Source of the DNA: Candidatus Hydrogenedentota bacterium
Lineage (GTDB): Bacteria; Hydrogenedentota; Hydrogenedentia; Hydrogenedentales; SLHB01
DNA length: 64,000 bases
Reading direction: 5' to 3'
NCBI GenBank assembly: GCA_029552745.1
Contig: JAKPDK010000167.1
Location: forward strand, 7,622-71,621
In this document: positions 1 to 64,000 of the stretch, piece by piece
Numbering within the stretch: the first letter of the stretch is position 1
Layout of the letters: each line of letters opens with the position of its first letter
The notes under the pieces: model-generated
The model's input: the letters and a program-made list of their open reading frames with translations, nothing else
Databases searched by the model: none
Told to the model about the DNA's origin: nothing
Program-made: the position numbers and the translations under genes

Positions 1-998
1 ATGTCATGGGACACATCTCTTTACTGGGTTATTCCGGTCCCATCATTGCCCCTATGACCACCGCCGGCCCCGATGAATCCGCGCTTGGCGATCCTGTGGG
101 CGCATTGCTAACGGAGTGGGCACGCCAATGCCACAAACAGGGTGGCCTTGTTGTGCTTCCCCATTTTCCTAATCCACGTTGTGAACATGTAGCCGCAATC
201 ATCGACGGTTCCATTGATGCCATAGAAATGACCTCGTGGGGAAATCTGTATTTCGGCATCGACCCGTATTCGCTGTCGGATTGGTACCGGTACCTTAACA
301 ATGGGTATTTTCTGCCCGCCGTAGGGGGTACCGATAAGATGAGCGCCAATACGGCAGTGGGTACGGTCCGCACATATGCCCAACTTCGTGAAGACGAAGA
401 ATTCAGTTATGACAACTGGATGCGCGCAGTAAAGGCAGGCAGGACATTTGCCACGTATGGGCCTCTCCTGGAGTTCTCCGTTGAGGGTCAACCCTCCGGC
501 TCGCGCATCGCGATGTCTCCCACAGGTGGCACCGTGACTGTATCTTGGCACGTCGCCAGCGTCACCCTACCCATGACACGTGTAGACCTCGTCGTTAACG
601 GAGCTATCAAAGAGTCGCGACACGTTCGACCATGGGAGGATTCCGGCGAATTTACGCTGCGGGTCGACCGCAGTTCGTGGGCAGCGATTTTGGTACGTGG
701 TAAATACCGCGACAAACCGGAAATGATCGGCGCCCATTCCTCGCCCGTCATGATCGAGGTCGCTGGTTCACCGTTCTACGCTGCGGCGGACGCCTTGACT
801 CTGTTAGAACAGATCGAAGGGGCGCTGGCTTATCTTGACACGCTGGGCACACGGGCGGAAACGGCTGCCTATAAACGTATGCGGCTCGTACTTACTGCGG
901 CGCATCGCAGCCTTCATAATCGCATGCACCAACACGGAATGTATCACGACCACACGGTCCAGCACGATCATGACGCACACCACAAGAGGCAGCGCTAG
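1..998 (+). CDS. 5'-truncated hypothetical protein (C-terminal part), possibly PHP/CehA-like metallohydrolase-related; His-rich C-terminal tail
   Basis: The open frame runs from the window edge with no upstream stop; the ORF-track Met at position 6 is probably internal. Motifs 'LVVLPHFP' and 'AVGGTDKMS' are weakly PHP-like. The C-terminus 'HNRMHQHGMYHDHTVQHDHDAHHKRQR' is very His-rich. Confidence 0.4.
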   Translation, partial: VMGHISLLGYSGPIIAPMTTAGPDESALGDPVGALLTEWARQCHKQGGLVVLPHFPNPRCEHVAAIIDGSIDAIEMTSWGNLYFGIDPYSLSDWYRYLNNGYFLPAVGGTDKMSANTAVGTVRTYAQLREDEEFSYDNWMRAVKAGRTFATYGPLLEFSVEGQPSGSRIAMSPTGGTVTVSWHVASVTLPMTRVDLVVNGAIKESRHVRPWEDSGEFTLRVDRSSWAAILVRGKYRDKPEMIGAHSSPVMIEVAGSPFYAAADALTLLEQIEGALAYLDTLGTRAETAAYKRMRLVLTAAHRSLHNRMHQHGMYHDHTVQHDHDAHHKRQR

Positions 999-1031
999 AA
1001 AGGTGTGCGGTGTCTTTCCGACTCGTGCTTT

Positions 1032-1610
1032 TTAGGAAGCGTGTCGGTTGTATTCCAAAAAGTTCTTAATGATCTGTTTGCCGCAAACCGTTAAAATGCT
1101 TTCCGGGTGAAATTGGACCCCCCAGATAGGGTAATCCTTGTGTTTCACGCCCATGATTTCGTGGGCATCCGTCCACGCCGTCGTCTCGAGGACATCCGGC
1201 TTTGTTTCTGGTCGAATCACCAGGGAATGATATCGCGTTGCCGTGAAAGGCGATTCTATGCCGGCAAACAACGGGTCATTGTTGTGATAAATCTCGCTCA
1301 CTTTGCCGTGCATGATACGTCCCGCGCGGACGATTTCTCCGCCGAAGGCTTCCCCGATACTCTGGTGGCCTAGGCACACCCCCAGAAGGGGAATTTGGGG
1401 ACCCAGGCGGCGGATCAGTTCGATGGAGATTCCCGCCTCATTTGGGGTACATGGCCCCGGGGAGACGACAAGATAATCCGGTTTCAACGCTTCGACTTGT
1501 TCGACAGTAATGGCGTCATTCCGGAAAACGCGGATATCTCGCTCAAACTCCCCGAAATATTGCACCAGGTTGTAGGTAAACGAATCGTAGTTATCAATGA
1601 TCACGATCAT
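1032..1610 (-). CDS. trpG: anthranilate synthase component II / glutamine amidotransferase (TrpG/PabA family)
   Basis: 192 aa. Class-I GATase signature '[19 protein letters not shown]', with Cys in '[15 protein letters not shown]' and His in 'VQFHPESI'. It overlaps the upstream trpE stop by 4 nt. Confidence 0.85.
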
Positions 1611-3094
1611 GGTTCCAATCCCCTTTCTGCAAAGTCTACGGCACGGAATAGGGCTGCCGCTTTGTTTACGGTCTCTTCGTACTCGCGTTCAGGCACACTG
1701 TCGTAAACGATGCCGGCGCCAGCTTGAACGTAAGCGATACCATCTTTAATGATCATTGTGCGAATGATGATGCACGTGTCCATATCTCCTGAAAAACTGA
1801 TATAGCCACATCCGCCCGCGTAGGGACCCCGTCGAACCGGTTCGAGTTCGTCGATAATTTCCATCGCGCGGATTTTCGGCGCTCCACTGACTGTGCCCAT
1901 TGGAAATGTCGCCCGCAAAGCGGAAAAGGCGTCCTCGCCTTCGCGCAGCTGTCCTTCCACTTCGCTGACAATGTGCATTACATGCGAATACCGTTCGATA
2001 TACATGAGCCGTCCAGGCGCTGGGGCGACCGTTCCCGGAACACTGACGCGCCCGATGTCGTTTCGTCCCAAATCGACTAACATGATATGTTCCGCTCGTT
2101 CCTTTTGGTCAGCCAGGAGTTCTTTTTCAAGGGCTTGGTCTTCTTCTACGGTGCTACCGCGCCGTCTTGTTCCGGCTATCGGCCGCACCATGCAACGACC
2201 ATTCTTGACTTGCGTCATAACCTCCGGACTGGACCCCACTAATGAAAACTCCGGGTACCGTACCAACAACATATAGGGCGAGGGGTTGATGCACCGTAGC
2301 GCACGGTAAATGTTGACGGGGCTCGCATGAACTTCGCGTTCTAGTCGCTGGGACAAAACAACCTGAAAAATATCGCCCGCGCAGATATATTCCTTGGCTT
2401 TGCGAACCGCTTCGCAAAAGGCTTCGCGGCTGAAGTTCGAACGAGGCTCCGTCGGAGTCTCCGCAGAGAGCACCCGTTCGGACGTTACGACAACGGGACG
2501 TCTCATGCGCTGTTCGAGTTCATCGATTTTGCGCAAGGCTTCGTTGTAAGCAGATTTGGGATCGCCTTGTACATGCGCATTGGACACAAGTTTCACACGG
2601 TTATTTACGTGGTCGAAAATCACCAAGGTATCGGTGATCATAAAATAAAGATCGGGCAGGTTCAGCGGGTCGGGATTCTTGTCCGGCAACTTTTCAAAAA
2701 ACCGGACTTCATCATACCCAATCATACCTACGGCACCCCCGTGAAACTCTGGGACACCCTCTATCCGTACTGGTTTATATTGCATCATGAGGCGTCGTAG
2801 TTCTTCCAACGGATCGTCGGATTCAAAAGACGAGGCTCTTCCCTCACGGGTAATCGTGACGGTACGTCCCTTGGAGCGAAACACCGTGGAAGGTGAGGCG
2901 CCCAGAAACGAGTACCTCCCGATAGAGTCCGCTCGCTCCACGCTTTCCAGCAGGAAGGAGTAAGGTTGATCTCGCGCAATCTTCAAATATGCCGATACGG
3001 GGGTCTCCAGATCCGCGAGTAACTCTTTGTAAACGGGAACCAAGGCGCCGTGCCGCGCCAAACGACGAAACGTGTCTAAATCCGGGTAAACCAT
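1607..3094 (-). CDS. trpE: anthranilate synthase component I
   Basis: 495 aa. Chorismate-binding-enzyme motifs '[15 protein letters not shown]', '[19 protein letters not shown]' and '[19 protein letters not shown]'. Confidence 0.9.
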
Positions 3095-3109
3095 AGAAAA
3101 CCTCCTCCT

Positions 3110-3574
3110 TCATGCCTTTTGGGATTCCGAAGACGGGTCACCGTCAAAATGCACCGTGCCATCCGCCTCCACTTTCCGATAGAAACAGCTCGTTTGGTTG
3201 GTATGACAAGTGGGACCTATTGGCTCGCACAAGAACAACAGCGCATCGCCGTCGCAGTCGATGCGCACTTCCTTCACCATCAAAAAATGTCCCGACGTCT
3301 CCCCTTTGACCCAGTACTTTTTCCGAGAACGCGACCAGAAGCACGCCTTTCCTTCCTTCAGCGTTCGTTCCAGTGACTCGCGGTTCATGTAGCCCAACAT
3401 CAGGACTTTGCCAGTTTGAATGTCTTGAATGATCGCGGGAATCAATCCGTTGGAATCTGCTTTCAAAATCGCATCCAACGGCTCTGCCGCATTCTTTGTG
3501 GAAACAATACACTCGTCCATGTGACCAGCTCCTTTCGGGATTTTGTCTGCAAAATAGACAGGGAATGGAAACAA
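3110..3574 (-). CDS. hisI: phosphoribosyl-AMP cyclohydrolase
   Basis: Strong HisI core 'LIPAIIQD...[41 protein letters not shown]...[10 protein letters not shown]...[10 protein letters not shown]'. It lies 15 nt upstream of the trpE start, in the same orientation. Confidence 0.85.
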
Positions 3575-3789
3575 CGACAGGAGCTAGAAGCAGACATAAT
3601 GACGCCATCGATGTAACTCATGCATCATCGAAAGCATCTTCTGTTCTCCGCTTCCAGCCGTTTTCAATGCGAGATTCTCAACCTCAACATTAGTAATATG
3701 GCACAAGGTCCCCATCAATTGCAACAAATTTATTTCACGCGCCTCTCTACGAGTCCTGGTCTCTTCCAAAAGGACGCCTTCCTCGCCGC

Positions 3790-3885
3790 CGCCCTCCTGC
3801 GCTAGGTCCTCGTTGTCATTGCGAGGAGTGCCATAGGCACGACGCGGCAATCCCCTCGGAAAATCGAGGATTACCCGCCTCTGTC
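3790..3885. repeat. solo copy of the palindromic MITE-like element (GTTGTCATTGCGAGGAG...GGCAATCCCCTCGG core)
   Basis: 'cgttgtcattgcgaggagtgccataggcacgacgcggcaatcccctcgg' matches the 97-bp unit of the 14.2-kb array. Intergenic between hisI and the BNR gene. Confidence 0.6.
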
Positions 3886-4022
3886 TTGTACCGTCTGGAA
3901 CACATAACAACTAATTCGATTGACCACATGGAACAGGCCTATAATCGCAAACATAAGTGCAGTATGTTGCGCCAAGACATTGGGTGAATAGGCATGGGTA
4001 ATAAGGCAGGGAGGTGTGCGTC

Positions 4023-5069
4023 ATGTTGACATTGTGCAGTCTATTTCTTGTTCCAGGGGTGGGATTGGTTCCTCCGGATATATTTGAAAGGTCCGTAAAA
4101 GAAGGGGGAGGACGCGTGGATTTTGTTTTTGAGGACGAGCGACCGTTTAAGCAATGTCATGCCTCCACGTTGGTCGAAACGGACGACGGTGGCTTGCTGT
4201 GCGCCTGGTTTGGGGGTACGGAGGAAAGCAAGCCGGACGTCGCGATTTGGATGGCGCGGTTTGACGGCAGAAATTGGGGTGCGCCGTTCCGCGTGGCAAA
4301 AGTGGAAAACACGGCGCATTGGAATCCCGTTTTGTTTCGTGACCCACGCTATGGCTATTTTCTTTTCTTTAAAGTCGGCAAACGAGTGCCGGTTTGGCGT
4401 ACGTACGTGATGTTTTCGCCCGATGGAAAACAATGGTCCGAAGCGCGGGAGCTGGTTCCTGGCGACGTGGGAGGCAGGGGACCTGTTAAGAACAAGCCCA
4501 TTATTCTTTCCAACGGGACTTGGCTTGCGGGGGCTTCAACGGAACACGGACGCTGGTTACCATTTGCGGACAGATCGGAGGACGGCGGAAAGACCTGGGA
4601 ACGCAGCGCAGATTGGCAAATCGATCGCAAATTGATTTCCGGCGACGGGGCAATTCAACCCACCGTCTGGGAATCCGCACCGGGCCATGTGCATGCACTT
4701 CTAAGGACTTCTTGTGGAAAGATTGCCCGAGCAGACTCACAGGATTATGGAAAAACATGGTCGCCCGTCTATTTGACTACATTGCCGAATAACAACAGCG
4801 GCATAGACCTTATTGCGTTGGAGAACGGCAGACTCCTGTTGGTTTACAATCCCGTCGGGAAAAACTGGGGACCGCGGACGCCTCTGAATCTCGCGGTGAG
4901 CGACGACAACGGCAACACGTGGCGCGATATTGCCTCGCTCGAAACCGAAAAAGGCGAGTATTCATACCCCGCGATTATCCGGACGGCAAAGGGCGTTGCC
5001 CTATGCTACACCTGGAAACGGGAACGTGTGCGGTGCTGGCAGATTCCTCTTGCCGTACTGGGGCACTGA
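4023..5069 (+). CDS. BNR-repeat glycosyl hydrolase (sialidase-like, GH33-like fold)
   Basis: BNR/Asp-box motifs SxDxGxTW appear three times ('SEDGGKTWE', 'SQDYGKTWS', 'SDDNGNTWR'). The ATG at 4023 is preceded by AGGGAGG; the track start at 4014 is GTG. Confidence 0.6.
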   Translation: MLTLCSLFLVPGVGLVPPDIFERSVKEGGGRVDFVFEDERPFKQCHASTLVETDDGGLLCAWFGGTEESKPDVAIWMARFDGRNWGAPFRVAKVENTAHWNPVLFRDPRYGYFLFFKVGKRVPVWRTYVMFSPDGKQWSEARELVPGDVGGRGPVKNKPIILSNGTWLAGASTEHGRWLPFADRSEDGGKTWERSADWQIDRKLISGDGAIQPTVWESAPGHVHALLRTSCGKIARADSQDYGKTWSPVYLTTLPNNNSGIDLIALENGRLLLVYNPVGKNWGPRTPLNLAVSDDNGNTWRDIASLETEKGEYSYPAIIRTAKGVALCYTWKRERVRCWQIPLAVLGH

Positions 5070-5084
5070 GGGCTTTGTTCCCCA

Positions 5085-6731
5085 TTAGAGCGGTGCTGCC
5101 TCTACGATCAGGATCCAGTCATGCACTTCGCCCGGCATAGGTATCTGCCAACGCCCATCGGCGTCCGGTTGAACGGGACCGATCTCCCGACGGCCGCCTG
5201 TTATTGGGTCGAAAAACGACGCAGTGTAAGAGATCTCTTGTTCCAGTCCAAGTAGGGCAGGCATATTCCACTTCCAGGGCAGGTAGACCAATCGCAACCG
5301 GCGAGGAATACCTATACAACGCACGGCATATGGGTCGTTCTCGTCCTGTTTTCCTTCGATCCATTCCGGATGCTTTTCGAGACGCCACCAAGGAAACCGC
5401 GAAAACAGGGCAGCGCCCAAAGCAACCTGTTTGCCGCCCGGAAGAGCTGCCGCTTCATCCCATGGGGTGTCTCCCCACGACCTGCCGTGTGGCGAGGGAC
5501 CGTAAGGCTCTGAAGGTCGGTTGACTTGCCAAATCCCATTGGCACCGTACGTATGCCCCGCTGTTCCATTAAATACGGCGGTGTAAAACGAAAGGCGCTG
5601 GACATGGGGACCGCACCGTCCTAATATGCCTTCGTAGTTCACTTCGCCAATGATTACAGGCATGCGGGGTTCGGTCGCCACCGCTTCACAAACGGTTTGT
5701 ATAGAACCCGGTATATCGTGAATGTCACTGTGTCCCGTCTGCAACATTTCGAAATCCAGAAGGCTGCTATCTTCCACCACCTCTCTACCCCGCCGACTTG
5801 GATGAATCGTTACCAAATTGTGATACGGGTCGATCGCCCTCACATACGCCGCCACTTCCGTCCAACCGCGTTTTTGCAAGGCGGCGTCTTCCTTCGGGGT
5901 CTTGGAGAGGTAATACGGCATCGTGCCCTCACCTGCCAAGCACCACACAACCGGATACGCCCCGTATCTGGCAATCAAATAGCGCCAGAAATGTTTTACT
6001 TTTTCCACGCCCAATTGCGGAAGGTAATATCCCCACATGCCCACAATGCAGGGCATTAGGCCGGCATCTACAAGGTGAGCTAGTTTCACGTCCGCGAAAT
6101 CAAAAAATGACGGATTGACCGAGTGGAACCCTTCCGTAAACGGGAAGCCACCCTCATTTTTCCCACGAGGGTCCCAGGCATCCATGTCCGGCAAAGGTCC
6201 CGCAACAATCTGAATGACATTAAACCCTTTTGCCACACGGTCAGCCGTCAACGCCCGAAACCCGTGTGGCCAATCCAGGCGTTCCGTGAACCCCATCCAC
6301 CACGTGTCGCCTATCCAAAAGAACGGCGTTCCGTCTGCATGTTCAAAATGCCGTTTGTCGTCTGCGACACAAAGACGTCCATGTTTCTTCAGCAGATTCT
6401 TGCCTCGATACGGCACCACCGTAAACTTTCCAGTCTTTCCGTGGAGCCCAGCATCATCCGTTTGCGAACAAACCGACTCATACGTGTACGCGCCGATACG
6501 TTCGCCCGATACCCTTGCTGCCCATCGGTTATCCCCGGCCCAGAATGCCGGCACACGCAAGGTGAGGCCATCCGGTCCCCGCACAATGACATCCAAAGAA
6601 ACATCCAACCAGGGATCAGCATAGATTTTTGTGGAATAAAACGACACCTCCGTGACACAGTTTTGTTGAATGCTGATTTCCATGTCCTTGCCTCCCGCTT
6701 GCACTACCATGAATGCTAGTGCCAAAACCAT
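5085..6731 (-). CDS. DUF5060/DUF4038-type putative glycoside hydrolase (GH140-like TIM barrel)
   Basis: 548 aa. An N-terminal Ig-like segment is followed by 'FWIGDTWWMGFTERLDWP...', typical of the DUF4038 family. Family assignment from memory of motif only. Confidence 0.45.
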   Translation of the reverse strand: MVLALAFMVVQAGGKDMEISIQQNCVTEVSFYSTKIYADPWLDVSLDVIVRGPDGLTLRVPAFWAGDNRWAARVSGERIGAYTYESVCSQTDDAGLHGKTGKFTVVPYRGKNLLKKHGRLCVADDKRHFEHADGTPFFWIGDTWWMGFTERLDWPHGFRALTADRVAKGFNVIQIVAGPLPDMDAWDPRGKNEGGFPFTEGFHSVNPSFFDFADVKLAHLVDAGLMPCIVGMWGYYLPQLGVEKVKHFWRYLIARYGAYPVVWCLAGEGTMPYYLSKTPKEDAALQKRGWTEVAAYVRAIDPYHNLVTIHPSRRGREVVEDSSLLDFEMLQTGHSDIHDIPGSIQTVCEAVATEPRMPVIIGEVNYEGILGRCGPHVQRLSFYTAVFNGTAGHTYGANGIWQVNRPSEPYGPSPHGRSWGDTPWDEAAALPGGKQVALGAALFSRFPWWRLEKHPEWIEGKQDENDPYAVRCIGIPRRLRLVYLPWKWNMPALLGLEQEISYTASFFDPITGGRREIGPVQPDADGRWQIPMPGEVHDWILIVEAAPL

Positions 6732-6969
6732 TTCTTACCACCTGACAACCGAAGAACGCTACCTGGCGTATCAATACACTTGACCAAAGCGAACAAATTT
6801 TACCGTAAGCCTATCGCAACCAAACCCCGCACGCAAACAGAGGGAGATTTTGGTCTATCGGGCGTGTATTACCCTCTGGTACGCGTAAAATAGTTGAAAG
6901 TTTTTGGGAAAATTTCCTCAAAGTCGTGGCGAAATCGGATCTCGTGAATTCACCAGGACAATTCCTTTC

Positions 6970-8139
6970 CTATCCTCCGAGTTCGATGCAGCGCTTGCGG
7001 TAGTGTAAGTAGTTGTCAAGGGGCACTTCTTCGGGCACGCCGTGGTCGCAGGTCGGGATATAGCCGCCGCGTTGCCGCATAGGCGGCAGGATTCTTTCCA
7101 AGTGGCGGTCGATTTCCTCTTTTGAGGTTGCCAAGACGCGCTTGTCGATCCCGCCGAACATGACAAGGTTCGGATATTTCCTCCCGATCTCGACAACGTC
7201 GCATCCTGCGGCGACTTCAAAGGGGCTCATGACGTCCATGCCGATTTCTTGATAAATGGGGATGACGGGATTGGCGTTGCCGTCTGTATCGATGTGGATA
7301 TACAGGTGACGCGACTTGTCGATTTGTCTTGTGCGCACATTATCGATGAGCTGCTGGTAGTAGGGAAAAAGAAATTCTCTCATCATGTCGGGTGAAATGA
7401 GCGGTCCGTAGTTGTAACAGATATCTTCGGCAAAGAAGATTTCGTCCAACGTGACGTACCGCTGGTGCTGTGCGATGACGGTATCTGCCAATTCGAACCA
7501 GGTGGTCATGCAATCATGAATGAGTTCCGGGCGTTCGCAAAACATGTAAAGCAAGTCACCGGGACCGATGAGGCTTCGTAGATACATGTAACCGCCAATG
7601 AGGTTCTGGGAGATCATCATCCCCTCTGCGGCGGCGTTTTGAGCGATCTCCATGCGCGCCGGTAAATCGGCATAACGTTCCGGGGAGTTAGGGTTGAGAC
7701 GCCACTTCACGTTTTCTTCCCATGTTCGTTGGTCTTTGACGGGATGGTCGAGGTATTCGGGCATGAAACCGCTTCTGCGTCCCTTGAAATACAAGACGTG
7801 ACGCCCGGCATGATCTTGTTCCACCTCATGTTCTCCTCGGGTCTCGATAATCTTGACCTCAAAGGCAGGCACAAATGCCGCTTCGCACCAGCCGAGTTGA
7901 CCCAAATGATGATTACCCGGTGGATCGAATTGAAAGAGTTCCGCTAGATCGGCATTTGCCGGAAGACCTTGTTGTTTCCAGGCGTCGAGAGAATAGTACC
8001 CAAACTCTCGGCGGAAGAACGGCGCACCCGGTGTGATAGCATAGGTATCGCGGAGTTTGCGCGCGGAAGGACACATCTGGTCTCTTGGAGGAAGAGCATG
8101 GACACCGTCGCGTGGAACGAAAGCTTTGTCGTTGGTCAT
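6970..8139 (-). CDS. uroporphyrinogen decarboxylase (URO-D)-like family protein (methyltransferase/decarboxylase-like TIM barrel)
   Basis: 389 aa. C-terminal 'MFGGIDKRVLATSKEEIDRHLERILPPMRQRGGYIPTCDHGVPEEVPLDNY' resembles URO-D/MtaA-family C-termini. Confidence 0.4.
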   Translation of the reverse strand: MTNDKAFVPRDGVHALPPRDQMCPSARKLRDTYAITPGAPFFRREFGYYSLDAWKQQGLPANADLAELFQFDPPGNHHLGQLGWCEAAFVPAFEVKIIETRGEHEVEQDHAGRHVLYFKGRRSGFMPEYLDHPVKDQRTWEENVKWRLNPNSPERYADLPARMEIAQNAAAEGMMISQNLIGGYMYLRSLIGPGDLLYMFCERPELIHDCMTTWFELADTVIAQHQRYVTLDEIFFAEDICYNYGPLISPDMMREFLFPYYQQLIDNVRTRQIDKSRHLYIHIDTDGNANPVIPIYQEIGMDVMSPFEVAAGCDVVEIGRKYPNLVMFGGIDKRVLATSKEEIDRHLERILPPMRQRGGYIPTCDHGVPEEVPLDNYLHYRKRCIELGG

Positions 8140-8292
8140 GATGCAAAGACCCTTTCAAACTTCCTCGTTTGCCACAAATATACCCGATGAACCACATGCC
8201 ACGCACGGGCGCCCCTAGAAAACGCATCTTGACTCGTAGGGTTGTTGAGACTAATCTTTAGGAAGCAGTTATTCTTGAAGGGGTGGTTTGTT

Positions 8293-9723
8293 ATGCCTTT
8301 TGTAAAACGTCACGCTACCTTGATCGGGTTCGTGGAAGCGGTACTGGATATCGCTTGTATTGTTGCGGGGCATGCCACGGTGATTTACTGGACTACGCGG
8401 CCGACGGACTGGGGTGCCTTCGTGGAACGTTTCTGGGAGCACGTGGGGTATGTGCTGATCTTTTGTGTTGTCTGGATTGGGGCAGCAATGGACCAGCGCC
8501 TTTTTGCATCGCGGCGTGGCGAGACCTTACGGGAACAATTGACCTCGATTTGCAAAGCCGTCGGTATCACGGTGGTATTCACGGGCTTTTTCATTGTTTT
8601 CTTTTCACGACGTTCTTTGGATCAATCCTTTTTATTGTATGCGAGTGCCTGCACATTGGTGCTTCTGATTGTCTACCGGGGACTCGGGCGGTTGTTGATC
8701 TGGCGCGTGCGGCGGCGGGGGTACAACTACCGCCAGATTCTCATCATCGGGGGAAACGAACGGGCACGTCATTTGGTAGATTTGATGGTCAGTCAGGGTT
8801 GGCATGGGTATAAGCTTGCCGGTCTGCTCGATGACGACCCCGACCGTGCAAAATACTTGGCGGATTACAACGTGCCCTATTTGGGACGGCTTGACGAATT
8901 GGAAAATGTTTTGCTTTCACATGTTATTGATGAGGTGTATGTTTGCCTGCCGGTGCGAGCATATTACGAAAAAATTACCAGTATGGCACATCTGTGCGAA
9001 GGCATCGGTATGCCCATCCGCATGATTGCCGACCTGTTTCCGCTGCGCATCGCGACAAGTCGCGTAAAGCAATTTGGGGATATTCCTTTGTTATCTCTGT
9101 CTGCAGTGCCAGAGGCAGAGATTCAATTATTCTTAAAACGCACCATTGACATTGTCATATCATTGTTGTTTTTGGTTTGCGTCGCATCTTGGCTGTTCCC
9201 AATTATTGCCTTGTTGATCAAACTGGATTCCAAAGGTCCCGTATTCTTCTTGCAGGAACGGGTTGGACTAAATCAACGTAGGTTCAAAATGATTAAATTC
9301 CGATCGATGGTTGCCGACGCCGAAGAACGAAAACGACTTTTGGAACAGATGAACGAGGCGGATGGGCCCGTTTTCAAGATTCGTCGCGACCCACGTGTCA
9401 CCCGCGTAGGGCGATGGCTGCGCAAGTATAGCATTGATGAAATGCCCCAGTTTATCAACGTGTTCTTGGGACATATGAGTCTCGTGGGACCGCGACCGCC
9501 CATTCCGGAAGAAGTAGCAAAATATACCTGGGACCAACGTCGGCGCCTTTCGGTTCGTCCTGGTCTGACTGGTTTACAACAAGTGAGCGGACGTAGCGAC
9601 CTTTCTTTTGACCAATGGGTGGAACTTGACCTGGCTTATATTGACAACTGGTCGCTGATGCTGGATTTTCGGATCCTCCTGCGTACCTTTGAGGCGGTTG
9701 TTCTTGCGCGTGGAGCGGCGTAA
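8293..9723 (+). CDS. polyprenyl-phosphate hexose-1-phosphate transferase (WbaP/WcaJ-like bacterial sugar transferase), exopolysaccharide initiating enzyme
   Basis: N-terminal TM helices. The C-terminal bacterial sugar-transferase domain shows '[14 protein letters not shown]...[24 protein letters not shown]...[21 protein letters not shown]'. The ATG at 8293 is preceded by GAAGGGG; the track ORF begins at an upstream TTG. Confidence 0.8.
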
Positions 9724-9726
9724 TCC

Positions 9727-10362
9727 TTGGGCAAACTAAACAAAGGCAAAACCGACAGAGCCTATTTCCGCGAAGCCTACCAAACCGGCGTGCACGGCTG
9801 GCCCACGGTGGAGCCTTCGCCTTACGTCGTGAGATTCCTACGCCGAGTGTACGGTAGTGACGCTACAGGATATGCGCTGGATCTCGGTTGCGGCGAAGGC
9901 AGACACGCCCGTTTTGCCGCGGACCTAGGGTTCCACGTGGTTGGTGTGGATTTTGAAGCCTCGGCAGTACGCCGTGCGATAGCCTTTTCTCAAGATCGCG
10001 CGCGGGAAGGCTTGCACTTTGTTGTAGCAGATGTCTTGCACCTTCCTTTCCACGGCGCTTCATTCGAGGTGGTGATAGACTACGGTTGTTTGCATCACCA
10101 GCGAAAAAGAAACTGGCCGTTGTATCTTCACTCGGTCTTGCATTGCCTCAAGCCTCGAGGGGTTTTTCTCCTATCGGTCTTCAGTCCCAAATTTCGGATG
10201 TTTTGTAACCGCCGAAGACAATGGCATGTTGTCGGAGGAGCCTATCGGCGTTGTTTTACGCGAGAACAAGTCGAACAGTTGTTTGGCGCAACATTTTCCA
10301 TTTTGGAAACCGTCGAAGACGACGAAATCGGTTTTTGGCATTTTCTCATGCGAAGACGGTAA
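9727..10362 (+). CDS. class I SAM-dependent methyltransferase
   Basis: Motif I 'ALDLGCGEGRHA' followed by 'VVGVDFEASAV'. TTG start in the track. Confidence 0.6.
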   Translation: MGKLNKGKTDRAYFREAYQTGVHGWPTVEPSPYVVRFLRRVYGSDATGYALDLGCGEGRHARFAADLGFHVVGVDFEASAVRRAIAFSQDRAREGLHFVVADVLHLPFHGASFEVVIDYGCLHHQRKRNWPLYLHSVLHCLKPRGVFLLSVFSPKFRMFCNRRRQWHVVGGAYRRCFTREQVEQLFGATFSILETVEDDEIGFWHFLMRRR

Positions 10363-10385
10363 TAAGATACAGAACACGCTGAAGA

Positions 10386-11765
10386 TTAAGCTTTTTCGAG
10401 AACGGCAAGCATCTCTTCGATGCGCGTAAACTTTTCGCGCGGTTTGCCAGCGGCGCGTCCCCGTTCCATTTCCGCCGCATCAATGCGCCTCCAATCGTCA
10501 AACGATACGACACGTACGCCGCGTTCTCGAAGCAGGGTATGTAGCAGCTCGTCGTCTCGTGCCTCACATGGCGAAAGGCGGGGCAGGTCCTCAACGATAC
10601 ACTTAACAGTTTCCGCGGCATCCGGTTTGTTTGTCCCAATAACTCCCTGAGGTCCCCGTTTGATCCATCCGCAGGTATAAAACCCTACTACCGGCGTTCC
10701 GTTGTCTACCACTCGCCCGTCCCGATTCGGAATGACGCCGCGAGAATGGTCGAAGGGAACCTGGGGCATTTCCGTGCCGCGATAGCCTACGCTGCGAAAC
10801 AGCAGGCCGCAAGGAATGTCCTGGTATATACCCCTGCCCACTGCTCTGAGTTTCATCGGCTCCCCCTCAAGTCGATTCTTTTCCAGGCGGACACCTTCCA
10901 AACGAGTGGTGCCGAGCAGTGCCACCGGACTCTTCAAAAAATGAATATGTATCTGTTTTTGCGCCGTGGAAGGATGGGAATCACCTATTTTTCTGAGAAT
11001 TTCCATGTTTGCGCGCGCATGGGCGTTTTCCGGCAGTGCCAACTCCTGTTCCGAAATAGAATCAAGCTGCATATATTCCGGGTCAATTACGACCCGGCAA
11101 TCGGGGATGGTAAGCAACTCCTTTAATTCTGCGGCGGTGAACTTCGTTTGTGCAGGCCCTCTTCTGCCAATTAAATGAATGTAACGAATGCGGCTCGAGG
11201 CTAGCGCTTCAAGTGCATGCGCCGCGATGTCCGTATGGGCAAGTTCGTCTACGGGCTTTGCAAGAATGCGGCATACGTCTAACGCCACATTTCCCTGACC
11301 GATGACCACGGCTGTCTCGGCGGTCAAGTCAAAGGTTCTGTCGCGATAATCGGGGTGTCCGTTATACCACCCTACAAACTCGGTCGCTGTGCAGCTACCG
11401 GGAAGGTCTTCGCCGGGGATATGCAGAGCACGGTCTTTTTCAGCGCCATAGGCAAAAACGACCACGTCAAAAAATCGCCGAAGTTCGTTGACGGTGAGAT
11501 CGGTTCCAATGCGCACATTACCCCAAAACGAGTAGCCAGGAGCCGCCGCGATGCGATCAAAAACTTTGATCACGCTCTTTATCTTGGGATGGTCCGGGGC
11601 GACACCTGCCCGTACCAATCCGTAAGGGGTAGGCAATCGGTCAAACATTGCCACAGCGACAGTCGTTCCGCTGTGCATCAGGGCATCCGCGGCGTAAAAC
11701 GCGCTAGGACCGCTGCCGACAATGGCGACACGTAAAGGCATATCCGTAGAACCGAGATGACTCAT
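10386..11765 (-). CDS. fprA: NADPH:ferredoxin (adrenodoxin-type) oxidoreductase, FprA-like
   Basis: 459 aa. Near-collinear match to the mycobacterial FprA / adrenodoxin reductase pattern: 'VAIVGSGPSAFYAADAL', 'FDRLPTPYGLVRAGVAPDHPKIKSV', 'VIGQGNVALDVCRIL', 'GWIKRGPQGVIGTNK'. Confidence 0.8.
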   Translation of the reverse strand: MSHLGSTDMPLRVAIVGSGPSAFYAADALMHSGTTVAVAMFDRLPTPYGLVRAGVAPDHPKIKSVIKVFDRIAAAPGYSFWGNVRIGTDLTVNELRRFFDVVVFAYGAEKDRALHIPGEDLPGSCTATEFVGWYNGHPDYRDRTFDLTAETAVVIGQGNVALDVCRILAKPVDELAHTDIAAHALEALASSRIRYIHLIGRRGPAQTKFTAAELKELLTIPDCRVVIDPEYMQLDSISEQELALPENAHARANMEILRKIGDSHPSTAQKQIHIHFLKSPVALLGTTRLEGVRLEKNRLEGEPMKLRAVGRGIYQDIPCGLLFRSVGYRGTEMPQVPFDHSRGVIPNRDGRVVDNGTPVVGFYTCGWIKRGPQGVIGTNKPDAAETVKCIVEDLPRLSPCEARDDELLHTLLRERGVRVVSFDDWRRIDAAEMERGRAAGKPREKFTRIEEMLAVLEKA

Positions 11766-13852
11766 TCTGTCCTTTCTGTTGATTTCACAGTCGGTGTAAA
11801 GGCATTAGCAGAAATAGGGAGTTGCTTCTCATAAAAACCATCGAGAGTTTCAAAATGTTCCCTGCGCCATTGTTCCAACCGTGCTTGAAGATCAGCGACG
11901 ATTTCCGGGTGTTGGGGCGCTAGGTTCTGTTTTTCTTGGGGGTCATTATCAAGTGAAAAGAGGAGGAATGCGCCGGTATTCAGGTGCAAGACCCCTTTAT
12001 ACCCTTTGAAGACCACCATTTCCAGCGAGCCATCGGGCGGATCTGCCGAGACCGCTCGCGCAAAAACGGGCTGGGGCGTGAGCACAACGGTTGTCCTTGT
12101 TGGGAGGACAGGCAAGACGTTTCCTTGCCAAACAGTCGGGACCCCAGCGCCCGCCAGAGATGCCAACGTCGGCGCAACATCCAGCAGGGATACGGGAGTT
12201 TCCTCAACCCGCGGGCGTATCCCTCGGCCTGCCAGGATCAAGGGCACGCGCACCACCTCGTCATATAAAGACTGCCCATGTCCCCAGGCGCCGTGTTCCC
12301 AAAATTCCTCGCCGTGACTGGCGGTAAAACAAACGTACGAACTTGCGCCCAGCTTTAACAGATCCAATTCTGCAAGAAGCCGCCGTACAGACCGATCAAC
12401 GTAGCGTACTTCGGCATCATATAGTGCCCGGATCTGGCGTTTGGTCTCGTCAGATGGCGAATCTTTTATGGTGGGAATGGAGTAACCTTGATATGCCTCA
12501 GGATGGAACCCCAGGAGTGCCGGCGAGGGGACATCCTTCGGGTGAAAATCATCCGGCGGATCGTAGGGCGCTTGAGGGTCTATAAGATGAACGTAGAGGA
12601 AGAAAGGCGAATACGGGTCGCGTCGGACAAACTCAAGTGCGTAACGCAGAACGTCACGGGTCGAATCATGAAAATGGGTGTCCACGGTACCGGGCAGGTA
12701 CTTACCTACAAAGGAACGAAGCGCGGGCAATAGCCGAAAAGGTCCGCGCGTTTCCGGCACGAACGGGTGGGTGAAGCAGACTTGTTGAAAGCCTCGCAAC
12801 GCGCCCGGCATGTCTTGTATTGCAGGATTTGCCACCACCGCGCAAGTTCGATACCCACGGTCGCGGAGGACTTCAGCAAGAAGTACGTCATGGGAACGAA
12901 ACCCGAATCTGCCTGGTTCCGCTGCTTTCTGTTCTTGCGACGTGTGAAGGGCAGCCTCGGGCGGATACACCGACGCATGCAGACTCAACAAGGACGGCAA
13001 GGTAGACGCCGCCGTGGCGTAACACCGGTTGTAGACCACACCAACTTGACTCAGCTTTTTCAAGGCGTGAGAGAGCTCCGGATCACCCATCCTTGTAAAC
13101 GCATCTGCACGAAATCCGTCCGACACGATCAGCACCATGTTGGGACGTGACACATCCCGGGGGACTTTTTGGGGCATGGGGAAAAGGTTTGCTGTGAGCA
13201 CCGGCAAGGAAAAGCCTACAAGAGCAACAGCCCCAAATGCCCAGCGGCGTACCGACGAGTCTCGCAAAAGGAGCGTAGAAAACCCATCCCCCGAGATCTC
13301 GATAACCCACACTAGAGCGGCAATCGTCAGGTACTCCGCACGACGGGGACTGAAAAGGAACACCTCGTGCCCCCACTGGACCGCCGCAATTCCGGAAACC
13401 ATAGCAACCACATAGCGCGTGGACAAAGCAGAAAGAGGCACAGACCGCCAAACCGATAAAGATTGAAAAAGGAGACCCGTGAGCACAATTCCCCCGAACA
13501 TGACCATATCGCTTCTGTCCGTGACGGAATCTTGACCGTTTCGGACGAAAGCCCAGAGCACGGCAGCGCTGACGGAACAAACCCAAATGACAAGTAGCGA
13601 GCGTTTCAAAAATCTATTTCGTGCAAAGGAAAAAACAGTTCCCAACCCCACTAGCGCAAGACCGAACAGCGCCCCTAGATATACCAACCCGCCAAGTAAC
13701 GCGGATAGCCACTCTCTGGGTTCCGCACCCGTGAACAATCCCGAACGGTGAACTTTCAATACTTCGCAAAAAACAAAAAAACTGGCAAACGCTGCAGAGA
13801 CACAAACGGTGTCCCGGAGAAATTTCCCCCTCGCTGTTAAAGAACTAACCAA
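11762..13852 (-). CDS. membrane-anchored sulfatase / alkaline-phosphatase-superfamily protein
   Basis: 696 aa. The N-terminal ~230 aa are multi-TM. The C-terminal catalytic domain has 'MVLIVSDGFRADAF' and 'CFTASHGEEFWEHGAWGHGQSLYDEVVRVPLILAG', the sulfatase/AP-superfamily metal-site pattern. The stop overlaps the fprA start by 4 nt. Confidence 0.6.
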   Translation of the reverse strand: MVSSLTARGKFLRDTVCVSAAFASFFVFCEVLKVHRSGLFTGAEPREWLSALLGGLVYLGALFGLALVGLGTVFSFARNRFLKRSLLVIWVCSVSAAVLWAFVRNGQDSVTDRSDMVMFGGIVLTGLLFQSLSVWRSVPLSALSTRYVVAMVSGIAAVQWGHEVFLFSPRRAEYLTIAALVWVIEISGDGFSTLLLRDSSVRRWAFGAVALVGFSLPVLTANLFPMPQKVPRDVSRPNMVLIVSDGFRADAFTRMGDPELSHALKKLSQVGVVYNRCYATAASTLPSLLSLHASVYPPEAALHTSQEQKAAEPGRFGFRSHDVLLAEVLRDRGYRTCAVVANPAIQDMPGALRGFQQVCFTHPFVPETRGPFRLLPALRSFVGKYLPGTVDTHFHDSTRDVLRYALEFVRRDPYSPFFLYVHLIDPQAPYDPPDDFHPKDVPSPALLGFHPEAYQGYSIPTIKDSPSDETKRQIRALYDAEVRYVDRSVRRLLAELDLLKLGASSYVCFTASHGEEFWEHGAWGHGQSLYDEVVRVPLILAGRGIRPRVEETPVSLLDVAPTLASLAGAGVPTVWQGNVLPVLPTRTTVVLTPQPVFARAVSADPPDGSLEMVVFKGYKGVLHLNTGAFLLFSLDNDPQEKQNLAPQHPEIVADLQARLEQWRREHFETLDGFYEKQLPISANAFTPTVKSTERTE

Positions 13853-14185
13853 ATTATGCCATTCTCCTGCCGCCCCAAAAAGTCTCGCTTACAGGTTTCT
13901 AGGCGGACATTTTACGCAAAAAACCGCCGCTTGTTTCACCGCAACGGGCGCGATGTAGTCTGAAAATCAGCCCGCTACACACTGCGGCAAAAAAGCCTCC
14001 GCATTTTGCCAAAAAACCCGCAGAATTTTAACGCGTAACCTTACGTGAGAGCAAAACGTTCGGCACGGACTCCCTCTTTTTGGACACTTTGGATAAACGG
14101 GTCCCAGCGAACTTCGGTACGAGGCGTGTCTAGTCAGTCTAATTTTGAAGCACCCCGCGCTACTTGCCCCCAAAAACGCCCTTTT

Positions 14186-15495
14186 CGCTTGTCATTGCGA
14201 CGAGCGGCGTCAGGCACGACGTGGCAATCCCCTTGGGATTTCGGGGATTAGCATGCCCTAGGTCCTCTTGCGCTACGTCTCCCACGTTGTCATTGCGAGG
14301 AGTGCCGCAGGCACGACGTGGCAATCCCCTCGGGATTTCGGGGATTAGCATGCCCTGGGTCCTCTTGCGCTACGTCTCCTCCGTTGTCATTGCGAGGAGC
14401 CCCGCAGGGGCGACGCGGCAATCCCCTCGGGATTTCGGGGATTAGCATGCCCTGGGTTCTCTTGCGCTGCGTCTCTGGCGCTGTCATTGCGAGGAGTGCC
14501 GGTAGACACGACGCGGCAATCCCCTCGGGAGTTCGGGGATGACCACGCCCTGGGTTCCCGTGCGCTACGCGGTTGAGGGGATTGCTTCGTCGCTTCGAAG
14601 ACTCGCTCCTCGCAATGACACCGCGGGGGACATCAAACCCAACAAGATTCATTGAAACCCCTCCCTGCCGTCCCTTGTAGGGGCGAGCCCCCGTGCTCGC
14701 CCTCCCTTGTGCCTGCGCAGAACTACGTTTTCCGAGCATCCCATGTTTTTCCCCGTAGGGGCAAAATTGGTTGGGCAACCACGGGGGTTGCCCCTACACA
14801 TGTTCAGAATAGCCTTATTTTGTCCATTCCGTCCACCTCTCCTTGCGAGAAGTGCCGTTAGGCACGACGTGGCAATCCCCTTAGGAATTCGGGGATGACC
14901 ATGCCCTGGGTTCTCTTGCGCTACGCGGTTGAGGGGATTGCTTCGTCGCTTCGGGGACTCGCTCCTCGCAATGACACGGCGGGGGACAATAAACCCAACC
15001 GGATAGGGTGAAACCACTCCCTGCCATCCCTTGTAGGGGCGAGCCCCTGTGCTCGCCCTGCCAGTCCCTGCCCAAAACTACCTTCTTCGCGCATTCCACG
15101 TTTCCCCCGTAGGGGCGAGATTGGTTGGGCAACCACAGGGGGTTGCCCCTACTCATGTTCAGAATAACCTTATTTCGTCCATTCCGTCCACCTCTTCTTG
15201 CGAGGAGTGCCGGTAGGCACGACGTGGCAATCCCCTTGGGATTTCGGAATGACCATGCCCGGGGTTCTCTTGCGCTACGCGGTTGAGGGGATTGCTTCGT
15301 CGCTTCGAAGACTCGCTCCTCGCAATGACAACCACAAATGCCGGCGTAAGACGGGCAAGGCATGCCTCGGCCGTACAACGAAGGATGGGGACATTAGGCG
15401 CAACGCGTTGCGCCCTATCTTAAGCCCGGCGGTTGTCCCCATGATCCCCGAGGAGATTGCCGCGTCGTACCTGGCGGCAGTCCTCGGAATGACGG
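14186..15495. repeat. complex tandem array of the palindromic MITE-like element: about four tandem 97-bp units (14190-14490), then 2.5 copies of a ~360-bp composite unit, plus a degenerate terminal copy
   Basis: The unit 'gttgtcattgcgaggagtgccgcaggcacgacgtggcaatcccctcgggatttcggggattagcatgccctgggtcctcttgcgctacgtctcc' is repeated head-to-tail. Further right, the inverted partner 'gaggggattgcttcgtcgcttcgaagactcgctcctcgcaatgaca' recurs at ~14570, ~14930 and ~15280, with internal palindromes 'tgtaggggcgagcccccgtgctcgccc' and 'ggttgggcaaccacgggggttgcccctac'. There are no unique spacers. Confidence 0.85.
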
Positions 15496-15678
15496 GGTCA
15501 AAGGGAATGGCCTCGTACAATTCATTGACTCATTGTCACCGCGCGTCTATACTAAAGGGTGGGTTGCCGTGGACGTGTGTAAATCAATTTCGGGCAACGC
15601 GGGATAGACTAGGCGGCTGAGGTGTGATGTTAGCGTTTATCTTAGCAGGTAAAAACACACGATAAGGAAAAAGCCAAA

Positions 15679-18600
15679 ATGAGCAGGATATCTCTTGTGG
15701 TGGCGCAGCTCTTGAAAACGAAAACTCGGACGGGACGCGCGATAGCATTGGGCATGGTTGCGCTAACAGTTTGCGCGGTTTCGGTTTCTCAGGAGGCGAC
15801 ACCGACGTCCAGCATCGTGATCACTACAGACGGCGCTAATCCGGTGCCGTCGTCGTATATCCTGATGGTGGGCAGCAGCCAAGATTTTGCGGTGTTGCGC
15901 GTATTTGCTGATGGGACGAGACAAGCGGCAAGCCCGGGAGAAATCCAATGGACGTTTAGCGCCCCGAATCTTGTGGAAGTCTCTGTTGACGCAGTCTCTG
16001 GTTTTGCAGTGGTGACTGCCGTCCGTGAAGGAGAAGGAGTCTTGCGTGCTACAGATGATAGCGGTGCGGTAACGGAGGTGCGGCTATGCATGCGTACCCG
16101 TGGAGGCTCAGGGCAAGCCGCGACATCGGGCGCTTTGCTCGGGCTACGGGTCCCCTCGGACAATGCCCGAATTTTCTATCAGCAGGCCTCGTCAGGGGTG
16201 CCTCTCACGGTACTTGCCGCGAACGAAGGGCCTGTTGCGTTTGACCGTTTGCAATTCACCCTGGATGGATTTCAATTGGGTGTGGCACAGGAAGCCCCAT
16301 ATGCCGTAACCCATCGCGATGTTACCGTTCTACCAACATGGCAGCACCACCGAGTTTCTGTAAAAGGATTTCTCGCAAGTTCTGATGGACAACCTCTCGA
16401 AAGGACTTTGTCTTTCTTCACGGTGCCGATAGATGCGGACAAAAATGGCGATGGCTTGCCCGACGACTTGTTAAGCCTGGGGATGGCTCCAGGTGACTTG
16501 TGGGTAGCACGTACGGGGAAATCTAGACCAAACACCTTAAATGGTAACGAGGCGGCAGTTGCGTCAGGGTCAGTAGTCATTGCTGCCCTTCCCGTAGGAA
16601 TAAACCCCGGTGCATCTGTCGTCATACAAGACCCGGACAATCCGAAACGTACGACCGTGGTAACCGTGGCGCCGGGCTTGCTGCAATCAAACGAGATAGG
16701 TTTCCTAATCGTGGTAGTAAGTGATGAACTGGACGGGATCGTCGAGAGCGCGCCCACCTTGCCGAGCCACGAACTCACCCCCCAAGGGGCTTTTGTTTTT
16801 GCTTCGGTCATAGCTAGTCGGGATGGCGGAAAAACGTTTTTTAACCTTGACAAAGATCGCCTCGCAGACGGAGCGGTGCGGATAGACATGTACGGGGTAG
16901 CCGTCGTCCCCGATGAAAATGCCAGGTTCTTAATGTATCCCGCCGCAGTGGGTAACGCCGAAGGTACGGCGGAAGCGGGACTTAGACTGTCCGTTTCCCA
17001 TGACGGGACATGGTCGGACTCTTCCAGAGGGTCCCAGATTCGCACAGGCGTCATTTCCACATGGATGACAGCGCCGGGGATCTATGCCCCCTTCGTCACG
17101 CCGTCGCAAATACAGATTTTGGGTGTTTGGAATGCTGATACCGGCACCCCCTCGGGTTATTGCATTGGGGGCGACACGGTCATGCTGCGGCTGGCAAACG
17201 CACCTCGAGATGTGATTCCATCGGTAGCATTTGATGGGATCTCCGCGCCCCACGTGGAACAGGTGAGCGGTACCCCCGACCTTTTCATGGTGACTTCGCC
17301 GCGGGCTCCCCGTTCGGAAGCTCCTGTTACTGCTAGAAAAGTCGACGTTCAGGTTTCGCTTCTTGAAGACCCAGATAACCGAGACACGTTGGCGGATGGG
17401 TTCACGTTCGTTGGCCCTGAGATAGACACCATCCGTCCCAACACGGGACCCCAAAACGGCGGTACGACCGTTTGGCTATGGGGACACGGATTTGATAAGC
17501 AGGGGATGGCCGCACGAATTGGAACGTCGGTGCTGGTGCAAATCTCCGACGTAACCCCCACCCTGTTCCGGGGTGTTACAACGCCGGGGGAAGCAGCGAT
17601 AGCCGATGTGGTTGTGCGAACTTCCAATGGCTATCTTGGAATATTGCGAAACGGTTATACCTACACACAAGATGAGGCCTCCATTGACAACGGTGTGACG
17701 CTGAATGCTCCTTCGTCCAATCCTGCAACGTCTTCCGAAACCTCGCCGCGTGTTGTGCGAATAGAACCGGCTACCGCGTGGTCCTATGGCGGGTGCGTGG
17801 TACGGTTGTCTGGAAGTGGCTTTGTGCCAGATGCGACACGTGGCACGCGCGTCTTCATCGGGGGGCAAGAAGCTTCCTATGCGCCGCCTGCCGCCGGCAC
17901 GACTCCATCCACCACAGACCTGTATGTAATTGCCCCGGGGCTTCCATCTGATGTGGAACCCGATTTCGACCGAGTGAAGGTTGCTGTTGCGGTGGTAAAT
18001 CCCGATGGTACTCAAACGGCCTATCCGGCGTGCTTTACCTATGTGCGCAACGAAAAACGTCTTCAAACCACGCCCGCACAAGATGATACCCCAGCGTGTA
18101 CCGATATGGTTCATTCTTGGACTTTCTCGTTCGATTCGCGAACGGGATCGGGCACCTGCGCCTTTCCCATAACCGATGGGCTTGTCCCGGATACACTTTA
18201 TGTCGATATTCCCCCGTTGCCTGATGCGTGGAAAGGGACGGTGTTTGCCCTCATTCGGGCGACCCGAGAGTACCGGTTACTGGGTTTGGAAAACATTGCT
18301 GCGGGCGAGTCAATAGAGGGTTGCTGGGCAGTAGATGTCCATTTGTATCGAGGCGAATATCCGTTTGACGAATTGAAACCCCAGTTTGATCTGCACACAG
18401 ATTCTCTGGTGATTGATTTCCCCACCACCGACAAGATGGGACAACCCCTTCTATTTGCGGGTGACATCCAGAGCGGCGGCACGGCAGTCTATCGCCTGGA
18501 CACGAGCCTTTCGTCTTGGGACTATTTCAATGCCGATTGGGGGTATGTGGTAGACGGGGATACCGCCGGCGTTTACCAATGGAATGTCGGCGCCGGCGAC

Positions 18601-19482
18601 ACCGCACCCGCAATAGCGCGTTCTGGCAATCCGGAACTCCCCGTGGAACGTGTTCGATTTAAGGCAGACCGCACCGGTTCGTTCATGCTAAGAAAATGCG
18701 CGTTCATTCCGGATGAACTCCTAAAAGCCACCTCCTATGCCATTGCCGAAGACAGTCCGAAAAGCGGCCCCTATGGCGGTGGTACGGAAATCCGCATCGT
18801 GGGACGCGGGTTGGCATGGCCGAATCGCATTCGGTTTGGCGAAGTCACCGCGTATTTACCGGGAACCTCACTGGAAGGGCGACTGCTTTATGCGGACGAC
18901 ACGGAGATCCGCGTATTGTCACCTGCGGTGACCCCCCGCGATGGTAGTCTGACGGTAGATATTGGCATTGATTTACCCCAAGGGTTAGACAAGGCGGAGC
19001 GCGAAGTGGTGTTACAGAAACAGTACACGCTCCAAAACCTGGGTCCATTGGCAACAATCCTCGCCGCGTTGGTTGCGGTGCCCGTTGCGCTCATCGGGCT
19101 GTTTGCCGGTGGCAAGAGCGGCGGTGGCGGTGGCGGACCTTGCTTCATTGCGACAGCGGCGTATGGCACGCCCCTGGCGGAACAAATTGATGTGCTCCGC
19201 GCCGTTCGAGATCACTTCCTCTTGACAAATGCATTCGGTACGGCGATAGTTGACGTTTATTATCGGGTGAGTCCGGCACTTGCAGACGTGATCGCGGCAC
19301 ACCCATTGTTGGCGGGCGTGGTCCGATTGTTGCTCTGGCCGGTGGTTTGGGTTTCTCGCGCGGCACTCGCAATGCCTGGTGTCATATGGCCATCGTTCGC
19401 TTTACTGACTACCCTGGCGCTTTATCCTTTCCGAAGGAAAAGGTCTAGACGCAACACGCTTCGTGTGCATCAAGAAAAATAA
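15679..19482 (+). CDS. giant secreted surface protein with IPT/TIG domains and a conserved C-terminal 'CFIATAAYG' anchor-like domain
   Basis: 1267 aa with an N-terminal signal peptide. IPT/TIG-type segments include 'IRPNTGPQNGGTTVWLWGHGF', 'IEPATAWSYGGCVVRLSGSGF' and 'GPYGGGTEIRIVGRGL'. The C-terminus reads 'GGGGGGPCFIATAAYGTPLAEQIDVLRAVRDHFLLTN...', followed by a hydrophobic stretch and the basic tail 'FRRKRSRRN'. Confidence 0.7.
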   Translation: MSRISLVVAQLLKTKTRTGRAIALGMVALTVCAVSVSQEATPTSSIVITTDGANPVPSSYILMVGSSQDFAVLRVFADGTRQAASPGEIQWTFSAPNLVEVSVDAVSGFAVVTAVREGEGVLRATDDSGAVTEVRLCMRTRGGSGQAATSGALLGLRVPSDNARIFYQQASSGVPLTVLAANEGPVAFDRLQFTLDGFQLGVAQEAPYAVTHRDVTVLPTWQHHRVSVKGFLASSDGQPLERTLSFFTVPIDADKNGDGLPDDLLSLGMAPGDLWVARTGKSRPNTLNGNEAAVASGSVVIAALPVGINPGASVVIQDPDNPKRTTVVTVAPGLLQSNEIGFLIVVVSDELDGIVESAPTLPSHELTPQGAFVFASVIASRDGGKTFFNLDKDRLADGAVRIDMYGVAVVPDENARFLMYPAAVGNAEGTAEAGLRLSVSHDGTWSDSSRGSQIRTGVISTWMTAPGIYAPFVTPSQIQILGVWNADTGTPSGYCIGGDTVMLRLANAPRDVIPSVAFDGISAPHVEQVSGTPDLFMVTSPRAPRSEAPVTARKVDVQVSLLEDPDNRDTLADGFTFVGPEIDTIRPNTGPQNGGTTVWLWGHGFDKQGMAARIGTSVLVQISDVTPTLFRGVTTPGEAAIADVVVRTSNGYLGILRNGYTYTQDEASIDNGVTLNAPSSNPATSSETSPRVVRIEPATAWSYGGCVVRLSGSGFVPDATRGTRVFIGGQEASYAPPAAGTTPSTTDLYVIAPGLPSDVEPDFDRVKVAVAVVNPDGTQTAYPACFTYVRNEKRLQTTPAQDDTPACTDMVHSWTFSFDSRTGSGTCAFPITDGLVPDTLYVDIPPLPDAWKGTVFALIRATREYRLLGLENIAAGESIEGCWAVDVHLYRGEYPFDELKPQFDLHTDSLVIDFPTTDKMGQPLLFAGDIQSGGTAVYRLDTSLSSWDYFNADWGYVVDGDTAGVYQWNVGAGDTAPAIARSGNPELPVERVRFKADRTGSFMLRKCAFIPDELLKATSYAIAEDSPKSGPYGGGTEIRIVGRGLAWPNRIRFGEVTAYLPGTSLEGRLLYADDTEIRVLSPAVTPRDGSLTVDIGIDLPQGLDKAEREVVLQKQYTLQNLGPLATILAALVAVPVALIGLFAGGKSGGGGGGPCFIATAAYGTPLAEQIDVLRAVRDHFLLTNAFGTAIVDVYYRVSPALADVIAAHPLLAGVVRLLLWPVVWVSRAALAMPGVIWPSFALLTTLALYPFRRKRSRRNTLRVHQEK

Positions 19483-19523
19483 AAAGACAATTTTTTTGAG
19501 AAGATAAATGGCTCGAGGTTCCT

Positions 19524-19919
19524 ATGGCTGCACGATTCATGTGGATTTTTGTGATTGGGTATGGCTTGTTGGGTATTGCCGGAGTTCTGGCTCCCACGCT
19601 GGAACGCCGCCTTATCGGAGTGTTTACGCGAAAAATGCCCGTCCGCCTATTAGGCGTTGTTTTGATTGTTCTGGGTGTGCTGGTGTTCCGATGGGCGCCC
19701 GACACCGGCTGGCCGCGTTTGGCGCAAGTGCTGGGCGTGGTCAACACCATCGCCGGCGGCGTCAATTTGATCTTGCCGGACGCCATGGTGGTTTTTAACG
19801 AAAACTGGATTGCCAGCAAAACCCTATGGCACAGACTCTTGGGCGTGCTTTATCTGGTTGCTGCCTATCTGTGCTACTTAGCCACCATCATCACAAGTGC
19901 CGCGTCACCCGACGCCTAG
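19524..19919 (+). CDS. small integral membrane protein (hypothetical)
   Basis: 131 aa with 3-4 hydrophobic helices. Coding-like composition. It lies 42 nt downstream of the giant TIG protein gene. Confidence 0.4.
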   Translation: MAARFMWIFVIGYGLLGIAGVLAPTLERRLIGVFTRKMPVRLLGVVLIVLGVLVFRWAPDTGWPRLAQVLGVVNTIAGGVNLILPDAMVVFNENWIASKTLWHRLLGVLYLVAAYLCYLATIITSAASPDA

Positions 19920-19924
19920 AAAGA

Positions 19925-20035
19925 GCCGTAGGGCGTGTGCTCGAATGAGGCATTGAGGGACTTGTCCGCCTTCCGAGAGCTCCGGCTTGAACCCAAATTG
20001 TCATGGAAACAGCACGCCGCCACCGCCCATCGCCG
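19925..20035. repeat. left copy of a ~100-bp imperfect direct repeat flanking the MNT/HepT module
   Basis: 'gggcgtgtgctcgaatgaggcattgagggacttgtccgccttccgagagctccggcttgaac' compared with 21063-21125 'cggcgtgtgctcaaacgaggcatagagcgacttgtccgcgttccgcacgctccggctcgaac'. On the minus strand both encode '...LGSSRS.R.ADKSL.ASFEHTPYG'. Confidence 0.55.
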
Positions 20036-20375
20036 CATGGGGAACGCGAACATACAGACGACTTAACCGAATCTCTTCCATGCTTGCTTGGTCACAGGCG
20101 TCTCCATCCACGACGCCCACGCAGGATATCCGGTCGTCTTTAACCCTCGTGCATCTGTGGTTGCTTCAATTTTGACTCTGGCAATACTTCATACCAAACT
20201 GAACCTAGAACAACAATTTTGTCCCATCACATAGGGCTACCGCATGGGTACTTATGTGTCTACTTTCACACGCACGCCGTGCGCCTGGCTTATGGCAAAC
20301 CAACAACTCGCCCCGGAACTTGGCTTTCCAAGAATGGACACCGTATGTATAATGGACGTAGGAAAGGAAAATACA

Positions 20376-20666
20376 GTGAATTCAAGCGTTGACATTGTGC
20401 GGCAACTCGCCTTAATACGCGCGCAACTGAACGAACGGTTTACAGTTACCCGAATCGGTGTTTTCGGTTCCTGCGTCAGAGACGAAGACGCGCCTACAAG
20501 CGACGTGGATATTCTTGTCGATCTGGCAGAACCTACGTTTGATCATTACATGGACCTCAAGTTCCTGTTGGAAGATCTGTTGCAACGACCTGTTGACCTG
20601 GTTCTTGCAGATGCGTTGAAACCACGCATTAAACCTGTCATCGAGCGGGAAGTCATCTATGTCTAG
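20376..20666 (+). CDS. nucleotidyltransferase-domain antitoxin (MNT/MntA-like)
   Basis: 'RIGVFGSCVRDEDAPTSDVDILVDL' is the minimal nucleotidyltransferase (GS...DxD) motif. The likely start is GTG at 20376, with AGGAAAGGA 7 nt upstream; in-frame ATGs at 20334 and 20352 are alternatives. The stop overlaps the hepT start by 8 nt. Confidence 0.75.
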   Translation: MNSSVDIVRQLALIRAQLNERFTVTRIGVFGSCVRDEDAPTSDVDILVDLAEPTFDHYMDLKFLLEDLLQRPVDLVLADALKPRIKPVIEREVIYV

Positions 20667-21003
20667 GGAACCTGGTTTGTATCTGGACGATATGGTGGAG
20701 GCAATCGCCCGAATACGGGAATATACGGCTGCGATGAAATACGATATGTTCGCGCAAGATAGAAGGACTCAGGATGCGGTGATACGTAATCTTGAGATTA
20801 TCGGCGCAGCCGCAGCACGCCTGCCCGACGACTTGAGAAACTGTGCGCCTGAGATCGAATGGCGAAAAATTATCGCATTGCGAAACGTGCTTGCTCATGA
20901 GTATTTTGGAATCAGTCTGCCCATGATTTGGGACGTGGTGCAGAACAAACTGGCAAGTCTCGAAACAGCTTGCGGCAGGCTGTCAGACAAGCAAGAGAAA
21001 TGA
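20659..21003 (+). CDS. HepT-like (DUF86) HEPN toxin
   Basis: 114 aa. DUF86/HepT signature 'IRNLEIIGAAAARLPDDL...WRKIIALRNVLAHEYFGI', i.e. the Rx4HxY HEPN motif 'RNVLAHEY'. Confidence 0.8.
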   Translation: MSREPGLYLDDMVEAIARIREYTAAMKYDMFAQDRRTQDAVIRNLEIIGAAAARLPDDLRNCAPEIEWRKIIALRNVLAHEYFGISLPMIWDVVQNKLASLETACGRLSDKQEK

Positions 21004-21059
21004 GGAAAGTCCAGGGCTCGATGGAAGACGCGGCGCCGGTCGATGCGTAGATCTCGCCG

Positions 21060-21170
21060 TACGGCGTGTGCTCAAACGAGGCATAGAGCGACTTGTCCGC
21101 GTTCCGCACGCTCCGGCTCGAACCGAGGTCGTCAAGGAAACACTACCACGCCACACCTGTCACGGGAATG
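21060..21170. repeat. right copy of the imperfect direct repeat flanking the MNT/HepT module
   Basis: See the left copy at 19925-20035. Roughly 85% identity over ~100 bp by eye. Confidence 0.55.
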
Positions 21171-21490
21171 GTGCCTTCGATGTGCGTTAACGTCCGCCCG
21201 GCGTATGTTCTCGTCCGCGCGCCGAGGCAGTTCTTCATTGGTGATGGTTCGCCCAAGAACCCGCCAAGGATGAGTCTTCACTCACTTGCTAATAGGATTA
21301 TGCGTTTTTGGCCCCGTAGTACATAAGAAAAATATCCACGAATAGACACAAATTGAAAAAAAACAATAACCCGTGTGGGCGTCCTTTTGGGCTTTTTGGC
21401 TTATTCCAAAACCTGCGTCGAAAACCCATATCAAAAGGGACACCGTTCTATTCTTTTATGAGTCCTTTCCTTGCCACCCGAGACGTGTCT

Positions 21491-21533
21491 TACGAAGCAA
21501 AGAAAGAGGGTGGGTGAAAATCACCCACCCTCT
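21491..21533 (-). terminator. rho-independent terminator downstream of the DUF1559 pilin-like gene
   Basis: Perfect 13-bp stem 'agagggtgggtga/tcacccaccctct' with an AAA loop. On the minus strand it is followed by TTCTTTGCTT, about 45 nt after the stop at 21580. Confidence 0.55.
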
Positions 21534-21579
21534 CTGTTCATTCGCCGCAATGTGCAACGCCTTTCAGTCTTCGGCGCTA

Positions 21580-22548
<969 letters not shown>

Positions 22549-22921
22549 GGTGTCTTCTCCTTTTCCTCTTGTACGCCTTGCACGAAGGCTGTCCACAAAT
22601 TGCAGGGCGCCACTCGCCCCACAGCGAGGAATACAATAAACACGGTGCGTTAGAAAATAATGAGAAAATAGATAGGATATGATGAAGCGCTCTTGTCGTT
22701 GTCACTGCACCCCACGGAGTAAGCTTGGGATCGGCCAGCGTGGATGTACTTTATGCCCCCGTCCCGCCTGCCCATTTGGTCACGGGACATGTGCTACGCT
22801 TGCAAGGTCCTGTCGAAGTTCAGGGAACTAGAATCTAAAGAGGAACCTTTCCGAAGGTCTTCCGCAAGCTGCTGGTCGCGTAGCCCCCGTCTTTGCCGGG
22901 ACGGTTGTTGTTTCTTTGAAG

Positions 22922-23407
22922 TTACTTTCTTGTCCCCTTGGCGAACTCTTGTTCTGCATCCGAGATCAGTTTCAAAGCCGAAGCGGCATTCTGCACGTGG
23001 ATGAGTTTTTCTCGGAAATCCGCGTTTTCCATGAGATGTGCAATACCGGCAAGCGTCCTGACATGTCCCGGGTAGTTGTCCTTGGGGGTAATCAACAAGA
23101 TGATGATTCGGGCAGGCTTGCCGTCGAGGCAATTGAACGGTATCCCCTTGCGCGATATCCCCAGGGCACCGATCATGTCGCTAATCCGGTCAGACGCGCC
23201 GTGAGGGATCGCTATACCGAACTCCATCCCGTGACTCATCGCCCTTTCATGTCCTGCCACCACCTCGATCAAGTGACTCCGGTAAGACATCGGGACTTCA
23301 TGGGCTTCGATTAAAACATCGATTAGTTCCGTGATGGCTTCGAAACGATCTTCCGCCTCAAGGTTCACTTTTATCACGTCTTCGTGCAACACTTCACTTA
23401 ATAACAC
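22922..23407 (-). CDS. ptsN: PTS EIIA type-2 protein, PtsN/EIIA(Ntr)-like regulatory protein
   Basis: 161 aa. The PTS_EIIA_2 pattern has its phosphorylatable His in 'GIAIPHGASD'. The N-terminal 'VIKVNLEAEDRFEAITELIDVL' is typical of PtsN. The start overlaps the atpD stop by 10 nt. Confidence 0.7.
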   Translation of the reverse strand: MLLSEVLHEDVIKVNLEAEDRFEAITELIDVLIEAHEVPMSYRSHLIEVVAGHERAMSHGMEFGIAIPHGASDRISDMIGALGISRKGIPFNCLDGKPARIIILLITPKDNYPGHVRTLAGIAHLMENADFREKLIHVQNAASALKLISDAEQEFAKGTRK

Positions 23408-24099
23408 GTTTCGTTTCCTTCTGAACGTTCCTCGTCACGTATCCCGTCCCACCTCGCGGGCTCGGCGCGACGCCGCTGTTTCTTCTTCTTGATCCGCTTC
23501 AATCGAAACATTTCTTCCCGTTCGCGTTCTTCCAAGGCACGTGCAATCTGCACGGATTCCGCACGCAACTGGGGAATAAGGTGTTCCTGCAAGGCATTGA
23601 TACGCCGACTCACCTTTTGAATCTCGTTGCCCAGCAATTGCAAATTGCGCTCTCGCGGTGCACACGCCAACAGAACTTCCAGCATGCGTTCCGCAGCCTC
23701 GGCGGTTTCCCAGATATGAGAGGACGTCGCGAGACGTCCCAACCCGAGGTCGTCGGGAGTTCGCACGATCTCCCGACCTTCCACATCAGCCAGTGGAATG
23801 CCCCAAACGTTCTTGGTTTTTACCTGGACGTCGATCTCGCGTTGCAAGGCTGTCGCGGCGGACCGCAGCTCGTCCGTGCCGCGCATGGCGCGTGCCAAAA
23901 CAAGGGCGATGGTTGCGGCTCTGCCTCGGATGTGCAGTTCTCGCCGCATGTCGCGATACTCTCTTGCTCGAGTGAGCAATTCTTGTAACAAGGCGTGACG
24001 TTTCCCTTCCAGCAACGTGGCACCTTCCTGTGCCAGGCGAATTTGGGCGCGTCGGGTGAGCAACGCCATCCGTGTGGGACTTGCACTTTCGCCCGTCAT
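23398..24099 (-). CDS. atpD: V/A-type ATP synthase subunit D
   Basis: 233 aa coiled-coil protein. 'PTRMALLTRRAQIRLAQEGATLLEGKRHALLQELL' matches the V-ATPase D-subunit N-terminus. It lies downstream of atpB. Confidence 0.8.
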   Translation of the reverse strand: MTGESASPTRMALLTRRAQIRLAQEGATLLEGKRHALLQELLTRAREYRDMRRELHIRGRAATIALVLARAMRGTDELRSAATALQREIDVQVKTKNVWGIPLADVEGREIVRTPDDLGLGRLATSSHIWETAEAAERMLEVLLACAPRERNLQLLGNEIQKVSRRINALQEHLIPQLRAESVQIARALEEREREEMFRLKRIKKKKQRRRAEPARWDGIRDEERSEGNETCY

Positions 24100-24115
24100 G
24101 ACATCCTACCTCGCA

Positions 24116-25564
24116 TCACAAACTTTGCTCTTTCAGGAACGGGGAGCGCACGCCGTCCTCCATGATTTCGCAATAATACCGATCTATCAGGTCTTTATTG
24201 ATCCGCGTGAGTTCCTCTTTAGGAATGAGGGATAAAAGCCGCCACCCGAGGTCCAGGGTTTCTTCAATGGTGCGACGGGACTCTCCTTGATGAATCATCT
24301 GTTGTTCAAAGGCGCGTGCAAACGCCAGATACTTTCGGTCTAACTCGCCCAACGCCTCTTCCCCCACAATGCTCATCAACCGGCGGATATCTCGCCCATG
24401 GGCATAGGAGGCGTACAGTTGATTTGCCAATTGTCGATGGTCGGCACGCGTCCGCCCCTCTCCGATACCGTTGTTCATTAGCCTTGAAAGACATGGAAGG
24501 ATGTCCACGGGAGGAAAAACCCCTTGCCGGTGCAATCCTCGGGAAAGGACGATCTGTCCTTCGGTGATATACCCTGTGAGATCAGGGATGGGGTGCGTCA
24601 TGTCGTCATCCGGCATAGTCAAGATGGGCACTTGGGTTACAGAACCCTTTTTCCCCCGAATACGACCTGCCCGTTCATATATCGTGGACAAATCTGTGTA
24701 CATATAACCGGGGTAACCTCGCCGTCCGGGAATCTCCTCGCGCGCGCTTGAGATCTGCCGCAGCGCATCGCAGTAGTTCGTCATATCGGTCAAAATCACC
24801 AAAACATGGTACCCCAACTCGAACGCGAGATATTCCGCCGCAGTAAGAGCGCAGCGCGGTGCAAAAAGACGCTCAATCGCTGGGTCGTTCGCTTTATTGA
24901 TGAAAGCGACTACACGATTACCTCTGCCGCCGCTGTCAAACGATTTCAAGAAAAACGCCGCTTCCCGTTCTGTCAGCCCCATTGCGCCGAATACAACTAC
25001 GAACTCTTCGGTATCGTTTTTCGTGCCGGCTTGCTGAACGATTAAGGCGGCAACTTCGTTGGCGGGAAGGCCCGCGCCAGCAAATATGGGCAATTTTTGC
25101 CCGCGCACGAGGGTATTCATCCCATCGATTGCGGAAATGCCGGTTTCGATAAAGTCGCTGGGTTTGTCACGCGAAACCGGATTGATAGCCGCCCCCATGA
25201 TGTCGACTTCGGCGTCCGGAACGGGTGCAGGCATGCCGTCGATAGGTGCGCCGACACCGTTGAACCGTCTGCCCAGAATGCCGCGCGAAACGCCGAGGCG
25301 GGCGGCTTCTTTCTGGAGCGATACCGTCGTCGTCTTTACATCCAGACCCTGTGTACCCTCTAACACCTGGACAACCGCATGATGTTGCGAGACCTCGAGT
25401 ACCTGTCCGTGCCGCACCACACCGTCAGCTGTTTGCAATTCCAAAATTGCACCGGTCGGAAAACGGCTGCCTGTACGCAAAAAAACCAGGGGACCAGAGA
25501 TGTATTGAACATCCCAATACTCGCGTTCGAGCAGGTCCGATGATTGTATGGAAGGATTGGTCAT
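24116..25564 (-). CDS. atpB: V/A-type ATP synthase subunit B
   Basis: 482 aa, non-catalytic alpha/beta-family subunit, including '[23 protein letters not shown]'. It sits immediately downstream of subunit A. Confidence 0.9.
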
Positions 25565-27358
25565 CTATTCGCTCCTCTGTGTCACTAAATTGGAGAATTG
25601 GTGTTCTAGACGCTTCATTACCTCCGCACGAGCTTCCTCGAATTTTTCCCGGGATACATCTCTCAAACGGGCGATATCTTCTCGAAGGGGAAGTCGCAGA
25701 ATGTCAGACAACACCATCCCTTTTTCCAACGCTTCTCGAGCCGCTTGGTAAAAGGCAAGTACGGCTTCCAACAGCCCGGAGGTCTTTGGGAGCGAACTGT
25801 AGGCATCCGCATCGGAAAAGGCATTTTGTTGCAAAAAGACTTCCCGTACCAGACGCGCGGTTTCCAAGACCAGCCGCTGGGCATCCTGAAGCGCATCCGG
25901 ACCCACCAACTGCACCACCTCCTGGAGCTCGGCATCGCGCTGAAGCAATTCAACAAGCGCCCGGCGACGCTCCGTCCACCCCGCCGGCGCGTGCGTCGAA
26001 AACCACTCTTCCAACTCTTTCAGATAAAGGGTATAACTTCGGTTCCAATTGACAGCCGGGTAGTGACGCCGATAAGCGAGTGTTGCGTCTAATGCCCACA
26101 AGGCGCCTGCCACTCGCAACGACGTTTGAGTGACAGGCTCGGAGTAATCCCCGCCAGCGGGCGATACCGCTCCGACGATGGTAAGAGAGCCACACCGGGG
26201 CGGTTCGCCTTCGCGCACGGTTTCGAGACACTCCACCCGACCGCTACGTTCATAAAATGCGGCAATCCTTGCCGCCAAATAGGTGGGATACCCCTCTTCG
26301 CCGGGCATTTCTTCCAGTCGCGAAGCGATTTCGCGAAGGGCTTCTGCCCAACGGGATGTGGAATCGGCCATAAGAGCAACATCGTAGCCTTGATCTCGAT
26401 AATACTCCGCGATGGCAACCCCGGTGTAGACCGACGCGTCACGCGCTGCGACCGGCATATTCGAGGTATTCACCACCAAAATAGTCCGGTCCATGAGAGG
26501 ACCACCGGTCTTTGGATCTTTGAGGTGAGGAAACTCGTCCAAAACATCTGCCATCTCGTTCCCGCGTTCGCCACATCCGATATAGACGATGATATCGGCG
26601 TTACAGTACTTTGCAAGTGTCTGCTCCACGACGGTTTTACCGGTGCCGAATCCGCCGGGTACAATCGCCGTGCCCCCCAGAGCGATAGGGAAAAGACAAT
26701 CCAAAACGCGCTGTCCCGTGAGAAAGGGACGATCAACAGGAAGTTTCTTTAAGATGGGACGCGGCTCTTTGATAGGCCAAACCTGCAGCATGCGTAACTC
26801 GACCCCGCCATCTAAAACGGCGATGACGTCATCAACCCCGTACTCTCCTTTTGGAGCTATTTCACGGACGACACCCTTGACCTTGGGCGGCACCAAAATA
26901 CGGTGCACAAAATGTTTCTCTGGAACCGTACCCAATATGTCGCCGCCAGTTACCTCTTGCCCATTCTGAGCTGTCGGCGTGAACAGCCATCGGCTCGACC
27001 GGTCAAGCGCGGGCGCCGTCAGTCCTCGCGAGATAAAATCTCCGGATTGTTTCTGTAAACTCGACAAGGGACGCTGAATTCCATCGAACGTTCCACCGAG
27101 CAAACCCGGTCCCAGTTCGACCGACAGAGGGGTGCCTGTGGGTACCACCGGTTCGCCCAAAAACATGCCCTGGGTGTCTTCGAAAACTTGAGCGTCAACG
27201 GTATCGCCGTCAATGCGGATGACTTCGCCGAGCAGACCGGCTTTCCCGACCCGCAGCACTTCGCCCATTGCGACACCGTGCATACCGGAAGCGGAAATCA
27301 TGGAGCCGGCAATCCGCACAATCTTACCGATACATTCTGTTCTCGTTGGTAACGTCAT
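25565..27358 (-). CDS. atpA: V/A-type ATP synthase catalytic subunit A
   Basis: P-loop 'PGGFGTGKTVV' and 'IVYIGCGERGNEMADVL' within the V-type A-subunit architecture. Start chosen at the Met 8 nt after the atpF stop. Confidence 0.9.
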   Translation of the reverse strand: MTLPTRTECIGKIVRIAGSMISASGMHGVAMGEVLRVGKAGLLGEVIRIDGDTVDAQVFEDTQGMFLGEPVVPTGTPLSVELGPGLLGGTFDGIQRPLSSLQKQSGDFISRGLTAPALDRSSRWLFTPTAQNGQEVTGGDILGTVPEKHFVHRILVPPKVKGVVREIAPKGEYGVDDVIAVLDGGVELRMLQVWPIKEPRPILKKLPVDRPFLTGQRVLDCLFPIALGGTAIVPGGFGTGKTVVEQTLAKYCNADIIVYIGCGERGNEMADVLDEFPHLKDPKTGGPLMDRTILVVNTSNMPVAARDASVYTGVAIAEYYRDQGYDVALMADSTSRWAEALREIASRLEEMPGEEGYPTYLAARIAAFYERSGRVECLETVREGEPPRCGSLTIVGAVSPAGGDYSEPVTQTSLRVAGALWALDATLAYRRHYPAVNWNRSYTLYLKELEEWFSTHAPAGWTERRRALVELLQRDAELQEVVQLVGPDALQDAQRLVLETARLVREVFLQQNAFSDADAYSSLPKTSGLLEAVLAFYQAAREALEKGMVLSDILRLPLREDIARLRDVSREKFEEARAEVMKRLEHQFSNLVTQRSE

Positions 27359-27365
27359 GAAACGC

Positions 27366-27692
27366 TTACTCCAAACGTATTTCGTAACCAATTGCAGGTT
27401 TTAACAATTCCGCCAAAAGAGCGTCCACGTCGCTCTCATCGGTCTCAAAAGATGGACAGAACAGGATCAACGGCAGCCCTCGGTGTTCTCGGATCCGTTT
27501 GTGAATCCGCTCTGGAAATCTCTCGCGCAAAGTTTCATCAACAAGGATTATTTGAGCGGCATCTAGCCCGTCCAAGTAACGGAGGAGGATCTGTATTGCT
27601 TCGTCAGCATCGGTAACGTCGATAACAGGAACACCGGCAAGACGCAGTTGCAGTCCAACTTCCGAGTTAGCCAGAGCAATCACACTATGCAT
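27366..27692 (-). CDS. atpF: V/A-type ATP synthase subunit F
   Basis: About 109 aa. 'MHSVIALANSEVGLQLRLAGV' is F-subunit-like. Positioned between C and A, as in the Thermus operon. Confidence 0.65.
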   Translation of the reverse strand: MHSVIALANSEVGLQLRLAGVPVIDVTDADEAIQILLRYLDGLDAAQIILVDETLRERFPERIHKRIREHRGLPLILFCPSFETDESDVDALLAELLKPAIGYEIRLE

Positions 27693-28785
27693 AGAGCAGC
27701 TCTTCTTGAATACGTCCGACGGGTAGCCCAGCGGCACGACCTCGAACGATCATTCTCAGATTTAAGATTTCGTTAAACTTCAGCCAGCAATAATGCATCA
27801 AAACGGCAAACCCCGTACCGTCGGCACGTGCGGTTTTCTTAAGGTCTGCGATAATGAGTCCGTGGAGTATCCTCTCCAAAGTTGAAAACCGACCGCTTTG
27901 AACAAATTGGTATAAACCGTCAATCAACGCATGGTAAGGAGTCGGCGCCAGCAACTCCAGCGCAGTTGCCACATCCTGCGTCCATGCCAAGCGTCGTAGT
28001 CGTGTCCCGTCTATCGTCCCGCACGGGAGAAGCCTTCGCTGTAACCCGCGACAGTGCGTGTCGTAAACCACTCCCTCCGGAAGACGTTGTTCGTAGCGCC
28101 GTTTTTCTCGTAGCAAGGTACGCAAATTGATCAAGTCAATGTACATGCTCAACATCCGAGCAAATTGCTGATCGGACGGATCGGAAGACGATCGGAAGCG
28201 CTCTGCGAGTCGAACGTAATAGGCGTGATCGAGTGCTTCTTCGAGTGCCGCCAATTTTTCCGTATCGCGGTACTCGCGAAACGCAGAAAGCAGCGGCGAA
28301 CATATTTCCGGCGCCCACGCCACCAGCTGACCAATCAGACGCTCCATAGTCGGTTCTTTCGACAAACGATCAAATTGTTCGGGCGACAGATTTGCGCCAA
28401 TGGGGGTAAAGACTTCCTCGGCAGAAGCGGAAGGGCGATGTCGCCTTCGGATAAGCGCCTTCACCGCTACCAAATCCCAGTGCATGAGAAACAGCGATGT
28501 GCGTCGCTCCAGGTGCCCTTTTGTGAGACGAAGAAGATGACGGAAGGTGCGTGACAGATTGCGTGACAAGGCATCTTCTACTGCGTCCACGCTCGAGAAT
28601 CTCGTCAGGCTTTCCGCCATCTCTTGGGCATACGGTGACTGCAGCAGGAGGTCTATGATCAGCCGGATATCGGACTGAGCGAGACAATCTTCCAACCGTT
28701 CCCGCGAAAACAGACGGCTCTTCATCCCGCGGACACGAGCGCTTACATGAGTATTTTGATATTGGGCTTCTGCGGATTGGAGCAT
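27685..28785 (-). CDS. atpC: V/A-type ATP synthase subunit C (V0 d-subunit homolog)
   Basis: About 366 aa, alpha-helical. Position between E and F. Confidence 0.65.
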   Translation of the reverse strand: MLQSAEAQYQNTHVSARVRGMKSRLFSRERLEDCLAQSDIRLIIDLLLQSPYAQEMAESLTRFSSVDAVEDALSRNLSRTFRHLLRLTKGHLERRTSLFLMHWDLVAVKALIRRRHRPSASAEEVFTPIGANLSPEQFDRLSKEPTMERLIGQLVAWAPEICSPLLSAFREYRDTEKLAALEEALDHAYYVRLAERFRSSSDPSDQQFARMLSMYIDLINLRTLLREKRRYEQRLPEGVVYDTHCRGLQRRLLPCGTIDGTRLRRLAWTQDVATALELLAPTPYHALIDGLYQFVQSGRFSTLERILHGLIIADLKKTARADGTGFAVLMHYCWLKFNEILNLRMIVRGRAAGLPVGRIQEELLYA

Positions 28786-28792
28786 GTTGGGC

Positions 28793-29377
28793 TCACATTC
28801 CAAACAGGCGCTCACGGCACAGTTTGCGCAATTCGGGTTCCATCCGTCGCAGACGTCCTCGAAGGGTGTTGCGAACCCTCACTGTATGCGTACGGTCCAT
28901 CGCCGCCACCCCGTCCCAAAGGTCCGGGTCTTTCTCCACCGAGATGTCAGGGCGTCCCTTGCTTGAAAGCCACGACCGACAACACGCCGCGTATTGGGGC
29001 GCGGTATACACCACAGCGCATTCTGGAAATGCCGCAAGGGTCTCGGTCAAGAGTGCCACAACGGTGTTTTCAAAATCCGCACGCTTTGTCAACGCCTCCA
29101 GTTCGCCGCGAAGCCGTGACAAAATCTCCTCGATCACCCCATGCTGGAAGGTCTCAAGAAGACGAGCGGCTTCCCAAGCCGCATGTTCCGTCGACTCCGC
29201 CATTCGCGCTGCTTCCTCGCGTTCGATTTTCTTGAGGGCGGTAAGTCGACGTTCTTCAGCGGTGCGTTCCGCCTCTGCCAAAATGCGGCTTATTTGCCGT
29301 TCCGCCTCACGCTTTTCCTGCTGGCAAAGTGCCTCGATCTCGGCAGCCATGCTATCTTTTAGAACAGCTTTTCCCAT
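28793..29377 (-). CDS. atpE: V/A-type ATP synthase subunit E
   Basis: 194 aa. The N-terminal half is a long charged coiled coil (EAERQISRILAEAERTAEERR...). Position between K and C. Confidence 0.6.
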   Translation of the reverse strand: MGKAVLKDSMAAEIEALCQQEKREAERQISRILAEAERTAEERRLTALKKIEREEAARMAESTEHAAWEAARLLETFQHGVIEEILSRLRGELEALTKRADFENTVVALLTETLAAFPECAVVYTAPQYAACCRSWLSSKGRPDISVEKDPDLWDGVAAMDRTHTVRVRNTLRGRLRRMEPELRKLCRERLFGM

Positions 29378-29385
29378 AAGAGGAC

Positions 29386-29745
29386 TTAGATTTGACGAAT
29401 AAGTAAGAACGCGATTACGAAGCCCAAAACCACGATTGTCTCGGGCAGAGCGAACAACACCAGGATGTTGGTGAATAATTCCGGTTTCTCTGCCAGAGCG
29501 CCCGTGCCGCCCGAGCCCACCGCCGATTGGGCTTTTGCGGTGGCAAACCCCGCAACCGCCATCGTAATAGCCGCGGCAAGCGCCAAACCGGCAACCCGCA
29601 ATGCTTCACCTACGCTGATGTCTTCCCGAGACGTAGCGGTTTCGTTAGACTCCGCCGCAAGAACCGGCACCGTCTCCCAAACATTCCACGCCAACGCCCC
29701 ACAAAGGACCACGTAACTCCAAAAAACCCATTTCTTTCTCGTCAC
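29386..29745 (-). CDS. atpK: V/A-type ATP synthase proteolipid subunit K (c-ring)
   Basis: 'GLALAAAITMAVAGFATAKAQSAVGSGGTGALAEKPELFTNILVLFALPETIVVLGFVIAFLL' is the c-subunit hairpin with a conserved Glu. A ~45-aa N-terminal extension carries a hydrophobic segment. Confidence 0.75.
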   Translation of the reverse strand: MTRKKWVFWSYVVLCGALAWNVWETVPVLAAESNETATSREDISVGEALRVAGLALAAAITMAVAGFATAKAQSAVGSGGTGALAEKPELFTNILVLFALPETIVVLGFVIAFLLIRQI

Positions 29746-31661
29746 AAGGCAGCCTCCTTTCTAAACGGTATGTAGTATTTCCCTTCTGGTTTATAGAACT
29801 TAGGTAGAGATTCCACATAGTTTAACCGTAACGAATGTAGCACAGGACTAAAAACGCCTATTCCTACGTTCACCAAATGAACCACAAGCGCCAAAGGAAT
29901 TCCCACCCAGAAAGTGGGCGCCTCCTCGCCCAATAAATTCGCTATTTCGGCAAGGACAGCGGACGCAATACCCAGCGCCATGAGTCGGGCATACGAAAGC
30001 ACATTGCCTATTAGAGAAACAATCTCCAACAGGTGGACCGCCGCCATGGCTCCCGCCGCTTTAAACAAAACTCCCGCAGCGGCAAGGAACAAGATCACCG
30101 CCATACCACCCAGTATGCCGATAGGCAATTCGGTAAGAAGCCCCACCGTTCCGGCAACGACCGCTCCCAATCCCAGAAGCAGCCCCGTTTTTTCCAACGC
30201 GTGACGCCGATGCCGTTGGCGAAAATCTTCAACAATACCGAGGACAAGACTGAGCGGCACGTGAATGAGACCAAAAAGAATCCCCCACGCTAACAACAAG
30301 TGGGCGTGGTGACCTCGATGAAACCATACAGGACCAAGACCGAACCACTCTTCGCCCAAAGTGCCCCCATATTCCCCAAAGAGAACGCCAAAGACGGCGC
30401 CAGATATCCCCATATACATCCCGACCGTACCAGCATTCTTAATTGCAGATAAATGCCTAAAACGCGAGCGGAGCGCCCACGCCGCAACTATCACCGCCAA
30501 ACCATACAGCACATCGCCCAAAATAAACCCATAAAACAACAAAAAGGTGATAGCAACGATGGGCGTCGGATCAAGGGTGCCATATGCCGGTGGTTTGAAA
30601 AGCGACAAAAGCACCTCAAACGGCTGGAACAACCGATGATTCTTCAACAAGGTCGGGATTTCTGCCGGGCTGATCCCCTGCAAGGACAAGTCTGACAAAA
30701 CAGCGCGACCACCAAACCGGCGCTCCATAGCGGTCTCTAAATCTGCAATTCTTTCGGTGGGCATCCACCCGTGAATCACCGCAAGAAGACGGCTTTGCGC
30801 AAAACGTTTCATAGCTTCAAACCGCGCTATTCGGTTTTGCACGACAAGGCGAACCGCATGAATCGTGGCGCCATTTTGCTCTGCGAAAGTGGCTGTTTCG
30901 CGTCGGACGTTTTCCAGCATCCTCCGTGACTCGGCAATCTCCGCGTCTAAGCGAGCCATAACGGCGTCCAGTTTGCCGCTGGGATATTTTTTGTGCGGCA
31001 TATCCAGACGTATAATGCCTTCCTCCTCTAGCAACTGCTCCACCTGATCGTTAAAGGCAACCGGATAAACAATCAAGCCCGCCATTACAGTTCGACTGAC
31101 TTTTCGAAGCAGTACATCGCATTCGGGACCGAACAGTGCCGCACAGTGACGTTCCAAATGGTCCACGGCGTCGCGGGGGGCATTTTGTAAGATGATGGCA
31201 CGCGCGCTTTTGCCCAATTCCACATCGCGCCCCCTCACCAGAGGCGCCACCCATTCCATCGCACGGCGGAATTGACTTAGCAACTCGATATTCTCCGCCA
31301 AACTTAAACGTTGCCTCGTCAAGTGCCGCAGCTGTCTTGTCCAAGCCCGAATCTGGGGACTTAATTCTTCCAAAGACGTCCGTTCCAACTCCTCCACGAG
31401 TCGAAGCACATGCGGCCTTACCGGCGTATACGACAACAACGGCATGATTTCATTTAAGGTCATCTGAAGATTGGTGAGGAGTTCGAATTCATCTTTTTGG
31501 GCTTCCGTCAAATGTACCCGATGAAGGAAACCCGACACACCCTCAACGACCAACGGAACTTCCTCTAAATGCAAATGCCCGTCGCTCTGGATGAACTCCA
31601 CCATTTCATCCAGCTCACGACGCAAACATACAATCTCGACTCGACTCATCCGGGCAATCAT
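29742..31661 (-). CDS. atpI: V/A-type ATP synthase subunit I (V0 a-subunit homolog)
   Basis: 639 aa. An N-terminal cytoplasmic coiled-coil domain is followed by a C-terminal ~8-TM domain. It has 4-nt overlaps with both neighbours. Confidence 0.8.
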   Translation of the reverse strand: MIARMSRVEIVCLRRELDEMVEFIQSDGHLHLEEVPLVVEGVSGFLHRVHLTEAQKDEFELLTNLQMTLNEIMPLLSYTPVRPHVLRLVEELERTSLEELSPQIRAWTRQLRHLTRQRLSLAENIELLSQFRRAMEWVAPLVRGRDVELGKSARAIILQNAPRDAVDHLERHCAALFGPECDVLLRKVSRTVMAGLIVYPVAFNDQVEQLLEEEGIIRLDMPHKKYPSGKLDAVMARLDAEIAESRRMLENVRRETATFAEQNGATIHAVRLVVQNRIARFEAMKRFAQSRLLAVIHGWMPTERIADLETAMERRFGGRAVLSDLSLQGISPAEIPTLLKNHRLFQPFEVLLSLFKPPAYGTLDPTPIVAITFLLFYGFILGDVLYGLAVIVAAWALRSRFRHLSAIKNAGTVGMYMGISGAVFGVLFGEYGGTLGEEWFGLGPVWFHRGHHAHLLLAWGILFGLIHVPLSLVLGIVEDFRQRHRRHALEKTGLLLGLGAVVAGTVGLLTELPIGILGGMAVILFLAAAGVLFKAAGAMAAVHLLEIVSLIGNVLSYARLMALGIASAVLAEIANLLGEEAPTFWVGIPLALVVHLVNVGIGVFSPVLHSLRLNYVESLPKFYKPEGKYYIPFRKEAAL

Positions 31662-32002
31662 ATAGCACCGTTTGTCTGATCATTGGGCAATAACAAAGAC
31701 AAGGCTTCCTGGATGAAGTCCGGTATTTGAGACTCTAATTCCGCGCGAAGAACCGCCACCAGATGCTCCGCCTCGGCAAGGATGCGCCCCCTCTCTTCTT
31801 CCCGCTTTCTTCGCCCCTCGTCGCAGATGACGCGTATTTCTGCGGCGAGCCTCTGCTCGGCTGCCGATAATAACCCGGCAGCCTCTTTTTCCGCCCGCGC
31901 GATCCTCTCTTCCGCATCCCGGCGGCTCTCTTCCAAACGGGTAACAAGCTGTTGCTCCCACACCGCTAATTCCGACAACAAAGAGCGTTCCTCTCCCGTC
32001 AA
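31658..32002 (-). CDS. V/A-type ATP synthase subunit G/H-like small coiled-coil protein (first gene of operon)
   Basis: 114 aa, Glu/Arg/Ala-rich helix. Its position 5' of atpI matches Thermus atpG. Assignment is by position and composition only. Confidence 0.45.
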   Translation of the reverse strand: MTGEERSLLSELAVWEQQLVTRLEESRRDAEERIARAEKEAAGLLSAAEQRLAAEIRVICDEGRRKREEERGRILAEAEHLVAVLRAELESQIPDFIQEALSLLLPNDQTNGAI

Positions 32003-32254
32003 CCTGGCCTCCCACTCAACACCTTAAAAGCTACCTAGCAACCTATAAGATCTCCCGTTTGGCTCACCAAACGATCGATTTCCCTCGTTACATGCTGATT
32101 GTGCCGAAATAACACGCATGAGGTCAATTCCTGGTAACGCGTTTCTCCATCTCTGAAAACAACAAAAGATGCCCCATTTTCTATTTCCCCGCAGCGCTCC
32201 CACTTGCGCCCGCAAGTGACACAAAACAACCTCCTTTCGTACGTTGCTGCGTTC

Positions 32255-32445
32255 CACCACGCTTCTCCCCGCGAGTGCCGCCCGGGGACGAATCTTTTTA
32301 CCCAGAACCCTACGTTGTCATTGCGAGGAACCCCGCCATTCCCACACCTTTTTCTCGAACCCTACGTTGTCATTGCGAGGAGCCCCGAAGGGGCGACGTG
32401 GCAATCCCCTCAGGTATTCGAAAATGCCCCGGGACCCTGCCTTAT
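32255..32445. repeat. MITE-like palindromic element copy (two 'gttgtcattgcgagga' cores) in the V-ATPase operon upstream region
   Basis: 'ccctacgttgtcattgcgaggaaccccgcc...ccctacgttgtcattgcgaggagccccgaaggggcgacgtggcaatcccctcagg'. Confidence 0.7.
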
Positions 32446-32579
32446 GTCTTCGTGCGCCAAGCGCTGAGAAGGATTACTTCCTGACAGCGACGCACCCCCA
32501 CTGCTTGCAGCGGCAACAGGGGAGAAGCCAACTTTGAAAAGACATAGCCCTTCCGCGGGTGTAGAAAGTTATACGCGAC

Positions 32580-34571
32580 TCAATCCTGCTTCTGATAGCA
32601 AAACACGGCGGCGGATGGTTTTTCCGTCAAAGAAATCGGGAGCCCCTTCTCAACAAGCTCCTTGCCAAGAAATGAAGACGGTTTTTCTGGCTCATCTACA
32701 TGAACAACCGAGTAATGGGACTCGGGTTCCAATGCGTAAAGCGGTAGCTGAGCCATAACATACGGGCTGTTAGCGCGGCGAAAGACTTGGACAAATCCCG
32801 TGCCTTTTTGGGGTAAGTCAAACTGCCAAGCAATCCAGTCGGATTCTTTCAGGGAGTACGAGGTGAGGGGATAATAATCGCCGAGATAATTGGGAGCCCA
32901 TTGCTTCCATTGTTCGAGGACCCTTTTCATGGCGCCCCAATCCAACGTGTCATCGCGTTGGTCCCAGCACGCGTTAAAGGCGGGACACAATACACTACGA
33001 ATCAGATAGGTATCGGTTTTGGACGTACCGGTACCGTAGTAAGGAAGCCACGAAGCCAACGCAAAAGAATGACACTGGTTGCCTAAGGGTTCCATAATGT
33101 AGTCACTACGCAAAAGAGGCACGGCGCGTCGCAACGTCTCGAGATCGTTCCGTCTGCCGCCACTCGCACAAGAATCAATAAGCAACCCCGGGTGGCGTCT
33201 CAAAAGCTCATCCCAATAGGCAAAATACCCTTCCACATGTTTTATCTCTGTGATTCCTTGTCGGTCTTCGGTATCATTGGCGCGCCAGTAGGGAAGAGGA
33301 TCTATATTGAAATCCTGCCGATACAAGTCGATGCCTTGATCTGTAATCAATCGATCAACATGATTCACGAGCCACGTCCAAGCCTCGGGATTCCCTAAGT
33401 TCAACAAGCCGCCCGACTTGCCACCCAGTATCCATTCGGGGTGATTTTCCGCCAACCATGTCTCAGGAGCCACCCGCTCCGGTTCAAACCAAACAATCGT
33501 CTTGACTCCCCGAGCATGAGCATGATCACTGATAGCACGCAACCCACCGGGAAACCGGTCGAGGTCAACTTCCCATGTCCCCGTGTGAGGCCAACCGGTC
33601 TTGTTGTAATACCATCCGGCATCCATCCACCAATAATCCAACTTGATTCCCCGTTCCAGGTATTTGTCAATGAAAAATATCTGATTGTCGCGATTGGCGT
33701 GTATCATTTCGCCGAACTGGTGGGAACTGCAGGCGGCAAGTTGCGGCACCAGCGGGAGACTACCTCCCGGACGAGGCAAATTGTGCTCTAGCATCCATGC
33801 CCGAAATACGTTTTGCGCATGGACGCGGCTACCTTTCCAGAATTGAATTACAATGAGCGGCGCCCGCACCCGTTCCCCGGGATATAATTTGAAATGAGTC
33901 AGTTCTTGTCCCGCTAGGATTCGAAGATCATTCTTGTCTCCACGTTTGAATTTCGCCGACCACTGGCCTGCCCAACTCACTACAAAAATGATGCCCCGGT
34001 CACCCCAAGAGACGTTGAAATAAGGAAACGCCGTCTGGGTGGGACGTCCACCTGTGTTCGCTATATTTAACTCCGTGTTCGGCAGCAGCGGGTCTTCCAA
34101 CGGTTGGTAACTGTCGGCTGTGCAATTGTCTCCCTTGTTGTGATAGAGGATAATTGCCTCTGAGGTCTCATAGGTGAATGGGGCATCTACCGATCGGATG
34201 TCGCGTAGTATCGGTGTCTCATGATCCCCGGTATTCTCGAAATACAACGTCCACTCGATCGTCGGATAATCGCGGTAAGCAACAAGCACACACCGTACCA
34301 GTAACCCCGTGCGTGGATCCAAATACTCCAGCGTATATTCCGTAGAGCCATCGTTAAGAGCCCGTTTCGTCTGATTCACGGTCCAAGACGAAACTAAATC
34401 AGCAAAGGACTTATCGTCGTACACGAAAGAGAAAAACGGGGAAGCAACCGCGTCACCTTTGTCCCCCAGTTCGCGTGTTATCCACCGCTGTGCTTCTTGG
34501 ATCTCCTCGTCCGTAGGAAGCGCACTACTCGCCGCCTGAAACCCCAATGCCATCAGCATCGCCGTCATCAT
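32580..34571 (-). CDS. secreted glycoside hydrolase, GH36/melibiase (alpha-galactosidase)-like
   Basis: 663 aa with a signal peptide. 'LDYWWMDAGWY' and 'GVKTIVWFEPERVAPETWLAENHPEW' match the melibiase pattern D..GW...G.KfGlW.EPE.v...S.l...HP.W. Confidence 0.5.
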   Translation of the reverse strand: MMTAMLMALGFQAASSALPTDEEIQEAQRWITRELGDKGDAVASPFFSFVYDDKSFADLVSSWTVNQTKRALNDGSTEYTLEYLDPRTGLLVRCVLVAYRDYPTIEWTLYFENTGDHETPILRDIRSVDAPFTYETSEAIILYHNKGDNCTADSYQPLEDPLLPNTELNIANTGGRPTQTAFPYFNVSWGDRGIIFVVSWAGQWSAKFKRGDKNDLRILAGQELTHFKLYPGERVRAPLIVIQFWKGSRVHAQNVFRAWMLEHNLPRPGGSLPLVPQLAACSSHQFGEMIHANRDNQIFFIDKYLERGIKLDYWWMDAGWYYNKTGWPHTGTWEVDLDRFPGGLRAISDHAHARGVKTIVWFEPERVAPETWLAENHPEWILGGKSGGLLNLGNPEAWTWLVNHVDRLITDQGIDLYRQDFNIDPLPYWRANDTEDRQGITEIKHVEGYFAYWDELLRRHPGLLIDSCASGGRRNDLETLRRAVPLLRSDYIMEPLGNQCHSFALASWLPYYGTGTSKTDTYLIRSVLCPAFNACWDQRDDTLDWGAMKRVLEQWKQWAPNYLGDYYPLTSYSLKESDWIAWQFDLPQKGTGFVQVFRRANSPYVMAQLPLYALEPESHYSVVHVDEPEKPSSFLGKELVEKGLPISLTEKPSAAVFCYQKQD

Positions 34572-35047
34572 GGTCCTTTTCTCCTACAGTTGGTGCACAA
34601 TAGAAACCTAACTTCAAGCATATGCCATTGGAAACATAGCCGCAACCTTTACCGGCGTCCAGTTTTCCGATCGCAAAGGAAGTGCGAGGAAATGAAGTTG
34701 TCGGGTCAAGGACGCCGACCCCGTGCATGACAGCCACGCAGGAAGGCGATTAAGACGGGCAAGTTGGGTCTTGCCCCAGACCCCTCGGGCTCGATTCCAG
34801 TCTTCTCCCCGTTAGAGGATATAACCAAGACGGCTTTAAGAGATCTGTCGAATACACAATGAAGGCGTAAGCCCACAGACTTATAACGAAGTTCTGCACC
34901 ATGCCCCAAAAAATAAGATTTGAAAAGGGCTTGCTACCTCGAGGGGCGGTTAACAATTACGATAGAAATTTCTGTTTTCGGAAGGTTGCGAGACAGTGAC
35001 TTGTTATTCCAAAATGTACAAAACCATATGAGCACAAGGAGTTTCAA

Positions 35048-35875
35048 ATGCTTGAAAAGGCCGCAACCTATTACGATTCGCCTGAAATGACGCAACATAT
35101 TGCGTGCTCCTCGCTCGCGCGTACCGGAAGGCTTCGGTTTGCTATTTCACAAGAGGAGTCAGGTAAAACCATTCTTGATCTGGGGTGTGGACCCGGCACG
35201 CAGATCAGCTATCTTGCGCCAAGGAATTTTGTCGTAGGGACAGATGCGGGTTTCCGTATGCTACAGCAAGCCCGTTCGGCGGGGCTTGCTCCATGCCGTG
35301 CCGACTTCGAACAACCCTTTTTGCCGTTTCGTGAGGACTCCTTCGACATTGTTGTCTGTACAGACGTTATTGAACACGTCCGATATCCTCTTCATTTGTT
35401 AAAAGAAATTCATCGTATTCTTAAGCCCGACGGGGCCGCCATATTGAGTGTTCCCAACCAATATAACGTCGAACATCGACTAAAGATTCTTTTTGGCGGT
35501 AATATCTTGGCTAGGTGGGATCACAAGGACTTCCATGCGTGGGATTATTTCCATCTACACTTTTGGACATGGCGCGATTTTCAGGATTTTGTGCGTGTTG
35601 GCGGTTTCGAGATAACCGATACTTATCACGAACAAGTGCCCATAGAAGTGTTGCAATTGTTGCGGTTACTGACGCAACCGGACTATCTTGCCGACTGGCA
35701 TCGGCGTCATCGCAAAGAGAAATTATACCGATTGGTCGTAACTTTGGTCTCCGCAGGGTTGCGTTTGACAAGACTTGGTAAGTTCTTACCCACTTACCTT
35801 CCGAAGTGGTTCCCGTCTCTATTCACAGAGTCCCATATCGCTCGCGTCGTCAAGTCTAACAAGAGTTCTTTTTGA
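35048..35875 (+). CDS. class I SAM-dependent methyltransferase
   Basis: 'ILDLGCGPGTQISYL', 'DIVVCTDVIEHV', 'LKPDGAAILSVPN'. Confidence 0.65.
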   Translation: MLEKAATYYDSPEMTQHIACSSLARTGRLRFAISQEESGKTILDLGCGPGTQISYLAPRNFVVGTDAGFRMLQQARSAGLAPCRADFEQPFLPFREDSFDIVVCTDVIEHVRYPLHLLKEIHRILKPDGAAILSVPNQYNVEHRLKILFGGNILARWDHKDFHAWDYFHLHFWTWRDFQDFVRVGGFEITDTYHEQVPIEVLQLLRLLTQPDYLADWHRRHRKEKLYRLVVTLVSAGLRLTRLGKFLPTYLPKWFPSLFTESHIARVVKSNKSSF

Positions 35876-35955
35876 CGCTGCAATGAAATACAGCCGGTAG
35901 TCGTATCTAGTCGGAAGTTGCGTCGGCGGGGCGGGTTGCCTAAGATCTCGGGGCG

Positions 35956-38313
35956 ATGCAGAAAGAAATAGAACATATGTTGGTCCCATCTAAAGATTCC
36001 CTCCGGACGCGGGAATTACTGCTACATAGCGCGGTCTTGGTCGCGTTACTTGTTTTTGTATTCCCCAAAGTCTTCTTCTTGGGACATGTGATTGCCCCGG
36101 GCGACATTCTGTTCCAGTGTCCGCCGTGGCGTGATTACGCCCCGCCGGGATGGGAACGTCCGGCAAATCGGCTTATGTCCGACGTGCTCACGGCCTTTTA
36201 TCCGTATTACGCTATTTCCCTTCATGCCTTGCAGCATAACGAGTGGCCTCTTTGGAATCCCTTTGAACTTGCGGGTGTCCCTCTCATGGCGAATTATCAG
36301 TCCGCGGTGTTCTACCCGCCACGGCTGCTGCACGTACTTTTCGGGTTACGATGGGGGACTACGTTTTATATCCTAGCGAAACTCTGGCTATGCGGCATGA
36401 CAGCCTACCTATGCGCGAGGGTTTTGGGATTGCGGCGTCCGGCAGCACGATTCTTGTCGGTTGGATGGATGTTCGCCAGTTATAACCTCATCTGGTGCAA
36501 TTGGTCGCTTCCAGACGTGAGTGCATGGTTGCCGGTGGTCTTCATGGGTACCGAGCAGATCCTCGCTCAGGCGTATCGTCGTGGTTTCTTCGCCCTCGCT
36601 TTAGGCGGTACGTTGCTTTTGTTAGCTGGGCATCCCGAAACGGCGTTCACGATGGGGCTGGGCGTGGGCATTTATTTTCTGTGCCGTCTGATATACGAAC
36701 GTCGTCCCGTCATCGATTGGCTTCGGGCAGGAGGCGTTTGCCTCGCCGGTTGGGGACTCGCTATTGCCGTTAGTGCAGCCCAGATTCTGCCGTTTTTGGA
36801 GTATCTCGTTCATTGTTCCACGTTCATGGAACGGGTACAGGAACAAAAAATGACCTGGCTTCCAGCGAGCGTGTCCCTCCTTTTCTGGGTGCCGCGCTTT
36901 TTCGGCACAAGCGCCGAGGGAAACTACTGGGGAGCGATTAACTCCAACCTATACGCCATGGTATACCCGGGAATTCCCGTTTGGGTTGCGATCGGGGTGC
37001 TCATACCGTCCATGCGGGCAGAGCGCACGGAGCGGGCGCGCGCCATAGCCTTGGTCACCTCATGCCTTTTATGTTGCGCGTTTGCCTTTGAAGTCTATCC
37101 GTTCTCCCTGATCAGTCGGTTGCCGGTTTTCAGTTCCCTTATCATCGCCTATCACGTCGCCTTTCCCGTGTTCGCTATTCCCCTGTTAGGCGCGATTGCG
37201 ATGGATCGTTGGTTCGAAAAACCCCGAACGTGGGGCGCGTTGATTTGGGTTGGTTTGTGGGCAATCCCCGTCTTGCTCTTGGCAGCATTCCTGCTGCATT
37301 TCTTTGGTCCCGTCATTCGCAGTGCCCGCCTGGGGGACTACGTCCGCTTCCAGCTGCTGGTTGCCGTGGCATTAGCCGTAGTCTCCACGCTCCTCTTGGC
37401 GACAGGCTCCTGGAGAAACGCCTCGCGCTGGGCGCCTGCTCTGCTTACCGTTCTCCTCGCGATAGACCTGGGATTTGCCAATCGCGGATTGAACCCCACT
37501 ATGCCCGCAAAAGACGTATTTCCCGAAACGCAATTGACAACCTTTCTCAAGAATCAACCGCAGCCTTGTCGGGTGGGTACCGGGGAAGGTAACATTGCCT
37601 CGGGACTAGTCACGGTGTACGGCATCGAAGAATGGCTCGGTTACGATGGGTTGTATCCGGAACGCATCATCCGTTTTCAGAAAACCTTAGGGGAAAATTT
37701 CTGGAAGGCAATCGAACCGGCGGCTTCGATTCAGTTTTACCTTCATGACCCGCGGTTCGAACCGGTGTTTCCCCTTGACAAAACCGGCGCCCATGAACGG
37801 GTTGGACAATTCAATGGACTGGAAGTATACCGAAACCGCCGCGCTCTTCCCCGTGCATTTCTAGTGAACCAGGCGGAAATCATCTCGGATAAAAACGCTT
37901 TATTTTCCCGCATGATGGAATCATCGTTCCGACCGGAAAACGTTGTTCTTTTGGAACGTGCCCCCGAGAAATGCTCCTTGCCTACGCCTTCGGCGGGGTT
38001 TCAGGGCAACGCGCGAATCCTAGAACACACCGCGACCCGTTGCCTTCTGGAGACGGAGACAAATGCGCCGGCTGTGCTAGTTTTGGCGGATGCGTACTAC
38101 CCCGGCTGGACGGCACGACTGGATGGACAACCCGCAGAAATACTCCCCGCCTATTACATTTTCCGGGCTGTGGTCGTCCCGGAAGGCAATCACCGTGTGG
38201 AATTTACTTATTTTCCTATGAGTCTACGAATCGGATTGGCGATAAGCGCAGTGGGACTTGTTTTCGGCGTTTTCTTGGCTGTTACTACAAGACGTCGCCC
38301 ATCAACGACCTAG
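35956..38313 (+). CDS. YfhO-family polytopic membrane protein (putative glycosyltransferase / lipid-linked glycan handling)
   Basis: 785 aa with >12 TM helices. The C-terminal soluble domain 'ADAYYPGWTARLDGQPAEILPAYYIFRAVVVPEGNHRVEFTYFP' matches the YfhO C-terminal pattern. Confidence 0.55.
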   Translation: MQKEIEHMLVPSKDSLRTRELLLHSAVLVALLVFVFPKVFFLGHVIAPGDILFQCPPWRDYAPPGWERPANRLMSDVLTAFYPYYAISLHALQHNEWPLWNPFELAGVPLMANYQSAVFYPPRLLHVLFGLRWGTTFYILAKLWLCGMTAYLCARVLGLRRPAARFLSVGWMFASYNLIWCNWSLPDVSAWLPVVFMGTEQILAQAYRRGFFALALGGTLLLLAGHPETAFTMGLGVGIYFLCRLIYERRPVIDWLRAGGVCLAGWGLAIAVSAAQILPFLEYLVHCSTFMERVQEQKMTWLPASVSLLFWVPRFFGTSAEGNYWGAINSNLYAMVYPGIPVWVAIGVLIPSMRAERTERARAIALVTSCLLCCAFAFEVYPFSLISRLPVFSSLIIAYHVAFPVFAIPLLGAIAMDRWFEKPRTWGALIWVGLWAIPVLLLAAFLLHFFGPVIRSARLGDYVRFQLLVAVALAVVSTLLLATGSWRNASRWAPALLTVLLAIDLGFANRGLNPTMPAKDVFPETQLTTFLKNQPQPCRVGTGEGNIASGLVTVYGIEEWLGYDGLYPERIIRFQKTLGENFWKAIEPAASIQFYLHDPRFEPVFPLDKTGAHERVGQFNGLEVYRNRRALPRAFLVNQAEIISDKNALFSRMMESSFRPENVVLLERAPEKCSLPTPSAGFQGNARILEHTATRCLLETETNAPAVLVLADAYYPGWTARLDGQPAEILPAYYIFRAVVVPEGNHRVEFTYFPMSLRIGLAISAVGLVFGVFLAVTTRRRPSTT

Positions 38314-39081
38314 AACATTTTGGACTCGGCGCAACAACTCCTGATGGACAGCCGGATTTCCCGCTACAACCACCGGCGGCACCGTCCGTTCGGGCTTGTT
38401 GAAACGTAGTTCGTTTCCAAAAGCATCCGTGATACGGCCGCCCGCCTCTTCAACAGCGCACGGTGCCCAGGCATAATCGTGTTCGCCTGCGCGGGACGCA
38501 TCCAGCACACACCCATCGATTTCACCTAAACATAACTGCACGATCTCGAGCGCCGGCAAGTAGTAAGCACGCGACCACGTCTTGAATGATTCAAATTCCT
38601 TGCCGTACGCCGAAATGCGGGCATCCTCAAACACACGACCAGAAACTCGAACCCGCTGTCCGTTGACAAAACACCCATCCCCCCGTCTGCTATATACGGT
38701 CAATCCCAACGCCGGGAAAAAGGCCGAGGATTCAATAGAAACCCCCTGATGACAACGCCCAATCAAAATACCAAATTCGGCTGAATTCCGGGCAAACAAC
38801 GAGGTGCCATCGATAGGGTCCACCAGCCATACCGTGTTTGCTTTCAGGCGAGTTAAGTCGTCCGGCGTCTCTTCCGAAAGCACCGGTTCATCCGGCACAT
38901 GAGTCCGTATGCCTTCCGTTACCACCCGGTTCACCTCGAGATCTGCCGTGGTCACGATAGAACCATCGGGTTTTTGGTAAACCTCAAATTGCCCCATGTA
39001 ATAGTGCATGGCAACATCGCCCGCTTGTTTTATCAGAGCTATCAACCACTCCCGCGCTGCGTCTTTCAAAACGTTTTTCAC
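38302..39081 (-). CDS. inositol monophosphatase family protein / 3'(2'),5'-bisphosphate nucleotidase CysQ-like
   Basis: 'WLVDPIDGT' metal-binding motif and 'EETPDD' in an IMPase fold, 259 aa. Convergent 12-nt overlap with yfhO. Confidence 0.7.
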   Translation of the reverse strand: MKNVLKDAAREWLIALIKQAGDVAMHYYMGQFEVYQKPDGSIVTTADLEVNRVVTEGIRTHVPDEPVLSEETPDDLTRLKANTVWLVDPIDGTSLFARNSAEFGILIGRCHQGVSIESSAFFPALGLTVYSRRGDGCFVNGQRVRVSGRVFEDARISAYGKEFESFKTWSRAYYLPALEIVQLCLGEIDGCVLDASRAGEHDYAWAPCAVEEAGGRITDAFGNELRFNKPERTVPPVVVAGNPAVHQELLRRVQNVLGR

Positions 39082-39439
39082 GAAAACCCCTTTCTCAACC
39101 TTTCCAACACTTCGTGGGGAGCCTCAAGGAAATCAAAGTATCCTATCAAAACGCTCACGACCTATTCGTCCCCGCCATTTTCGTGACAACCCCCCTTGTT
39201 TCGAGAACACCAAACGCTGCGTAAACCTGCACCCCAATAAACAGCACCGCCGGAAGCTTTTCACAGCCTCCGGCGACGTGCTAGCCTTAGAGTCCTCCTC
39301 TTGTAAGCTCCGTACTAATTTTACCTTCATCCGATACCGATTGCCAAATCTTACCTATGTGTTTCACTTTCTCCCCTCTTAGCGCGCGCATGTTAACCAC
39401 AAGCAGAAACGCAGCGAGATGAACTGCCCCAAAAAGAGT

Positions 39440-39745
39440 TCGTTGTCATTGCGAGAAATGGGTGTTCAACACGACGAAGCAATCTCCGCCTCTTTTTGTA
39501 GGGGCGAGACATGCCTCGCCCTTTCACGTCCTTGCCCGGGACGCGCCTCTTGTTGCCGATTGCCCAGCATTGTCATTGCGAGGAGCGAATCTTCGAAGCG
39601 ACGAAGCAATCCCCTCACCCGCGCAGCGGAACAGGACGTATTGCTTTACCGTGGCTATCCCCCAATTCTCGAGGGGATTGCCACGTCGCCCCTGCGGGGC
39701 TCCTCGCAATGACAACCTGGGGGACATAGCGCAAGCGGGTCTTGA
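39440..39745. repeat. MITE-like palindromic element, composite copy immediately upstream of the csm6-like/cas6-like cassette
   Basis: 'gttgtcattgcgagaaatgg...acgacgaagcaatctcc...gtaggggcgagacatgcctcgccc...cattgtcattgcgaggagcgaatcttcgaagcgacgaagcaatcccctc...gaggggattgccacgtcgcccctgcggggctcctcgcaatgacaacc'. Confidence 0.75.
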
Positions 39746-40004
39746 GGGAGACTGGGTTGGCCCCAAATTACCAAGGGCATTGCCAGGGCGTTTTTTCGGC
39801 ATCCCTCGCAAGAACAATGCTAAGGCCCCGACAAGAATCATATGGGCAAAGGACTTTCTGTTGTTGCGTTGAATCTCCTTAAGAAAGTGGCGCAACATAG
39901 TACCACTGTTTTGAACACAATCGTTCATATATGGGGCAAGGTAGATATGGGGTTTTGACGTATGGTGCTGTTCACCTTACGTGTCAGATTCGAGGAAACG
40001 CATC

Positions 40005-41369
40005 ATGAAAATCTGCATTATTGCCAACGTGGGGCAGCGGGATTTGATGATAGATGGTAAGCCCCTGCCTTCGGAGAAATTACGGGAGTACTCCAAAGAA
40101 ATAAACGAAAATTATGAATCTCAAAAAGGCAGGCTTAGCGCGCCTTTACTAGAACCCGCTATGAATCTAATCTTGAACGAGTTTGACAATAAAACAGAAA
40201 TTAAAATGACTCTCATCGCGACCAACCAGGAAGACCTAAACTTTCAGAAGGGGGACACCATATACTGCGCAAAAGTTTTGGAGAAGCTTTTGAAAGCAAA
40301 GTTCTCGAAAAAAACGAGCTTGGATATAAGAATCAGAGAACTAAAGTCTCCTCCGAACATGTATGATGCAATGATCCCTTGTTATATGGGTTGGGCGCAA
40401 AGCAGAAAGTTTCAAACGGAGAATGCCGACCGTGTGTATCTGATATGTACCGGAGGAACGCCGGCTTGCAACACCGCATTGCTTTTGGCAGGTATCAGCG
40501 TATTCCGCCATAAATGCGAGGCTATTTACATTAATGAAAGAGACAAGAATCCGTATCCTTTACAAGTCGGCAAGCAGGTACTCGGTTTGTACCGAAAAGA
40601 GCGTCTCAATGCCTTGTTAAAGAGGCATGATTTTGCCGGTATCGCCGCCGACACAGAACAAGCACAGGAGGTGCGCGATGTTGCTGGCGCTGCCGCGGCG
40701 CGATTAAATTTCGACTTCGAAAAGATGAAGAGGCATTTGGCACCCCTCGTCCGCGAGCCTTTTCTTCGCTCCCTCATAGGGTCTCTGTGGGATGAAGCGA
40801 ATACATTGACAAAAAACGACTGTGAACGGGTAAAGAAACTACGAGAACTCTATTGGAATGCCGTTTTGAAATGGGAGGCAGAAGAATGCGCGGATTTTCT
40901 CGGAAGGGTGTTTCGGTTGCGCGAAGAAGCCCTGCGTGTGGGGGTCGAAAGGGTCAGCGGGATTGCCCTCGATAGTACGCAAGCAAATGACAAAAAGCTT
41001 TGGGATTGGGTAAGAGAAGATCCTGAATTGGAACAAAAAATGGGAAACAAGAGCGGCTCACACCCCAGTACAGAGGTCCTTTCGAAAGTTTTGGAGATAG
41101 AATCTGCCAAATTTCCCGAGGTCCGAGGTCTTTACGAGACATCGGAGTGGTTCAGGGATTTATCCCAACTGCGTAATAAAAGCATCATAGCCCACGACAC
41201 ACAAGGGGTCTCCAAAGAAAATATTCTCGAGAAAATCACTGGAACGGAAGAAACCATTTTTGACCAATTGAAGCGACTTTGCGAGTTGTTGGGTGTGGAG
41301 ACGGGTGAAAACCCCTACGATGAATTTGCAAAAGCCATCCACCAAATCGACGAAAAGGTGAATCGCTGA
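40005..41369 (+). CDS. Csm6/Csx1-like CARF-HEPN family protein (putative cyclic-oligoadenylate-activated RNase), orphan
   Basis: The track ORF starts at GTG 39981; the ATG at 40005 with GAGGAAA upstream is more likely. N-terminal 'KICIIANVGQRD' and Gly-rich 'VYLICTGGTPACNTALLLAG' resemble the CARF ligand-binding core. C-terminal 'LRNKSIIAHD' fits the HEPN Rx4-6H motif. The first ~600 bp are visibly A/T-rich. Motif-level call only. Confidence 0.5.
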   Translation: MKICIIANVGQRDLMIDGKPLPSEKLREYSKEINENYESQKGRLSAPLLEPAMNLILNEFDNKTEIKMTLIATNQEDLNFQKGDTIYCAKVLEKLLKAKFSKKTSLDIRIRELKSPPNMYDAMIPCYMGWAQSRKFQTENADRVYLICTGGTPACNTALLLAGISVFRHKCEAIYINERDKNPYPLQVGKQVLGLYRKERLNALLKRHDFAGIAADTEQAQEVRDVAGAAAARLNFDFEKMKRHLAPLVREPFLRSLIGSLWDEANTLTKNDCERVKKLRELYWNAVLKWEAEECADFLGRVFRLREEALRVGVERVSGIALDSTQANDKKLWDWVREDPELEQKMGNKSGSHPSTEVLSKVLEIESAKFPEVRGLYETSEWFRDLSQLRNKSIIAHDTQGVSKENILEKITGTEETIFDQLKRLCELLGVETGENPYDEFAKAIHQIDEKVNR

Positions 41370-42325
41370 TGCCGCTGGAACGTTTAACCGCTACCGAACA
41401 GGATGTTTGTTTCCGGGCGTTGGAATCGTTGCGTCTACCGGCGTATAAAGGCTCTACCTTCCGCGGCGCTTTTGGCCATGCCTTCAAACACGTGGCGTGC
41501 GCCTTAAAGACCAACGTCTGTGCCAAATGTCTGTTGCGACATCGCTGCGCCTATAGTGTGTGTTTCGAAACTCCCGTGCCCCAAGAAGCCGAGATCCTGC
41601 GCAAGTATCCTTTTGCGCCGCATCCGTTTGTATTGGAACCGCCTCAAGACGACCGCCGGGAGTACGAACCGGGCGCAGAACTGCAGGTGCGGCTGTATTT
41701 GGTGGGAAAAGCACAGGAATATTTGCCTCATTTTATATACGCCTTCGAAGAGATGGGCAAACGGGGACTGGGGAGGGAACCGGGCAAAACGGAACTGGTG
41801 TGGGTACGGAGCCGCCGGAACGGGGAAACCAACTTGATTTATGACGGCAATGCCCAAGAACTCGTGGGTGCCCCTATGGTTTGGTCAGCTCATGAGATTG
41901 CCACGCGATCATCGACCCTGGCGGGAATACCTTTGCGCCTCATTTTTGAAACGCCTACAAGGGTTAAATCCGAAGGTAGATTGGCCGCGGCACCCGACTT
42001 TGCCACACTCGCCCCAAGTCTGCTGCGGCGGTTGAACATGTTGCATTACTTCTTTTGCGGCGGAGAATTTGCCCGCGACATTCACCCACTGTTGGACGCC
42101 GCACGTGGCGTGAAAACCTTGGAGACCGAGATGCGCTGGGTGGATTGGACGCGCTATTCCGCACGGCAAGATGCTACCATGCAGTTGGGTGGATTCGTCG
42201 GCACAATGACGATTAGCCCGCCGCCCGAAAATGTCCTCGTTTATATCCTCTGGGGAGAATTGTTGCATCTCGGCAAGGGCGGCGCGTTCGGCCTAGGAAA
42301 ATACCGCATCGAACCGATCGAGTAG
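41369..42325 (+). CDS. Cas6-like RAMP endoribonuclease with N-terminal Cys cluster (putative Zn finger)
   Basis: 318 aa. Its ATG overlaps the upstream stop (cgcTGATGccg). The Cas6-like N-terminus is 'LPAYKGSTFRGAFGHAFKHV'. The Cys cluster is 'CALKTNVCAKCLLRHRCAYSVC'. The glycine-rich loop 'LGKGGAFGLGKY' sits 6 aa from the C-terminus, as in Cas6 (GhGxxxxxGhG). Confidence 0.5.
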   Translation: MPLERLTATEQDVCFRALESLRLPAYKGSTFRGAFGHAFKHVACALKTNVCAKCLLRHRCAYSVCFETPVPQEAEILRKYPFAPHPFVLEPPQDDRREYEPGAELQVRLYLVGKAQEYLPHFIYAFEEMGKRGLGREPGKTELVWVRSRRNGETNLIYDGNAQELVGAPMVWSAHEIATRSSTLAGIPLRLIFETPTRVKSEGRLAAAPDFATLAPSLLRRLNMLHYFFCGGEFARDIHPLLDAARGVKTLETEMRWVDWTRYSARQDATMQLGGFVGTMTISPPPENVLVYILWGELLHLGKGGAFGLGKYRIEPIE

Positions 42326-42342
42326 AACATGCTGAAACTTGC

Positions 42343-43284
42343 TTATCGGTGCAAGAGTTCCCATGCGTGAACGAGGCGGGTTAGCAATGCGTTCGTCGGA
42401 CAGGCAACCCCGCTTTCTGCACCCATCCGTGCGATGGCGCCGTTCAACGCATCGATTTCCGTTCTGCGTCCGAGTTTGAAATCTTCCCGCATGCTTGCAT
42501 AATGTGCCGCTGTCGGCGGAATAAGATCCTCAAACAGGTGATGGATATACTCCTCTGCGGTGGAAGGTTTCAGGACGACATGGCGCGCCGCTGCCGTCGC
42601 ATAGAGCTCCCGCACGATCTCACCCATCATCACGCGCGTATCCTCGGCTTCCAATAATTTGCCGTATGGTACGTCCAGTAAGGCAGAAAGTGGGTTCAAC
42701 GCACAGTTATACGCCACTTTTGCCCAAAGCACCGTCGCAATTTCTTCCGTATACACAGTGGGAATACCCGCATCATTCATTGTCTGCGCCATCGCACGTA
42801 CCCTTTCCACCGGCGCGTCGGCGCTATAAACGCCCAGCGCGGTGGGTTGAGCGATCACCGTAATCTCAATCCAACCGGGTTCACACACACGAACCCCATA
42901 GATAGCCCGCGCACCCACCGTGCGAGACCAGCCAAACACGCCCGCTATCGTTTCGGCATTACCCAGGCCATTCTGATATGAACATACGAGTGTGTCTGGA
43001 GCGACTACCGGCAAAATCGTTCGAGCCGCCGATGCGGTATCGTATGACTTCACCGTAATAAACACCCAATCAAAGTGGGAATAGGGGACATCCACCACTT
43101 GGGTGCAGACCTGCAAACGGCACGCGCGATGTTCTCCCCAAATACCGGTGATGCGTAAACCGTCCCGCGCAATCGCGCTCATATGGGATTCTCTGCCTAT
43201 CAGAACAACATCGTGACCCGCTAGAGACATAAAACCGCCCACCGCGCTACCGATCGCCCCGGCTCCCATAACCAAAACACGCAT
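42343..43284 (-). CDS. panE: 2-dehydropantoate 2-reductase (ketopantoate reductase)
   Basis: 'MRVLVMGAGAIGSAVGGFMSLAGHDVVLIGR' Rossmann N-terminus, with the C-terminal ApbA_C pattern 'KVAYNCALNPLSALL...YASMREDFKLGRRTEIDALNGAI'. Confidence 0.8.
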   Translation of the reverse strand: MRVLVMGAGAIGSAVGGFMSLAGHDVVLIGRESHMSAIARDGLRITGIWGEHRACRLQVCTQVVDVPYSHFDWVFITVKSYDTASAARTILPVVAPDTLVCSYQNGLGNAETIAGVFGWSRTVGARAIYGVRVCEPGWIEITVIAQPTALGVYSADAPVERVRAMAQTMNDAGIPTVYTEEIATVLWAKVAYNCALNPLSALLDVPYGKLLEAEDTRVMMGEIVRELYATAAARHVVLKPSTAEEYIHHLFEDLIPPTAAHYASMREDFKLGRRTEIDALNGAIARMGAESGVACPTNALLTRLVHAWELLHR

Positions 43285-43618
43285 AAATGTTTAGCTCCTA
43301 TCTCTGTACGAACTTCGTCCAGTAACTCCAGTATACTTGTACGGCCATTTGGGCTGGAAACTTTCTTGCCGCAAAGCCGAGCGCTTGCCAAAAAAGACAA
43401 GAAAAGTCCTGATAAAAACCCTCAATTCACTAGTTGTTTTTAAGCAATAGTGTCCTGACATGAGACCTCGACTCAATTAAGTCGCAACAAAAACAGAATA
43501 AAACCGGCAAATTTGTGGCATAATACGAACACAGGTGATGTTTTCATTGCATTGGAGTACTTGTAAGCACGGAATGTGAGTCAGCATAGGTTCCTAAACG
43601 AAGACAAGGAAACGCGTC

Positions 43619-46345
43619 ATGTCAAAAGCCAGTCTCGCCCTTCTCTCGATGTCAATTGTATTATTTAGCGCAACGGCTGATATTCAAACCACTCCGGATC
43701 CGGATACCTGGGTCGTCAATGGTCCCATTTACTCCATGGCGGCAACCCCCTCCGCTGTCTATTTAGCTGGGTTGTTTTCCAGGGTCAGTCCTTACACAGG
43801 TGGTGCCGTACCTTTGAGCACCACAAACGGGACAACCGTGGGAAGCTTTGCCAAAGTCAACGGCCAGGTATTCGCTATCGAACCCGATGGGTCGGGCGGT
43901 TGGTTTATCGGTGGAGACTTCACTTCTGTCGGGTCTCAGAACCGAAACCACCTCGCTCATATCCTGCCTGACGGTACGGTTGATGGGGCATGGGTAGCCG
44001 ACGCTGACAATGTCGTTTGGGCGTTGGCAGTTTCAGGGAGCACGCTGTATGTTGGCGGACAATTTGACACCATTGGCGGCGAATCGCGCAGCCGCATTGC
44101 TGCATTGGATAAGTCTACAGGTGCCGTTACAACATGGAACCCAGCCGCCAACGATATCGTGGGAACACTGGTGGTATCAGGCAGCGTCGTTTATGCCGGT
44201 GGCAATTTTACAATCATCGGCGGACAGAACCGAACGTGTCTCGCTGCATTAGATACCTCGTCCGGGGGTGCGACAACCTGGAACCCCAGTCCTAACGGTG
44301 TGGTTTATAGCATTGCCATAGATGGGGACACCATTTACGTCGGTGGTCAATTCACGAGCATAGGTGGGGCGACACGTAATCGAATTGCCGCGATCAGCGC
44401 GACGACGGGCACGGCCACGGCGTGGAATCCCGACGCCAATGGCACCGTTCGTGTAGTCAAACTCGCCGGGGGGAATGTATACGCCGGCGGGCAGTTTACC
44501 ACTATTGGTGGACAATCGCGAACCTACCTAGCCGCCTTGGATCCTAGCACGGGGCTCGCAACGTCGTGGAATCCACAGGCGAGCAATTACGTATATGCCC
44601 TGGTGACTGCTGACGGAATACTGTACGTTGCTGGCGCTTTTGGTCAAGTTGCGGGGCAGTCCCGAGATTTCCTCGCCGCATTTGACATATCATCCGGAAA
44701 TCTCACCGATTGGAATCCCGGCGCGGATGACACGTGCGCCGCTCTAGCGGCTGCGGGAAACGTCGTCTACGTCGGAGGATTGCTCGCCGGAGTTGGGGGT
44801 GTTGTACGTAACAATATTGCGGCGATCGACCCCCTCAGCGGCGCGGCGACCTCTTGGAATCCAAATGCCAATGAAAGGGTCAATGTTCTCGCTGTTTCCG
44901 GAGACACGGTCTATGCCGGTGGCGCATTTACTGAAATCGGAGGACAAGTGAGAAATCGTCTAGCCGCCCTTGATACGACAGCAGGCGCTGCAACTTCCTG
45001 GAATCCAGATCTCAATAACTGGGTGTATGCTTTGGTACCTCAAGGGGATACAGTCTACGTCGGCGGGGAATTCACCTCGGTGGGTACAACCACACGAAAC
45101 CGTATCGCAGCTATTAATACCACGACAGGACTTCGCACGTCGTGGAATCCTGACGCAAACGACTGGGTAATTGCGCTGGCGTACGCCGACAATACCATTT
45201 ACGCTGGCGGAAGATTCACACAGATTGGAGGCCAAGCGCGCGGCAGGCTTGCTGCACTAAATACAACCGATGGGAGCGCCACTTCGTGGACGGCTGATGC
45301 AAACTGGTACGTATACACATTATTAGCGCATGAAAACACCTTATATGTTGGAGGCGCTTTTACTACACTCAGCGGCCAAGCTCGGAGCGGAATCGGCGCC
45401 TTGAACCGCACCACGGGAGCGGCGCTCGGTTTTAATCCTACGGCAAATGACTATGTGTCGGCTTTGGCATGGCTTTATGGGAAACTGTACGTTGGCGGCG
45501 GGTTCACCCAGATTGGCGGCGTCGCGCGTTTGCGTTGGGCGGAACTCGACCCAACAACCGGCACACCCACTTCCTTTAACGCAGGGGCTGACGCGCCCGT
45601 TGTCACGCTCGCAACCTCACCAAGCGCCTTATATGTAGGAGGGACATTTTACAAAATCGGCGGCAACGCCCGCGGTGCATTTGCTCAATTCAATACATTA
45701 CTCGGAACGGTCACCGTCGATGTGACGCCCAATACAGCGAGCTGGACATTGGCGGGTCCGCCGGGATTTGAAGGCAACGGCACAACGTATACCGGCGACC
45801 ACACGTTTACCGATGCTCCAATAGGTGACTACACGTGGACAGGGAATGCCCTGGCGGGGTACAACACACCTGCAACACAGACTCAGACACTTACCGACGG
45901 TGGTACGATCACGTTTACCAAGACCTGGACGCCGCAGGTAGGCACGGTGGTAGTGGATGTGACGCCGGATACGGCAAACTGGACGTTGGCAGGTCCGCCG
46001 GGATTTGAAGGCAACGGGCAGACCTACACGGGCGACCATATGTTTACCGATGCTCCAATAGGTGACTACACGTGGACAGGGAGTGCCCTGGCGGGGTACA
46101 ACACACCTGCCACACAGACCCAGACACTGACCAACGCCGGTACGATTACCTTCACAAAGACGTGGACTGCTACCGGTGGTGGAGGGGGCACCCCTGGGGG
46201 TTGTACGAAACAGTTGGCGATGGGCGCGGAGGGTTCCCAGACGTATGCCACGTTGCCGGCACCGGCAGATGTGATGTTGTTGCTGGGCAGCGGCGCTGCG
46301 CTTGCATTAGCGGGTAGAATAGGTAACAGACGGAGGAAGAAGTAG
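43619..46345 (+). CDS. secreted beta-propeller repeat protein (DUF5122/delta-60-type repeats) with two Ig-like domains and a VPLPA/PEP-CTERM-like C-terminal sorting tail
   Basis: 908 aa with a signal peptide. There are at least 10 copies of the ~50-aa repeat 'VYVGGxFTxIGGQxRNRLAALDxxTGAATxWNPxANxxVxAL'. The C-terminus 'TLPAPADVMLLLGSGAALALAGRIGNRRRKK' has a motif, a hydrophobic helix and a basic tail. Confidence 0.7.
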   Translation: MSKASLALLSMSIVLFSATADIQTTPDPDTWVVNGPIYSMAATPSAVYLAGLFSRVSPYTGGAVPLSTTNGTTVGSFAKVNGQVFAIEPDGSGGWFIGGDFTSVGSQNRNHLAHILPDGTVDGAWVADADNVVWALAVSGSTLYVGGQFDTIGGESRSRIAALDKSTGAVTTWNPAANDIVGTLVVSGSVVYAGGNFTIIGGQNRTCLAALDTSSGGATTWNPSPNGVVYSIAIDGDTIYVGGQFTSIGGATRNRIAAISATTGTATAWNPDANGTVRVVKLAGGNVYAGGQFTTIGGQSRTYLAALDPSTGLATSWNPQASNYVYALVTADGILYVAGAFGQVAGQSRDFLAAFDISSGNLTDWNPGADDTCAALAAAGNVVYVGGLLAGVGGVVRNNIAAIDPLSGAATSWNPNANERVNVLAVSGDTVYAGGAFTEIGGQVRNRLAALDTTAGAATSWNPDLNNWVYALVPQGDTVYVGGEFTSVGTTTRNRIAAINTTTGLRTSWNPDANDWVIALAYADNTIYAGGRFTQIGGQARGRLAALNTTDGSATSWTADANWYVYTLLAHENTLYVGGAFTTLSGQARSGIGALNRTTGAALGFNPTANDYVSALAWLYGKLYVGGGFTQIGGVARLRWAELDPTTGTPTSFNAGADAPVVTLATSPSALYVGGTFYKIGGNARGAFAQFNTLLGTVTVDVTPNTASWTLAGPPGFEGNGTTYTGDHTFTDAPIGDYTWTGNALAGYNTPATQTQTLTDGGTITFTKTWTPQVGTVVVDVTPDTANWTLAGPPGFEGNGQTYTGDHMFTDAPIGDYTWTGSALAGYNTPATQTQTLTNAGTITFTKTWTATGGGGGTPGGCTKQLAMGAEGSQTYATLPAPADVMLLLGSGAALALAGRIGNRRRKK

Positions 46346-46362
46346 TCCAATCGCAGAGAGTT

Positions 46363-46410
46363 CCCCTGCTGCCGAGTGCCGTGGAGGCTTCGGCGGCAGG
46401 GGTTTTATGT
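46363..46410 (+). terminator. rho-independent terminator after the propeller-protein gene
   Basis: Hairpin 'cccctgctgccgag...cttcggcggcagggg' followed by TTTTATGTAT, starting 18 nt after the stop. Confidence 0.5.
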
Positions 46411-46454
46411 ATGGGTCTATGTTTTTCTCAGTATCTTTACTTTCTTGCCACGCT

Positions 46455-46965
46455 CCTCCCGGTTGTCATTGCGAGGAGCCCCGAAGGGGCGACGTGGCAA
46501 TCCCCTTAGGATTTTGGGGATGACCATGCCCTGGGTTCTCTTGCGCAGCGCGGTTGAGGGGATTGCTTCGTCGCGTCGGAGACTCCGCTCCTCGCAATGA
46601 CAACGCGGGGGACCTCAAACCCAACGGGCTAGGGTGAGACCCTTCCCTTCCATCCCCTGTAGGGGCGAGCCCCCGTGTTCGCCCTTCCCCGTCCACGGCA
46701 GAACTACCTTCACCGCCCATTCTTGGCCTTCCCTGTAGGTGCGAGGCATGCCTCGCACCCCGCCGTTACGCGATTCAGCCCCCCTTTGTCCCCCTGCACG
46801 CGGGGGGATGGAAGATTAAAACAGGCTGCAAACCTATTCGTATTCGTATCGCCTGTGGGTGCCAGGGGTCTAACATTGGGCAACCACGGGGGGTTGCCCC
46901 TACGATGTTCAGAATAACCCGTTTTGCCCATTGCCTCCGGGTGTCATTGCGGGCACCGTAGGGCA
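46455..46965. repeat. MITE-like composite element (~500 bp; same family as the 14.2-kb array)
   Basis: 'gttgtcattgcgaggagccccgaaggggcgacgtggcaatcccctta...ggttgaggggattgcttcgtcgcgtcggagactccgctcctcgcaatgaca...ctgtaggggcgagcccccgtgttcgccc...tgtaggtgcgaggcatgcctcgcacc...ggcaaccacggggggttgcccctacgatgttcagaataac'. Confidence 0.8.
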
Positions 46966-47121
46966 AGAAGGGCGCTGGGGAAAACGGGATCATCTTTTGG
47001 GCCCCATCCGCTTGCAGGACCATGTACTTACGTCACCTTTCTCGATAGGTTATTTTTGATTCCTTAGAGCAAGGCGGGGTATTCTTTTTGCCATTTTAAT
47101 TTTGTAACCATAGGGGACTAT

Positions 47122-47931
47122 ATGATGAAGTGTGGCTTGGTGTTTTTATGTTTGATGTGTATCACCGCAGTTGTTTTTTCAGAAACGAAGAACCAAGAAG
47201 AGGCTTTGAATGATCAAAGTGAAACGGCCTCTGGGAACGCTGAGGCCAAGAGTCCTTGGTACCTCATCTTGGGCGTGTCCAATGTGTATCCTGGACTGAG
47301 AGAAAGCGAACATGAGATCAACCGCGACATCAATGGAAGACTGGGGAGTCTGTTTCCGCGCTGGAATAAACCGGAGACATTCTCGGATTGGCGCGATGAA
47401 ATGCGGCTATGGGACCTGCAAGTGGGGGTAGGCAGACATTTGTCGCCGCGGTGGTCCGCTTTTGCTATCGTAGGTGGGATCATGGGTACGGCACGAACAC
47501 GCAACGGGTATTTCCCGTTGGGGTTTCCGATCCACATCTACACGAAATTTGAGCGAAAGGTCTGGTTTCTCGCCAGCGGCGTAGATTACTATCCTTGGGG
47601 GAAAGCGGAATTCCCCAAAGAATCCACCCACACCAATCCCATCACCAAACGGCTGTTTGCCGCAAAACCCTTCCTTGAAGCCGCCGGAGGCTATGTAAAC
47701 GTGTACACTGTCGGGCAGGTAAAGATCGAACTACCTTTTAAAGAGGACCTTGCTAAAATCAAACACGCCGAATATTACGACTTGTTTTACTTGAGTCCCA
47801 GGCTTGGCGTTGACATTCCCCTGTCGGAGGACAATCAATTATCACTCATGGCGGGCTATTTGTTCTTCACCCGTCACCCAGACGAGTATAGCGGCGCATC
47901 TTTTTATATTACGTTTAAGCACCGGTTCTAA
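47122..47931 (+). CDS. secreted hypothetical protein, possible outer-membrane beta-barrel (C-terminal Phe)
   Basis: Signal peptide 'MMKCGLVFLCLMCITAVVFS'. The protein ends '...ITFKHRF'. Alternating amphipathic segments. The 5' end of the gene is A/T-rich. Confidence 0.4.
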   Translation: MMKCGLVFLCLMCITAVVFSETKNQEEALNDQSETASGNAEAKSPWYLILGVSNVYPGLRESEHEINRDINGRLGSLFPRWNKPETFSDWRDEMRLWDLQVGVGRHLSPRWSAFAIVGGIMGTARTRNGYFPLGFPIHIYTKFERKVWFLASGVDYYPWGKAEFPKESTHTNPITKRLFAAKPFLEAAGGYVNVYTVGQVKIELPFKEDLAKIKHAEYYDLFYLSPRLGVDIPLSEDNQLSLMAGYLFFTRHPDEYSGASFYITFKHRF

Positions 47932-47967
47932 CACTTAAGATACTTGAAATCAAGGAGGGAACCGACC

Positions 47968-49851
47968 ATGGCCGTGCACGTAGCCGTTTCATGCGACAAT
48001 CCGGTAGTAGTCTTTGCCGCAAAGGAACTCCAAACATATCTCACACGTATGCTGAATGGAGAACAGGCGAGAGATTGCACGTTTGAGCTGGGACTTGCCG
48101 ATGCCTATTCTCGGATTCCACTTCCGCCTGTCCCAAACCCGTCTGTAGATGATCGTTTCCACATTCAGTGTGAAGCAGCTGGGGGGGTGATTGCCAGCGG
48201 TAATCCACGCAGTGTGCTTCTCGCTGTGTATCGGTACTTGACAGAGCAGGGTTGCCGTTGGGTACGCCCGGGAGATGACGGGGAGTATGTCCCGCGTCTA
48301 TCGCGATTACGAGAAGTGAATGTTACCGAGGCTGCGTCCTACCGGCATCGTGCCGTATGTATCGAGGGCGCCGTGTCGTATGAACATGTTCGCGACATGA
48401 TCGCGTGGTTGCCTAAAGTCGGATTCAACGGCTATTTCATCCAGTTCCGCGAGGCACACACATTTTTTAACCGCTGGTACGCCCGAGAGGAAAACCCATT
48501 TGTGGTAGGGGAACGCCTTTCGGTAGAGAAGGCAGCGGAGCTGACAACCGTCTTAGAATCAGAAATTAAGAAGCGCGGACTTTTATATCACAAAGTGGGT
48601 CATGGATGGACGTGTGAGCCGTTCGGAATCAAAGGGCTGGGCTGGGAACGCGAAACCGTAGAACCTGCCAAAGAAATCGTCCCCTATCTCGCCATGGTCA
48701 ACGGCGAACGGAAACTCTGGGGTGGCATTGCTCTGAACACAAATCTGTGTTACTCCAATCCCGAAGTTCGCCGCATTATGGCGACTGCCATTGCAGACTA
48801 TGCGGAAACTCACAGGGATATTGACTATCTCCATGTGTGGTTAGCAGACGGTAGTAATAATAACTGTGAATGTGCGGCATGTCAGAAGGCACGTCCGTCC
48901 GACTTCTATGTTCAAATGCTGAACGAAGCCGATGCCGAATTGACCCGGCGGCGTCTTTCCACGCGTATCGTATTTCTCATCTACGTCGATTTGTTATGGC
49001 CGCCGGAAAAAGAGCGGTTTGTACACCCCGAACGTTTTGTGTTGATGTTTGCGCCCATTGCCCGAACCTACAGCGAGTCTTTTCGGAGCGATGAAAATCT
49101 GCCGCCATTGCCTCCTTACCGCAGAAACCGCCTCGAATTCCCCCGCGATGTACGCAGCAACCTCGCCTTTCTTCGGGCGTGGCAAGAAATCTTTCAAGGC
49201 GATAGTTTTGATTTTGACTATCATTTGATGTGGGACCATTTATACGACCCAGGGCATATGCAGATCTCGCGCACAATCGGTGCGGACATGATGGCACTCC
49301 GGGACATCGGCCTCAATGGTTTTGTCAGCTGCCAGGTGCAACGCTTATTCTTACCCACGGGACTGCCTATGACCGTGATGGCGCGAACATTGTGGAATAG
49401 AACTGCCGACATCGAGAGCGTCACGAATGATTATTTTGCTTCGGCATTCGGTCCGGATGGGGCGGCGTGCCGGACGTATCTCGAGCGTCTTTCCGCTCTT
49501 TTTGATCCGCCTTATCTCCGGGGTGAACGCCCGGAAGGGGACAAGGACGCTGCTAAAAATCTCGCCGCCGTGCCAGAACATATTCGCGCATTCCAACCGG
49601 TAATAGAGAAAAACTGCAGTCTTTCAGAGCCATGTTGGGCGCGTTCTTGGCAATATCTTCGCCACCATGCGGAGATCACCAGTGCGTTGGCGCAAAGTCT
49701 TGCCGCCAAAGCCGCAGGCGACGCCGAGCAAGCGCAAGCGCTCTGGGCGAAAACGTTGGAGTTAGTGTGGAGAAAAGAGCCCGAGATTCATCCCGTACTT
49801 GATTGCTGGCTTTTTGCCAACACGTTGCGACGGAAGTTTGTCAAGGAGTAA
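47968..49851 (+). CDS. DUF4838-like putative glycoside hydrolase family protein
   Basis: Start at the ATG with AAGGAGGG 8 nt upstream. The N-terminal 'VFAAKELQTYLTRM' motif is typical of DUF4838 proteins. No signal peptide is seen. Confidence 0.35.
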   Translation: MAVHVAVSCDNPVVVFAAKELQTYLTRMLNGEQARDCTFELGLADAYSRIPLPPVPNPSVDDRFHIQCEAAGGVIASGNPRSVLLAVYRYLTEQGCRWVRPGDDGEYVPRLSRLREVNVTEAASYRHRAVCIEGAVSYEHVRDMIAWLPKVGFNGYFIQFREAHTFFNRWYAREENPFVVGERLSVEKAAELTTVLESEIKKRGLLYHKVGHGWTCEPFGIKGLGWERETVEPAKEIVPYLAMVNGERKLWGGIALNTNLCYSNPEVRRIMATAIADYAETHRDIDYLHVWLADGSNNNCECAACQKARPSDFYVQMLNEADAELTRRRLSTRIVFLIYVDLLWPPEKERFVHPERFVLMFAPIARTYSESFRSDENLPPLPPYRRNRLEFPRDVRSNLAFLRAWQEIFQGDSFDFDYHLMWDHLYDPGHMQISRTIGADMMALRDIGLNGFVSCQVQRLFLPTGLPMTVMARTLWNRTADIESVTNDYFASAFGPDGAACRTYLERLSALFDPPYLRGERPEGDKDAAKNLAAVPEHIRAFQPVIEKNCSLSEPCWARSWQYLRHHAEITSALAQSLAAKAAGDAEQAQALWAKTLELVWRKEPEIHPVLDCWLFANTLRRKFVKE

Positions 49852-49933
49852 TTGCCGCCCCTGATAGGGAGCAAGCCTCCTGTTATCTTTTTTGCCTCAC
49901 GCATATGTTTCTCATACTTGCTACAATATCCTT

Positions 49934-51523
49934 ATGCGACGCGTGATGATCATCGGACTTGACGGCGCCGAGCCTTCTTTGGTTGAACCCTGGATGAACG
50001 CCGGTATTTTGCCGTCCTTGGCACAATTGCGCGATACCGGTAGCTATTTCAGGTGTGCCAGTACAATTCCCCCTGCGACGTTTCCCGCGTGGACAACCTG
50101 CGTCACGGGAGTGAATCCAGGAAAACACCGCTTGTTTGACTTTACCGAATTGGTGCCAGGGACCTATTCGTTGCGGTTTCTCAACGCATCCTTTCGGGGC
50201 GCGCCAGCATTGTGGCAGATTCTCTCGGCAGCCGGAAAACGCGTGGGCATTTTGGGCGTGCCGGGCACCTATCCGCCGGAACCCGTAAATGGGTTCATGG
50301 TGTCAGGGTTCGACACCCCCGTGACGACACGCATCGACCGCTCATTTGTGTATCCGAAGACACTGTATCCGCTCGCACGCCGGTGGGTATTCGCCGATTT
50401 TCAAGAGTCCCACATTTCCGCGCGTTGGCACGAACAAGCGCTCCCTAAACTGCTTAAGGCAATAGACGAAAAATCCTCCATCGTGCTCGAGTTATTGAAA
50501 AATGACTCATGGGATTTCTTCATGGTGGTCTTTGGAGAATCGGACACGGTGGCGCACCATTTTTGGCTTTTTCATGACGAACGTTCGCCGCGATATATAC
50601 CCGACCCAAGATTCCGCCATGCTATTCAAGACGTGTATCAAAAGCTCGACGCGGCGGTCGGCAAAATCCTGCAAAAAGTGGGTTCGGATACTCTTGTAAT
50701 CGTGGTTTCCGACCACGGTTTCGGCGGCGCAGGCGACGGCATTCTTTATCTCAACAACTTTCTTGCTGACCATGCCGTTTTGAAATTTCTTCCTGCCGCC
50801 ATCGGCAGCAACGTTATGAAGAGGCTCGCGCTTCGATATGTTCCAGCGTCATGGCAAGGCAAGCTTTTCAGAAAATTCCAAGGCGTTGCGGAACGCATGG
50901 AAAGCCGGTCGCGGTTCGCTGCGATCGATTGGAATGCCACGCGGGCATGGTCAGAAGAATTGAATTATTTCCCTTCCGTGCGGATCAATCTAAAAGGTCG
51001 CGAACCCAATGGACAAGTAGACCCACACGATTACGAACTCTTCCGGAACGAACTGATCGCCTTGTTAGAATCTTGGGGACCAATTCGTAAAGCGTGGCGC
51101 CGGGAAGAATTGTACGAGGGACCCTTTGTAGAGTACGCGCCAGATATTCTGCTGGAATTGCAGTTGGAAAATGGCTATTCGTACTCGTGTCTGCGTAGTC
51201 GTCCTGGGGGACCCTGTCTACGCCGAATTACGCCAGAGGAACGTCTTGGGGGAAAAGAACAAGGGATGAACGGTAACCACCGCCCAACCGGTGTCCTGTT
51301 TCTTTCCGAACGTGTTGCGGAAACCTGTACTTGCTTGGCAGATGTCGCCCCCACCGTCTTGGCGGCATTGGGGATCGCCACACCTCCCATGGACGGCAAG
51401 AGCCTCTTGGGTAACTCACCGGACCACAAGAGAAATTTCTCCGCGCCGTCTCCGATAGATTATACGCCGGAGCAGGAACTTATCATCGAAGAACGACTCC
51501 GCGCACTTGGGTACCTGGAATGA
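49934..51523 (+). CDS. alkaline-phosphatase-family protein (type I phosphodiesterase / nucleotide pyrophosphatase-like)
   Basis: 'MIIGLDGAEPSLVEPWMNAGILPSLAQL' and 'VVSDHGFGG' match PF01663-type metal-site motifs. Confidence 0.6.
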   Translation: MRRVMIIGLDGAEPSLVEPWMNAGILPSLAQLRDTGSYFRCASTIPPATFPAWTTCVTGVNPGKHRLFDFTELVPGTYSLRFLNASFRGAPALWQILSAAGKRVGILGVPGTYPPEPVNGFMVSGFDTPVTTRIDRSFVYPKTLYPLARRWVFADFQESHISARWHEQALPKLLKAIDEKSSIVLELLKNDSWDFFMVVFGESDTVAHHFWLFHDERSPRYIPDPRFRHAIQDVYQKLDAAVGKILQKVGSDTLVIVVSDHGFGGAGDGILYLNNFLADHAVLKFLPAAIGSNVMKRLALRYVPASWQGKLFRKFQGVAERMESRSRFAAIDWNATRAWSEELNYFPSVRINLKGREPNGQVDPHDYELFRNELIALLESWGPIRKAWRREELYEGPFVEYAPDILLELQLENGYSYSCLRSRPGGPCLRRITPEERLGGKEQGMNGNHRPTGVLFLSERVAETCTCLADVAPTVLAALGIATPPMDGKSLLGNSPDHKRNFSAPSPIDYTPEQELIIEERLRALGYLE

Positions 51524-52659
51524 GTTTGCGCATCTTGATGGTAGGCGCGTGTCCCTTTCCTGCGCCGCAAGGTTCTCAAATATTGATGCAGGACACGGCA
51601 TCGGCTTTGCGTCGCGCAGGGCATAAAGTGACCTTGCTCGTTTACGGCTATGGCTCACAAAGTGTTTCGTCAAACGAAGAAGGGCTTCTTCGTTCTGCGA
51701 GAATCCCCGGCATGAGACGAGTGGCTGCTGGACCATCCTGGGGCAAACCGTTCGCCGATTTCGCGATGACGATTAAACTCCGAAACATTTTGAAGTCCGA
51801 GCGATTCGACATCCTTCATGCGCACAACTACGAGGGATTGCTCGTCGCCTTAACCGCTGGGGCCAAAATCCCGATTGTCTATCATGCGCACAATGCGATG
51901 GGGGATGAACTGCCGTACTATTTTCGTTGGAAAGCCATCGCCTCTTATTTCGGTGGATTTCTCGACCGGTTTTTGCCGAGACGAGCGGACGGTGTGATTG
52001 CGCTGCATGACCGTCTCGCTCAATACTTGACCACTTGCGGTTGCCAACCCGAAAAAATCACAGTCATTCCACCGCCCTGCGATGCCGACGCGTTTCAATC
52101 GGTACCTGAAGAACCACATCACGGAGCCACCCCAGCGGTCTTGTATACCGGTAACCTTGACGCATATCAAAACCTCCCGTTGTTAGCCGAAGTGATGCAG
52201 CGGGTACGCAAGAAACTGCCGGGGGTTACGCTCCACGTGGCAAGCCCTGAAAACATCCCTGTGCCTTTTGCCGACTACACCCATTTTACGCCGGATTTGC
52301 CTAGCCTCCTCGAGGTATTCAACTTAGACTGTGTGATCGCGTGTCCACGAATAGCTTGGTCGGGATACCCCATCAAACTCCTGAATACAATGGCTGCGGC
52401 ACGTCCCGTGGTTGCATGCCGTTCTGTATCGTATCCCCTCACACACCTAGAAAACGGCTATATCGTCGCGGATAACGATGTAGATGCCTTTGCGGAAGGG
52501 CTCTTGTTGCTCTTGCGCAATACCCGCCTGCGGAGAAAGCTCGGCAAAAATGCCCGTACCACTATCAGGTACCGCCACAGTTTCGACGCATACGCTGCGG
52601 CGTTGACCACATTGTATCGGCGCCTTCTCGAAACAAAGCAAGGAAAATCAGGTTCCTGA
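51520..52659 (+). CDS. glycosyltransferase family 4 (GT-B, group 1)
   Basis: 379 aa, translationally coupled to the upstream gene (ATGA overlap). The C-terminal GT1 domain pattern is 'LYTGNLDAYQNLPLL...' with an E-x7-E-like region. Confidence 0.6.
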   Translation: MSLRILMVGACPFPAPQGSQILMQDTASALRRAGHKVTLLVYGYGSQSVSSNEEGLLRSARIPGMRRVAAGPSWGKPFADFAMTIKLRNILKSERFDILHAHNYEGLLVALTAGAKIPIVYHAHNAMGDELPYYFRWKAIASYFGGFLDRFLPRRADGVIALHDRLAQYLTTCGCQPEKITVIPPPCDADAFQSVPEEPHHGATPAVLYTGNLDAYQNLPLLAEVMQRVRKKLPGVTLHVASPENIPVPFADYTHFTPDLPSLLEVFNLDCVIACPRIAWSGYPIKLLNTMAAARPVVACRSVSYPLTHLENGYIVADNDVDAFAEGLLLLLRNTRLRRKLGKNARTTIRYRHSFDAYAAALTTLYRRLLETKQGKSGS

Positions 52660-53244
52660 CACAGCTTTGATTTCGATCGGTAAACGCAGGAGCTCTTCCA
52701 ATAAAGCCCGTTTGCGATTCGCACCCCAAATGTCCACATCGTTCGCCCACTTCTGCGAGACTTCCACAGTGACCGAGTCAACATGCATCTTAACACGGAC
52801 CGACTCCGTACAACTGCTCTGGGATCGGTCCAATCCATCGGCTATCCGCAAAATACCCGCCAGCGCACGCACAATTTGTTGTTCGCGCGAACCAAGATTC
52901 TTGAACACCTTGTGATGGGCAGCGGGGTGCTTTTTGCGATGGTACCGGGCGATGCACGCAATCATGGCGCGTTCCTCCGCGCTTACACCTGGAAAACGCG
53001 TTTTGAGAATGATGTCGCGCGCGTGTTTGTGATGTTTCGCGAAATCTACTGACTGGCCAATATCGTGCATCCTGGCAGCCATCTCCAGCAATTCCCGCGC
53101 GGAAACAGGCAGTCGCAGTGCTTCATATAATTGGTCGAACAACATCAGGCTGATTCGGCACACCTGCAAGGCATGCTCCGGCGCAGGAGTCAGTTGCTCC
53201 ATAAGACACCTAGACGTTTGAATCGCCTTTTCGCGTTTCGGCAT
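52648..53244 (-). CDS. stand-alone HD-domain phosphohydrolase (Ppx/GppA C-terminal-domain-like)
   Basis: 'AARMHDIGQSVDFAKHHKHARDIIL...ACIARYHRKKHP' is the HD motif pattern seen in the Ppx/GppA C-terminal domain. Start moved to the internal Met, giving about 198 aa. Confidence 0.55.
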   Translation of the reverse strand: MPKREKAIQTSRCLMEQLTPAPEHALQVCRISLMLFDQLYEALRLPVSARELLEMAARMHDIGQSVDFAKHHKHARDIILKTRFPGVSAEERAMIACIARYHRKKHPAAHHKVFKNLGSREQQIVRALAGILRIADGLDRSQSSCTESVRVKMHVDSVTVEVSQKWANDVDIWGANRKRALLEELLRLPIEIKAVSGT

Positions 53245-53369
53245 GGCAACGTTCCCCCGAGAAAAACGTAACGTCTTTGGAAGAATCTTATTCCTCTTCA
53301 CGGGGCGAGTCAATCAACCACGTACCGTCAACGTGTGCCCCCTCCGCTCTTACCCAAAACATCGATTAA

Positions 53370-53720
53370 CTGCTCCTCCCCGTTGTTGTCATTGCGAGGA
53401 GCGAGTCCCCGAAACGACGAAGCAATCCCCTTAGGAATTGGGTATAACCCCGGACTCTGTTTTATCCTTCGCCCTCTTGCGTCTTTTGTGGGGGCGCACT
53501 GCTGTGCGCCCTTCCTCCTCCTTCCCACATACAACCTCTTCCCACCCATGGGCCCCTTGTTGTCATTGCGAGAAGCGAGCCTCCGAAGCGACGAAGCAAT
53601 CCCCTCAACCGCGTAGCGCAAGAGAGCGCAGGACAGAGGCGGAGTCCTCTCCGAACTCCCGAGGGAATTGCCACGTCGTCCCTAAGGCACTCCCCGCACT
53701 GACGGTGTGAGGGACGTAGC
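53370..53720. repeat. MITE-like composite element copy
   Basis: 'gttgttgtcattgcgaggagcgagtccccgaaacgacgaagcaatcccctta...gggggcgcactgctgtgcgccc...gttgtcattgcgagaagcgagcctccgaagcgacgaagcaatcccctcaacc...gagggaattgccacgtcgtccc'. Confidence 0.75.
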
Positions 53721-53772
53721 GCTCGAAAGCACGCTGCACAGGTTAGCGGTTTGCAAGTCGCCAACTCGCTTT

Positions 53773-54267
53773 TCACGTATCCAAAGTGTTCGTCGAAGAA
53801 TTTAGCCGTTGCTGCGAGCGGATGTTCCGAAAAAACGAGGTGAGCAAAGCGCCGCATTCTTCTGCCATGAGGCCGCTATACACTTTGGGGTTGTGGTTAA
53901 ACCGTGGGTCCGCGAGGAGGTTCATCAGGGTACCGCACACGCCGGCTTTGGGGTCAAACGCGCCAAAATAAACCTCTGGAATACGAGCGAGTATAATGGC
54001 ACCCGCGCACATAGGACACGGTTCCAAGGTAACATACAGCCGGGTTTGTTCTAGACGCCAACTCCCCAGCGCCGCCGCCGCTTGCGTAATGGCAAGAATC
54101 TCGGCATGTGCCGTGGGATCTTGAAGCATTTCCCGCTGATTATGGGCTTTTCCTATGATTTGTCCGTCATGAACGATAACACACCCTACGGGCACCTCGC
54201 CCTGCTGCAAGGCATATTCCGCCTCCCGAAGAGCAAGAGTCATGAAACGTGCGGCTTCATCCTGCAT
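53773..54267 (-). CDS. tadA: tRNA-specific adenosine deaminase
   Basis: 'HAEILAI' together with 'TLEPCPMCAGAI' forms the CDA zinc-binding H-A-E / PC-x-MC motifs. 164 aa. Confidence 0.85.
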   Translation of the reverse strand: MQDEAARFMTLALREAEYALQQGEVPVGCVIVHDGQIIGKAHNQREMLQDPTAHAEILAITQAAAALGSWRLEQTRLYVTLEPCPMCAGAIILARIPEVYFGAFDPKAGVCGTLMNLLADPRFNHNPKVYSGLMAEECGALLTSFFRNIRSQQRLNSSTNTLDT

Positions 54268-54300
54268 GTTAGAAAGATTCTTTTCTTGTCTTTAGCGACC

Positions 54301-56652
54301 TCACCTTGTCTCAGAAGGGGGAATCAGGTTCGTCGGACGCTGAGGTCCATCATACGGCTTGGCGCCCAATTGAAGTCCAGGTCGTTCCGGAACACTGATA
54401 AGTTCCGGGTCCGTAACACGCGGTGCTTCAATAAAACCGTAATACCTACCCATCCAGTAATGTTCCAACCACCCTACCGGTGCCGTGACCACCTTCCCGT
54501 CGCTTCCGCCGTCGTACTGAATCGTGGACTGGCTTCCCCATTCGGCTTCGGTTTCACGAGGCGACATGGCGCGAGTTCCGCCTCCGTAAGGCACGTACCC
54601 CGGTTCCGGCGCTAAATCATGCCGGTGCGAGTTTTTGTAGGTGTAATTCCGGGTGTCCAAAGGCCATTCCCGCAAGAATTGCACGGCGCGGTCAACTTCA
54701 CAGTCGTTGCCGGTCAAAGCGCCATAGATGAAATTGAAGAACGGGACGTGTTGCATCCTCATGACTTCCCAGCTCCGCTCCAAGCTCCTCAAATATATCG
54801 AGCGCAGTTCAGGGTCTTCACAATATCTCAATAAGGGATGATAACACCGGAACGCGAGCTCATCATCCCAGGGAACGACCACGTCCGGTGGAAACGTCAG
54901 TTTTTGCCGTACCGTAAACGTGTGATATCGCCACGCCAACAACTGGTCAAGACCATCTCGAAACTTCTTATCCCCCGTGAGGGCGTAGGCGGTATGCATG
55001 TAGGTTTGGGCTTCCATCCCGTTTAAGCCACGCGAGTCCATGCCATACGGTTTCAACAGATAATCGGGGTCCCAACGTCCCCATCGAGTGGGTTTGCCGT
55101 CCATATCACGCAGTACCCATCCGTTATCGATGATATGGGAAGCAATGCGCGCAATATGTTGCTTGGCTCTTTCCTTCTCGGGACCCTGAGCAACCAAGTC
55201 ATGGAAAAGAGACACGGCGTAAATGTGGCCATTCACTTCATCGCTGGAGGTATCCCCTTTCCATAGCCATAGGCCATCATCCGTGGGATACCATTTTGCG
55301 GGGAGTCCACCCGACCCCCGTTCCGAGCGTTTACCTTTATCGCCTTTTACAGACCAAATAGCACGAGCAATAAACCCGGGTTTGGGCGTGATATCGTCCA
55401 ACCAGATCATGGCTTGGAATGCATCAAGCGCTTCTTGCCGGGCTTTCTCGTCACCCGTCGCAGCATACTTAAAACACATAGCAGCCAGATAGTGTGCCGT
55501 GTGACCGCCGTCATTGTCGCTGATTTCCCGCAACCATTCTTGATCGGCTTCGCTCCAGTATAATTTGTGGACAAATCCAAGCCGTTTATGTCCCCATTCA
55601 TTAAGAGCCCGTTCATAATAAGCCGCTTTTTTCAAGAGAGTGAACGGTTCATAACGGATAATCCCAAGCCCCGCATCTGTGGCAATATAGACGATGCGGT
55701 CGCCTACGGCGATGTCATGAACATTGTCTCCGGGCAACCAGTGGTACGGACCGAAATAGTGATATTCTTTTCCGACCTGCCGAATAGCGCCTGTCGTCGT
55801 TCCAATCCAAACATCATCCGCGAATCCAGTAGCAAGACACGTGGTATCTTCGTAGGGTAGGCCGTCGGTACCCTTTAAGGTCGTCATTGCCATACCTCGA
55901 AGCACAGCAACGCCTCGGTCGGTTGTAATAAGCAGCCGGCTGCCGACGGCTAGCATGTCCCGCGTTGTCCGCGAAGGGAGCGTTCCCCAATCAATGGGAT
56001 CGGGCACGAACGTCTTCCCATCGAGTAACGCCAGACGCCCCGGTTGGAGAATATACAAGGTGCCACTGTAGGAGGCGATCCGCGCGATGGGTCCAATCCG
56101 CACAGGGTCTGCAAGAACCTGGCTGAAGTCTTCCATTACAACGGTCGAATCGCTGGAGAGGTAGCCGCCTTCGGGTGTTGCACTAACAAATTGCCCTTTT
56201 TCAAACCGGAAGAGCTCATCCCGCGTCGCCCCGTAAAGCGTTCCCAGATGAACACAAAAATCGACAAAGGGACGTCTATCTACGTGAGTCCATTTGCCAT
56301 CCGCAAGACACCACGCACCCGATTTGGCGGCAGCCCAAAGCGCGCCGTTCAATACACGAAGGCGCTGAATATCTTTCGGCGCGCCTTCCACTCGCTGAAG
56401 CTTTCCGTCGTGCAATACGTACATGTCGCCGTTCATCGCGGCATATAAAGTCTGGTTTAACAACCCCAGTGCTGTCACAGGGGCATCCGTCGGCACCTTT
56501 TCGCCGGACTCCTGCAAATAGACCTCATCCGCGACTGGTTTCCAGAGAGGTTTTGGAGAAGAGGTTTTCTCTTGTGCGACCGCTCCGTCTGCTACCAAAG
56601 CAGTAAATACACACGCCAATATCGCCAATAGAGTTAGATCGTAGTGCACCAT
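54301..56652 (-). CDS. large secreted hypothetical protein (N-terminal beta-propeller-like repeats, C-terminal alpha-helical putative glycoside-hydrolase-like domain)
   Basis: Signal peptide 'MVHYDLTLLAILACVFTALVADGAVAQ'. About 783 aa. No family motif recognised with confidence. The track ORF starts at an upstream TTG. Confidence 0.5.
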   Translation of the reverse strand: MVHYDLTLLAILACVFTALVADGAVAQEKTSSPKPLWKPVADEVYLQESGEKVPTDAPVTALGLLNQTLYAAMNGDMYVLHDGKLQRVEGAPKDIQRLRVLNGALWAAAKSGAWCLADGKWTHVDRRPFVDFCVHLGTLYGATRDELFRFEKGQFVSATPEGGYLSSDSTVVMEDFSQVLADPVRIGPIARIASYSGTLYILQPGRLALLDGKTFVPDPIDWGTLPSRTTRDMLAVGSRLLITTDRGVAVLRGMAMTTLKGTDGLPYEDTTCLATGFADDVWIGTTTGAIRQVGKEYHYFGPYHWLPGDNVHDIAVGDRIVYIATDAGLGIIRYEPFTLLKKAAYYERALNEWGHKRLGFVHKLYWSEADQEWLREISDNDGGHTAHYLAAMCFKYAATGDEKARQEALDAFQAMIWLDDITPKPGFIARAIWSVKGDKGKRSERGSGGLPAKWYPTDDGLWLWKGDTSSDEVNGHIYAVSLFHDLVAQGPEKERAKQHIARIASHIIDNGWVLRDMDGKPTRWGRWDPDYLLKPYGMDSRGLNGMEAQTYMHTAYALTGDKKFRDGLDQLLAWRYHTFTVRQKLTFPPDVVVPWDDELAFRCYHPLLRYCEDPELRSIYLRSLERSWEVMRMQHVPFFNFIYGALTGNDCEVDRAVQFLREWPLDTRNYTYKNSHRHDLAPEPGYVPYGGGTRAMSPRETEAEWGSQSTIQYDGGSDGKVVTAPVGWLEHYWMGRYYGFIEAPRVTDPELISVPERPGLQLGAKPYDGPQRPTNLIPPSETR

Positions 56653-56839
56653 GGCTCGTTCTCCCAATGGTTACCGCTGAGTTGCTTTAGTTAAACAGAA
56701 TCATTACCTACAGCCCACGTGTTTTTCAATTTGCTCTTTTTCCCCGTGCTCGGCTTATCTCCTACCCTCGAGGTTCTTGACGCCACGCGTCGTATCTGCG
56801 TGCCTGCGCTCTCTCGAACCTTTCCCTATCTATATGAGG

Positions 56840-56950
56840 GCAGAAGGCGTTGCGCCCTATTGCGACGCCCGGGTTTTCTCGCTGATTCCCGAGGGAATTG
56901 CCACCTCGTGCCTTTGGCACTCCTCGCAATGACAGCGGGGGGACGGATCG
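56840..56950. repeat. MITE-like element, short copy
   Basis: 'ggcgttgcgccctattgcgacgcccgg' (compare 15400 'gcgttgcgccctatcttaagcccgg') followed by 'cccgagggaattgccacctcgtgcctttggcactcctcgcaatgaca'. Confidence 0.6.
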
Positions 56951-57033
56951 GTGTCGTTAAGAACTGTGTTTTGCGCGTGGAGACCCGCTGTAACGACACC
57001 GTGTCCGTTATTTGTTAAGACGGGTAAGTGCGC

Positions 57034-57996
57034 TCAGATGGGGTCCCCGGGTTTCCATTCATATATAAGCGCAGGGTTTTCTATATATCTAACCAAATGA
57101 TTATAGAGAGGAAAAGCTTCCCCGGCATCGTATGCCCGATGATCCATCGTAGCGCATAGGGTGATGACCCACCGCGGCACGACCTTGCCGTCAACGACAC
57201 GAGGCGCCAGATGCATGTCACCTAAGCCGAACATGGTCACTTCGGGCGGGATGATGACCGTTACGGTTTGATGGCCACTGACCATCATGCCGATGTTTGC
57301 CAGCGTACACGTGGCGCCCAAGACGTCTTCCACGCGGAGTTTCTGTTCTGGTGGTATATCCTGAAACTCTCTTGGGGTACGCCGACGGGAAAAGAGGATC
57401 TCCCGCATCCAGAAGAGAAATCCAAACACGGCGCGGGGGTCGAGTTCGCGCAGCGCCGACCACGCCAACGCGCGCGCTGCCGCATGATACAACTCGTCGG
57501 GGTCGGTTCGCCGGGCTTTTCGCGTAAGATCCCGCATCTCATTCGCGACGGTCTCAATGTCTTTTTGGTGAGGATTCCGAACAATCGGTTTGATCACGCC
57601 GAATTTCGTGTGGACAGTGAAACTAAAATTGATGTCTTCCGCGTGGTACAGCGTACCCCCGTTGCGCAGAAGGGAAAACTCCAAAAATCCATTGAGGCAA
57701 GGCACATGATATATGGCATGCGCCAATGCTTTGAGGAAAAAGGCACTGTAATTTCGCCGAACGGCGCGCTTGAGAACACTCTTTTCATCCAAGGACGATT
57801 CGGGAGAATCTTCTCCCCGCGAGGTGTATTCTACCAACCGCGTCACATCCAGCTGGGTGATACCAGCGGCGTGGGGTATTTTGCGTGCCGAATACGACAG
57901 CAAATACCCCACGCTTTGGCGCAAAAAGCTCAACGGCACGGTTTCGCGGATCTTGACGTGTCTTCGAAAATATGAAATGCGGTAATCGCGAAACAT
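57034..57996 (-). CDS. stand-alone 2-oxoacid dehydrogenase E2-type acyltransferase catalytic-domain protein (CAT-like fold)
   Basis: 'MDHRAYDAGEAFPLYNHLVRYIENP' matches the E2 catalytic DHRxxDG motif. No lipoyl or E3-binding domains. 320 aa. Confidence 0.5.
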   Translation of the reverse strand: MFRDYRISYFRRHVKIRETVPLSFLRQSVGYLLSYSARKIPHAAGITQLDVTRLVEYTSRGEDSPESSLDEKSVLKRAVRRNYSAFFLKALAHAIYHVPCLNGFLEFSLLRNGGTLYHAEDINFSFTVHTKFGVIKPIVRNPHQKDIETVANEMRDLTRKARRTDPDELYHAAARALAWSALRELDPRAVFGFLFWMREILFSRRRTPREFQDIPPEQKLRVEDVLGATCTLANIGMMVSGHQTVTVIIPPEVTMFGLGDMHLAPRVVDGKVVPRWVITLCATMDHRAYDAGEAFPLYNHLVRYIENPALIYEWKPGDPI

Positions 57997-58031
57997 AGGC
58001 AGCTGCCTTCCTTAAGCCGTAGACCTGCCGA

Positions 58032-59090
58032 TTATTTGCGGACCGATGCCACCTCCACCATTTTGCCAGTACGTGCGGACTTGTATATCGCGCACGCGGT
58101 ATCCACGCTCTTACGAGCCTCTGCGATCGGAATAGCCGGTTCCCGATTGAGACGAATGGCTTTCACCATATCCTCTACGATGAGCATGTGCCCATCGGCC
58201 GAGACTGCCATGGGATCTTTGCTGGCGGCATCACTCATGGGTTTACCGCTGAAAAGTTCCATCATGCGTTTGCGGTCTTTGTCGGGTCCCATTTCGTAGA
58301 ACTCCAAGGTACCGCCGTGGCGCGAAAAACTACCTTTCGACCCGTACATGTAGATGCGTTGCGCGCCTTCCGGAATCGCGCAGGTAGTCGTAAATAAGGT
58401 TCCCAATGCGCCGTTTTCGAATTCTAGCACGGCAACCACTTGATCTTCGGCTTCAATTTTGTGGTTGAAAACGCCATAAAAACCCGCCACGCGTTTCACG
58501 GGACCCGCCAGGAAAATCGCCAGGTCGAGCGTGTGAATGCCTTGATTCATCAGACTCCCACCGCCGTCGAGTTTCCACGTGCCACGCCACGTGCCAAATT
58601 TTCCCGAGTAGTACGAATCCGCACGATACCACGGCAAATGGGCATGTACGCCGATGATCTTACCCATATGCCCTTTGCTGATGGCTTGGCGGATGAACTT
58701 GTTACAATTGTCCATGCGATATTGAAAGATGCACCCACACTTTACACCGGTTTCTTTAACCACCTTTTCCAATTCCGTGATTTTTTTCGGGGTAATATCA
58801 ACCGGCTTCTCCACAATAATGTGTTTGCCGGCGCGCGCAGCTTGTATGCCCATTGCCGCATGTTTTCCACTTTCAGTGGCAATATTTACCACGTCTATCT
58901 CCGGGTCCTTCAGCATCTCCGCGTAGCTCAAATATCCCTTGCAATTAAACTCTTTTACCCGCTGCTCCAGACGTTCTTTATCGTGGTCACAGACAGCAAC
59001 CAGCCGTGCCCCTTTTGCTTTGATGATGGCTTTGCAGTGATGCCCGCCCATACCCAGTCCAACAACGCCAAAACCTAATTCCTTCGCCAT
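58032..59090 (-). CDS. Gfo/Idh/MocA-family NAD(P)-dependent oxidoreductase
   Basis: N-terminal Rossmann 'FGVVGLGMGGHHCKAI...LVAVCDHD' and the EKP motif 'IIVEKPV'. Confidence 0.75.
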   Translation of the reverse strand: MAKELGFGVVGLGMGGHHCKAIIKAKGARLVAVCDHDKERLEQRVKEFNCKGYLSYAEMLKDPEIDVVNIATESGKHAAMGIQAARAGKHIIVEKPVDITPKKITELEKVVKETGVKCGCIFQYRMDNCNKFIRQAISKGHMGKIIGVHAHLPWYRADSYYSGKFGTWRGTWKLDGGGSLMNQGIHTLDLAIFLAGPVKRVAGFYGVFNHKIEAEDQVVAVLEFENGALGTLFTTTCAIPEGAQRIYMYGSKGSFSRHGGTLEFYEMGPDKDRKRMMELFSGKPMSDAASKDPMAVSADGHMLIVEDMVKAIRLNREPAIPIAEARKSVDTACAIYKSARTGKMVEVASVRK

Positions 59091-59273
59091 GGTCGTATGT
59101 TCTCCTTTTCGATTTACGTAAATAACTTAAACCTCACCCCAGAATCCTTACAACAATAAGAAAAACCATACGAGATCGTCAAGAACAAAATGTCGTACCC
59201 CCTCGCATGAGACGCGACATGCGGCATGATGTCAAACGACGAGAACCAACTCCGATGTGCCGTCTGTTGCCCT

Positions 59274-61193
59274 CTAGGGTTTGGGTTCTGGAAGACCCGC
59301 GTTGTGAAATCCTATCGGCAAAAGAAAAACCCGCTTGTCTGAGGAAGAAGATGACTTGTCTTCTCCGATGAGGACGAGATGAAACGTGGCATCCTGCGGA
59401 CGACTGTGTCCTTCGAGTCGAATCAACACCTGATTCCAACGCTCGTTAAAGTCCACATCCGCCCAACCGGCGTGTTTTGGCAGCAAATGCGTATTGCAGT
59501 TCTGCAAATGCCAAGACGGCATAATGCCCGGCAACCAGTGACGTTTATCGATGACCTTCTTTTTATTAACGTACACGCGGATGGGACCTGTGTTGTTCGC
59601 AATCACCCGCATTCGGGCGCAGTGTGGCGCGTAGAAGTAGGTCTGCAGATAGCGTGCCTTGCCCGCTTGTGGGATGAAGGGTTTCAGGTCGTCTCCCGTA
59701 TGCGAAACTATTTGGTACGATTTGTTCCCGTCGAGAACTGCCCGAGTGTCCATTTCGCGGTCTTCTGTACTGTCAATCGGCACGGGCTCTTCGAGTTGCC
59801 AAAGAGACGCGCGAACCACGGAAAAAGACGTGGTGAAAGAATCTCGGGTTGTCTGGAACCGCAAGGTAATGGTTCCGCTAGGTTGCATCGCGGAAGCGCT
59901 CTTTTGTCTTACAGAGACCGGCAAGGTGACCCGTTGTCCTTGCGGACACTCTACAAAAGGACACGATTTTTGGTCGGCATCCCACCCGTCGGGCACGGTT
60001 ATGTCCATCTCCACCCGTTCGGGACGGGCTTCACTTAGTAGACCAACGTTGACGGTCTTGGCGGCATCCGGGGAAACCACGGGGTCCGTTCCGTAATCGA
60101 GACAAACCTGTAACCCGTTGTGGTATGCCAACACAACTTCGGAGGCAGGGGGAAGCGCGGGGCTCTTACACCGCTTCTGCAAGAAGGGAAGGTTTGTCCA
60201 CATACTCAAATGATGGCGAACTTCGTCCGCACGGGCGAGGACTTGCTCGCCCAGGTCACAAACCTGTCGGGTCACTGTTTCGACGTCTGCCGGTATCTCA
60301 ACGTCGACCAGGGCATGGGACACCTTTATCGCCGTGCCAATCGGCGTTTTCCACTTTTCCGGAATGCCCGAGACGCCGCGTTGGATACCCAAGATCGCCC
60401 CTAAGGTAGCACCCGTGCAGTCCGTGTCGTAACCGCAATTGACCGCATTACACAGTGCCTCCGAAAAATCGTCGGAACTCAACCAACCCAACACAATAAA
60501 CGCAACATTGAGAGGGGCAAATGTAAAGTCCGAAGGGTGGGCATATCGGGCACAAAGCAGGTGGCGTATCGTGCGCACCGGCGTCTTTTGTTCTACCTGT
60601 TGCTCCACAAAATCCAACGCATCCGCCAGTACCGAACCCTCCGGCACAAACGAACGCGCAATCGAAAAGACACGGTGAGGGCTGGCTTCCACAAACGCCG
60701 CACTTTCCGCTGCCGCCAGAAACATTTCGCAGTACACCCCTTCTTCGGCGTGGTCCGTAGAGGCATCCAGATAAGCATATGCCGCAGCAATATCGGGTAG
60801 ACCCGGTGCGATCATCCCCCAGATTTCCGACCGAATCGCAGCGCCCATCCCGTGTTGCCACCAATTGTTGTACGAGCCTGTAACAGGCGGCAACAACCCC
60901 AAGGACATGTTCCGTCTGCCGTTGAAGTACTCGGCGATGTTGTACGTGGTGTGGTGCAGCCAGTAGTCAACAAAGTCCTGTGGTTTAAGGAAAATGCCTC
61001 TTTTGCGGAGCATATCGAGCCAAACTAATTGCAACTCAAAATCGTCGTTGGGAATGGGCTCCGTCGGCACGGGGTCATAATAGTAGAGGAACAGAGGACA
61101 GGTCTGCCCTTCGTAAGGTCCCCCCAAGGTGCCACCGACGTTCTTGCCCATCCACCCACCCAAGGTTTTTTCGTAATACTCACCTGGTTTCAT
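59274..61193 (-). CDS. ADP-ribosylglycohydrolase-family protein with ~300-aa C-terminal extension
   Basis: The N-terminal 'TLGGWMGKNVGGTLGGPYEG' and the following ~330 aa fit the ADP-ribosylglycohydrolase (DraG/ARH) pattern. The C-terminal half is a beta-rich unknown domain. No signal peptide. Confidence 0.45.
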   Translation of the reverse strand: MKPGEYYEKTLGGWMGKNVGGTLGGPYEGQTCPLFLYYYDPVPTEPIPNDDFELQLVWLDMLRKRGIFLKPQDFVDYWLHHTTYNIAEYFNGRRNMSLGLLPPVTGSYNNWWQHGMGAAIRSEIWGMIAPGLPDIAAAYAYLDASTDHAEEGVYCEMFLAAAESAAFVEASPHRVFSIARSFVPEGSVLADALDFVEQQVEQKTPVRTIRHLLCARYAHPSDFTFAPLNVAFIVLGWLSSDDFSEALCNAVNCGYDTDCTGATLGAILGIQRGVSGIPEKWKTPIGTAIKVSHALVDVEIPADVETVTRQVCDLGEQVLARADEVRHHLSMWTNLPFLQKRCKSPALPPASEVVLAYHNGLQVCLDYGTDPVVSPDAAKTVNVGLLSEARPERVEMDITVPDGWDADQKSCPFVECPQGQRVTLPVSVRQKSASAMQPSGTITLRFQTTRDSFTTSFSVVRASLWQLEEPVPIDSTEDREMDTRAVLDGNKSYQIVSHTGDDLKPFIPQAGKARYLQTYFYAPHCARMRVIANNTGPIRVYVNKKKVIDKRHWLPGIMPSWHLQNCNTHLLPKHAGWADVDFNERWNQVLIRLEGHSRPQDATFHLVLIGEDKSSSSSDKRVFLLPIGFHNAGLPEPKP

Positions 61194-61211
61194 CGTTCTA
61201 TTTACCTCTTG

Positions 61212-63437
61212 TTACAAGTCCTGTTCCTCGATTATTTCAAACCAGCGGGTCTCGCCCGGCTCTAGACGTACCACCACCTCATGGGCGACGATAGGTATCC
61301 GTGTCCCATCAAGTTCACGCAGGGCTTTGCGGGCGGGAAGGCGCAGCTTGCGCTCACCGCCTTCGCGGGAATGAAGAATCAGTATTCGCCCGTCCTGCCG
61401 CACGATATCGCTGCCCGATGCCCACAAATGAACGTCGGCATCTTTGAATATCCGGCGCAAGACGTCCCGTGTGGGCAGCATGTCACAGAACAACACACTT
61501 TTATGACTACCGTGAAGTGCTCGCGCCGCAGAAATTTTACGGTCGGCACGGTATCGTCCCAAAACTTCCATACCGGACATGGAGTCGTCCGAGATGACCA
61601 AACGTGGGTGGAGTACGCCGCCGTTTGTCCACCCCCACGCGAGTCCCTCGAGGCGTCCTTCCCCGTTACTTCCAGTTACGCCGTCATCCTGCTGCACGGG
61701 GATACCGGTGAGAAGCGCCGTGCGCCGCGCATCAACGCCGGCTGGTCCCAAAAAAGCGGGGGCATATTGCCAAAGAGCGGTCGCTTGCTCGTTATCAAGT
61801 CGTTTCTTCACTAGTTCAAGCGTCGAGTCGTCTGCAAAAAAGAAGTTTGGAAAGACATAAACCTTGGCTGGAGGCACTTTGCCTTCTACGAAATCGCCTA
61901 GATAGTAATAGCCGATACTTGCCCCGGTTTTTTCCAATTGATTGCGCAGCAGAGCCGCACAATTTATGACTACATCATAGTCCGCGCGGACATAATTCCA
62001 CGATTTCTCATCCACCACTACCGCCACTTCCGGACGATACGGTTGTGGATTGTCGTACAAGCGTCGATAGACTGGAAACCCCCGTTTTGCCATGACTTCT
62101 TGCCATAGGGTTGGGTCATCGAAGGCCCCTGCGGCAATCAGGTCCATCCACCACGTGCCACCACGGTGCACATAGGCGTAGCCGAGATTTCGCGAAAGCA
62201 GGTTTTGGGTCTCGAAAAGGGAGCTCGTAGGTTTACCGAACGCTTCGAAAGAAAGCCATTGAGGTAACTCGTCCTTACTGATCAGATGGGTACGCATGTC
62301 GTCTTCGTTCAGCCAAATCTTTCCATGAAGCGCAACAGAATCCACCGCGCCCATCGCTGCCGCCGCCCCGCCTGTAAGACGTTCTTCCATCGAAATATAC
62401 GAAATCGGAGCAACAAGGATATCCACATCCGGCGAAGCTAAGACGCGTTCCGCGGCATTGTGTCCGCTGATACTGCCCACCAACTCAAACGTATAGCCGT
62501 AAAAAAAGACGGAAAGTTTTCTGCCGTGTGTCTCTTCCTTGATCGCGCGCGCTGCCTCCAAAATGCGGTCTGCTGTCTTGTCGGAAACATACGCGCTGTA
62601 ATCAATCCAGTCTTGTTCTTCGGGTATCTTATAAAACACCCGCACCGGTTTCGGCTCCCACTGCATACGAATCGGAAAACGGTCGGGATCAAACGCGGGT
62701 ACCTGCGCCTTGTCAAGGGTGACTTGGCGTCCCCAGGCGCGGGAAAGCGCCTCGTCGGTGCCGTAGCGCTGCTGGAGCCAACTTCGAAACGCCCGTTGAT
62801 TTGCTTCGCTGTAGTCAGGACCTACTTGCCGGTAATGACCCTGGAACCACTCCATGTCGGAAAGACCGCCGATATGGTATCCAAGAAATCGGTTCGCAAA
62901 CGGGCTTTGTTCATAGTGTCGAAGAAATCGCCGCAGATTGCGAATAAAATGCCCCCAGTACAAGTCAGACCCGATGGAAGGCAGGCCCAACTCCCCCGCG
63001 TGCGACGTATACCGTTCCGAATCCGGCATATGAGCACCCCCAGGCCAGTTCCAGGGAGGTTGCGAACGCAGCCGCGGAATAAAACACGCATCCGGGTCCC
63101 GCTCCAGAAACCGTTTCAAAATCCCGTCCGTCCATTCAAAACCTTCCGCTCCAGGGATTTTGTCTTCCCAGTCCCAGTGCCAACCGTCGAACGGCATGGA
63201 AAAAATATGGAGTCCTGCCTTTGCGGCCGCCTCCACCTGAGGCGCGAGGTTTTCTTGTCCGGAGCCGGTTTCGGTGTTGAAAAAGAAGACCAATGGGGAC
63301 GTGGGCGTTCCGTCAACCAGCAAAACAGGCATACCGTTCCGTTGGGTGATTTTGGCTTCGAATTCGTTTCCCGCACTAGTACTGGCATAAGACCATGCCA
63401 GACAACCCAGCACCAGACTGAAGGAAAAACTGTTCAT
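61212..63437 (-). CDS. secreted glycoside hydrolase-like protein (GH42-like beta-galactosidase family?)
   Basis: Start moved to 'MNSFSFSLVLGCLAWSYASTSA', a signal peptide. 'AFRSWLQQRYGTDEALSRAWG' resembles the GH42 family motif. The function is weakly supported. Confidence 0.4.
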   Translation of the reverse strand: MNSFSFSLVLGCLAWSYASTSAGNEFEAKITQRNGMPVLLVDGTPTSPLVFFFNTETGSGQENLAPQVEAAAKAGLHIFSMPFDGWHWDWEDKIPGAEGFEWTDGILKRFLERDPDACFIPRLRSQPPWNWPGGAHMPDSERYTSHAGELGLPSIGSDLYWGHFIRNLRRFLRHYEQSPFANRFLGYHIGGLSDMEWFQGHYRQVGPDYSEANQRAFRSWLQQRYGTDEALSRAWGRQVTLDKAQVPAFDPDRFPIRMQWEPKPVRVFYKIPEEQDWIDYSAYVSDKTADRILEAARAIKEETHGRKLSVFFYGYTFELVGSISGHNAAERVLASPDVDILVAPISYISMEERLTGGAAAAMGAVDSVALHGKIWLNEDDMRTHLISKDELPQWLSFEAFGKPTSSLFETQNLLSRNLGYAYVHRGGTWWMDLIAAGAFDDPTLWQEVMAKRGFPVYRRLYDNPQPYRPEVAVVVDEKSWNYVRADYDVVINCAALLRNQLEKTGASIGYYYLGDFVEGKVPPAKVYVFPNFFFADDSTLELVKKRLDNEQATALWQYAPAFLGPAGVDARRTALLTGIPVQQDDGVTGSNGEGRLEGLAWGWTNGGVLHPRLVISDDSMSGMEVLGRYRADRKISAARALHGSHKSVLFCDMLPTRDVLRRIFKDADVHLWASGSDIVRQDGRILILHSREGGERKLRLPARKALRELDGTRIPIVAHEVVVRLEPGETRWFEIIEEQDL

Positions 63438-63531
63438 AAGGAAGCACACCCCTTGTTTTTTAGAAAAAGGGCACCAGCGGCCCATTATAAGCCACTGGTG
63501 CCTCACACAAGAACCACCCAATCCTGTCAGA

Positions 63532-64000
63532 TCATCCGTAGCCGCCGAACAAGTACATCCACCAACCGAGCGCTTGTCCTGCTATGCCGCCAATCGAGGT
63601 TGCCACAGGAGGTTTCTGATTGTACTTCACAAACTCGACATGGCCATCCATGTACAAGACATTAGCACCACCGGGCACATGATTGTAGAGCCCAACCCCG
63701 GAGGGGAAATTGCTAACGATCCAGGTAGGCATGAGCGCTGCCGCACCAGCGCTGTTCATCCAGGCATCAAACATAACAAAGATAGTGCTTTGCGCAGCGT
63801 TTGCGCCAGCCGGATTGTTGATGTCTGTAATGAAAAAGCGCTCAATACCCTCTTTCAGACGTCTGTACGACTTGGGCAGCGGCTTACCATCGTCGTCCAG
63901 CACACCACTATTAGGCCCAAGCCCGAATGCCGTGACAGCGCTTTCAGGGACGTCCTGATTGTTGAGTATGGAATTCTTCCACACACCGAATTTGCATCCC
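63532..64000 (-). CDS. prepilin-type/DUF1559 (H-X9-DG) protein, 3' portion (N-terminus beyond window end)
   Basis: C-terminal '[14 protein letters not shown]' H-X9-DG motif. The frame stays open to the window edge. It is a paralog of 21580-22548. Confidence 0.55.
   Translation of the reverse strand, partial: GCKFGVWKNSILNNQDVPESAVTAFGLGPNSGVLDDDGKPLPKSYRRLKEGIERFFITDINNPAGANAAQSTIFVMFDAWMNSAGAAALMPTWIVSNFPSGVGLYNHVPGGANVLYMDGHVEFVKYNQKPPVATSIGGIAGQALGWWMYLFGGYG

Follow-up and report, generated by a model that had tools for sequence, protein, structure and literature searches.

An intergenic gap of 1826 bp in a Candidatus Hydrogenedentes MAG separates two divergent genes, one encoding a sulfatase-like protein and the other a TIG surface protein, and palindromic repeats fill 1.3 of its 1.83 kb (~14189-15505; all positions refer to the window, the whole 64-kb stretch of DNA that was analysed). 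The locus raises the question of what kind of repeat cluster this is and whether it acts on the surface-protein gene. Based on the analyses described here, the array is probably a mosaic of selfish, non-coding hairpin repeats of the NIME/BIME type, and nothing indicates that it switches genes.

Architecture of the array and its surroundings

Tandem Repeats Finder identified a 97-bp array with 3.9 copies (88% matches, 0 indels, score 548) and a 356-bp array with 2.4 copies (89% matches, score 1343), which together are the sole non-coding tandem array in the window (Table 1). A separate repeat search recovered the same registers, and identity between units is 88-94% in both arrays. These results bear out a preliminary description of this DNA, which had proposed a tandem array of a composite palindromic repeat; the repeats contain no ORFs. 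The same description recognized a degenerate terminal copy, which was confirmed: positions 15447-15503 pair with the left arm (14473-14529) at 81% complementarity. The repeats leave 336 bp of array-free DNA on the sulfatase side of the gap and ~175 bp on the TIG-gene side. Within the 1.3 kb lie 10 copies of a half-element (7 intact, 3 degenerate), with repeated spacers of ~55-220 bp between them. Because the spacers are themselves repeated, a CRISPR array is ruled out, as had already been argued.

The three palindromes named in the preliminary description are all present. The pair GTCATTGCGAGGAG / CTCCTCGCAATGAC has 22 matches in the window at ≤2 mismatches (1.6 expected), the GTAGGGGCGAGCCC-type palindrome has 7 (0.44 expected), and the third palindrome, GGGCAACCACGGGGGTTGCCCCTAC, was also confirmed. 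The partner of GTAGGGGCGAGCC is this third palindrome reversed, not its own reverse complement.

The main block, element A, is a ~40-nt hairpin of the form GTC-ATTGC-GAGGAG-(variable apical hairpin)-CGACGNR-GCAAT-C, present singly or as inverted doublets of ~140 nt. Each half-element, written as the pattern GTCATTGCGAGGAG-N(8-20)-GACGNRGCAATC, starts with a 5' GTC and ends with a 3' C; between them are a conserved lower stem (ATTGC/GCAAT), an internal loop rich in purines and the variable apical hairpin; its length is 38-41 nt in the window and reaches ~47 nt in other genomes. The first doublet of the array has a predicted fold of -86.9 kcal/mol (z = -6.6). The other two palindromes, elements B and C, have a GTAG foot and resemble REP hairpins, and the first B-C pair folds into one long hairpin with z = -5.75 on the + strand and -4.4 on the - strand. 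For these elements, the pattern GTRGGKGCR has 15 matches in the window compared with 4.6 expected, and the hairpin-bearing copies are all intergenic.

Table 1. Positions of the repeats, flanking genes and promoter-like site in the window
Feature	Positions	Strand	Remarks
Whole repeat array	14189-15505		Bracketed by inverted half-elements 14191 (+) and 15493 (-)
97-bp tandem array	14189-14569	+	Unit: 12-nt flank, ~40-nt SRM-like hairpin, ~45 nt of doublet loop
356-bp higher-order tandem array	14487-15330	+	Unit: A doublet, spacer, B-C hairpin, tail; from alignment
SRM-like half-element 1	14191-14229	+	GTCATTGCGACGAG...GGCAATC
SRM-like half-element 2	14289-14326	+	
SRM-like half-element 3	14386-14423	+	Apical hairpin GCCCC/GGGGC; GTGCC/GGCAC in other half-elements
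A doublet 1	14483-14619		Inverted half-elements 14483-14521 (+) and 14580-14619 (-); loop 58 nt
A doublet 2	14839-14975		Left arm degenerate (TCCTTGCGAGAAG, GTCAT lost); right arm 14936-14975 (-) intact
A doublet 3	15194-15329		Left arm degenerate (TTCTTGCGAGGAG); right arm 15290-15329 (-) intact
B-C long hairpin 1	14676-14798		REP-like GTAGGGGCGAGCCCCCGTGCTCGCCC (+, 14677-14702) opposite GTAGGGGCAACCCCCGTGGTTGCCC (-, 14773-14797)
B-C long hairpin 2	15032-15153		From alignment and pattern matches
Two small terminal palindromes	15350-15424		GGCCGAGGCATGCCTTGCC and GGCGCAACGCGTTGCGCC
Degenerate terminal half-element	15452-15493	-	GTCATTCCGAGGAC...GGCAATC
Membrane sulfatase-family protein, 696 aa	11762-13852	-	Divergent
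Sigma-70-like promoter match, TTGACT-17-TATACT	15525-15553	+	10 of 12; outside array, 126 nt before ATG
IPT/TIG surface protein, 1267 aa	15679-19482	+	CFI-box-CTERM domain
Solitary half-element	3815-3852	+	
Solitary half-element	32369-32406	+	Truncated copy at 32318
Dispersed cluster	39445-39713		Half-element, GTAG hairpin, A doublet (39572-39713); fold z = -7.2
Second composite A-B-C copy	46465-46960	+	~125 bp extra relative to array units; then partial A arm
Dispersed cluster	53388-53702		Half-element, GTGG hairpin, A doublet with degenerate right arm
Solitary half-element	56896-56933	-	

The window is matched at 100% identity, over 11-24 kb, by six contigs that come from other samples and assemblers, and the entire gap is covered in five of these; the array is therefore not an assembly artefact. 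It is the same in each of the five, although the complete identity of all six contigs means that such clonal assemblies say little about its stability. Length polymorphism, which the preliminary description had put forward as the mark of slippage, was seen in the one divergent strain available (L003, which has 99.8-99.9% identity with the window), where exactly one 97-bp unit is missing from an otherwise unchanged gap in a single short-read (k141) assembly that may reflect repeat collapse. A search for further strains with the sulfatase protein returned the same assemblies and two more contigs, both of which end within the array.

The array lies between the sulfatase and TIG genes as described, but it does not occupy the whole promoter region of the latter: the only sigma-70-like match within positions 13700-15800 falls between the array end and the ATG, and we found no promoter-like or terminator-like sites inside the array. 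Hardly any homologues of the TIG protein exist in a set of 5.8 billion proteins, suggesting that it is fast-evolving or acquired, and since its one distant homologue aligns with 34% identity over 45% of the length, the array cannot be compared across species. No copy of the motif was found downstream of the TIG gene, so the gene is not in a motif-gene-motif configuration.

Rather than being confined to this locus, the repeats are scattered through the rest of the window, between genes every time. The 17 intact half-elements in the window are distributed over 7 loci, all within the non-coding ~17%. Repeats occupy gaps between divergent genes, between co-directional genes and probably between convergent ones, with half-elements in both orientations relative to adjacent genes, and some copies outside the array adjoin ordinary metabolic genes. 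The second composite copy comes after a large ORF with internal repeats.

The main hairpin in other genomes and its association with Ssn-like nucleases

Nearly letter for letter, the motif recurs in >100 genomes that represent at least 14 phyla. A 27-base pattern had >116 exact matches in species-representative genomes, among them members of Chloroflexota, Patescibacteria, Pseudomonadota, Planctomycetota, Nitrospirota, Bacteroidota and Bacillota, as well as one complete Bradyrhizobium genome. Only the ~40-nt hairpin is common to the window and the other genomes; loops and spacers are not. In many phyla the motif adjoins unrelated genes, and its carriage by phages is rare, given only 12 matches in viral contigs.

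The form GTC-ATTGC...GCAAT-C(C) is common to all 17 window copies and to 120 copies from across the phyla. An apical stem of at least 3 bp is kept in 81% of 110 distinct inserts, compared with 36% of shuffles. Other genomes contain variants with ATCGC...GCGAT inside a single half, which indicates that each half forms its own hairpin; we dropped a four-way-junction reading because these variants favour two independent hairpins. A K-turn reading was dropped because the G.A positions do not fit, and an integron attC reading because the order of the GTT/AAC boxes is reversed relative to attC. Rfam identified no family, either at gathering scores for the whole window or at E values up to 5 for the gap, and the best sub-threshold matches were of the generic long-hairpin kind, to plant miRNA precursors (E ≥0.24). 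A tRNA/tmRNA scan found nothing. Literature searches with the repeat sequence returned PCR primers only, and those on GIY-YIG proteins together with palindromic, intergenic or mobile repeats returned mostly organelle genome papers.

Using jackhmmer, we identified GIY-YIG ORFs between motifs in 4-5 of the motif-bearing genome loci. As a reverse test, 80 metagenome loci were picked by protein similarity alone; the motif occurred ≤200 nt from the ~95-aa GIY-YIG gene in 79 of the 80, and on both sides in 72. The median arm-to-arm length of the arm-ssn-arm unit is 379 bp, and a target-site duplication is absent in 55 of 65 ssn-carrying units. With the published pattern, SRMs, the motifs of the GIY-YIG site-specific ssDNA nucleases named Ssn, lie near 71% of ssn genes and on both sides of 42% (Chenal et al., Nat Commun 2025, PMC11893778); NTS is the other name under which such motifs are described there.

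The motif-linked protein is a single-domain PF01541 protein. By TBLASTN, 95% of its length aligned to an ORF at a single Neisseria gonorrhoeae locus (47.8% identity, E = 4e-22), and this locus is embedded in 11 NTS repeats, in agreement with the published description of ssnA and NTS (PMC11893778). The E value lies below the limit (E < 1e-10) used to recognize Ssn homologues, which are assigned to cd10448 (PMC11893778). A word-indexed search with an alignment of 3 such proteins yielded at least 8000 candidates, and the 8000 that were scored all reached E = 1e-10 or better. NCBIfam offers no model specific to this Ssn-like protein, and the nearest PDB sequence is the UPF0213 protein 1ZG2 (E = 3e-6).

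We identified no ssn or GIY-YIG ORF in ~79 kb of the source contig, made up of the window and ~15 kb of additional flank, and no Hydrogenedentes entries are among the best 120 Ssn-like proteins; the repeats may be orphans. In unrelated contigs (L180, L132 and L100), tandem arrays of the motif occur beside ssn-like genes. An all-against-all BLASTP comparison of ORFs in 116 motif-bearing loci identified no recurrent transposase or recombinase, and the largest cluster of shared neighbours consists of ABC ATPases.

The published SRM pattern, HGTCWYN(0-2)YYVSBRHN(0-5)WNVSBRGN(0-2)RNCYNB, matches none of the 17 half-elements on either strand, because they are too long and carry a G at the second stem position; its one match in the window (1514-1541; 0.2 expected) is unrelated. 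The half-elements do carry the SRM hallmark of a conserved GTC 5' and C 3' of the palindrome, both of which matter for cleavage and binding (PMC11893778). A second hallmark, the flanking of ~94-aa single-domain GIY-YIG genes, is seen for the motif family and not within the window. Our assignment to the SRMs, made from sequence, rests on common hallmarks and gene association and not on the published operational definition.

Origin of the array and competing explanations

The near-identity of the motif, its association with GIY-YIG genes and the homology to the ssnA locus suggest that the main component of the array is an extended SRM/NTS variant, with the pair of REP-like GTAG-foot hairpins as the second component. 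As its main repeat is a variant of a motif that flanks ssn genes, the array would belong to an already described kind of repeat cluster. The 140-nt doublets would be ORF-less versions of the ~380-bp hairpin-ssn-hairpin unit, and adjacent copies probably underwent unequal recombination or replication slippage, so that the array expanded locally. Judging from the Neisseria and Wolbachia enzymes, a cognate Ssn would bind the motif as ssDNA and cut a few nucleotides 5' of GTC (PMC11893778). Any effect on neighbouring genes would be incidental.

A more speculative extension, to which we assign a small chance, concerns the arm-ssn-arm unit itself. With its length of ~380 bp, hairpin ends, GIY-YIG nuclease and lack of target-site duplications, and with a motif nearly unchanged over at least 14 phyla, the unit could be actively mobile, moving or homing through ssDNA by a new class of mechanism. 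In that case, this array and the similar ones beside ssn genes may be products of that mechanism, for example of reiterated nicking and copying at hairpins, and not of ordinary recombination. They may also serve as sites of ssDNA "restriction" and influence how adjacent surface-protein genes are exchanged outside Neisseria.

We consider it unlikely that the array is itself adaptive in the manner proposed for Neisseria NTS/dRS3 arrays, with Ssn cleavage or repeat recombination modulating exchange or diversification of the surface-protein gene. The largest cluster in the window does lie directly upstream of a CFI-box-CTERM/TIG surface protein that is almost without homologues, and the second composite copy follows an ORF with internal repeats. 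In Neisseria, NTS clusters adjoin membrane-protein genes, SsnA lowers transformation by NTS-bearing DNA (PMC11893778), and a correlation between NIME arrays and the divergence of genes beside them is described (PMC1797815). However, the Hydrogenedentes case is a single locus that offers no statistics, the motif is missing downstream of the TIG gene, and other copies adjoin metabolic genes; natural competence is not known in Hydrogenedentes, and ssn is lacking in the ~79 kb.

Still less probable is the role suggested in the preliminary description, in which the array would serve the TIG gene as an insulator or as a promoter element, regulatory or phase-variable, whose copy number switches or tunes expression. 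Nothing emerged in favour of such a role beyond the location between divergent genes, the difference of one unit in one strain and the presence of strong hairpins that could impede transcription. The sole sigma-70-like site is downstream of the array, gain or loss of 97- or 356-bp units leaves the spacing of the promoter hexamers unaltered, and the array is identical in every clonal assembly that spans it. Repeats of this kind also occur in several other gene contexts, and beside unrelated genes in many phyla.

The very stable predicted folds of the doublets and the B-C pair (z -4.4 to -7.2), together with an apical hairpin kept through sequence changes across phyla, could point to tandemly duplicated structured ncRNA genes, either sRNAs or cis-regulatory RNAs. 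We regard this as very improbable: both strands fold about equally, as DNA palindromes do, copies lie in both orientations relative to adjacent genes, no Rfam family is reached at gathering score, and the array lacks internal promoter-like and terminator-like sites. The characterised partner protein, moreover, acts on ssDNA and not on RNA; it acts on one strand only and leaves dsDNA uncut (PMC11893778).

The preliminary description had called the repeats a MITE, and they are loosely MITE-like because they are dispersed in the genome, intergenic, small and ORF-less with inverted terminal arms, yet we give hardly any credence to a classical MITE cluster, i.e., deletion derivatives of a DDE-transposase IS mobilised in trans via terminal inverted repeats, given that most ssn units lack target-site duplications and visual inspection of the window doublets revealed none, the only gene associated with the arms encodes a nuclease, no transposase family recurs among the motif-bearing loci, the precomputed Pfam lists (~75 of the 79 kb) contain no transposase and no Y1_Tnp, and solitary arms, each its own hairpin, are common.

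At the locus itself the message is negative, as no evidence points to control of the surface-protein gene by the array. Beyond the locus, the mosaic of selfish hairpin repeats favoured here would extend the Ssn/SRM system and NIME-like arrays, the latter once held to be specific to Neisseria, to an uncultivated phylum of anaerobic digesters. The motif variant is very widespread and is missed by the published pattern, though genes of one large ssn-like branch nearly always have it beside them, and it is unusual for a non-coding motif of 40 nt to stay nearly identical from phylum to phylum. The motif provides a defined substrate for testing Ssn specificity (ssDNA tools) and the mobility of the unit. 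The motif family also explains spurious "hypothetical proteins" called in repeats and many metagenome contig breaks.

Comparison with known repeat systems

The half-element resembles SRM/NTS motifs in being an oriented 20-50-nt hairpin with 5' GTC(A/T)(T/C), a palindrome ATT..AAT and a C directly after it; there are hundreds of intergenic copies, often clustered, and inverted copies flank a ~95-aa GIY-YIG gene. Neisseria NTS reads GTC-ATTCCC...GGGAAT-C, whereas the stem here is ATTGC/GCAAT in place of ATTCCC/GGGAAT. The motif here also differs in its conserved purine-rich internal loop (GAGGAG / CGACGNR) and variable apical hairpin, and at least 14 phyla have this variant in nearly the same sequence. 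With IS200/IS605 elements and PATEs, the repeats and ssn units share hairpin ends, lack of target-site duplication, ORF-less derivatives, compactness and a partner enzyme that recognises ssDNA hairpins; unlike in IS200/IS605, the enzyme of the ssn unit is a GIY-YIG nuclease, for which strand transfer, like mobility of the unit, is putative.

REP, BIME and REPIN repeats and their RAYT (Y1 HUH) transposases are an established system, reportedly treated by Nunvar in 2010, Bertels and Rainey in 2011 and Ton-Hoang in 2012. The B and C elements are REP-like in their 5' GTAG or GTGG, GC-rich imperfect palindrome and extragenic, multicopy distribution, and GTAG-foot hairpins of like form were also found in other phyla. 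The folding of B-C inverted doublets into one long hairpin is REPIN-like, the A doublets resemble REPIN architecture too, and the presence of B and C in mosaic clusters with other repeats recalls BIMEs. No RAYT gene (PF01797) is among the precomputed Pfam matches over ~75 of the 79 kb, and the A element, in contrast to REPs, is tied to a GIY-YIG nuclease and not to a Y1 transposase.

As a whole, the array is closest in form to NIMEs, which combine dRS3/NTS hairpins with 50-150-bp RS repeats (Parkhill 2000; Bentley 2007, PMC1797815). It has the features of a NIME-type array, i.e., nuclease-linked hairpins and 50-200-bp repeated spacers in an intergenic array, and it also shares interspersed repeats of other types, adjacent cell-surface genes and a size of ~1 kb, and may share strain-variable copy number. 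The preliminary description had called the array unusually large, which does not hold against the ~1-kb NIME arrays of Neisseria (PMC1797815) or the similar motif arrays beside ssn-like genes. The array differs from NIMEs in that it is a single examined example from Ca. Hydrogenedentes, is built on a different motif variant, and is a true higher-order tandem duplication with 97- and 356-bp periods and not a mosaic of many RS families.

Anatomy of the array and its dispersed copies

Tandem Repeats Finder (TRF) identified two adjoining arrays in the gap between divergent genes at 11762-13852 (minus strand) and 15679-19482 (plus strand); in the 64-kb window of this Candidatus Hydrogenedentes MAG (GCA_035359255.1), these are the only non-coding tandem arrays. 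Within the window, TCATTGCGAGGAG has 22 matches with ≤2 mismatches (1.6 expected), and GTAGGGGCGAGCCC-like sequences have 7 matches (0.44 expected). The tandem array of palindromes in the preliminary description is thus real, with TRF periods of 97 and 356 bp and all three named palindromes present far above chance; what had been called a degenerate terminal copy proves to be a right arm that has diverged, at 15447-15503. Neither period is divisible by three, and none of the ORFs annotated within the array has a Pfam hit; the array is accordingly non-coding, and these ORFs are probably spurious. The window aligned with 100% identity over 11-24 kb to six contigs from other samples and other assemblers, five of which span the whole gap, and an assembly artefact is excluded as the origin of the array. 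Several low-coverage contigs end in its interior.

The basic unit is the A half-element, an oriented hairpin of ~40 nt (GTC-ATTGC-GAGGAG-small hairpin-CGACG(T/C/A)(G/A)-GCAAT-C). The window contains 17 intact copies, 7 of them in the array, which also holds 3 degenerate ones. Two inverted half-elements separated by a 58-nt loop form an A doublet of ~140 nt, with a very stable predicted fold on both strands (z = -6.3 to -7.2). In the 356-bp unit, a doublet is followed by a spacer, then by another long hairpin and finally by a tail. This other hairpin consists of two REP-like elements, B and C, placed face to face, GTAG-GGGCGAGC...GCTCGCCC and, on the opposite strand, GTAG-GGGCAACC...GGTTGCCC (fold z = -5.75 and -4.4). 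The 97-bp unit comprises one half-element with a 12-nt flank and some of the doublet loop; folded alone, such units show no unusual stability (z = -1.2 and -1.9). An inverted half-element pair brackets the whole array, and its outer flanks (14179-14190 and 15494-15505) both start with CCCTTT, as if the array had grown within one ancestral doublet.

All 17 intact half-elements lie in non-coding DNA, which makes up ~17% of the window; the gaps that contain them separate divergent genes, co-directional genes and probably also convergent ones. The second A-B-C composite directly follows a 908-aa ORF (43619-46345) that matches neither Pfam nor NCBIfam and carries, in frame, 1.9 tandem copies of a 237-bp (79-aa) repeat at 45719-46167. 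The hairpin-repeat cluster at 39445-39713 precedes genes for a Csm6-type HEPN protein (PF09659) and then a Cas6-like protein (PF10040) at 40005-42325; TRF detected no CRISPR-like array across the window.

Repeat features in the window and tandem arrays of the motif family beside ssn-like genes on other contigs
Feature	Position	Strand	Details
Tandem array	14189-14569		period 97, 3.9 copies, 88% matches (TRF)
Tandem array	14487-15330		period 356, 2.4 copies, 89% matches (TRF)
Public gene calls inside array	14160-15378	minus	63, 149, 160 aa; no Pfam hit
Full 356-bp composite, second copy	46465-46960		includes ~125 bp absent from array units
Further singlets/doublets	3815; 32369; 39445-39713; 53388-53702; 56896
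Motif-family array by ssn-like gene	L180 999-1530		~115 bp x 4.5
Motif-family array by ssn-like gene	L132 1129-1491		56 bp x 6.5
Motif-family array by ssn-like gene	L100 6843-6912 and 7304-7387		26 bp x 3

Neighboring genes, promoter and strain variation

The product of the gene downstream of the array is an IPT/TIG protein that contains a CFI-box-CTERM domain (NF041770, 87 bits); a search among 5.8 billion proteins identified, besides the protein itself, a single distant homologue (34% identity across 45% of its length). A toxin-antitoxin pair of a nucleotidyltransferase (MNT, PF01909/PF18765) and a HepT-like protein (PF01934) follows this gene at a distance of ~760 bp (20244-21003). The sole sigma-70-like promoter match in 13700-15800 (TTGACT-17-TATACT) lies past the end of the array at 15525-15553, 126 nt ahead of the ATG, so the array does not occupy the whole promoter region as had been proposed. 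With this match outside the array, the earlier idea of a regulatory or phase-variation element is unlikely, and we infer no dedicated regulatory role.

The one divergent strain that covers the locus (contig L003, 99.8-99.9% identical) lacks exactly one 97-bp unit in an otherwise unchanged gap; most available assemblies are clonal. The deletion is consistent with slippage or unequal recombination, and also with collapse of the repeat during short-read assembly.

The half-element across phyla and its association with GIY-YIG genes

A 27-base half-element pattern had more than 116 exact matches among the matches listed from one-genome-per-species contigs, representing at least 14 phyla by the titles of those records. 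They include Chloroflexota, Patescibacteria, Alpha-, Gamma- and ‘Delta’-proteobacteria, Planctomycetota, Nitrospirota, Omnitrophota, Acidobacteriota, Bacteroidota, Bacillota and one complete Bradyrhizobium genome. Only the ~40-nt hairpin is common to other genomes; the loops, spacers and B and C parts are specific to the Hydrogenedentes genome. Across phyla, the lower stem and internal loop are constant in sequence, and the apical inserts differ in both length and sequence. An apical stem of ≥3 bp is present in 81% of 110 distinct inserts versus 36% of shuffles (maximum 48% in 300 shuffles); the insert stays a hairpin despite sequence change. Right halves that read ATCGC...GCGAT indicate that each half pairs within itself. 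Separately, B/C-like hairpins, in which a GTAGGGGC foot is joined to a stem of variable sequence, occur at several sites in Chloroflexota and Faecousia genomes (L020, L025, L038, L047, L060), and make up a second cross-phylum hairpin family.

Comparison of the genes in motif-bearing loci identified no recurrent transposase near the motif, and in several loci small GIY-YIG ORFs lay directly between motif copies. In a reverse test, an alignment of three such GIY-YIG proteins served as the query against metagenome contigs, so that loci were selected by protein only; 563 candidate stretches proved to be relatives. For the best 80 of these 563, the motif was within 200 nt of the gene in 79 and on both sides in 72, and this protein-only result is decisive for the association. 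Typically, one arm (a half-element flanking the gene) begins ~50 nt ahead of the start codon, and the other ends ~30 nt past the stop codon. The median arm-gene-arm unit is 379 bp long, and target-site duplications are absent from 55 of 65 units. About 79 kb of the source contig yielded neither an ssn gene, encoding a small GIY-YIG ssDNA nuclease, nor a gene for a Y1 transposase. The doublet loop at 14541-14620 reads ATGACCACGCCCTGGGTT... (M-T-T-P-W-V), a faint echo of the GIY-YIG protein N-terminus; this very short stretch may be a remnant of an ssn ORF that was deleted.

The GIY-YIG protein associated with the motif is homologous to the protein of the Neisseria ssnA locus: it matched a single N. 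gonorrhoeae locus with 47.8% identity (E 4e-22; PMC11893778 takes E < 1e-10 as homology), and the matched ORF sits among 11 copies of the NTS hairpin within 3.3 kb. The record (NZ_CP119142.1, 1880213-1883488) comes from PLSDB, where N. gonorrhoeae chromosomes are filed as plasmids. This ssnA-like ORF is absent from the PLSDB gene table and has no obvious in-frame start in its N-terminal part; it may be frameshifted or mis-started.

Interpretation and comparison with Ssn, NIME and REP systems

The array is most likely a NIME/BIME-like cluster of selfish hairpin repeats, locally amplified by recombination between neighboring copies. Its main component would be a motif of the type that an Ssn nuclease recognizes, and the A doublets resemble ssn mini-units that lack the ORF; by analogy, the cognate enzyme would bind and cut the motif as ssDNA. 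The main rival is an adaptive, NIME-like role, in which the array would modulate recombination in the region of the surface-protein gene; the location of the array favors this reading, which we consider improbable. An ncRNA gene and a DDE-type MITE are each unlikely as explanations of the array. The kind of element (Ssn/SRM, NIME-like arrays) and the logic of hairpin repeats are already known. Four features are new: a variant of the motif that escapes the published pattern, even though it is found with a very large branch of ssn-like genes (in a search with an alignment of three of the proteins, all 8000 scored candidates had E-values of 1e-10 or better); the near-identity of this variant across many phyla; a higher-order tandem array of NIME-like type in Hydrogenedentes; and a compact ~380-bp ssn unit without target-site duplications.

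Ssn proteins are a family of single-domain GIY-YIG proteins of ~94 aa (cd10448) that bind a hairpin repeat solely as ssDNA, with cleavage a few nucleotides upstream of the repeat (Chenal et al. 2025, PMC11893778). In Neisseria, this repeat is the NTS, CGTCATTCCCGCGMAVGCGGGAATCYRG, part of dRS3; such repeats, generally named ‘Ssn-related motifs’ (SRM), flank ssn genes and have hundreds of copies in intergenic DNA, and N. meningitidis SsnA reduces transformation by NTS-bearing DNA (PMC11893778). Judged by sequence, the motif and its GIY-YIG gene appear to be exactly this kind of system. The half-element has GTC just before and C just after the palindrome, the critical positions in PMC11893778; however, none of the 17 half-elements fits the degenerate SRM pattern as published, the stem has ATTGC in place of the ATTCCC of Neisseria, and an internal loop and apical hairpin are added. 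We therefore file it as a putative extended SRM variant, not a canonical SRM. The sole window match to the canonical pattern (CGTCATTCCGGAAAACGCGGATATCTCG, 1514-1541) is intergenic, with 0.2 expected by chance, and may be a chance match or a relic of a canonical-type SRM.

As a whole, the array would correspond to arrays of neisserial intergenic mosaic elements (NIME), in which dRS3 hairpins alternate with 50-150-bp repeat families, and which adjoin surface-protein genes and vary in copy number among strains; in 2007 they were stated to be absent outside Neisseria (PMC1797815). Tandem arrays beside ssn-like genes on L180, L132 and L100, which are unrelated metagenome and genome contigs, indicate that arrays are a trait of the motif family. 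The B and C elements show the classical REP form, a GTAG foot with a GC-rich hairpin.

Follow-up and report, generated by a model that had tools for sequence, protein, structure and literature searches.

A PtsN-like EIIA gene at the 3' end of a complete V/A-type ATPase operon, conserved across several bacterial phyla: a candidate accessory regulator of a rotary ion pump

The window analysed here, a 64-kb stretch of a Candidatus Hydrogenedentota contig, carries on its minus strand a run of ten genes, from 32002 to 22922, whose open reading frames and Pfam matches give the order G-I-K-E-C-F-A-B-D-EIIA. The nine V/A-type ATPase genes form a complete, co-directional set, each scoring above its Pfam cut-off, and subunit D also clears TIGR00309 (124.5 against a cut-off of 72.25). 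Pfam thereby bears out the initial annotation, which had described a complete G-I-K-E-C-F-A-B-D operon followed by an EIIA gene. The features are as follows.

32098..32127, minus strand: promoter-like site (TTGACC-18-CACAAT), some 95 nt ahead of G, with which the operon begins (consensus scan)
31658..32002, minus strand: subunit G, peripheral stalk (PF16999 V-ATPase_G_2, E=9.5e-9)
29742..31661, minus strand: subunit I, a-type stator and ion channel (PF01496 V_ATPase_I, E=1.8e-20)
29386..29745, minus strand: subunit K, single-hairpin c-ring proteolipid with a Q...LPET motif (PF00137 ATP-synt_C)
28793..29377, minus strand: subunit E (PF01991 vATP-synt_E)
27685..28815, minus strand: subunit C (d/AC39), with the ATG at 28785 as a possible true start (PF01992 vATP-synt_AC39, E=5e-59)
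27366..27737, minus strand: subunit F, with the ATG at 27692 as a possible true start (PF01990 ATP-synt_F)
25565..27391, minus strand: catalytic subunit A (PF00006, PF16886, PF22919)
24116..25564, minus strand: subunit B (PF00006, PF22919)
23398..24099, minus strand: subunit D, central rotor stalk (PF01813 ATP-synt_D, 135 bits)
23398..23407, minus strand: 10-nt overlap of the atpD stop and the EIIA start (direct sequence reading)
22922..23407, minus strand: EIIA gene, PtsN-like, stand-alone, 161 aa, GTG start, the last gene of the operon (PF00359 PTS_EIIA_2, 88 bits)
23249..23251, minus strand: His53 codon, at the conserved active-site Arg position (column statistics)
23201..23203, minus strand: His69 codon, predicted phospho-acceptor in a GIAIPHG motif (alignment)

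The genes overlap by 4 nt at the G/I and I/K junctions, and gaps of 8, 0 and 16 nt separate K from E, A from B and B from D; at E/C, C/F and F/A there is an overlap or a gap of less than 10 nt, according to the start codon chosen. Nowhere among the ATPase genes does a gap exceed 16 nt, and these coordinates agree with the 4-nt overlaps and short gaps reported earlier. The nine subunits and their order are presumably those of the Thermus thermophilus operon, which we take to be atpG-I-L-E-C-F-A-B-D; compared with that operon, the one in the window has a tenth gene, EIIA, overlapping atpD. We know of no EIIA gene that is part of the characterised Thermus or Enterococcus V/A-ATPases.

The atpD stop codon (TAA, 23398-23400) and the EIIA start codon (GTG, 23405-23407) were read directly from the sequence and give the 10-nt overlap claimed before; an independent gene call by JGI, on a contig with 99% identity, models both genes in the same way, again with a 10-nt overlap. 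A Shine-Dalgarno-like AGGA lies 9-12 nt upstream of the GTG, which aligns with homologue residue 1 (ATG or GTG) in 34 of 34 linked genome loci, and both M1 and L3 are conserved. Because the genes overlap, no terminator is possible between atpD and EIIA, and a consensus scan found no minus-strand promoter-like site inside D. The promoter-like site ahead of subunit G is weak evidence, since promoter-like sites are rarer than in shuffled sequences. EIIA lies between atpD upstream and a DUF1559 pseudopilin gene downstream. No minus-strand intrinsic terminator was found after it: the hairpin at 22887-22904 has a T-tail only on the plus strand, and the minus-strand RNA folds no better than shuffles (z=0.6). 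Rfam gave nothing at gathering scores in the window and nothing at E<=1 between 21500 and 32700, and no riboswitch or leader for the operon is evident from the sequence.

The EIIA protein matches PF00359 over nearly the whole profile (residues 6-150 against profile positions 2-143 of 144; E=6.6e-25, 88.2 bits against a cut-off of 27). Its AF2 model (pLDDT 91.8, pTM 0.88) was compared with the PDB by Foldseek, which returned 74 matches at E<=0.001; the best named ones are IIA-Ntr, IIA-Mtl and IIA-Fru proteins, the six best are all IIA-Ntr (TM 0.80-0.90, rmsd 1.6-2.2 Å), and the cytoplasmic domains of AE2 and Band 3 are also among the matches. Four of the five best PDB sequence matches are likewise named IIA-Ntr or PtsN. 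The GIAIPHG of the protein aligns with the AIPHG motif of 2A0J (N. meningitidis IIA-Ntr) and of 3URR, and its His69 is invariant in 23 of 23 sequences and in every clade. Throughout the family there is little or no variation in a second histidine (H115) or in the motifs GIAxPHG and HVRTLAGIA. By these alignments and the model, the fold of the protein is PtsN-like and the phospho-histidine is kept.

The earlier name 'PtsN-type' holds in part. The PDB sequence and fold matches agree with it; the PtsN equivalog scores, the gene context and the active-site arginine do not. The protein scores below both NCBIfam PtsN equivalogs (TIGR01419, 45.3 against 138.7 bits; NF008145, 38.5 against 221 bits), its best NCBIfam score being 71 bits to the fruA IIA model TIGR00848, under the cut-off of 103.5. 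The rpoN-hpf-ptsN-rapZ-npr context is absent around it, and the approximately 40 window ORFs scanned are unrelated to the rpoN-ptsN-npr cluster. Position 53, which from an alignment with the E. coli sequence we take to be equivalent to E. coli PtsN R57 and IIA-Mtl R49, is Arg in 97% of operon-linked homologues and His in the window protein. The window protein shares with P0003, to which it is closely related, His, Ala and His in place of the conserved Arg53, Ser56 and Thr59, and these replacements could impair canonical phosphotransfer. Among the 120 homologues listed, the EIIA proteins are 103-196 aa long and none has the EIIA domain fused to an ATPase subunit.

The order D then EIIA is found in many other genomes. 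A genome scan with 11 of the closer EIIA sequences as query located D immediately before EIIA at 34 of the 80 species-representative genome loci found with EIIA. In these 34 linked species the distance from the D stop to the EIIA start has a median of 11 nt, with extremes of -19 and +116 nt, and is at most 29 nt in 30 of them; together with the 10-nt overlap in the window, these distances support the co-transcription and tight coupling of atpD and EIIA previously proposed. The linked loci carry the labels Hydrogenedentota, Spirochaetota/Treponemataceae, Chitinivibrionales, 'Nitrospirales', FCB and Planctomycetota (Pirellulales, Phycisphaerales and Sedimentisphaerales), and KSB3 and Latescibacteria contigs have the D-EIIA order too; one carrier of it is the complete Phycisphaerales chromosome CP070806.1. 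V-ATPase linkage was seen in 8 of 8 homologues checked on annotated contigs, and EIIA is kept with its catalytic motifs intact under at least six phylum-level labels. The arrangement, for which a check in relatives had been suggested, is thus conserved across several phyla and not unique to this genome.

Approached from the ATPase side, with subunit D as the query against metagenomes, EIIA directly follows D at 30 of the 74 loci that could be tested, and this depends on how similar D is: 14 of 14 loci at 50% identity or more have EIIA after D, against 0 of 17 below 38%. About 60% of the sampled D loci have no EIIA, so that the ATPase clearly works without it. The conserved unit is the D-EIIA pair only, the next downstream gene varying by lineage and often being convergent. 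Inside the linked clade, a few members (L007, L031 and L038) lack a V-ATPase in the 7-10 kb upstream of them. EIIA identities between pairs of loci closely track those of subunit B (Mantel r=0.91, a value reached by 0 of 2000 permutations), which shows a shared evolutionary history of EIIA and ATPase and is equally expected of two vertically co-inherited, unrelated genes.

Other members of the EIIA family occupy related settings. In distant Treponema-type relatives EIIA comes first in the V-ATPase cluster, in the order EIIA, a 102-aa protein, C, I, K, F, and at one Chitinivibrionales locus a second EIIA lies after a Na_H_Exchanger gene and directly upstream of the V-ATPase operon. Sister-clade EIIA genes are found directly downstream of NhaA (4 loci), of a CPA Na_H_Exchanger with CBS domains (5 loci) and of nuoI-J-K-L-M-N (4 loci). 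A gene for a Na+-dependent nucleoside transporter (CNT) often lies 3' of EIIA in Hydrogenedentota, and the EIIA-CNT pair is kept at L007 and L031, where there is no V-ATPase upstream. The gene context speaks for a connection with cation-translocating machines as a class, rather than with K+ or nitrogen in particular. At locus L164 a TrkH gene lies approximately 5 kb downstream.

The initial annotation had suggested a search for EI and HPr partners. HPr and NPr were looked for in the 64 kb of this genome and in 1.7 Mb of related flanks, EI and HprK among the window ORFs scanned, and none came up. Tblastn with E. coli and B. subtilis HPr/NPr sequences, which a divergent HPr may escape, gave no HPr or NPr in the window or at 170 related loci (1.7 Mb). 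Pfam found no EI, HprK, EIIB/C, Trk or Kdp among the approximately 40 window ORFs scanned, and there is no EIIB or EIIC in the annotated homologous contigs. With no HPr/NPr, EI or HprK found, a phospho-relay is here assumed from the literature on these phyla, where regulatory PTS proteins are described for Planctomycetes and Spirochaetes (PMC2405797, PMC13104625).

The nearest characterised relatives are the proteobacterial EIIA-Ntr/PtsN proteins (E. coli 1A6J, N. meningitidis 2A0J and Burkholderia 3URR/4GQX), with which the window protein has PF00359 and the fold in common. Like PtsN, it has an (I/x)PHG phospho-histidine motif and a second His and stands alone without an EIIB/C partner; in contrast to PtsN it is encoded apart from rpoN, hpf, rapZ and npr, has His at the position equivalent to Arg57, and is only 21-24% identical in sequence. 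PtsN controls TrkA, KdpD and YcgO by binding that depends on its phospho-state (PMC13104625, PMC11808508): the unphosphorylated E. coli protein binds and inhibits the CPA1 K+/H+ antiporter YcgO (PMC11808508), and TrkA and KdpD are further targets of PtsN (PMC13104625). The placement of sister-clade EIIA genes directly after CPA-type (Na_H_Exchanger with CBS) and NhaA antiporters resembles the PtsN-YcgO pairing. The E. coli ptsN and YcgO genes are unlinked and the partner there is a secondary antiporter, whereas here the presumed partner is a primary rotary ATPase known from gene context, and the EIIA gene lies in the operon of its presumed target while ptsN of Proteobacteria lies apart from the genes of its targets.

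Dozens of species in several phyla have the ATPase-EIIA pairing, and for that reason EIIA probably acts on the ion pump as an accessory regulator that has so far gone undescribed. On balance we favour, by a modest degree, a dedicated regulator of this kind, co-made with the rotary pump from one transcript. The stand-alone PtsN-like EIIA and the Thermus-type V/A-ATPase would be produced together, and the phospho-state of His69 would be set, as for proteobacterial EIIA-Ntr, by an unlinked HPr/NPr-EI relay reporting the PEP/energy state. That phospho-state would decide whether EIIA binds the cytoplasmic part of the ATPase (V1 or the stalk), with a change of activity; we would guess that inhibition comes from the unphosphorylated form, as in the action of PtsN on YcgO and TrkA. 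By analogy with these systems we infer that EIIA is phosphorylated, that it binds the ATPase and in which direction it would act. A broader proposal is more tentative, and we hold it to be possible but rather doubtful: that the EIIA subfamily serves as a dedicated regulatory subunit, switched by phosphorylation, of both primary and secondary cation-translocating machines (V/A-ATPase, the membrane arm of complex I, and the antiporters NhaA and CPA), and that by docking on V1 or the stalk it would turn the rotary pump on or off with the PEP/energy state. Because the PtsN scores were missed, the rpoN context is lacking, no EI or HPr was found in the sequence searched and Arg is replaced by His, direct regulation by carbon/nitrogen status, as first proposed, stays an analogy with proteobacterial PtsN.

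The most serious competitor to a dedicated pump regulator, somewhat unlikely in our view, is that EIIA is co-expressed with the pump and acts elsewhere, on Trk/Ktr/Kdp/CPA K+ systems or Na+-coupled carriers, so that secondary ion fluxes are tuned whenever the ATPase is made. The E. hirae ntp operon offers a parallel: in its order ntpFIKECGABDHJ, ntpJ is a KtrB-like K+ transporter gene, so that there too a gene with a part in cation homeostasis extends the operon 3' of subunit D, although gene order differs and ntpJ encodes a membrane transporter where EIIA is a soluble PTS signalling protein. Action elsewhere would also fit the frequent CNT gene 3' of EIIA in Hydrogenedentota, the survival of the EIIA-CNT pair without the V-ATPase at two loci, the TrkH gene downstream at L164, and the known PtsN targets, all of which are such transporters or kinases (PMC13104625, PMC11808508). 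Nevertheless, no one alternative target gene is conserved beside EIIA across lineages; the conserved partner is the ATPase, in two different architectures, and sister-clade EIIA always comes directly after a transporter that could plausibly be under its control. It is less probable again, and we consider it improbable, that the EIIA fold works here without a PTS phosphorelay, as a constitutive structural or assembly subunit or as a ligand or ion sensor comparable to the Band 3/AE cytoplasmic domain. The Foldseek matches to AE2 and Band 3, the His at the active-site Arg position of the window protein and the failure to find EI/HPr nearby are what such a protein would lead one to expect, but the (near-)invariance of the phospho-acceptor His, H115, GIAxPHG and HVRTLAGIA and the retention of Arg53 in nearly all linked homologues form the pattern that selection for phosphotransfer would produce.

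A linkage without function, in which a PtsN-like gene was captured once at the operon end and has since been inherited vertically or has moved horizontally with the entire operon, would account for the congruent EIIA and B-subunit histories, as expected of a single capture with co-transfer, and for the many V-ATPase operons that have no EIIA. We think it very unlikely given the retention of EIIA with intact catalytic motifs under so many phylum-level labels and in all 14 close relatives, the independent 5' arrangement in Treponema-type clusters and the independent ties of the EIIA family to NhaA, CPA and Nuo. Least probable of all, and scarcely credible, is a role as the EIIA of a sugar PTS permease of the fructose or mannitol type: the top NCBIfam score is to a fruA IIA subfamily-domain model and some homologues are named 'fructose-specific IIA' by their sources, but that score is below the model's cut-off, EIIB/EIIC are absent both among the window ORFs scanned and beside homologues, IIA-Ntr ranks above sugar IIAs in structure and in PDB sequence matches, and sugar PTS permeases are reported missing from these phyla (PMC2405797, PMC13104625).

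A full-text literature search for V-ATPase or V-type ATPase linked to EIIA, PtsN, PTS or phosphotransferase gave no relevant paper, and the word ATPase is absent from a 2026 PTS-Ntr review. The regulation of bacterial V/A-ATPases is poorly understood; the established part of it is mostly MgADP inhibition and subunit conformational changes. To our knowledge the known EIIA-Ntr targets were all found singly, in Proteobacteria, and their genes lie elsewhere than ptsN. In the present case a candidate target is suggested by gene context, with a PtsN-like protein in the rotary ATPase operon of dozens of species and relatives in NhaA, CPA and nuo operons. Binding of EIIA to the ATPase, if true, would tie a PEP/energy signal to the main ion pump of Hydrogenedentota, Spirochaetota, Planctomycetota, Fibrobacterota and relatives, which are little-studied phyla, would give their permease-less partial PTS a physiological role, and would provide a defined protein pair for biochemistry and cryo-EM. 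If EIIA also switches the rotary pump, it would be the first case of a rotary ATPase under PTS control, and bacterial V/A-ATPases would gain a new principle of regulation.

The K subunits of every linked operon have Q...(I/L)PET..GF in common. The Thermus proteolipid, subunit L, is likewise presumably a single hairpin with a Q...PET motif, and where a Na+-specific signature was sought in the K subunits of the linked operons, the motif was as in Thermus L. Thermus L is listed as of the H+ type by Mulkidjanian et al. (PMC2359735).

The V/A-type ATPase genes of the window form an operon of ten ORFs that all run in one direction, and their Pfam matches give the order V-ATPase G, I, K (proteolipid), E, C (AC39), F, A, B and D, with EIIA, the gene for a PtsN-like protein of 161 aa, at the end:

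32002 down to 22922, minus strand: the ten-gene operon
23398-23400, minus strand: TAA stop codon of atpD, the gene for the central rotor stalk subunit D
23405-23407, minus strand: GTG start codon of the EIIA gene
22922-23407, minus strand: the EIIA gene

The G/I and I/K junctions are 4-nt overlaps and the other genes are separated by gaps of at most 16 nt, except at the last junction, where atpD and EIIA overlap by 10 nt and an AGGA motif lies 9-12 nt 5' of the EIIA start. The initial annotation had described the operon in these terms, subunits and junctions included, and it was correct, because the 10-nt overlap is read in the sequence, the JGI gene call for a 99%-identical contig has identical atpD and EIIA models with the same overlap, and in 34/34 linked genomes the homologue begins with an ATG or GTG that aligns with this GTG. 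Its word "fused" holds for a gene appended to the operon and not for a protein fusion. Searching 3' of EIIA revealed no convincing minus-strand terminator. A GC-rich hairpin at 22887-22904, 18-35 nt past the EIIA stop, looks like a plus-strand terminator because its T-rich tail is on the plus strand only; no convincing plus-strand gene ends there, and Rfam has no match in the window.

The EIIA protein adds a new member to an established fold and family. PTS_EIIA_2 (PF00359) matches along its entire length (88 bits), its nearest PDB sequences are IIA-Ntr/PtsN proteins (2A0J, 3URR, 4GQX, 1A6J), and its AlphaFold2 model (pLDDT 91.8) ranks IIA-Ntr structures at the top (TM 0.80-0.90, rmsd 1.6-2.2 Å), with IIA-Mtl and IIA-Fru behind. 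His69, in GIAIPHG, is invariant and aligns to the phospho-histidine motif, and His115 and the helix HVRTLAGIA are nearly invariant. The protein was rejected as a PtsN equivalog by NCBI criteria (its scores, 45 and 38, lie under the respective cut-offs of 139 and 221), the gene lies outside an rpoN-hpf-ptsN-rapZ-npr context, and NCBIfam holds no model specific to the subfamily. Three residues found in about 95% of homologues are substituted in the window and in a 78%-identical relative, changing the motif R-E-R-S-M-S-T-G to H-E-R-A-M-S-H-G:

23249-23251, minus strand: codon 53, Arg to His
23240-23242, minus strand: codon 56, Ser to Ala
23231-23233, minus strand: codon 59, Thr to His

By alignment, position 53 is that of the active-site Arg of E. 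coli PtsN, R57.

EIIA follows atpD in relatives, seen from either gene. An EIIA-homologue profile gave 80 loci from species-representative genomes, in which ATPase genes were located by tblastn with the window's subunits; the order I-K-E-C-F-A-B-D-EIIA, complete or in the portion visible on short contigs, was found at 34. The distance from D stop to EIIA start at these 34 loci is -19 to +116 nt (median 11 nt; at most 29 nt in 30). Linked records are labelled Hydrogenedentota, Spirochaetota/Treponemataceae, Planctomycetota (Pirellulales, Phycisphaerales, Sedimentisphaerales), Chitinivibrionales, "Nitrospirales" and FCB group, the MAG labels being taken as deposited and possibly imprecise; annotated contigs add KSB3 and Latescibacteria, and EIIA homologues looked up individually were V-ATPase-linked in 8/8 cases. 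A subunit-D profile run against metagenome contigs located 74 loci whose sequence 3' of D was long enough to test, and EIIA directly follows D in 30.

EIIA directly after D in metagenome loci, by how closely D matches the window's D (identity)
50% or more: 14/14 loci
42-50%: 5/9 loci
38-42%: 11/34 loci
below 38%: 0/17 loci

The rate tracks D identity; EIIA thus stably accompanies certain V-ATPase lineages, but not every one. The gene 3' of EIIA differs between lineages and is often convergent; EIIA is the end of the conserved unit. The window's ATPase and EIIA, from an uncultured organism, are nearest to those of Hydrogenedentota MAGs (B subunit 74-78% identical).

Operon-linked EIIA members form a largely coherent clade in a neighbour-joining tree. 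EIIA and subunit B pairwise identities correlate strongly (Mantel r=0.91, reached by 0/2000 permutations), which indicates a history common to EIIA and the operon, although vertical co-inheritance alone would also give this outcome. A distant Treponema-type branch (37-38% identity) has EIIA at the 5' end of the cluster, in the order EIIA, a 102-aa protein, C, I, K, F, the first genes being 1-2 nt apart. In one Chitinivibrionales MAG two EIIA paralogues (129-1430 and 10001-10456 of locus L043) flank one V-ATPase operon, one after a Na_H_Exchanger gene and just 5' of subunit I, the other after subunit D. Two Spirochaetales loci carry, 6-9 kb 3' of the V-ATPase operon, a second A/B-like ATPase gene pair, about 26-28% identical (L027 16471-19943; L074 16410-19957, minus strand), which may be an F-type or flagellar/T3SS ATPase.

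An ion-translocating membrane system lies immediately upstream of EIIA on the same strand at 47/80 genome loci; the remainder are mostly Planctomycetota with a divergently oriented secretin gene. EIIA relatives stand directly 3' of NhaA in four Planctomycetota loci (L057, L073, L078, L079), of a CBS-domain Na_H_Exchanger of the CPA type in five loci with affinity to Poribacteria and Abyssobacteria (L016, L022, L023, L036, L037), and of nuoI-J-K-L-M-N in four Planctomycetota loci (L047, L052, L055, L070; a 4-nt overlap in L047). EIIA is the terminal gene in all three clades. A Na+-dependent nucleoside transporter gene (CNT; PF07662 and PF01773) is often found 12-800 nt 3' of EIIA in Hydrogenedentota-type loci (L001, L007, L017, L025, L031, L034, L170), two of which have no V-ATPase upstream.

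In every linked operon subunit K is a single hairpin carrying Q...(I/L)PET..GF, and in this it resembles the Thermus L subunit. Mulkidjanian et al. (PMC2359735) class the Thermus L subunit as H+ type.

The EIIA-Ntr proteins known so far lack a sugar substrate and bind partners according to phospho-state, including the cation handlers TrkA, KdpD and YcgO (PMC13104625). YcgO, a CPA1 antiporter, is inhibited by unphosphorylated PtsN, which binds to its cytoplasmic region (PMC11808508). That EIIA and the ATPase are functionally linked in some way is very probable. The initial annotation's interpretation, from co-transcription to a suggested direct regulation of the ATPase, or of coupled ion flux, by carbon/nitrogen status, is partly supported: the gene identities, the operon structure, the conserved arrangement and the catalytic motif are observed, while we infer the regulation, the phosphorylation of EIIA, its binding partner and the sign of its effect. 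EIIA would be co-translated with the ATPase, bind a cytoplasmic part of it and, by the phosphorylation state of His69, modulate pumping or ATP hydrolysis; we lean slightly towards such direct regulation. The phospho-donors did not appear near the operon, with no HPr/NPr homologue in the window or 1.7 Mb of related flanks and no EI or HprK among the window's larger ORFs; Planctomycetes and Spirochaetes are reported to have regulatory PTS proteins without permeases (PMC2405797, PMC13104625).

EIIA might instead be co-expressed with the pump while its targets are other transporters, a situation resembling that of E. hirae ntpJ; EIIA-CNT pairs with no V-ATPase upstream are compatible with this, the fixed place after D speaks for the ATPase itself, and we consider it a minority possibility. 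A structural or sensing role independent of phosphorylation would suit the missing partners and sits poorly with an invariant His69; it seems improbable. Vertical co-inheritance would fit a neutral hitch-hiker, which the recurrence of the D-EIIA pairing makes very improbable. Least credible is a role in a sugar PTS: a sugar EIIA was rejected, the fruA model scoring under its cut-off and no EIIB/C being found among scanned window ORFs or beside homologues.

No paper on the V-ATPase/EIIA linkage was found in full-text literature, whose coverage largely leaves out subscription journals, and the word ATPase is absent from a 2026 PTS-Ntr review; we provisionally regard the linkage as undescribed. 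Nor did we find a description of EIIA linkage to nuo, NhaA or CPA in the literature. Control of cation transport by PtsN is a known theme, to which a fixed EIIA place in V-ATPase operons, with relatives in NhaA/CPA/nuo operons, adds a new variation.

A few kb from EIIA the window encodes a TIG/IPT-domain protein, about 1260 aa long, which the contig from the 78%-identical relative encodes too, so local synteny extends past the operon. This and other features are:

15679-19482, plus strand: TIG/IPT-domain gene (2296-6057 in relative L166)
14189-15330: tandem arrays, with 97-nt and 356-nt periods, of a repeat family dispersed between genes (core TCATTGCGAGGAG...)
3816, 15476, 32318-32386, 39573-39712, 46466-46600, 53389-53702, 56916: further TCATTGCGAGGAG repeats
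39981-42325, plus strand: Csm6-type HEPN domain gene (462 aa) adjoining a Cas6 domain gene (318 aa)
20244-21003, plus strand, 3' of the operon: MNT nucleotidyltransferase and HepT-like (HEPN) toxin-antitoxin pair with overlapping genes

The repeat core matches 21 times, where chance would give 0.28, and two copies lie in the leader region 5' of the V-ATPase operon. Tandem Repeats Finder detected no CRISPR-like array in the whole window. The JGI contig of 99% identity carries the MNT/HepT-like pair too.

Follow-up and report, generated by a model that had tools for sequence, protein, structure and literature searches.

The type III-A operon of Staphylococcus epidermidis RP62a has the order cas1-cas2-cas10-csm2-csm3-csm4-csm5-csm6-cas6, its last two genes, which adjoin each other, being that of the CARF-HEPN protein and cas6. 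In most type III systems, Cas6 is apparently supplied in trans, its sharing between loci is said to be common, and homologues of CARF proteins occur abundantly beyond CRISPR-cas loci (Makarova et al. 2025, PMC12669027). A search of the literature found nothing relevant on type III systems of Hydrogenedentes or on Zn-binding Cas6 proteins.

The 64-kb stretch of Candidatus Hydrogenedentes DNA that was analysed (the window) carries a csx1/csm6-family gene and cas6 as a pair (Table 1). The best explanation, to which a probability of about 0.82 is given, is that this pair represents the terminal csm6/csx1-cas6 module of a type III-A (Csm) system, detached from the other parts, which lie elsewhere in the same genome. 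The gene set is then identical to that of the canonical operon of S. epidermidis RP62a. However, the pair occupies a separate site, flanked by a CysQ-family gene and panE, and no other cas gene lies within at least 22 kb to one side and at least 40 kb to the other. Its products show only remote sequence similarity to staphylococcal Csm6 and Cas6 (TIGR02672, the curated Csm6 equivalog, gives 48 bits where 150 is the cut-off, and TIGR01877, the Cas6 equivalog, gives 15 where it is 58.65). With type III systems that use Cas6 in trans (PMC12669027), the system shares an effector locus that lacks cas6 and a processing gene that is located elsewhere in the genome. In the usual case, the trans-acting Cas6 comes from another CRISPR-cas locus, whereas here it comes from a free-standing csx1-cas6 cassette among housekeeping genes; the III-A locus here, moreover, has cas1-cas2 and an array of its own.

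Table 1. Features of the window at and around the csx1-cas6 pair
Feature	Position	Strand	Basis or relation
csx1/csm6-family gene, CARF-HEPN protein, 454 aa	40005..41369	+	ORF, PADLOC, Pfam, AF2 fold
cas6, predicted pre-crRNA endoribonuclease, 318 aa, Cys-cluster subfamily, Pfam PF27225 + PF10040	41369..42325	+	PADLOC, Pfam, AF2 fold
Inositol-monophosphatase/CysQ-family gene	38302-39081	-	Upstream neighbour of pair
PanE/ApbA ketopantoate reductase gene, convergent	42343-43284	-	Downstream neighbour of pair
Upstream intergenic spacer, 0.9 kb, putative promoter of pair	39082..40004	.	Sequence reading
MITE-like dispersed repeat copies (TTGTCATTGCGAGGAG...), repeat families D7, D8, D10	39443-39732	.	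Repeat finder

A sequence-only reading of this DNA had described two coupled frames of 454-462 and 318 aa, and these lie exactly where it placed them, the ATG of cas6 sharing one base with the TGA of csx1 (TGATG), a 1-nt overlap by which the two genes are translationally coupled. The peptides that it had quoted, KICIIANVGQRD, LICTGGTPACNTALLLAG, RNKSIIAH, LPAYKGSTFRGAFGHAF, and GKGGAFGLGKY, together with a cluster of five cysteines, are all present in the translations, and the neighbours are as it described them, a cysQ-like gene upstream, past a MITE copy, and panE downstream. Its assignment of the products to the CARF-HEPN Csx1/Csm6 family and to Cas6 agrees with PADLOC, Pfam, and the predicted folds. 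The upstream frame can begin at a GTG at 39981 (462 aa) or at an ATG at 40005 (454 aa), with its stop at 41369; the ATG is preferred, since the alignment with the full-length PADLOC Csx1 profile starts at residue 1 of the shorter product.

The upstream gene codes for a CARF-HEPN protein of the Csx1/Csm6 family. Its product gives full-length matches to the PADLOC profiles Csx1 (PDLC01509, E=1.8e-81) and CARF1--CARF_HEPN (PDLC01810, E=3.7e-59) and passes the cut-off of Pfam PF09659, Cas_Csm6_HEPN (29.7 bits versus 23.4); the Pfam CARF model Cas_APE2256 stays below threshold (13.8 bits versus a cut-off of 24.8). The N-terminal CARF (Rossmann-like) sensor is nonetheless present by the PADLOC profiles and by the AlphaFold2 (AF2) model with Foldseek, in which the beta-alpha-beta N-domain is covered by matches to Csm6, Csx1, and CARF ring nucleases. 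TIGR02672 aligns with the C-terminal half only, and since its cut-off is missed, the protein is placed in a separate CARF-HEPN subfamily rather than among the TIGR02672 Csm6 orthologues. The R-x4-6-H catalytic motif of the HEPN domain is found in the C-terminus as RNKSIIAH, and its R390 and H397 are invariant across an alignment of 39 homologous sequences, as are G150, G151, and N156 (GGTPACNTALLL), T73/Q75, and D84/T85.

Because searches of PDB sequences with either protein returned no match at E<=1, comparison was made through the AF2 models. For Csx1 (pLDDT 92.5), the best folds found by Foldseek are the CARF-HEPN proteins EiCsm6 (6tug), TtCsm6 (5fsh/8jbc), and StCsm6' (8pe3), which the predicted fold resembles in its CARF, helical, and HEPN architecture (TM 0.41-0.63); Sulfolobus islandicus Csx1 (6qzt) gives a TM of 0.34. 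The R-x6-H motif of the solved Csm6/Csx1 RNases of Enterococcus italicus, Thermus thermophilus, Streptococcus thermophilus, and S. islandicus is kept in the window protein, although identity in the structural alignments is only 13-16%. The protein is predicted to be an RNase activated by cyclic oligoadenylate. Its ligand may be cA4 or cA6, both kinds being represented among the top structural matches.

The downstream gene codes for Cas6. The product matches the PADLOC Cas6 profile PDLC01477 over its full length (E=1.1e-98) and Pfam PF10040, CRISPR_Cas6, with 57.3 bits (cut-off 25), and an identical protein is already named Cas6 at NCBI; since it misses the cut-off of TIGR01877, it belongs to a different Cas6 subfamily. 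Its AF2 model (pLDDT 87, pTM 0.87) consists of two ferredoxin/RRM-like domains, and the top 36 Foldseek matches in the PDB are all Cas6 or Cas6-related, the best being 6dd5, 4ilm, 3zfv, and 4c9d (E 1e-13 to 1e-11). The double ferredoxin/RRM fold and the C-terminal glycine-rich loop (GKGGAFGLGKY, residues 302-312) are shared with the solved enzymes, namely the Cas6 domain of Marinomonas Cas6-RT-Cas1 (6dd5), the Sulfolobus proteins (4ilm/3zfv), Thermus TTHB231 (4c9d), and the Pyrococcus protein (3pkm). Unlike these, the window Cas6 carries in its N-terminal domain an additional, conserved CX6CX2CX5C(X4C) insertion (Pfam PF27225, AF_1859_N), made up of C44, C51, C54, C60, and C65. Across an alignment of 31 sequences, G302, K303, F307, G308, and G310 are invariant, as are C44, C54, and C60; of the histidines that might be catalytic, H85 and H300 are conserved and H37 is not. 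This widespread subfamily, with its conserved Cys cluster and no solved relative detectable by sequence, could merit structural work. A seemingly degenerate 'Cas6' of 361 aa from another lineage (L009), which has no Pfam match, was rejected as an artefact of a run of N in the contig.

Homologues of this Cas6 have CRISPR arrays or cas operons as neighbours, but the window protein has neither within the 64 kb. Such adjacency is typical of Cas6 without strictly defining it, because Cas6 acting in trans is common (PMC12669027). The window lacks cas10, csm genes, and an array, as had been reported from the sequence, and also cas1 and cas2. Tandem Repeats Finder (TRF) and a repeat finder detected no array, the core of the cognate repeat has no match at up to 3 mismatches, tblastn with the organism's own Cas10, Csm3, Csm4, Csm5, Cas1, and Cas2 gave nothing below E=0.4, and PADLOC assigned no Cas family to the 33 other large open reading frames; scanning the window for Rfam families and for tRNAs likewise gave no match. 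The promoter of the pair is presumed to lie in the spacer upstream of csx1. No convincing sigma-70 match was found upstream of the pair on the + strand, and a promoter and terminator scan of 39000-42500 gave nothing on that strand above the expectation from shuffled sequence. One MITE-like element in the spacer spans about 147 bp and has inverted ends (39570 TTGTCATTGCGAGGAGC ... GCTCCTCGCAATGACAA 39716), and the core of this repeat occurs in 17 copies in the window, compared with 6 in 1.0 Mb of unrelated loci.

A search of genome fragments beyond the window did find a type III-A locus and a 37-nt-repeat array. The genes of this locus are cas10(HD+GGDD)-csm2-csm3-csm4-csm5-cas1-cas2, followed by the array, which starts about 290 bp past cas2; PADLOC names their products (L020) Cas10a, Csm2, Csm3, Csm4, Csm5, Cas1, and Cas2, with E=1e-108 to 4e-124 for Cas10a. 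Both the HD (LLHDIGKF) and the GGDD (YAGGDDLF) motifs of Cas10 are intact, the latter being the cyclase motif that an activation of Csx1 by cyclic oligoadenylate would require. Upstream of cas10 lie gap-pgk-rpsO-pnp-dut-ppk, and neither flank of the locus carries cas6 or csx1/csm6. A trailer end of the array, with a degenerate last repeat, was recovered on a contig (L103) from the same JGI metagenome as one copy of the window locus (L002); past it lie a gene for a 450-aa protein without a family match and then uvrA, again with no cas6 or csx1. This contig could represent a second array with an identical repeat rather than the trailer of the array linked to cas10.

The repeat of this array is CTTAACCCCCTAGACCTGATGAAGAAGGGATAGAAAC; on folding, the repeats of the family have only a weak conserved 3-bp CCU/AGG stem in common. 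Its 3' half, GACCTGATGAAGAAGGGAT[A/C]GAAAC, is common to the arrays that lie beside csx1-cas6 homologues in the complete III-A loci of other organisms, and arrays beside more distant members of the window Cas6 clade keep the core GACCTGAT / GACTTGATGAA. The repeat family of the remote array thus matches the clade of the window Cas6.

That all of these parts belong to one genome is strongly supported by MAG binning, locus-tag prefix, assemblies, and composition, the genome being represented by binned MAGs rather than a closed sequence. Positions 30005-51369 of the window are 100% identical to contig DAORYO010000005.1 of a Candidatus Hydrogenedentes MAG (GCA_035359255.1). Identical Csx1 proteins have the NCBI accessions HOJ31921.1, HOL76314.1 (locus tag PKY35_04730), and HPO86142.1, and the type III-A Cas10/Csm1 proteins HOJ34391.1, HPO86902.1, and HOL78344.1/HOL78345.1 (locus tag PKY35_15110) form one 90%-identity cluster; thus, three MAGs hold both proteins, and the locus-tag prefix of Csx1 and Cas10, PKY35, is identical. 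Within the PKY35 MAG, the annotation divides Cas10 into two partial proteins of 579 and 262 aa, on a contig of 16.6 kb, whereas the other two MAGs and the metagenome contigs have it intact (823 aa). Cas10 is also present in ENA assembly ERZ27257437 and JGI metagenome 3300025589, both of which contain the window locus. The contigs with cas10 and the array trailer have tetranucleotide correlations of 0.85-0.88 with the window, compared with 0.81-0.91 for the window's own 6-kb chunks and 0.65-0.82 for other organisms.

The MITE was considered as a further link between the contigs and rejected, its exact repeat core being absent from L020 and L103. Partial similarity to it, over 46-72 nt, is seen upstream of the remote cas10; this is weak evidence and was not relied on.

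Homologues of the pair that are 40-57% identical to the window proteins lie within canonical III-A loci. Three of these (L012-L014) have the order cas10-csm2-5-array-cas1-cas2-csx1-cas6 with an identical 1-nt overlap, so that the homologous pair holds the terminal position directly past cas1-cas2; in another (L016) the order is cas10-csm2-5-array-csx1-cas6, with the pair past the array and no cas1-cas2 visible. A second Hydrogenedentes species has csx1 8 protein accessions past cas10 on the same contig. From these genomic contexts, the Csx1 of the pair appears to be associated with Cas10 of type III systems, in cis for the homologues and in trans here. A scan of a genome collection, made with the Cas6 alignment, gave as the closest among the matches listed a protein 59% identical, with this species not among the 80 loci listed; among the matches listed, cas6 of the window clade often lies directly upstream of cas10. 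Three pairs that might have been taken for further orphans (L017-L019) were rejected as such and are not counted as independent, because, in a close sequence variant from their species (P0195, which falls into one 90% cluster with them), the accession order puts csx1 just 8 genes past cas10 on a single contig.

The linkage of the pair to panE is kept in at least two further lineages (L015 and L009), and so in at least three with the window. Measured against the L015 orthologues, csx1 has a dN/dS of 0.148 and cas6 one of 0.072, the value for panE being 0.097, and both genes of the pair are under purifying selection. The arrangement has been kept at a synonymous divergence of about 1.0-1.3 (L015) and at saturation (L009).

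Taken together, these results suggest the following model. Cas6 from the window locus would cut the array transcript inside each 37-nt repeat, leaving the usual 8-nt 5' handle, predicted to be AUAGAAAC, and the crRNAs would be loaded into the Csm complex. When this complex binds a complementary invader transcript, the Palm/GGDD domain of Cas10 would make cyclic oligoadenylates. By diffusion, these would reach the CARF domain in the dimer of the Csx1/Csm6-family protein and so activate its HEPN (R-x6-H) RNase, which would then degrade RNA non-specifically, and the infected cell would be arrested. Since a protein that acts on RNA and a small-molecule messenger are both diffusible, no physical linkage of the pair to the effector locus would be required.

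Other explanations have to be weighed against this one. The pair might act in trans for a different or additional CRISPR-Cas locus, either another of type III or one of type I, with Cas6 shared between several arrays and Csx1 answering any Cas10. The genome was inspected as fragments and might also carry a further cas6 or CARF effector, the sharing of Cas6 is, as noted above, common, and many 20-kb loci of the wider Cas6 clade have no III-A genes near cas6 (as judged with limited tblastn queries). However, cas6 and csx1 are precisely the genes missing from the one locus that was found, the repeat of this locus is of the family tied to the window Cas6 clade, and a scan of the metagenome for the repeat gave only two ends of apparently one array; this explanation is therefore unlikely. 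The sequence-only reading had itself proposed a trans-acting pair that serves a type III system elsewhere, and the complementary III-A locus in the same MAG and assemblies supports this. Its suggestion of a decayed type III locus is contradicted. A non-functional remnant from which the other genes have been deleted would have no adjacent cas genes or array, as is the case here, and the MITE copies upstream and a G+C content of 0.47 in the csx1 region, slightly below the window average of 0.54, could be read in the same way. Yet both frames are full length, every family-invariant residue is retained, the motifs of the catalytic and ligand sites are intact, dN/dS (0.07-0.15) equals that of panE, and the panE-linked arrangement has persisted over the divergence given above, so that a remnant is scarcely credible.

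It was also suggested that the pair is an undescribed stand-alone module. As a Cas10-independent two-gene defence or toxin system, its Csx1 would respond to another signal or be regulated constitutively, and its Cas6 would act on non-CRISPR RNA. Such autonomy would accord with the conserved csx1-cas6 coupling, with the retention of the pair beside panE, in a housekeeping neighbourhood, by at least three lineages, two of which (L015 and L009) have no known type III locus, and with the abundance of CARF homologues outside CRISPR-cas loci. However, a cyclase-competent Cas10 locus and an array, without exactly these functions, are part of the same MAG, the homologues described above lie inside canonical III-A loci, and the window has no evident non-CRISPR substrate or alternative signal generator. 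An autonomous module is thus very improbable for the window pair. A related idea, likewise very improbable, concerns the cassette as it is kept beside panE, under strong purifying selection, in at least three Hydrogenedentes lineages: its conserved translational coupling would reflect a direct functional partnership of Cas6 and Csx1, or the cassette would persist and act in lineages from which cas10 has been lost entirely, as a Cas10-independent CARF-HEPN/Cas6 module.

The detached-module explanation also bears on the status of the pair. It had been called an orphan, but a type III-A locus with an array, lacking exactly these two genes, is present elsewhere in the same Hydrogenedentes MAG. The earlier reading had held that the pair would be ordinary if it proved to be embedded in a complete type III locus; it is not physically embedded in one, but the complementary locus is in the same MAG, and the finding is therefore ordinary. 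As a CRISPR system split over two places, it opens no new question. There is, however, a lesson for annotation, in that an 'orphan' cas6 or CARF gene calls for a check of the remaining genome before it is declared a new stand-alone system; in this case, the complementary locus was on another contig of the same MAG. The locus adds one clear example of a split III-A system, in which an effector, adaptation, and array locus is complemented by a remote csx1-cas6 cassette, and this division has persisted through considerable divergence within Candidatus Hydrogenedentes. It agrees with the view that crRNA processing and cyclic oligoadenylate (cOA) signalling work through diffusible components, for which no genetic linkage is needed.

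The upstream gene of the pair encodes a CARF-HEPN member of the Csx1/Csm6 group. The protein matches the PADLOC Csx1 profile from end to end (E=1.8e-81), is also matched by several PADLOC CARF_HEPN profiles, and passes the Pfam Cas_Csm6_HEPN threshold; however, it scores far under the TIGR02672 Csm6 equivalog cut-off and thus represents a separate subfamily. All 39 aligned homologues retain the HEPN residues R390 and H397 (RNKSIIAH), and on the CARF side G150, G151, N156, T73, Q75, D84, and T85 are likewise invariant. A PDB sequence search returned nothing; the structures nearest to the AlphaFold2 model (pLDDT 92.5) are Csm6 of Enterococcus italicus, Csm6 of Thermus thermophilus, and Csm6' of Streptococcus thermophilus. 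The call made in the sequence-only reading, a CARF-like N-terminus and a HEPN Rx6H motif, was right.

The downstream gene encodes Cas6, as had been proposed. Its product matches PADLOC Cas6 over its full length (E=1.1e-98) and Pfam PF10040 above threshold, and an identical protein is already named Cas6 at NCBI. Furthermore, only Cas6 structures head the match list of its AlphaFold2 model (pLDDT 87), and the glycine-rich loop and CX6CX2CX5C cluster are conserved across a Cas6 subfamily of >780 members. This subfamily has the Pfam architecture PF27225 + PF10040 and no solved structure detectable by sequence. The cysteine cluster is an insertion in the N-terminal RRM domain, where model confidence is lowest; the subfamily may be a metal-binding Cas6 variant.

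Features of the window and of related contigs
Feature	Position	Strand	Remarks
csx1/csm6-family ORF	40005 (ATG) to stop 41369	+	454 aa; alternative upstream GTG at 39981 gives 462 aa
cas6 ORF	41369-42325	+	318 aa; first base of ATG is last base of csx1 TGA (1-nt overlap)
CX6CX2CX5C(X4C) cluster	41498-41563		Cas6 residues 44-65
CysQ/inositol-monophosphatase-family gene	38302-39081	-	neighbour of pair
panE/apbA ketopantoate reductase	42343-43284	-	neighbour, convergent with pair
DUF5122 beta-propeller-repeat gene	43619-46345		908 aa, secreted-looking; internal 237-nt tandem duplication (45704-46167)
MITE-like repeats	3803-3873, 14185-15330, 32293-32427, 39443-39732, 46441-46955, 53386-53722, 56878-56952		core TTGTCATTGCGAGGAG...GCAATCCCC, inverted ends
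Gene after array trailer	L103 (array trailer-end contig) 4096-5448	-	450 aa; no Pfam or PADLOC match
Gene before cas10	L020 (remote cas10 contig) 9071-9559	-	162 aa; no Pfam or PADLOC match
RtcR-like sigma-54 activator, related type III-A loci	L012 1-151; L013 355-1914; L022 8233-9783		divergent from cas10 in L012/L013; same strand in L022

Both reading frames lie where they had first been placed, all peptides quoted at that time are found in the translations, and the neighbours then named (cysQ-like, a MITE copy, panE) are all present, with dispersed MITE-like copies inside the 0.9-kb spacer 5' of the pair. These repeats are dense in the window: 17 copies of their 11-nt core fall within the 64 kb, versus 6 in 1.0 Mb of unrelated loci. 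Those at 14189-15330 are arranged in tandem, with period lengths of 97 nt and 356 nt, and the family has no Rfam match. The DUF5122 protein ends in a hydrophobic/basic tail, and its gene also adjoins panE in L015, a further lineage with a panE-linked pair. G+C is 0.47 in the csx1 region (40001-41000) versus 0.54 for the whole window, a mild lowering that fits a mobile (cas) origin.

The earlier observation that the window holds neither cas10/csm genes nor an array also stands. Repeat searches found no CRISPR array in the 64 kb, the cognate repeat core has no copy there even with 3 mismatches allowed, and tblastn detected no homologue of Cas10, Csm3, Csm4, Csm5, Cas1, or Cas2. PADLOC assigned no Cas family to the 33 other large ORFs, which have housekeeping roles (V-type ATPase, anthranilate synthase, glycosidases, sulfatase, methyltransferases), and Rfam and tRNA scans of the window were empty.

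The window is identical (100%, over 21 kb) to DAORYO010000005.1 of the Candidatus Hydrogenedentes MAG GCA_035359255.1 and also to metagenome contigs, as long as 304 kb, from anaerobic samples. When Cas10 of a related complete locus was used as a probe, a type III-A Cas10/Csm1 (cluster P0073, 823 aa) was found annotated in Hydrogenedentes MAGs. Several lines of evidence from binned MAGs and common assemblies tie this locus to the window's genome: the Csx1 and Cas10 accessions fall in matching series (HOJ31921/HOJ34391, HPO86142/HPO86902, HOL76314/HOL78344-5), one MAG gives both a single locus-tag prefix (PKY35_04730 for Csx1, PKY35_15110 for Cas10), and the Cas10 contig and window locus are both in ENA assembly ERZ27257437 and JGI metagenome 3300025589. 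The PKY35 MAG has Cas10 annotated in two partial pieces of 262 and 579 aa (P0073 cluster; accessions HOL78344.1 and HOL78345.1); two sister MAGs and the metagenome contigs carry it whole (823 aa). Most likely the split annotation is an artefact of assembly or frameshift, but it could reflect strain-level disruption.

In the remote locus, gap-pgk-rpsO-pnp-M16 peptidase-dut-ppk are followed by cas10-csm2-csm3-csm4-csm5-cas1-cas2 and, up to where the contig stops, a CRISPR array. Its Cas10 keeps the HD and GGDD motifs, and the contig has neither cas6 nor a CARF gene. A repeat scan of JGI metagenomes yielded only two contigs, this locus itself and the end of a 165-kb contig from metagenome 3300009712, which also holds the window locus on a 304-kb contig. 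On the 165-kb contig, the last repeat of the array is degenerate; beyond it lie a gene for a 450-aa protein without family match and next uvrA, and this trailer side too lacks cas6 and csx1. The 450-aa and 162-aa flanking genes may be accessory genes that have escaped recognition, or else housekeeping genes of unknown function. In tetranucleotide composition, both array contigs are as close to the window as parts of the window are to one another. Since the cas10 contig and window share only one short repeat fragment, the two loci are separated by >22 kb on one side and by >40 kb on the other.

Related loci have these parts together. In L012-L014, a complete type III-A locus from an unrelated assembly (Csx1 41%, Cas6 57% identical to the window pair), cas10-csm2-5 and a 26-repeat array are followed by cas1-cas2-csx1-cas6, so that the pair forms the last two genes, again with the 1-nt overlap. 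In Staphylococcus epidermidis, csm6-cas6 likewise closes the classical type III-A operon. In L016, also complete, csx1-cas6 comes after cas10-csm2-5 and an array; a second Hydrogenedentes species has its csx1 homologue 8 protein accessions beyond cas10, on one contig with it and past an array of >4 kb. The repeats of all four arrays have GACCTGATGAA[G/A]AAGGGAT[A/C]GAAAC in common, and a related core is present in arrays beside Cas6 proteins more distant within the clade; the organism's repeat is thus of the family that accompanies this Cas6 clade. Directly 5' of cas10, some related loci encode an RtcR-like activator, of a family that carries a CARF-type sensor domain; L020 has its unannotated 162-aa gene at that place.

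Orthologous pairs are kept beside panE in two further lineages, L015 (Csx1 69-70%, Cas6 88% identical) and L009 (46% and 68-70%). Against L015, dN/dS is 0.148 for csx1, 0.072 for cas6, and 0.097 for panE, at a dS of ~1.0-1.3. The separation is therefore old, and selection has kept both genes; this makes a decaying remnant of a type III locus, one of the readings first offered, very improbable. Taken together, these results make a split type III-A system, composed of the window pair and the remote locus, the best-supported interpretation. The earlier suggestion of an accessory pair acting in trans is the one that gains support, given a remote cas10 locus and array that lack cas6 and a CARF gene and have a matching repeat family; an undescribed stand-alone module is not needed under this account. 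It is very improbable that the panE-linked cassette acts independently of Cas10 in lineages without type III effectors.

In such a split system, Cas6 from the window locus is predicted to process the transcript of the remote array. Csm complexes loaded with crRNA would detect invader transcripts, Cas10 would make cyclic oligoadenylate, and this would switch on the predicted RNase activity of the window-encoded Csx1/Csm6-family protein. According to Makarova et al. 2025 (PMC12669027), Cas6 apparently reaches most type III systems in trans, and CARF homologues encoded away from CRISPR-cas loci are abundant. Because both trans steps would proceed through diffusible components, linkage of the two loci would be unnecessary.
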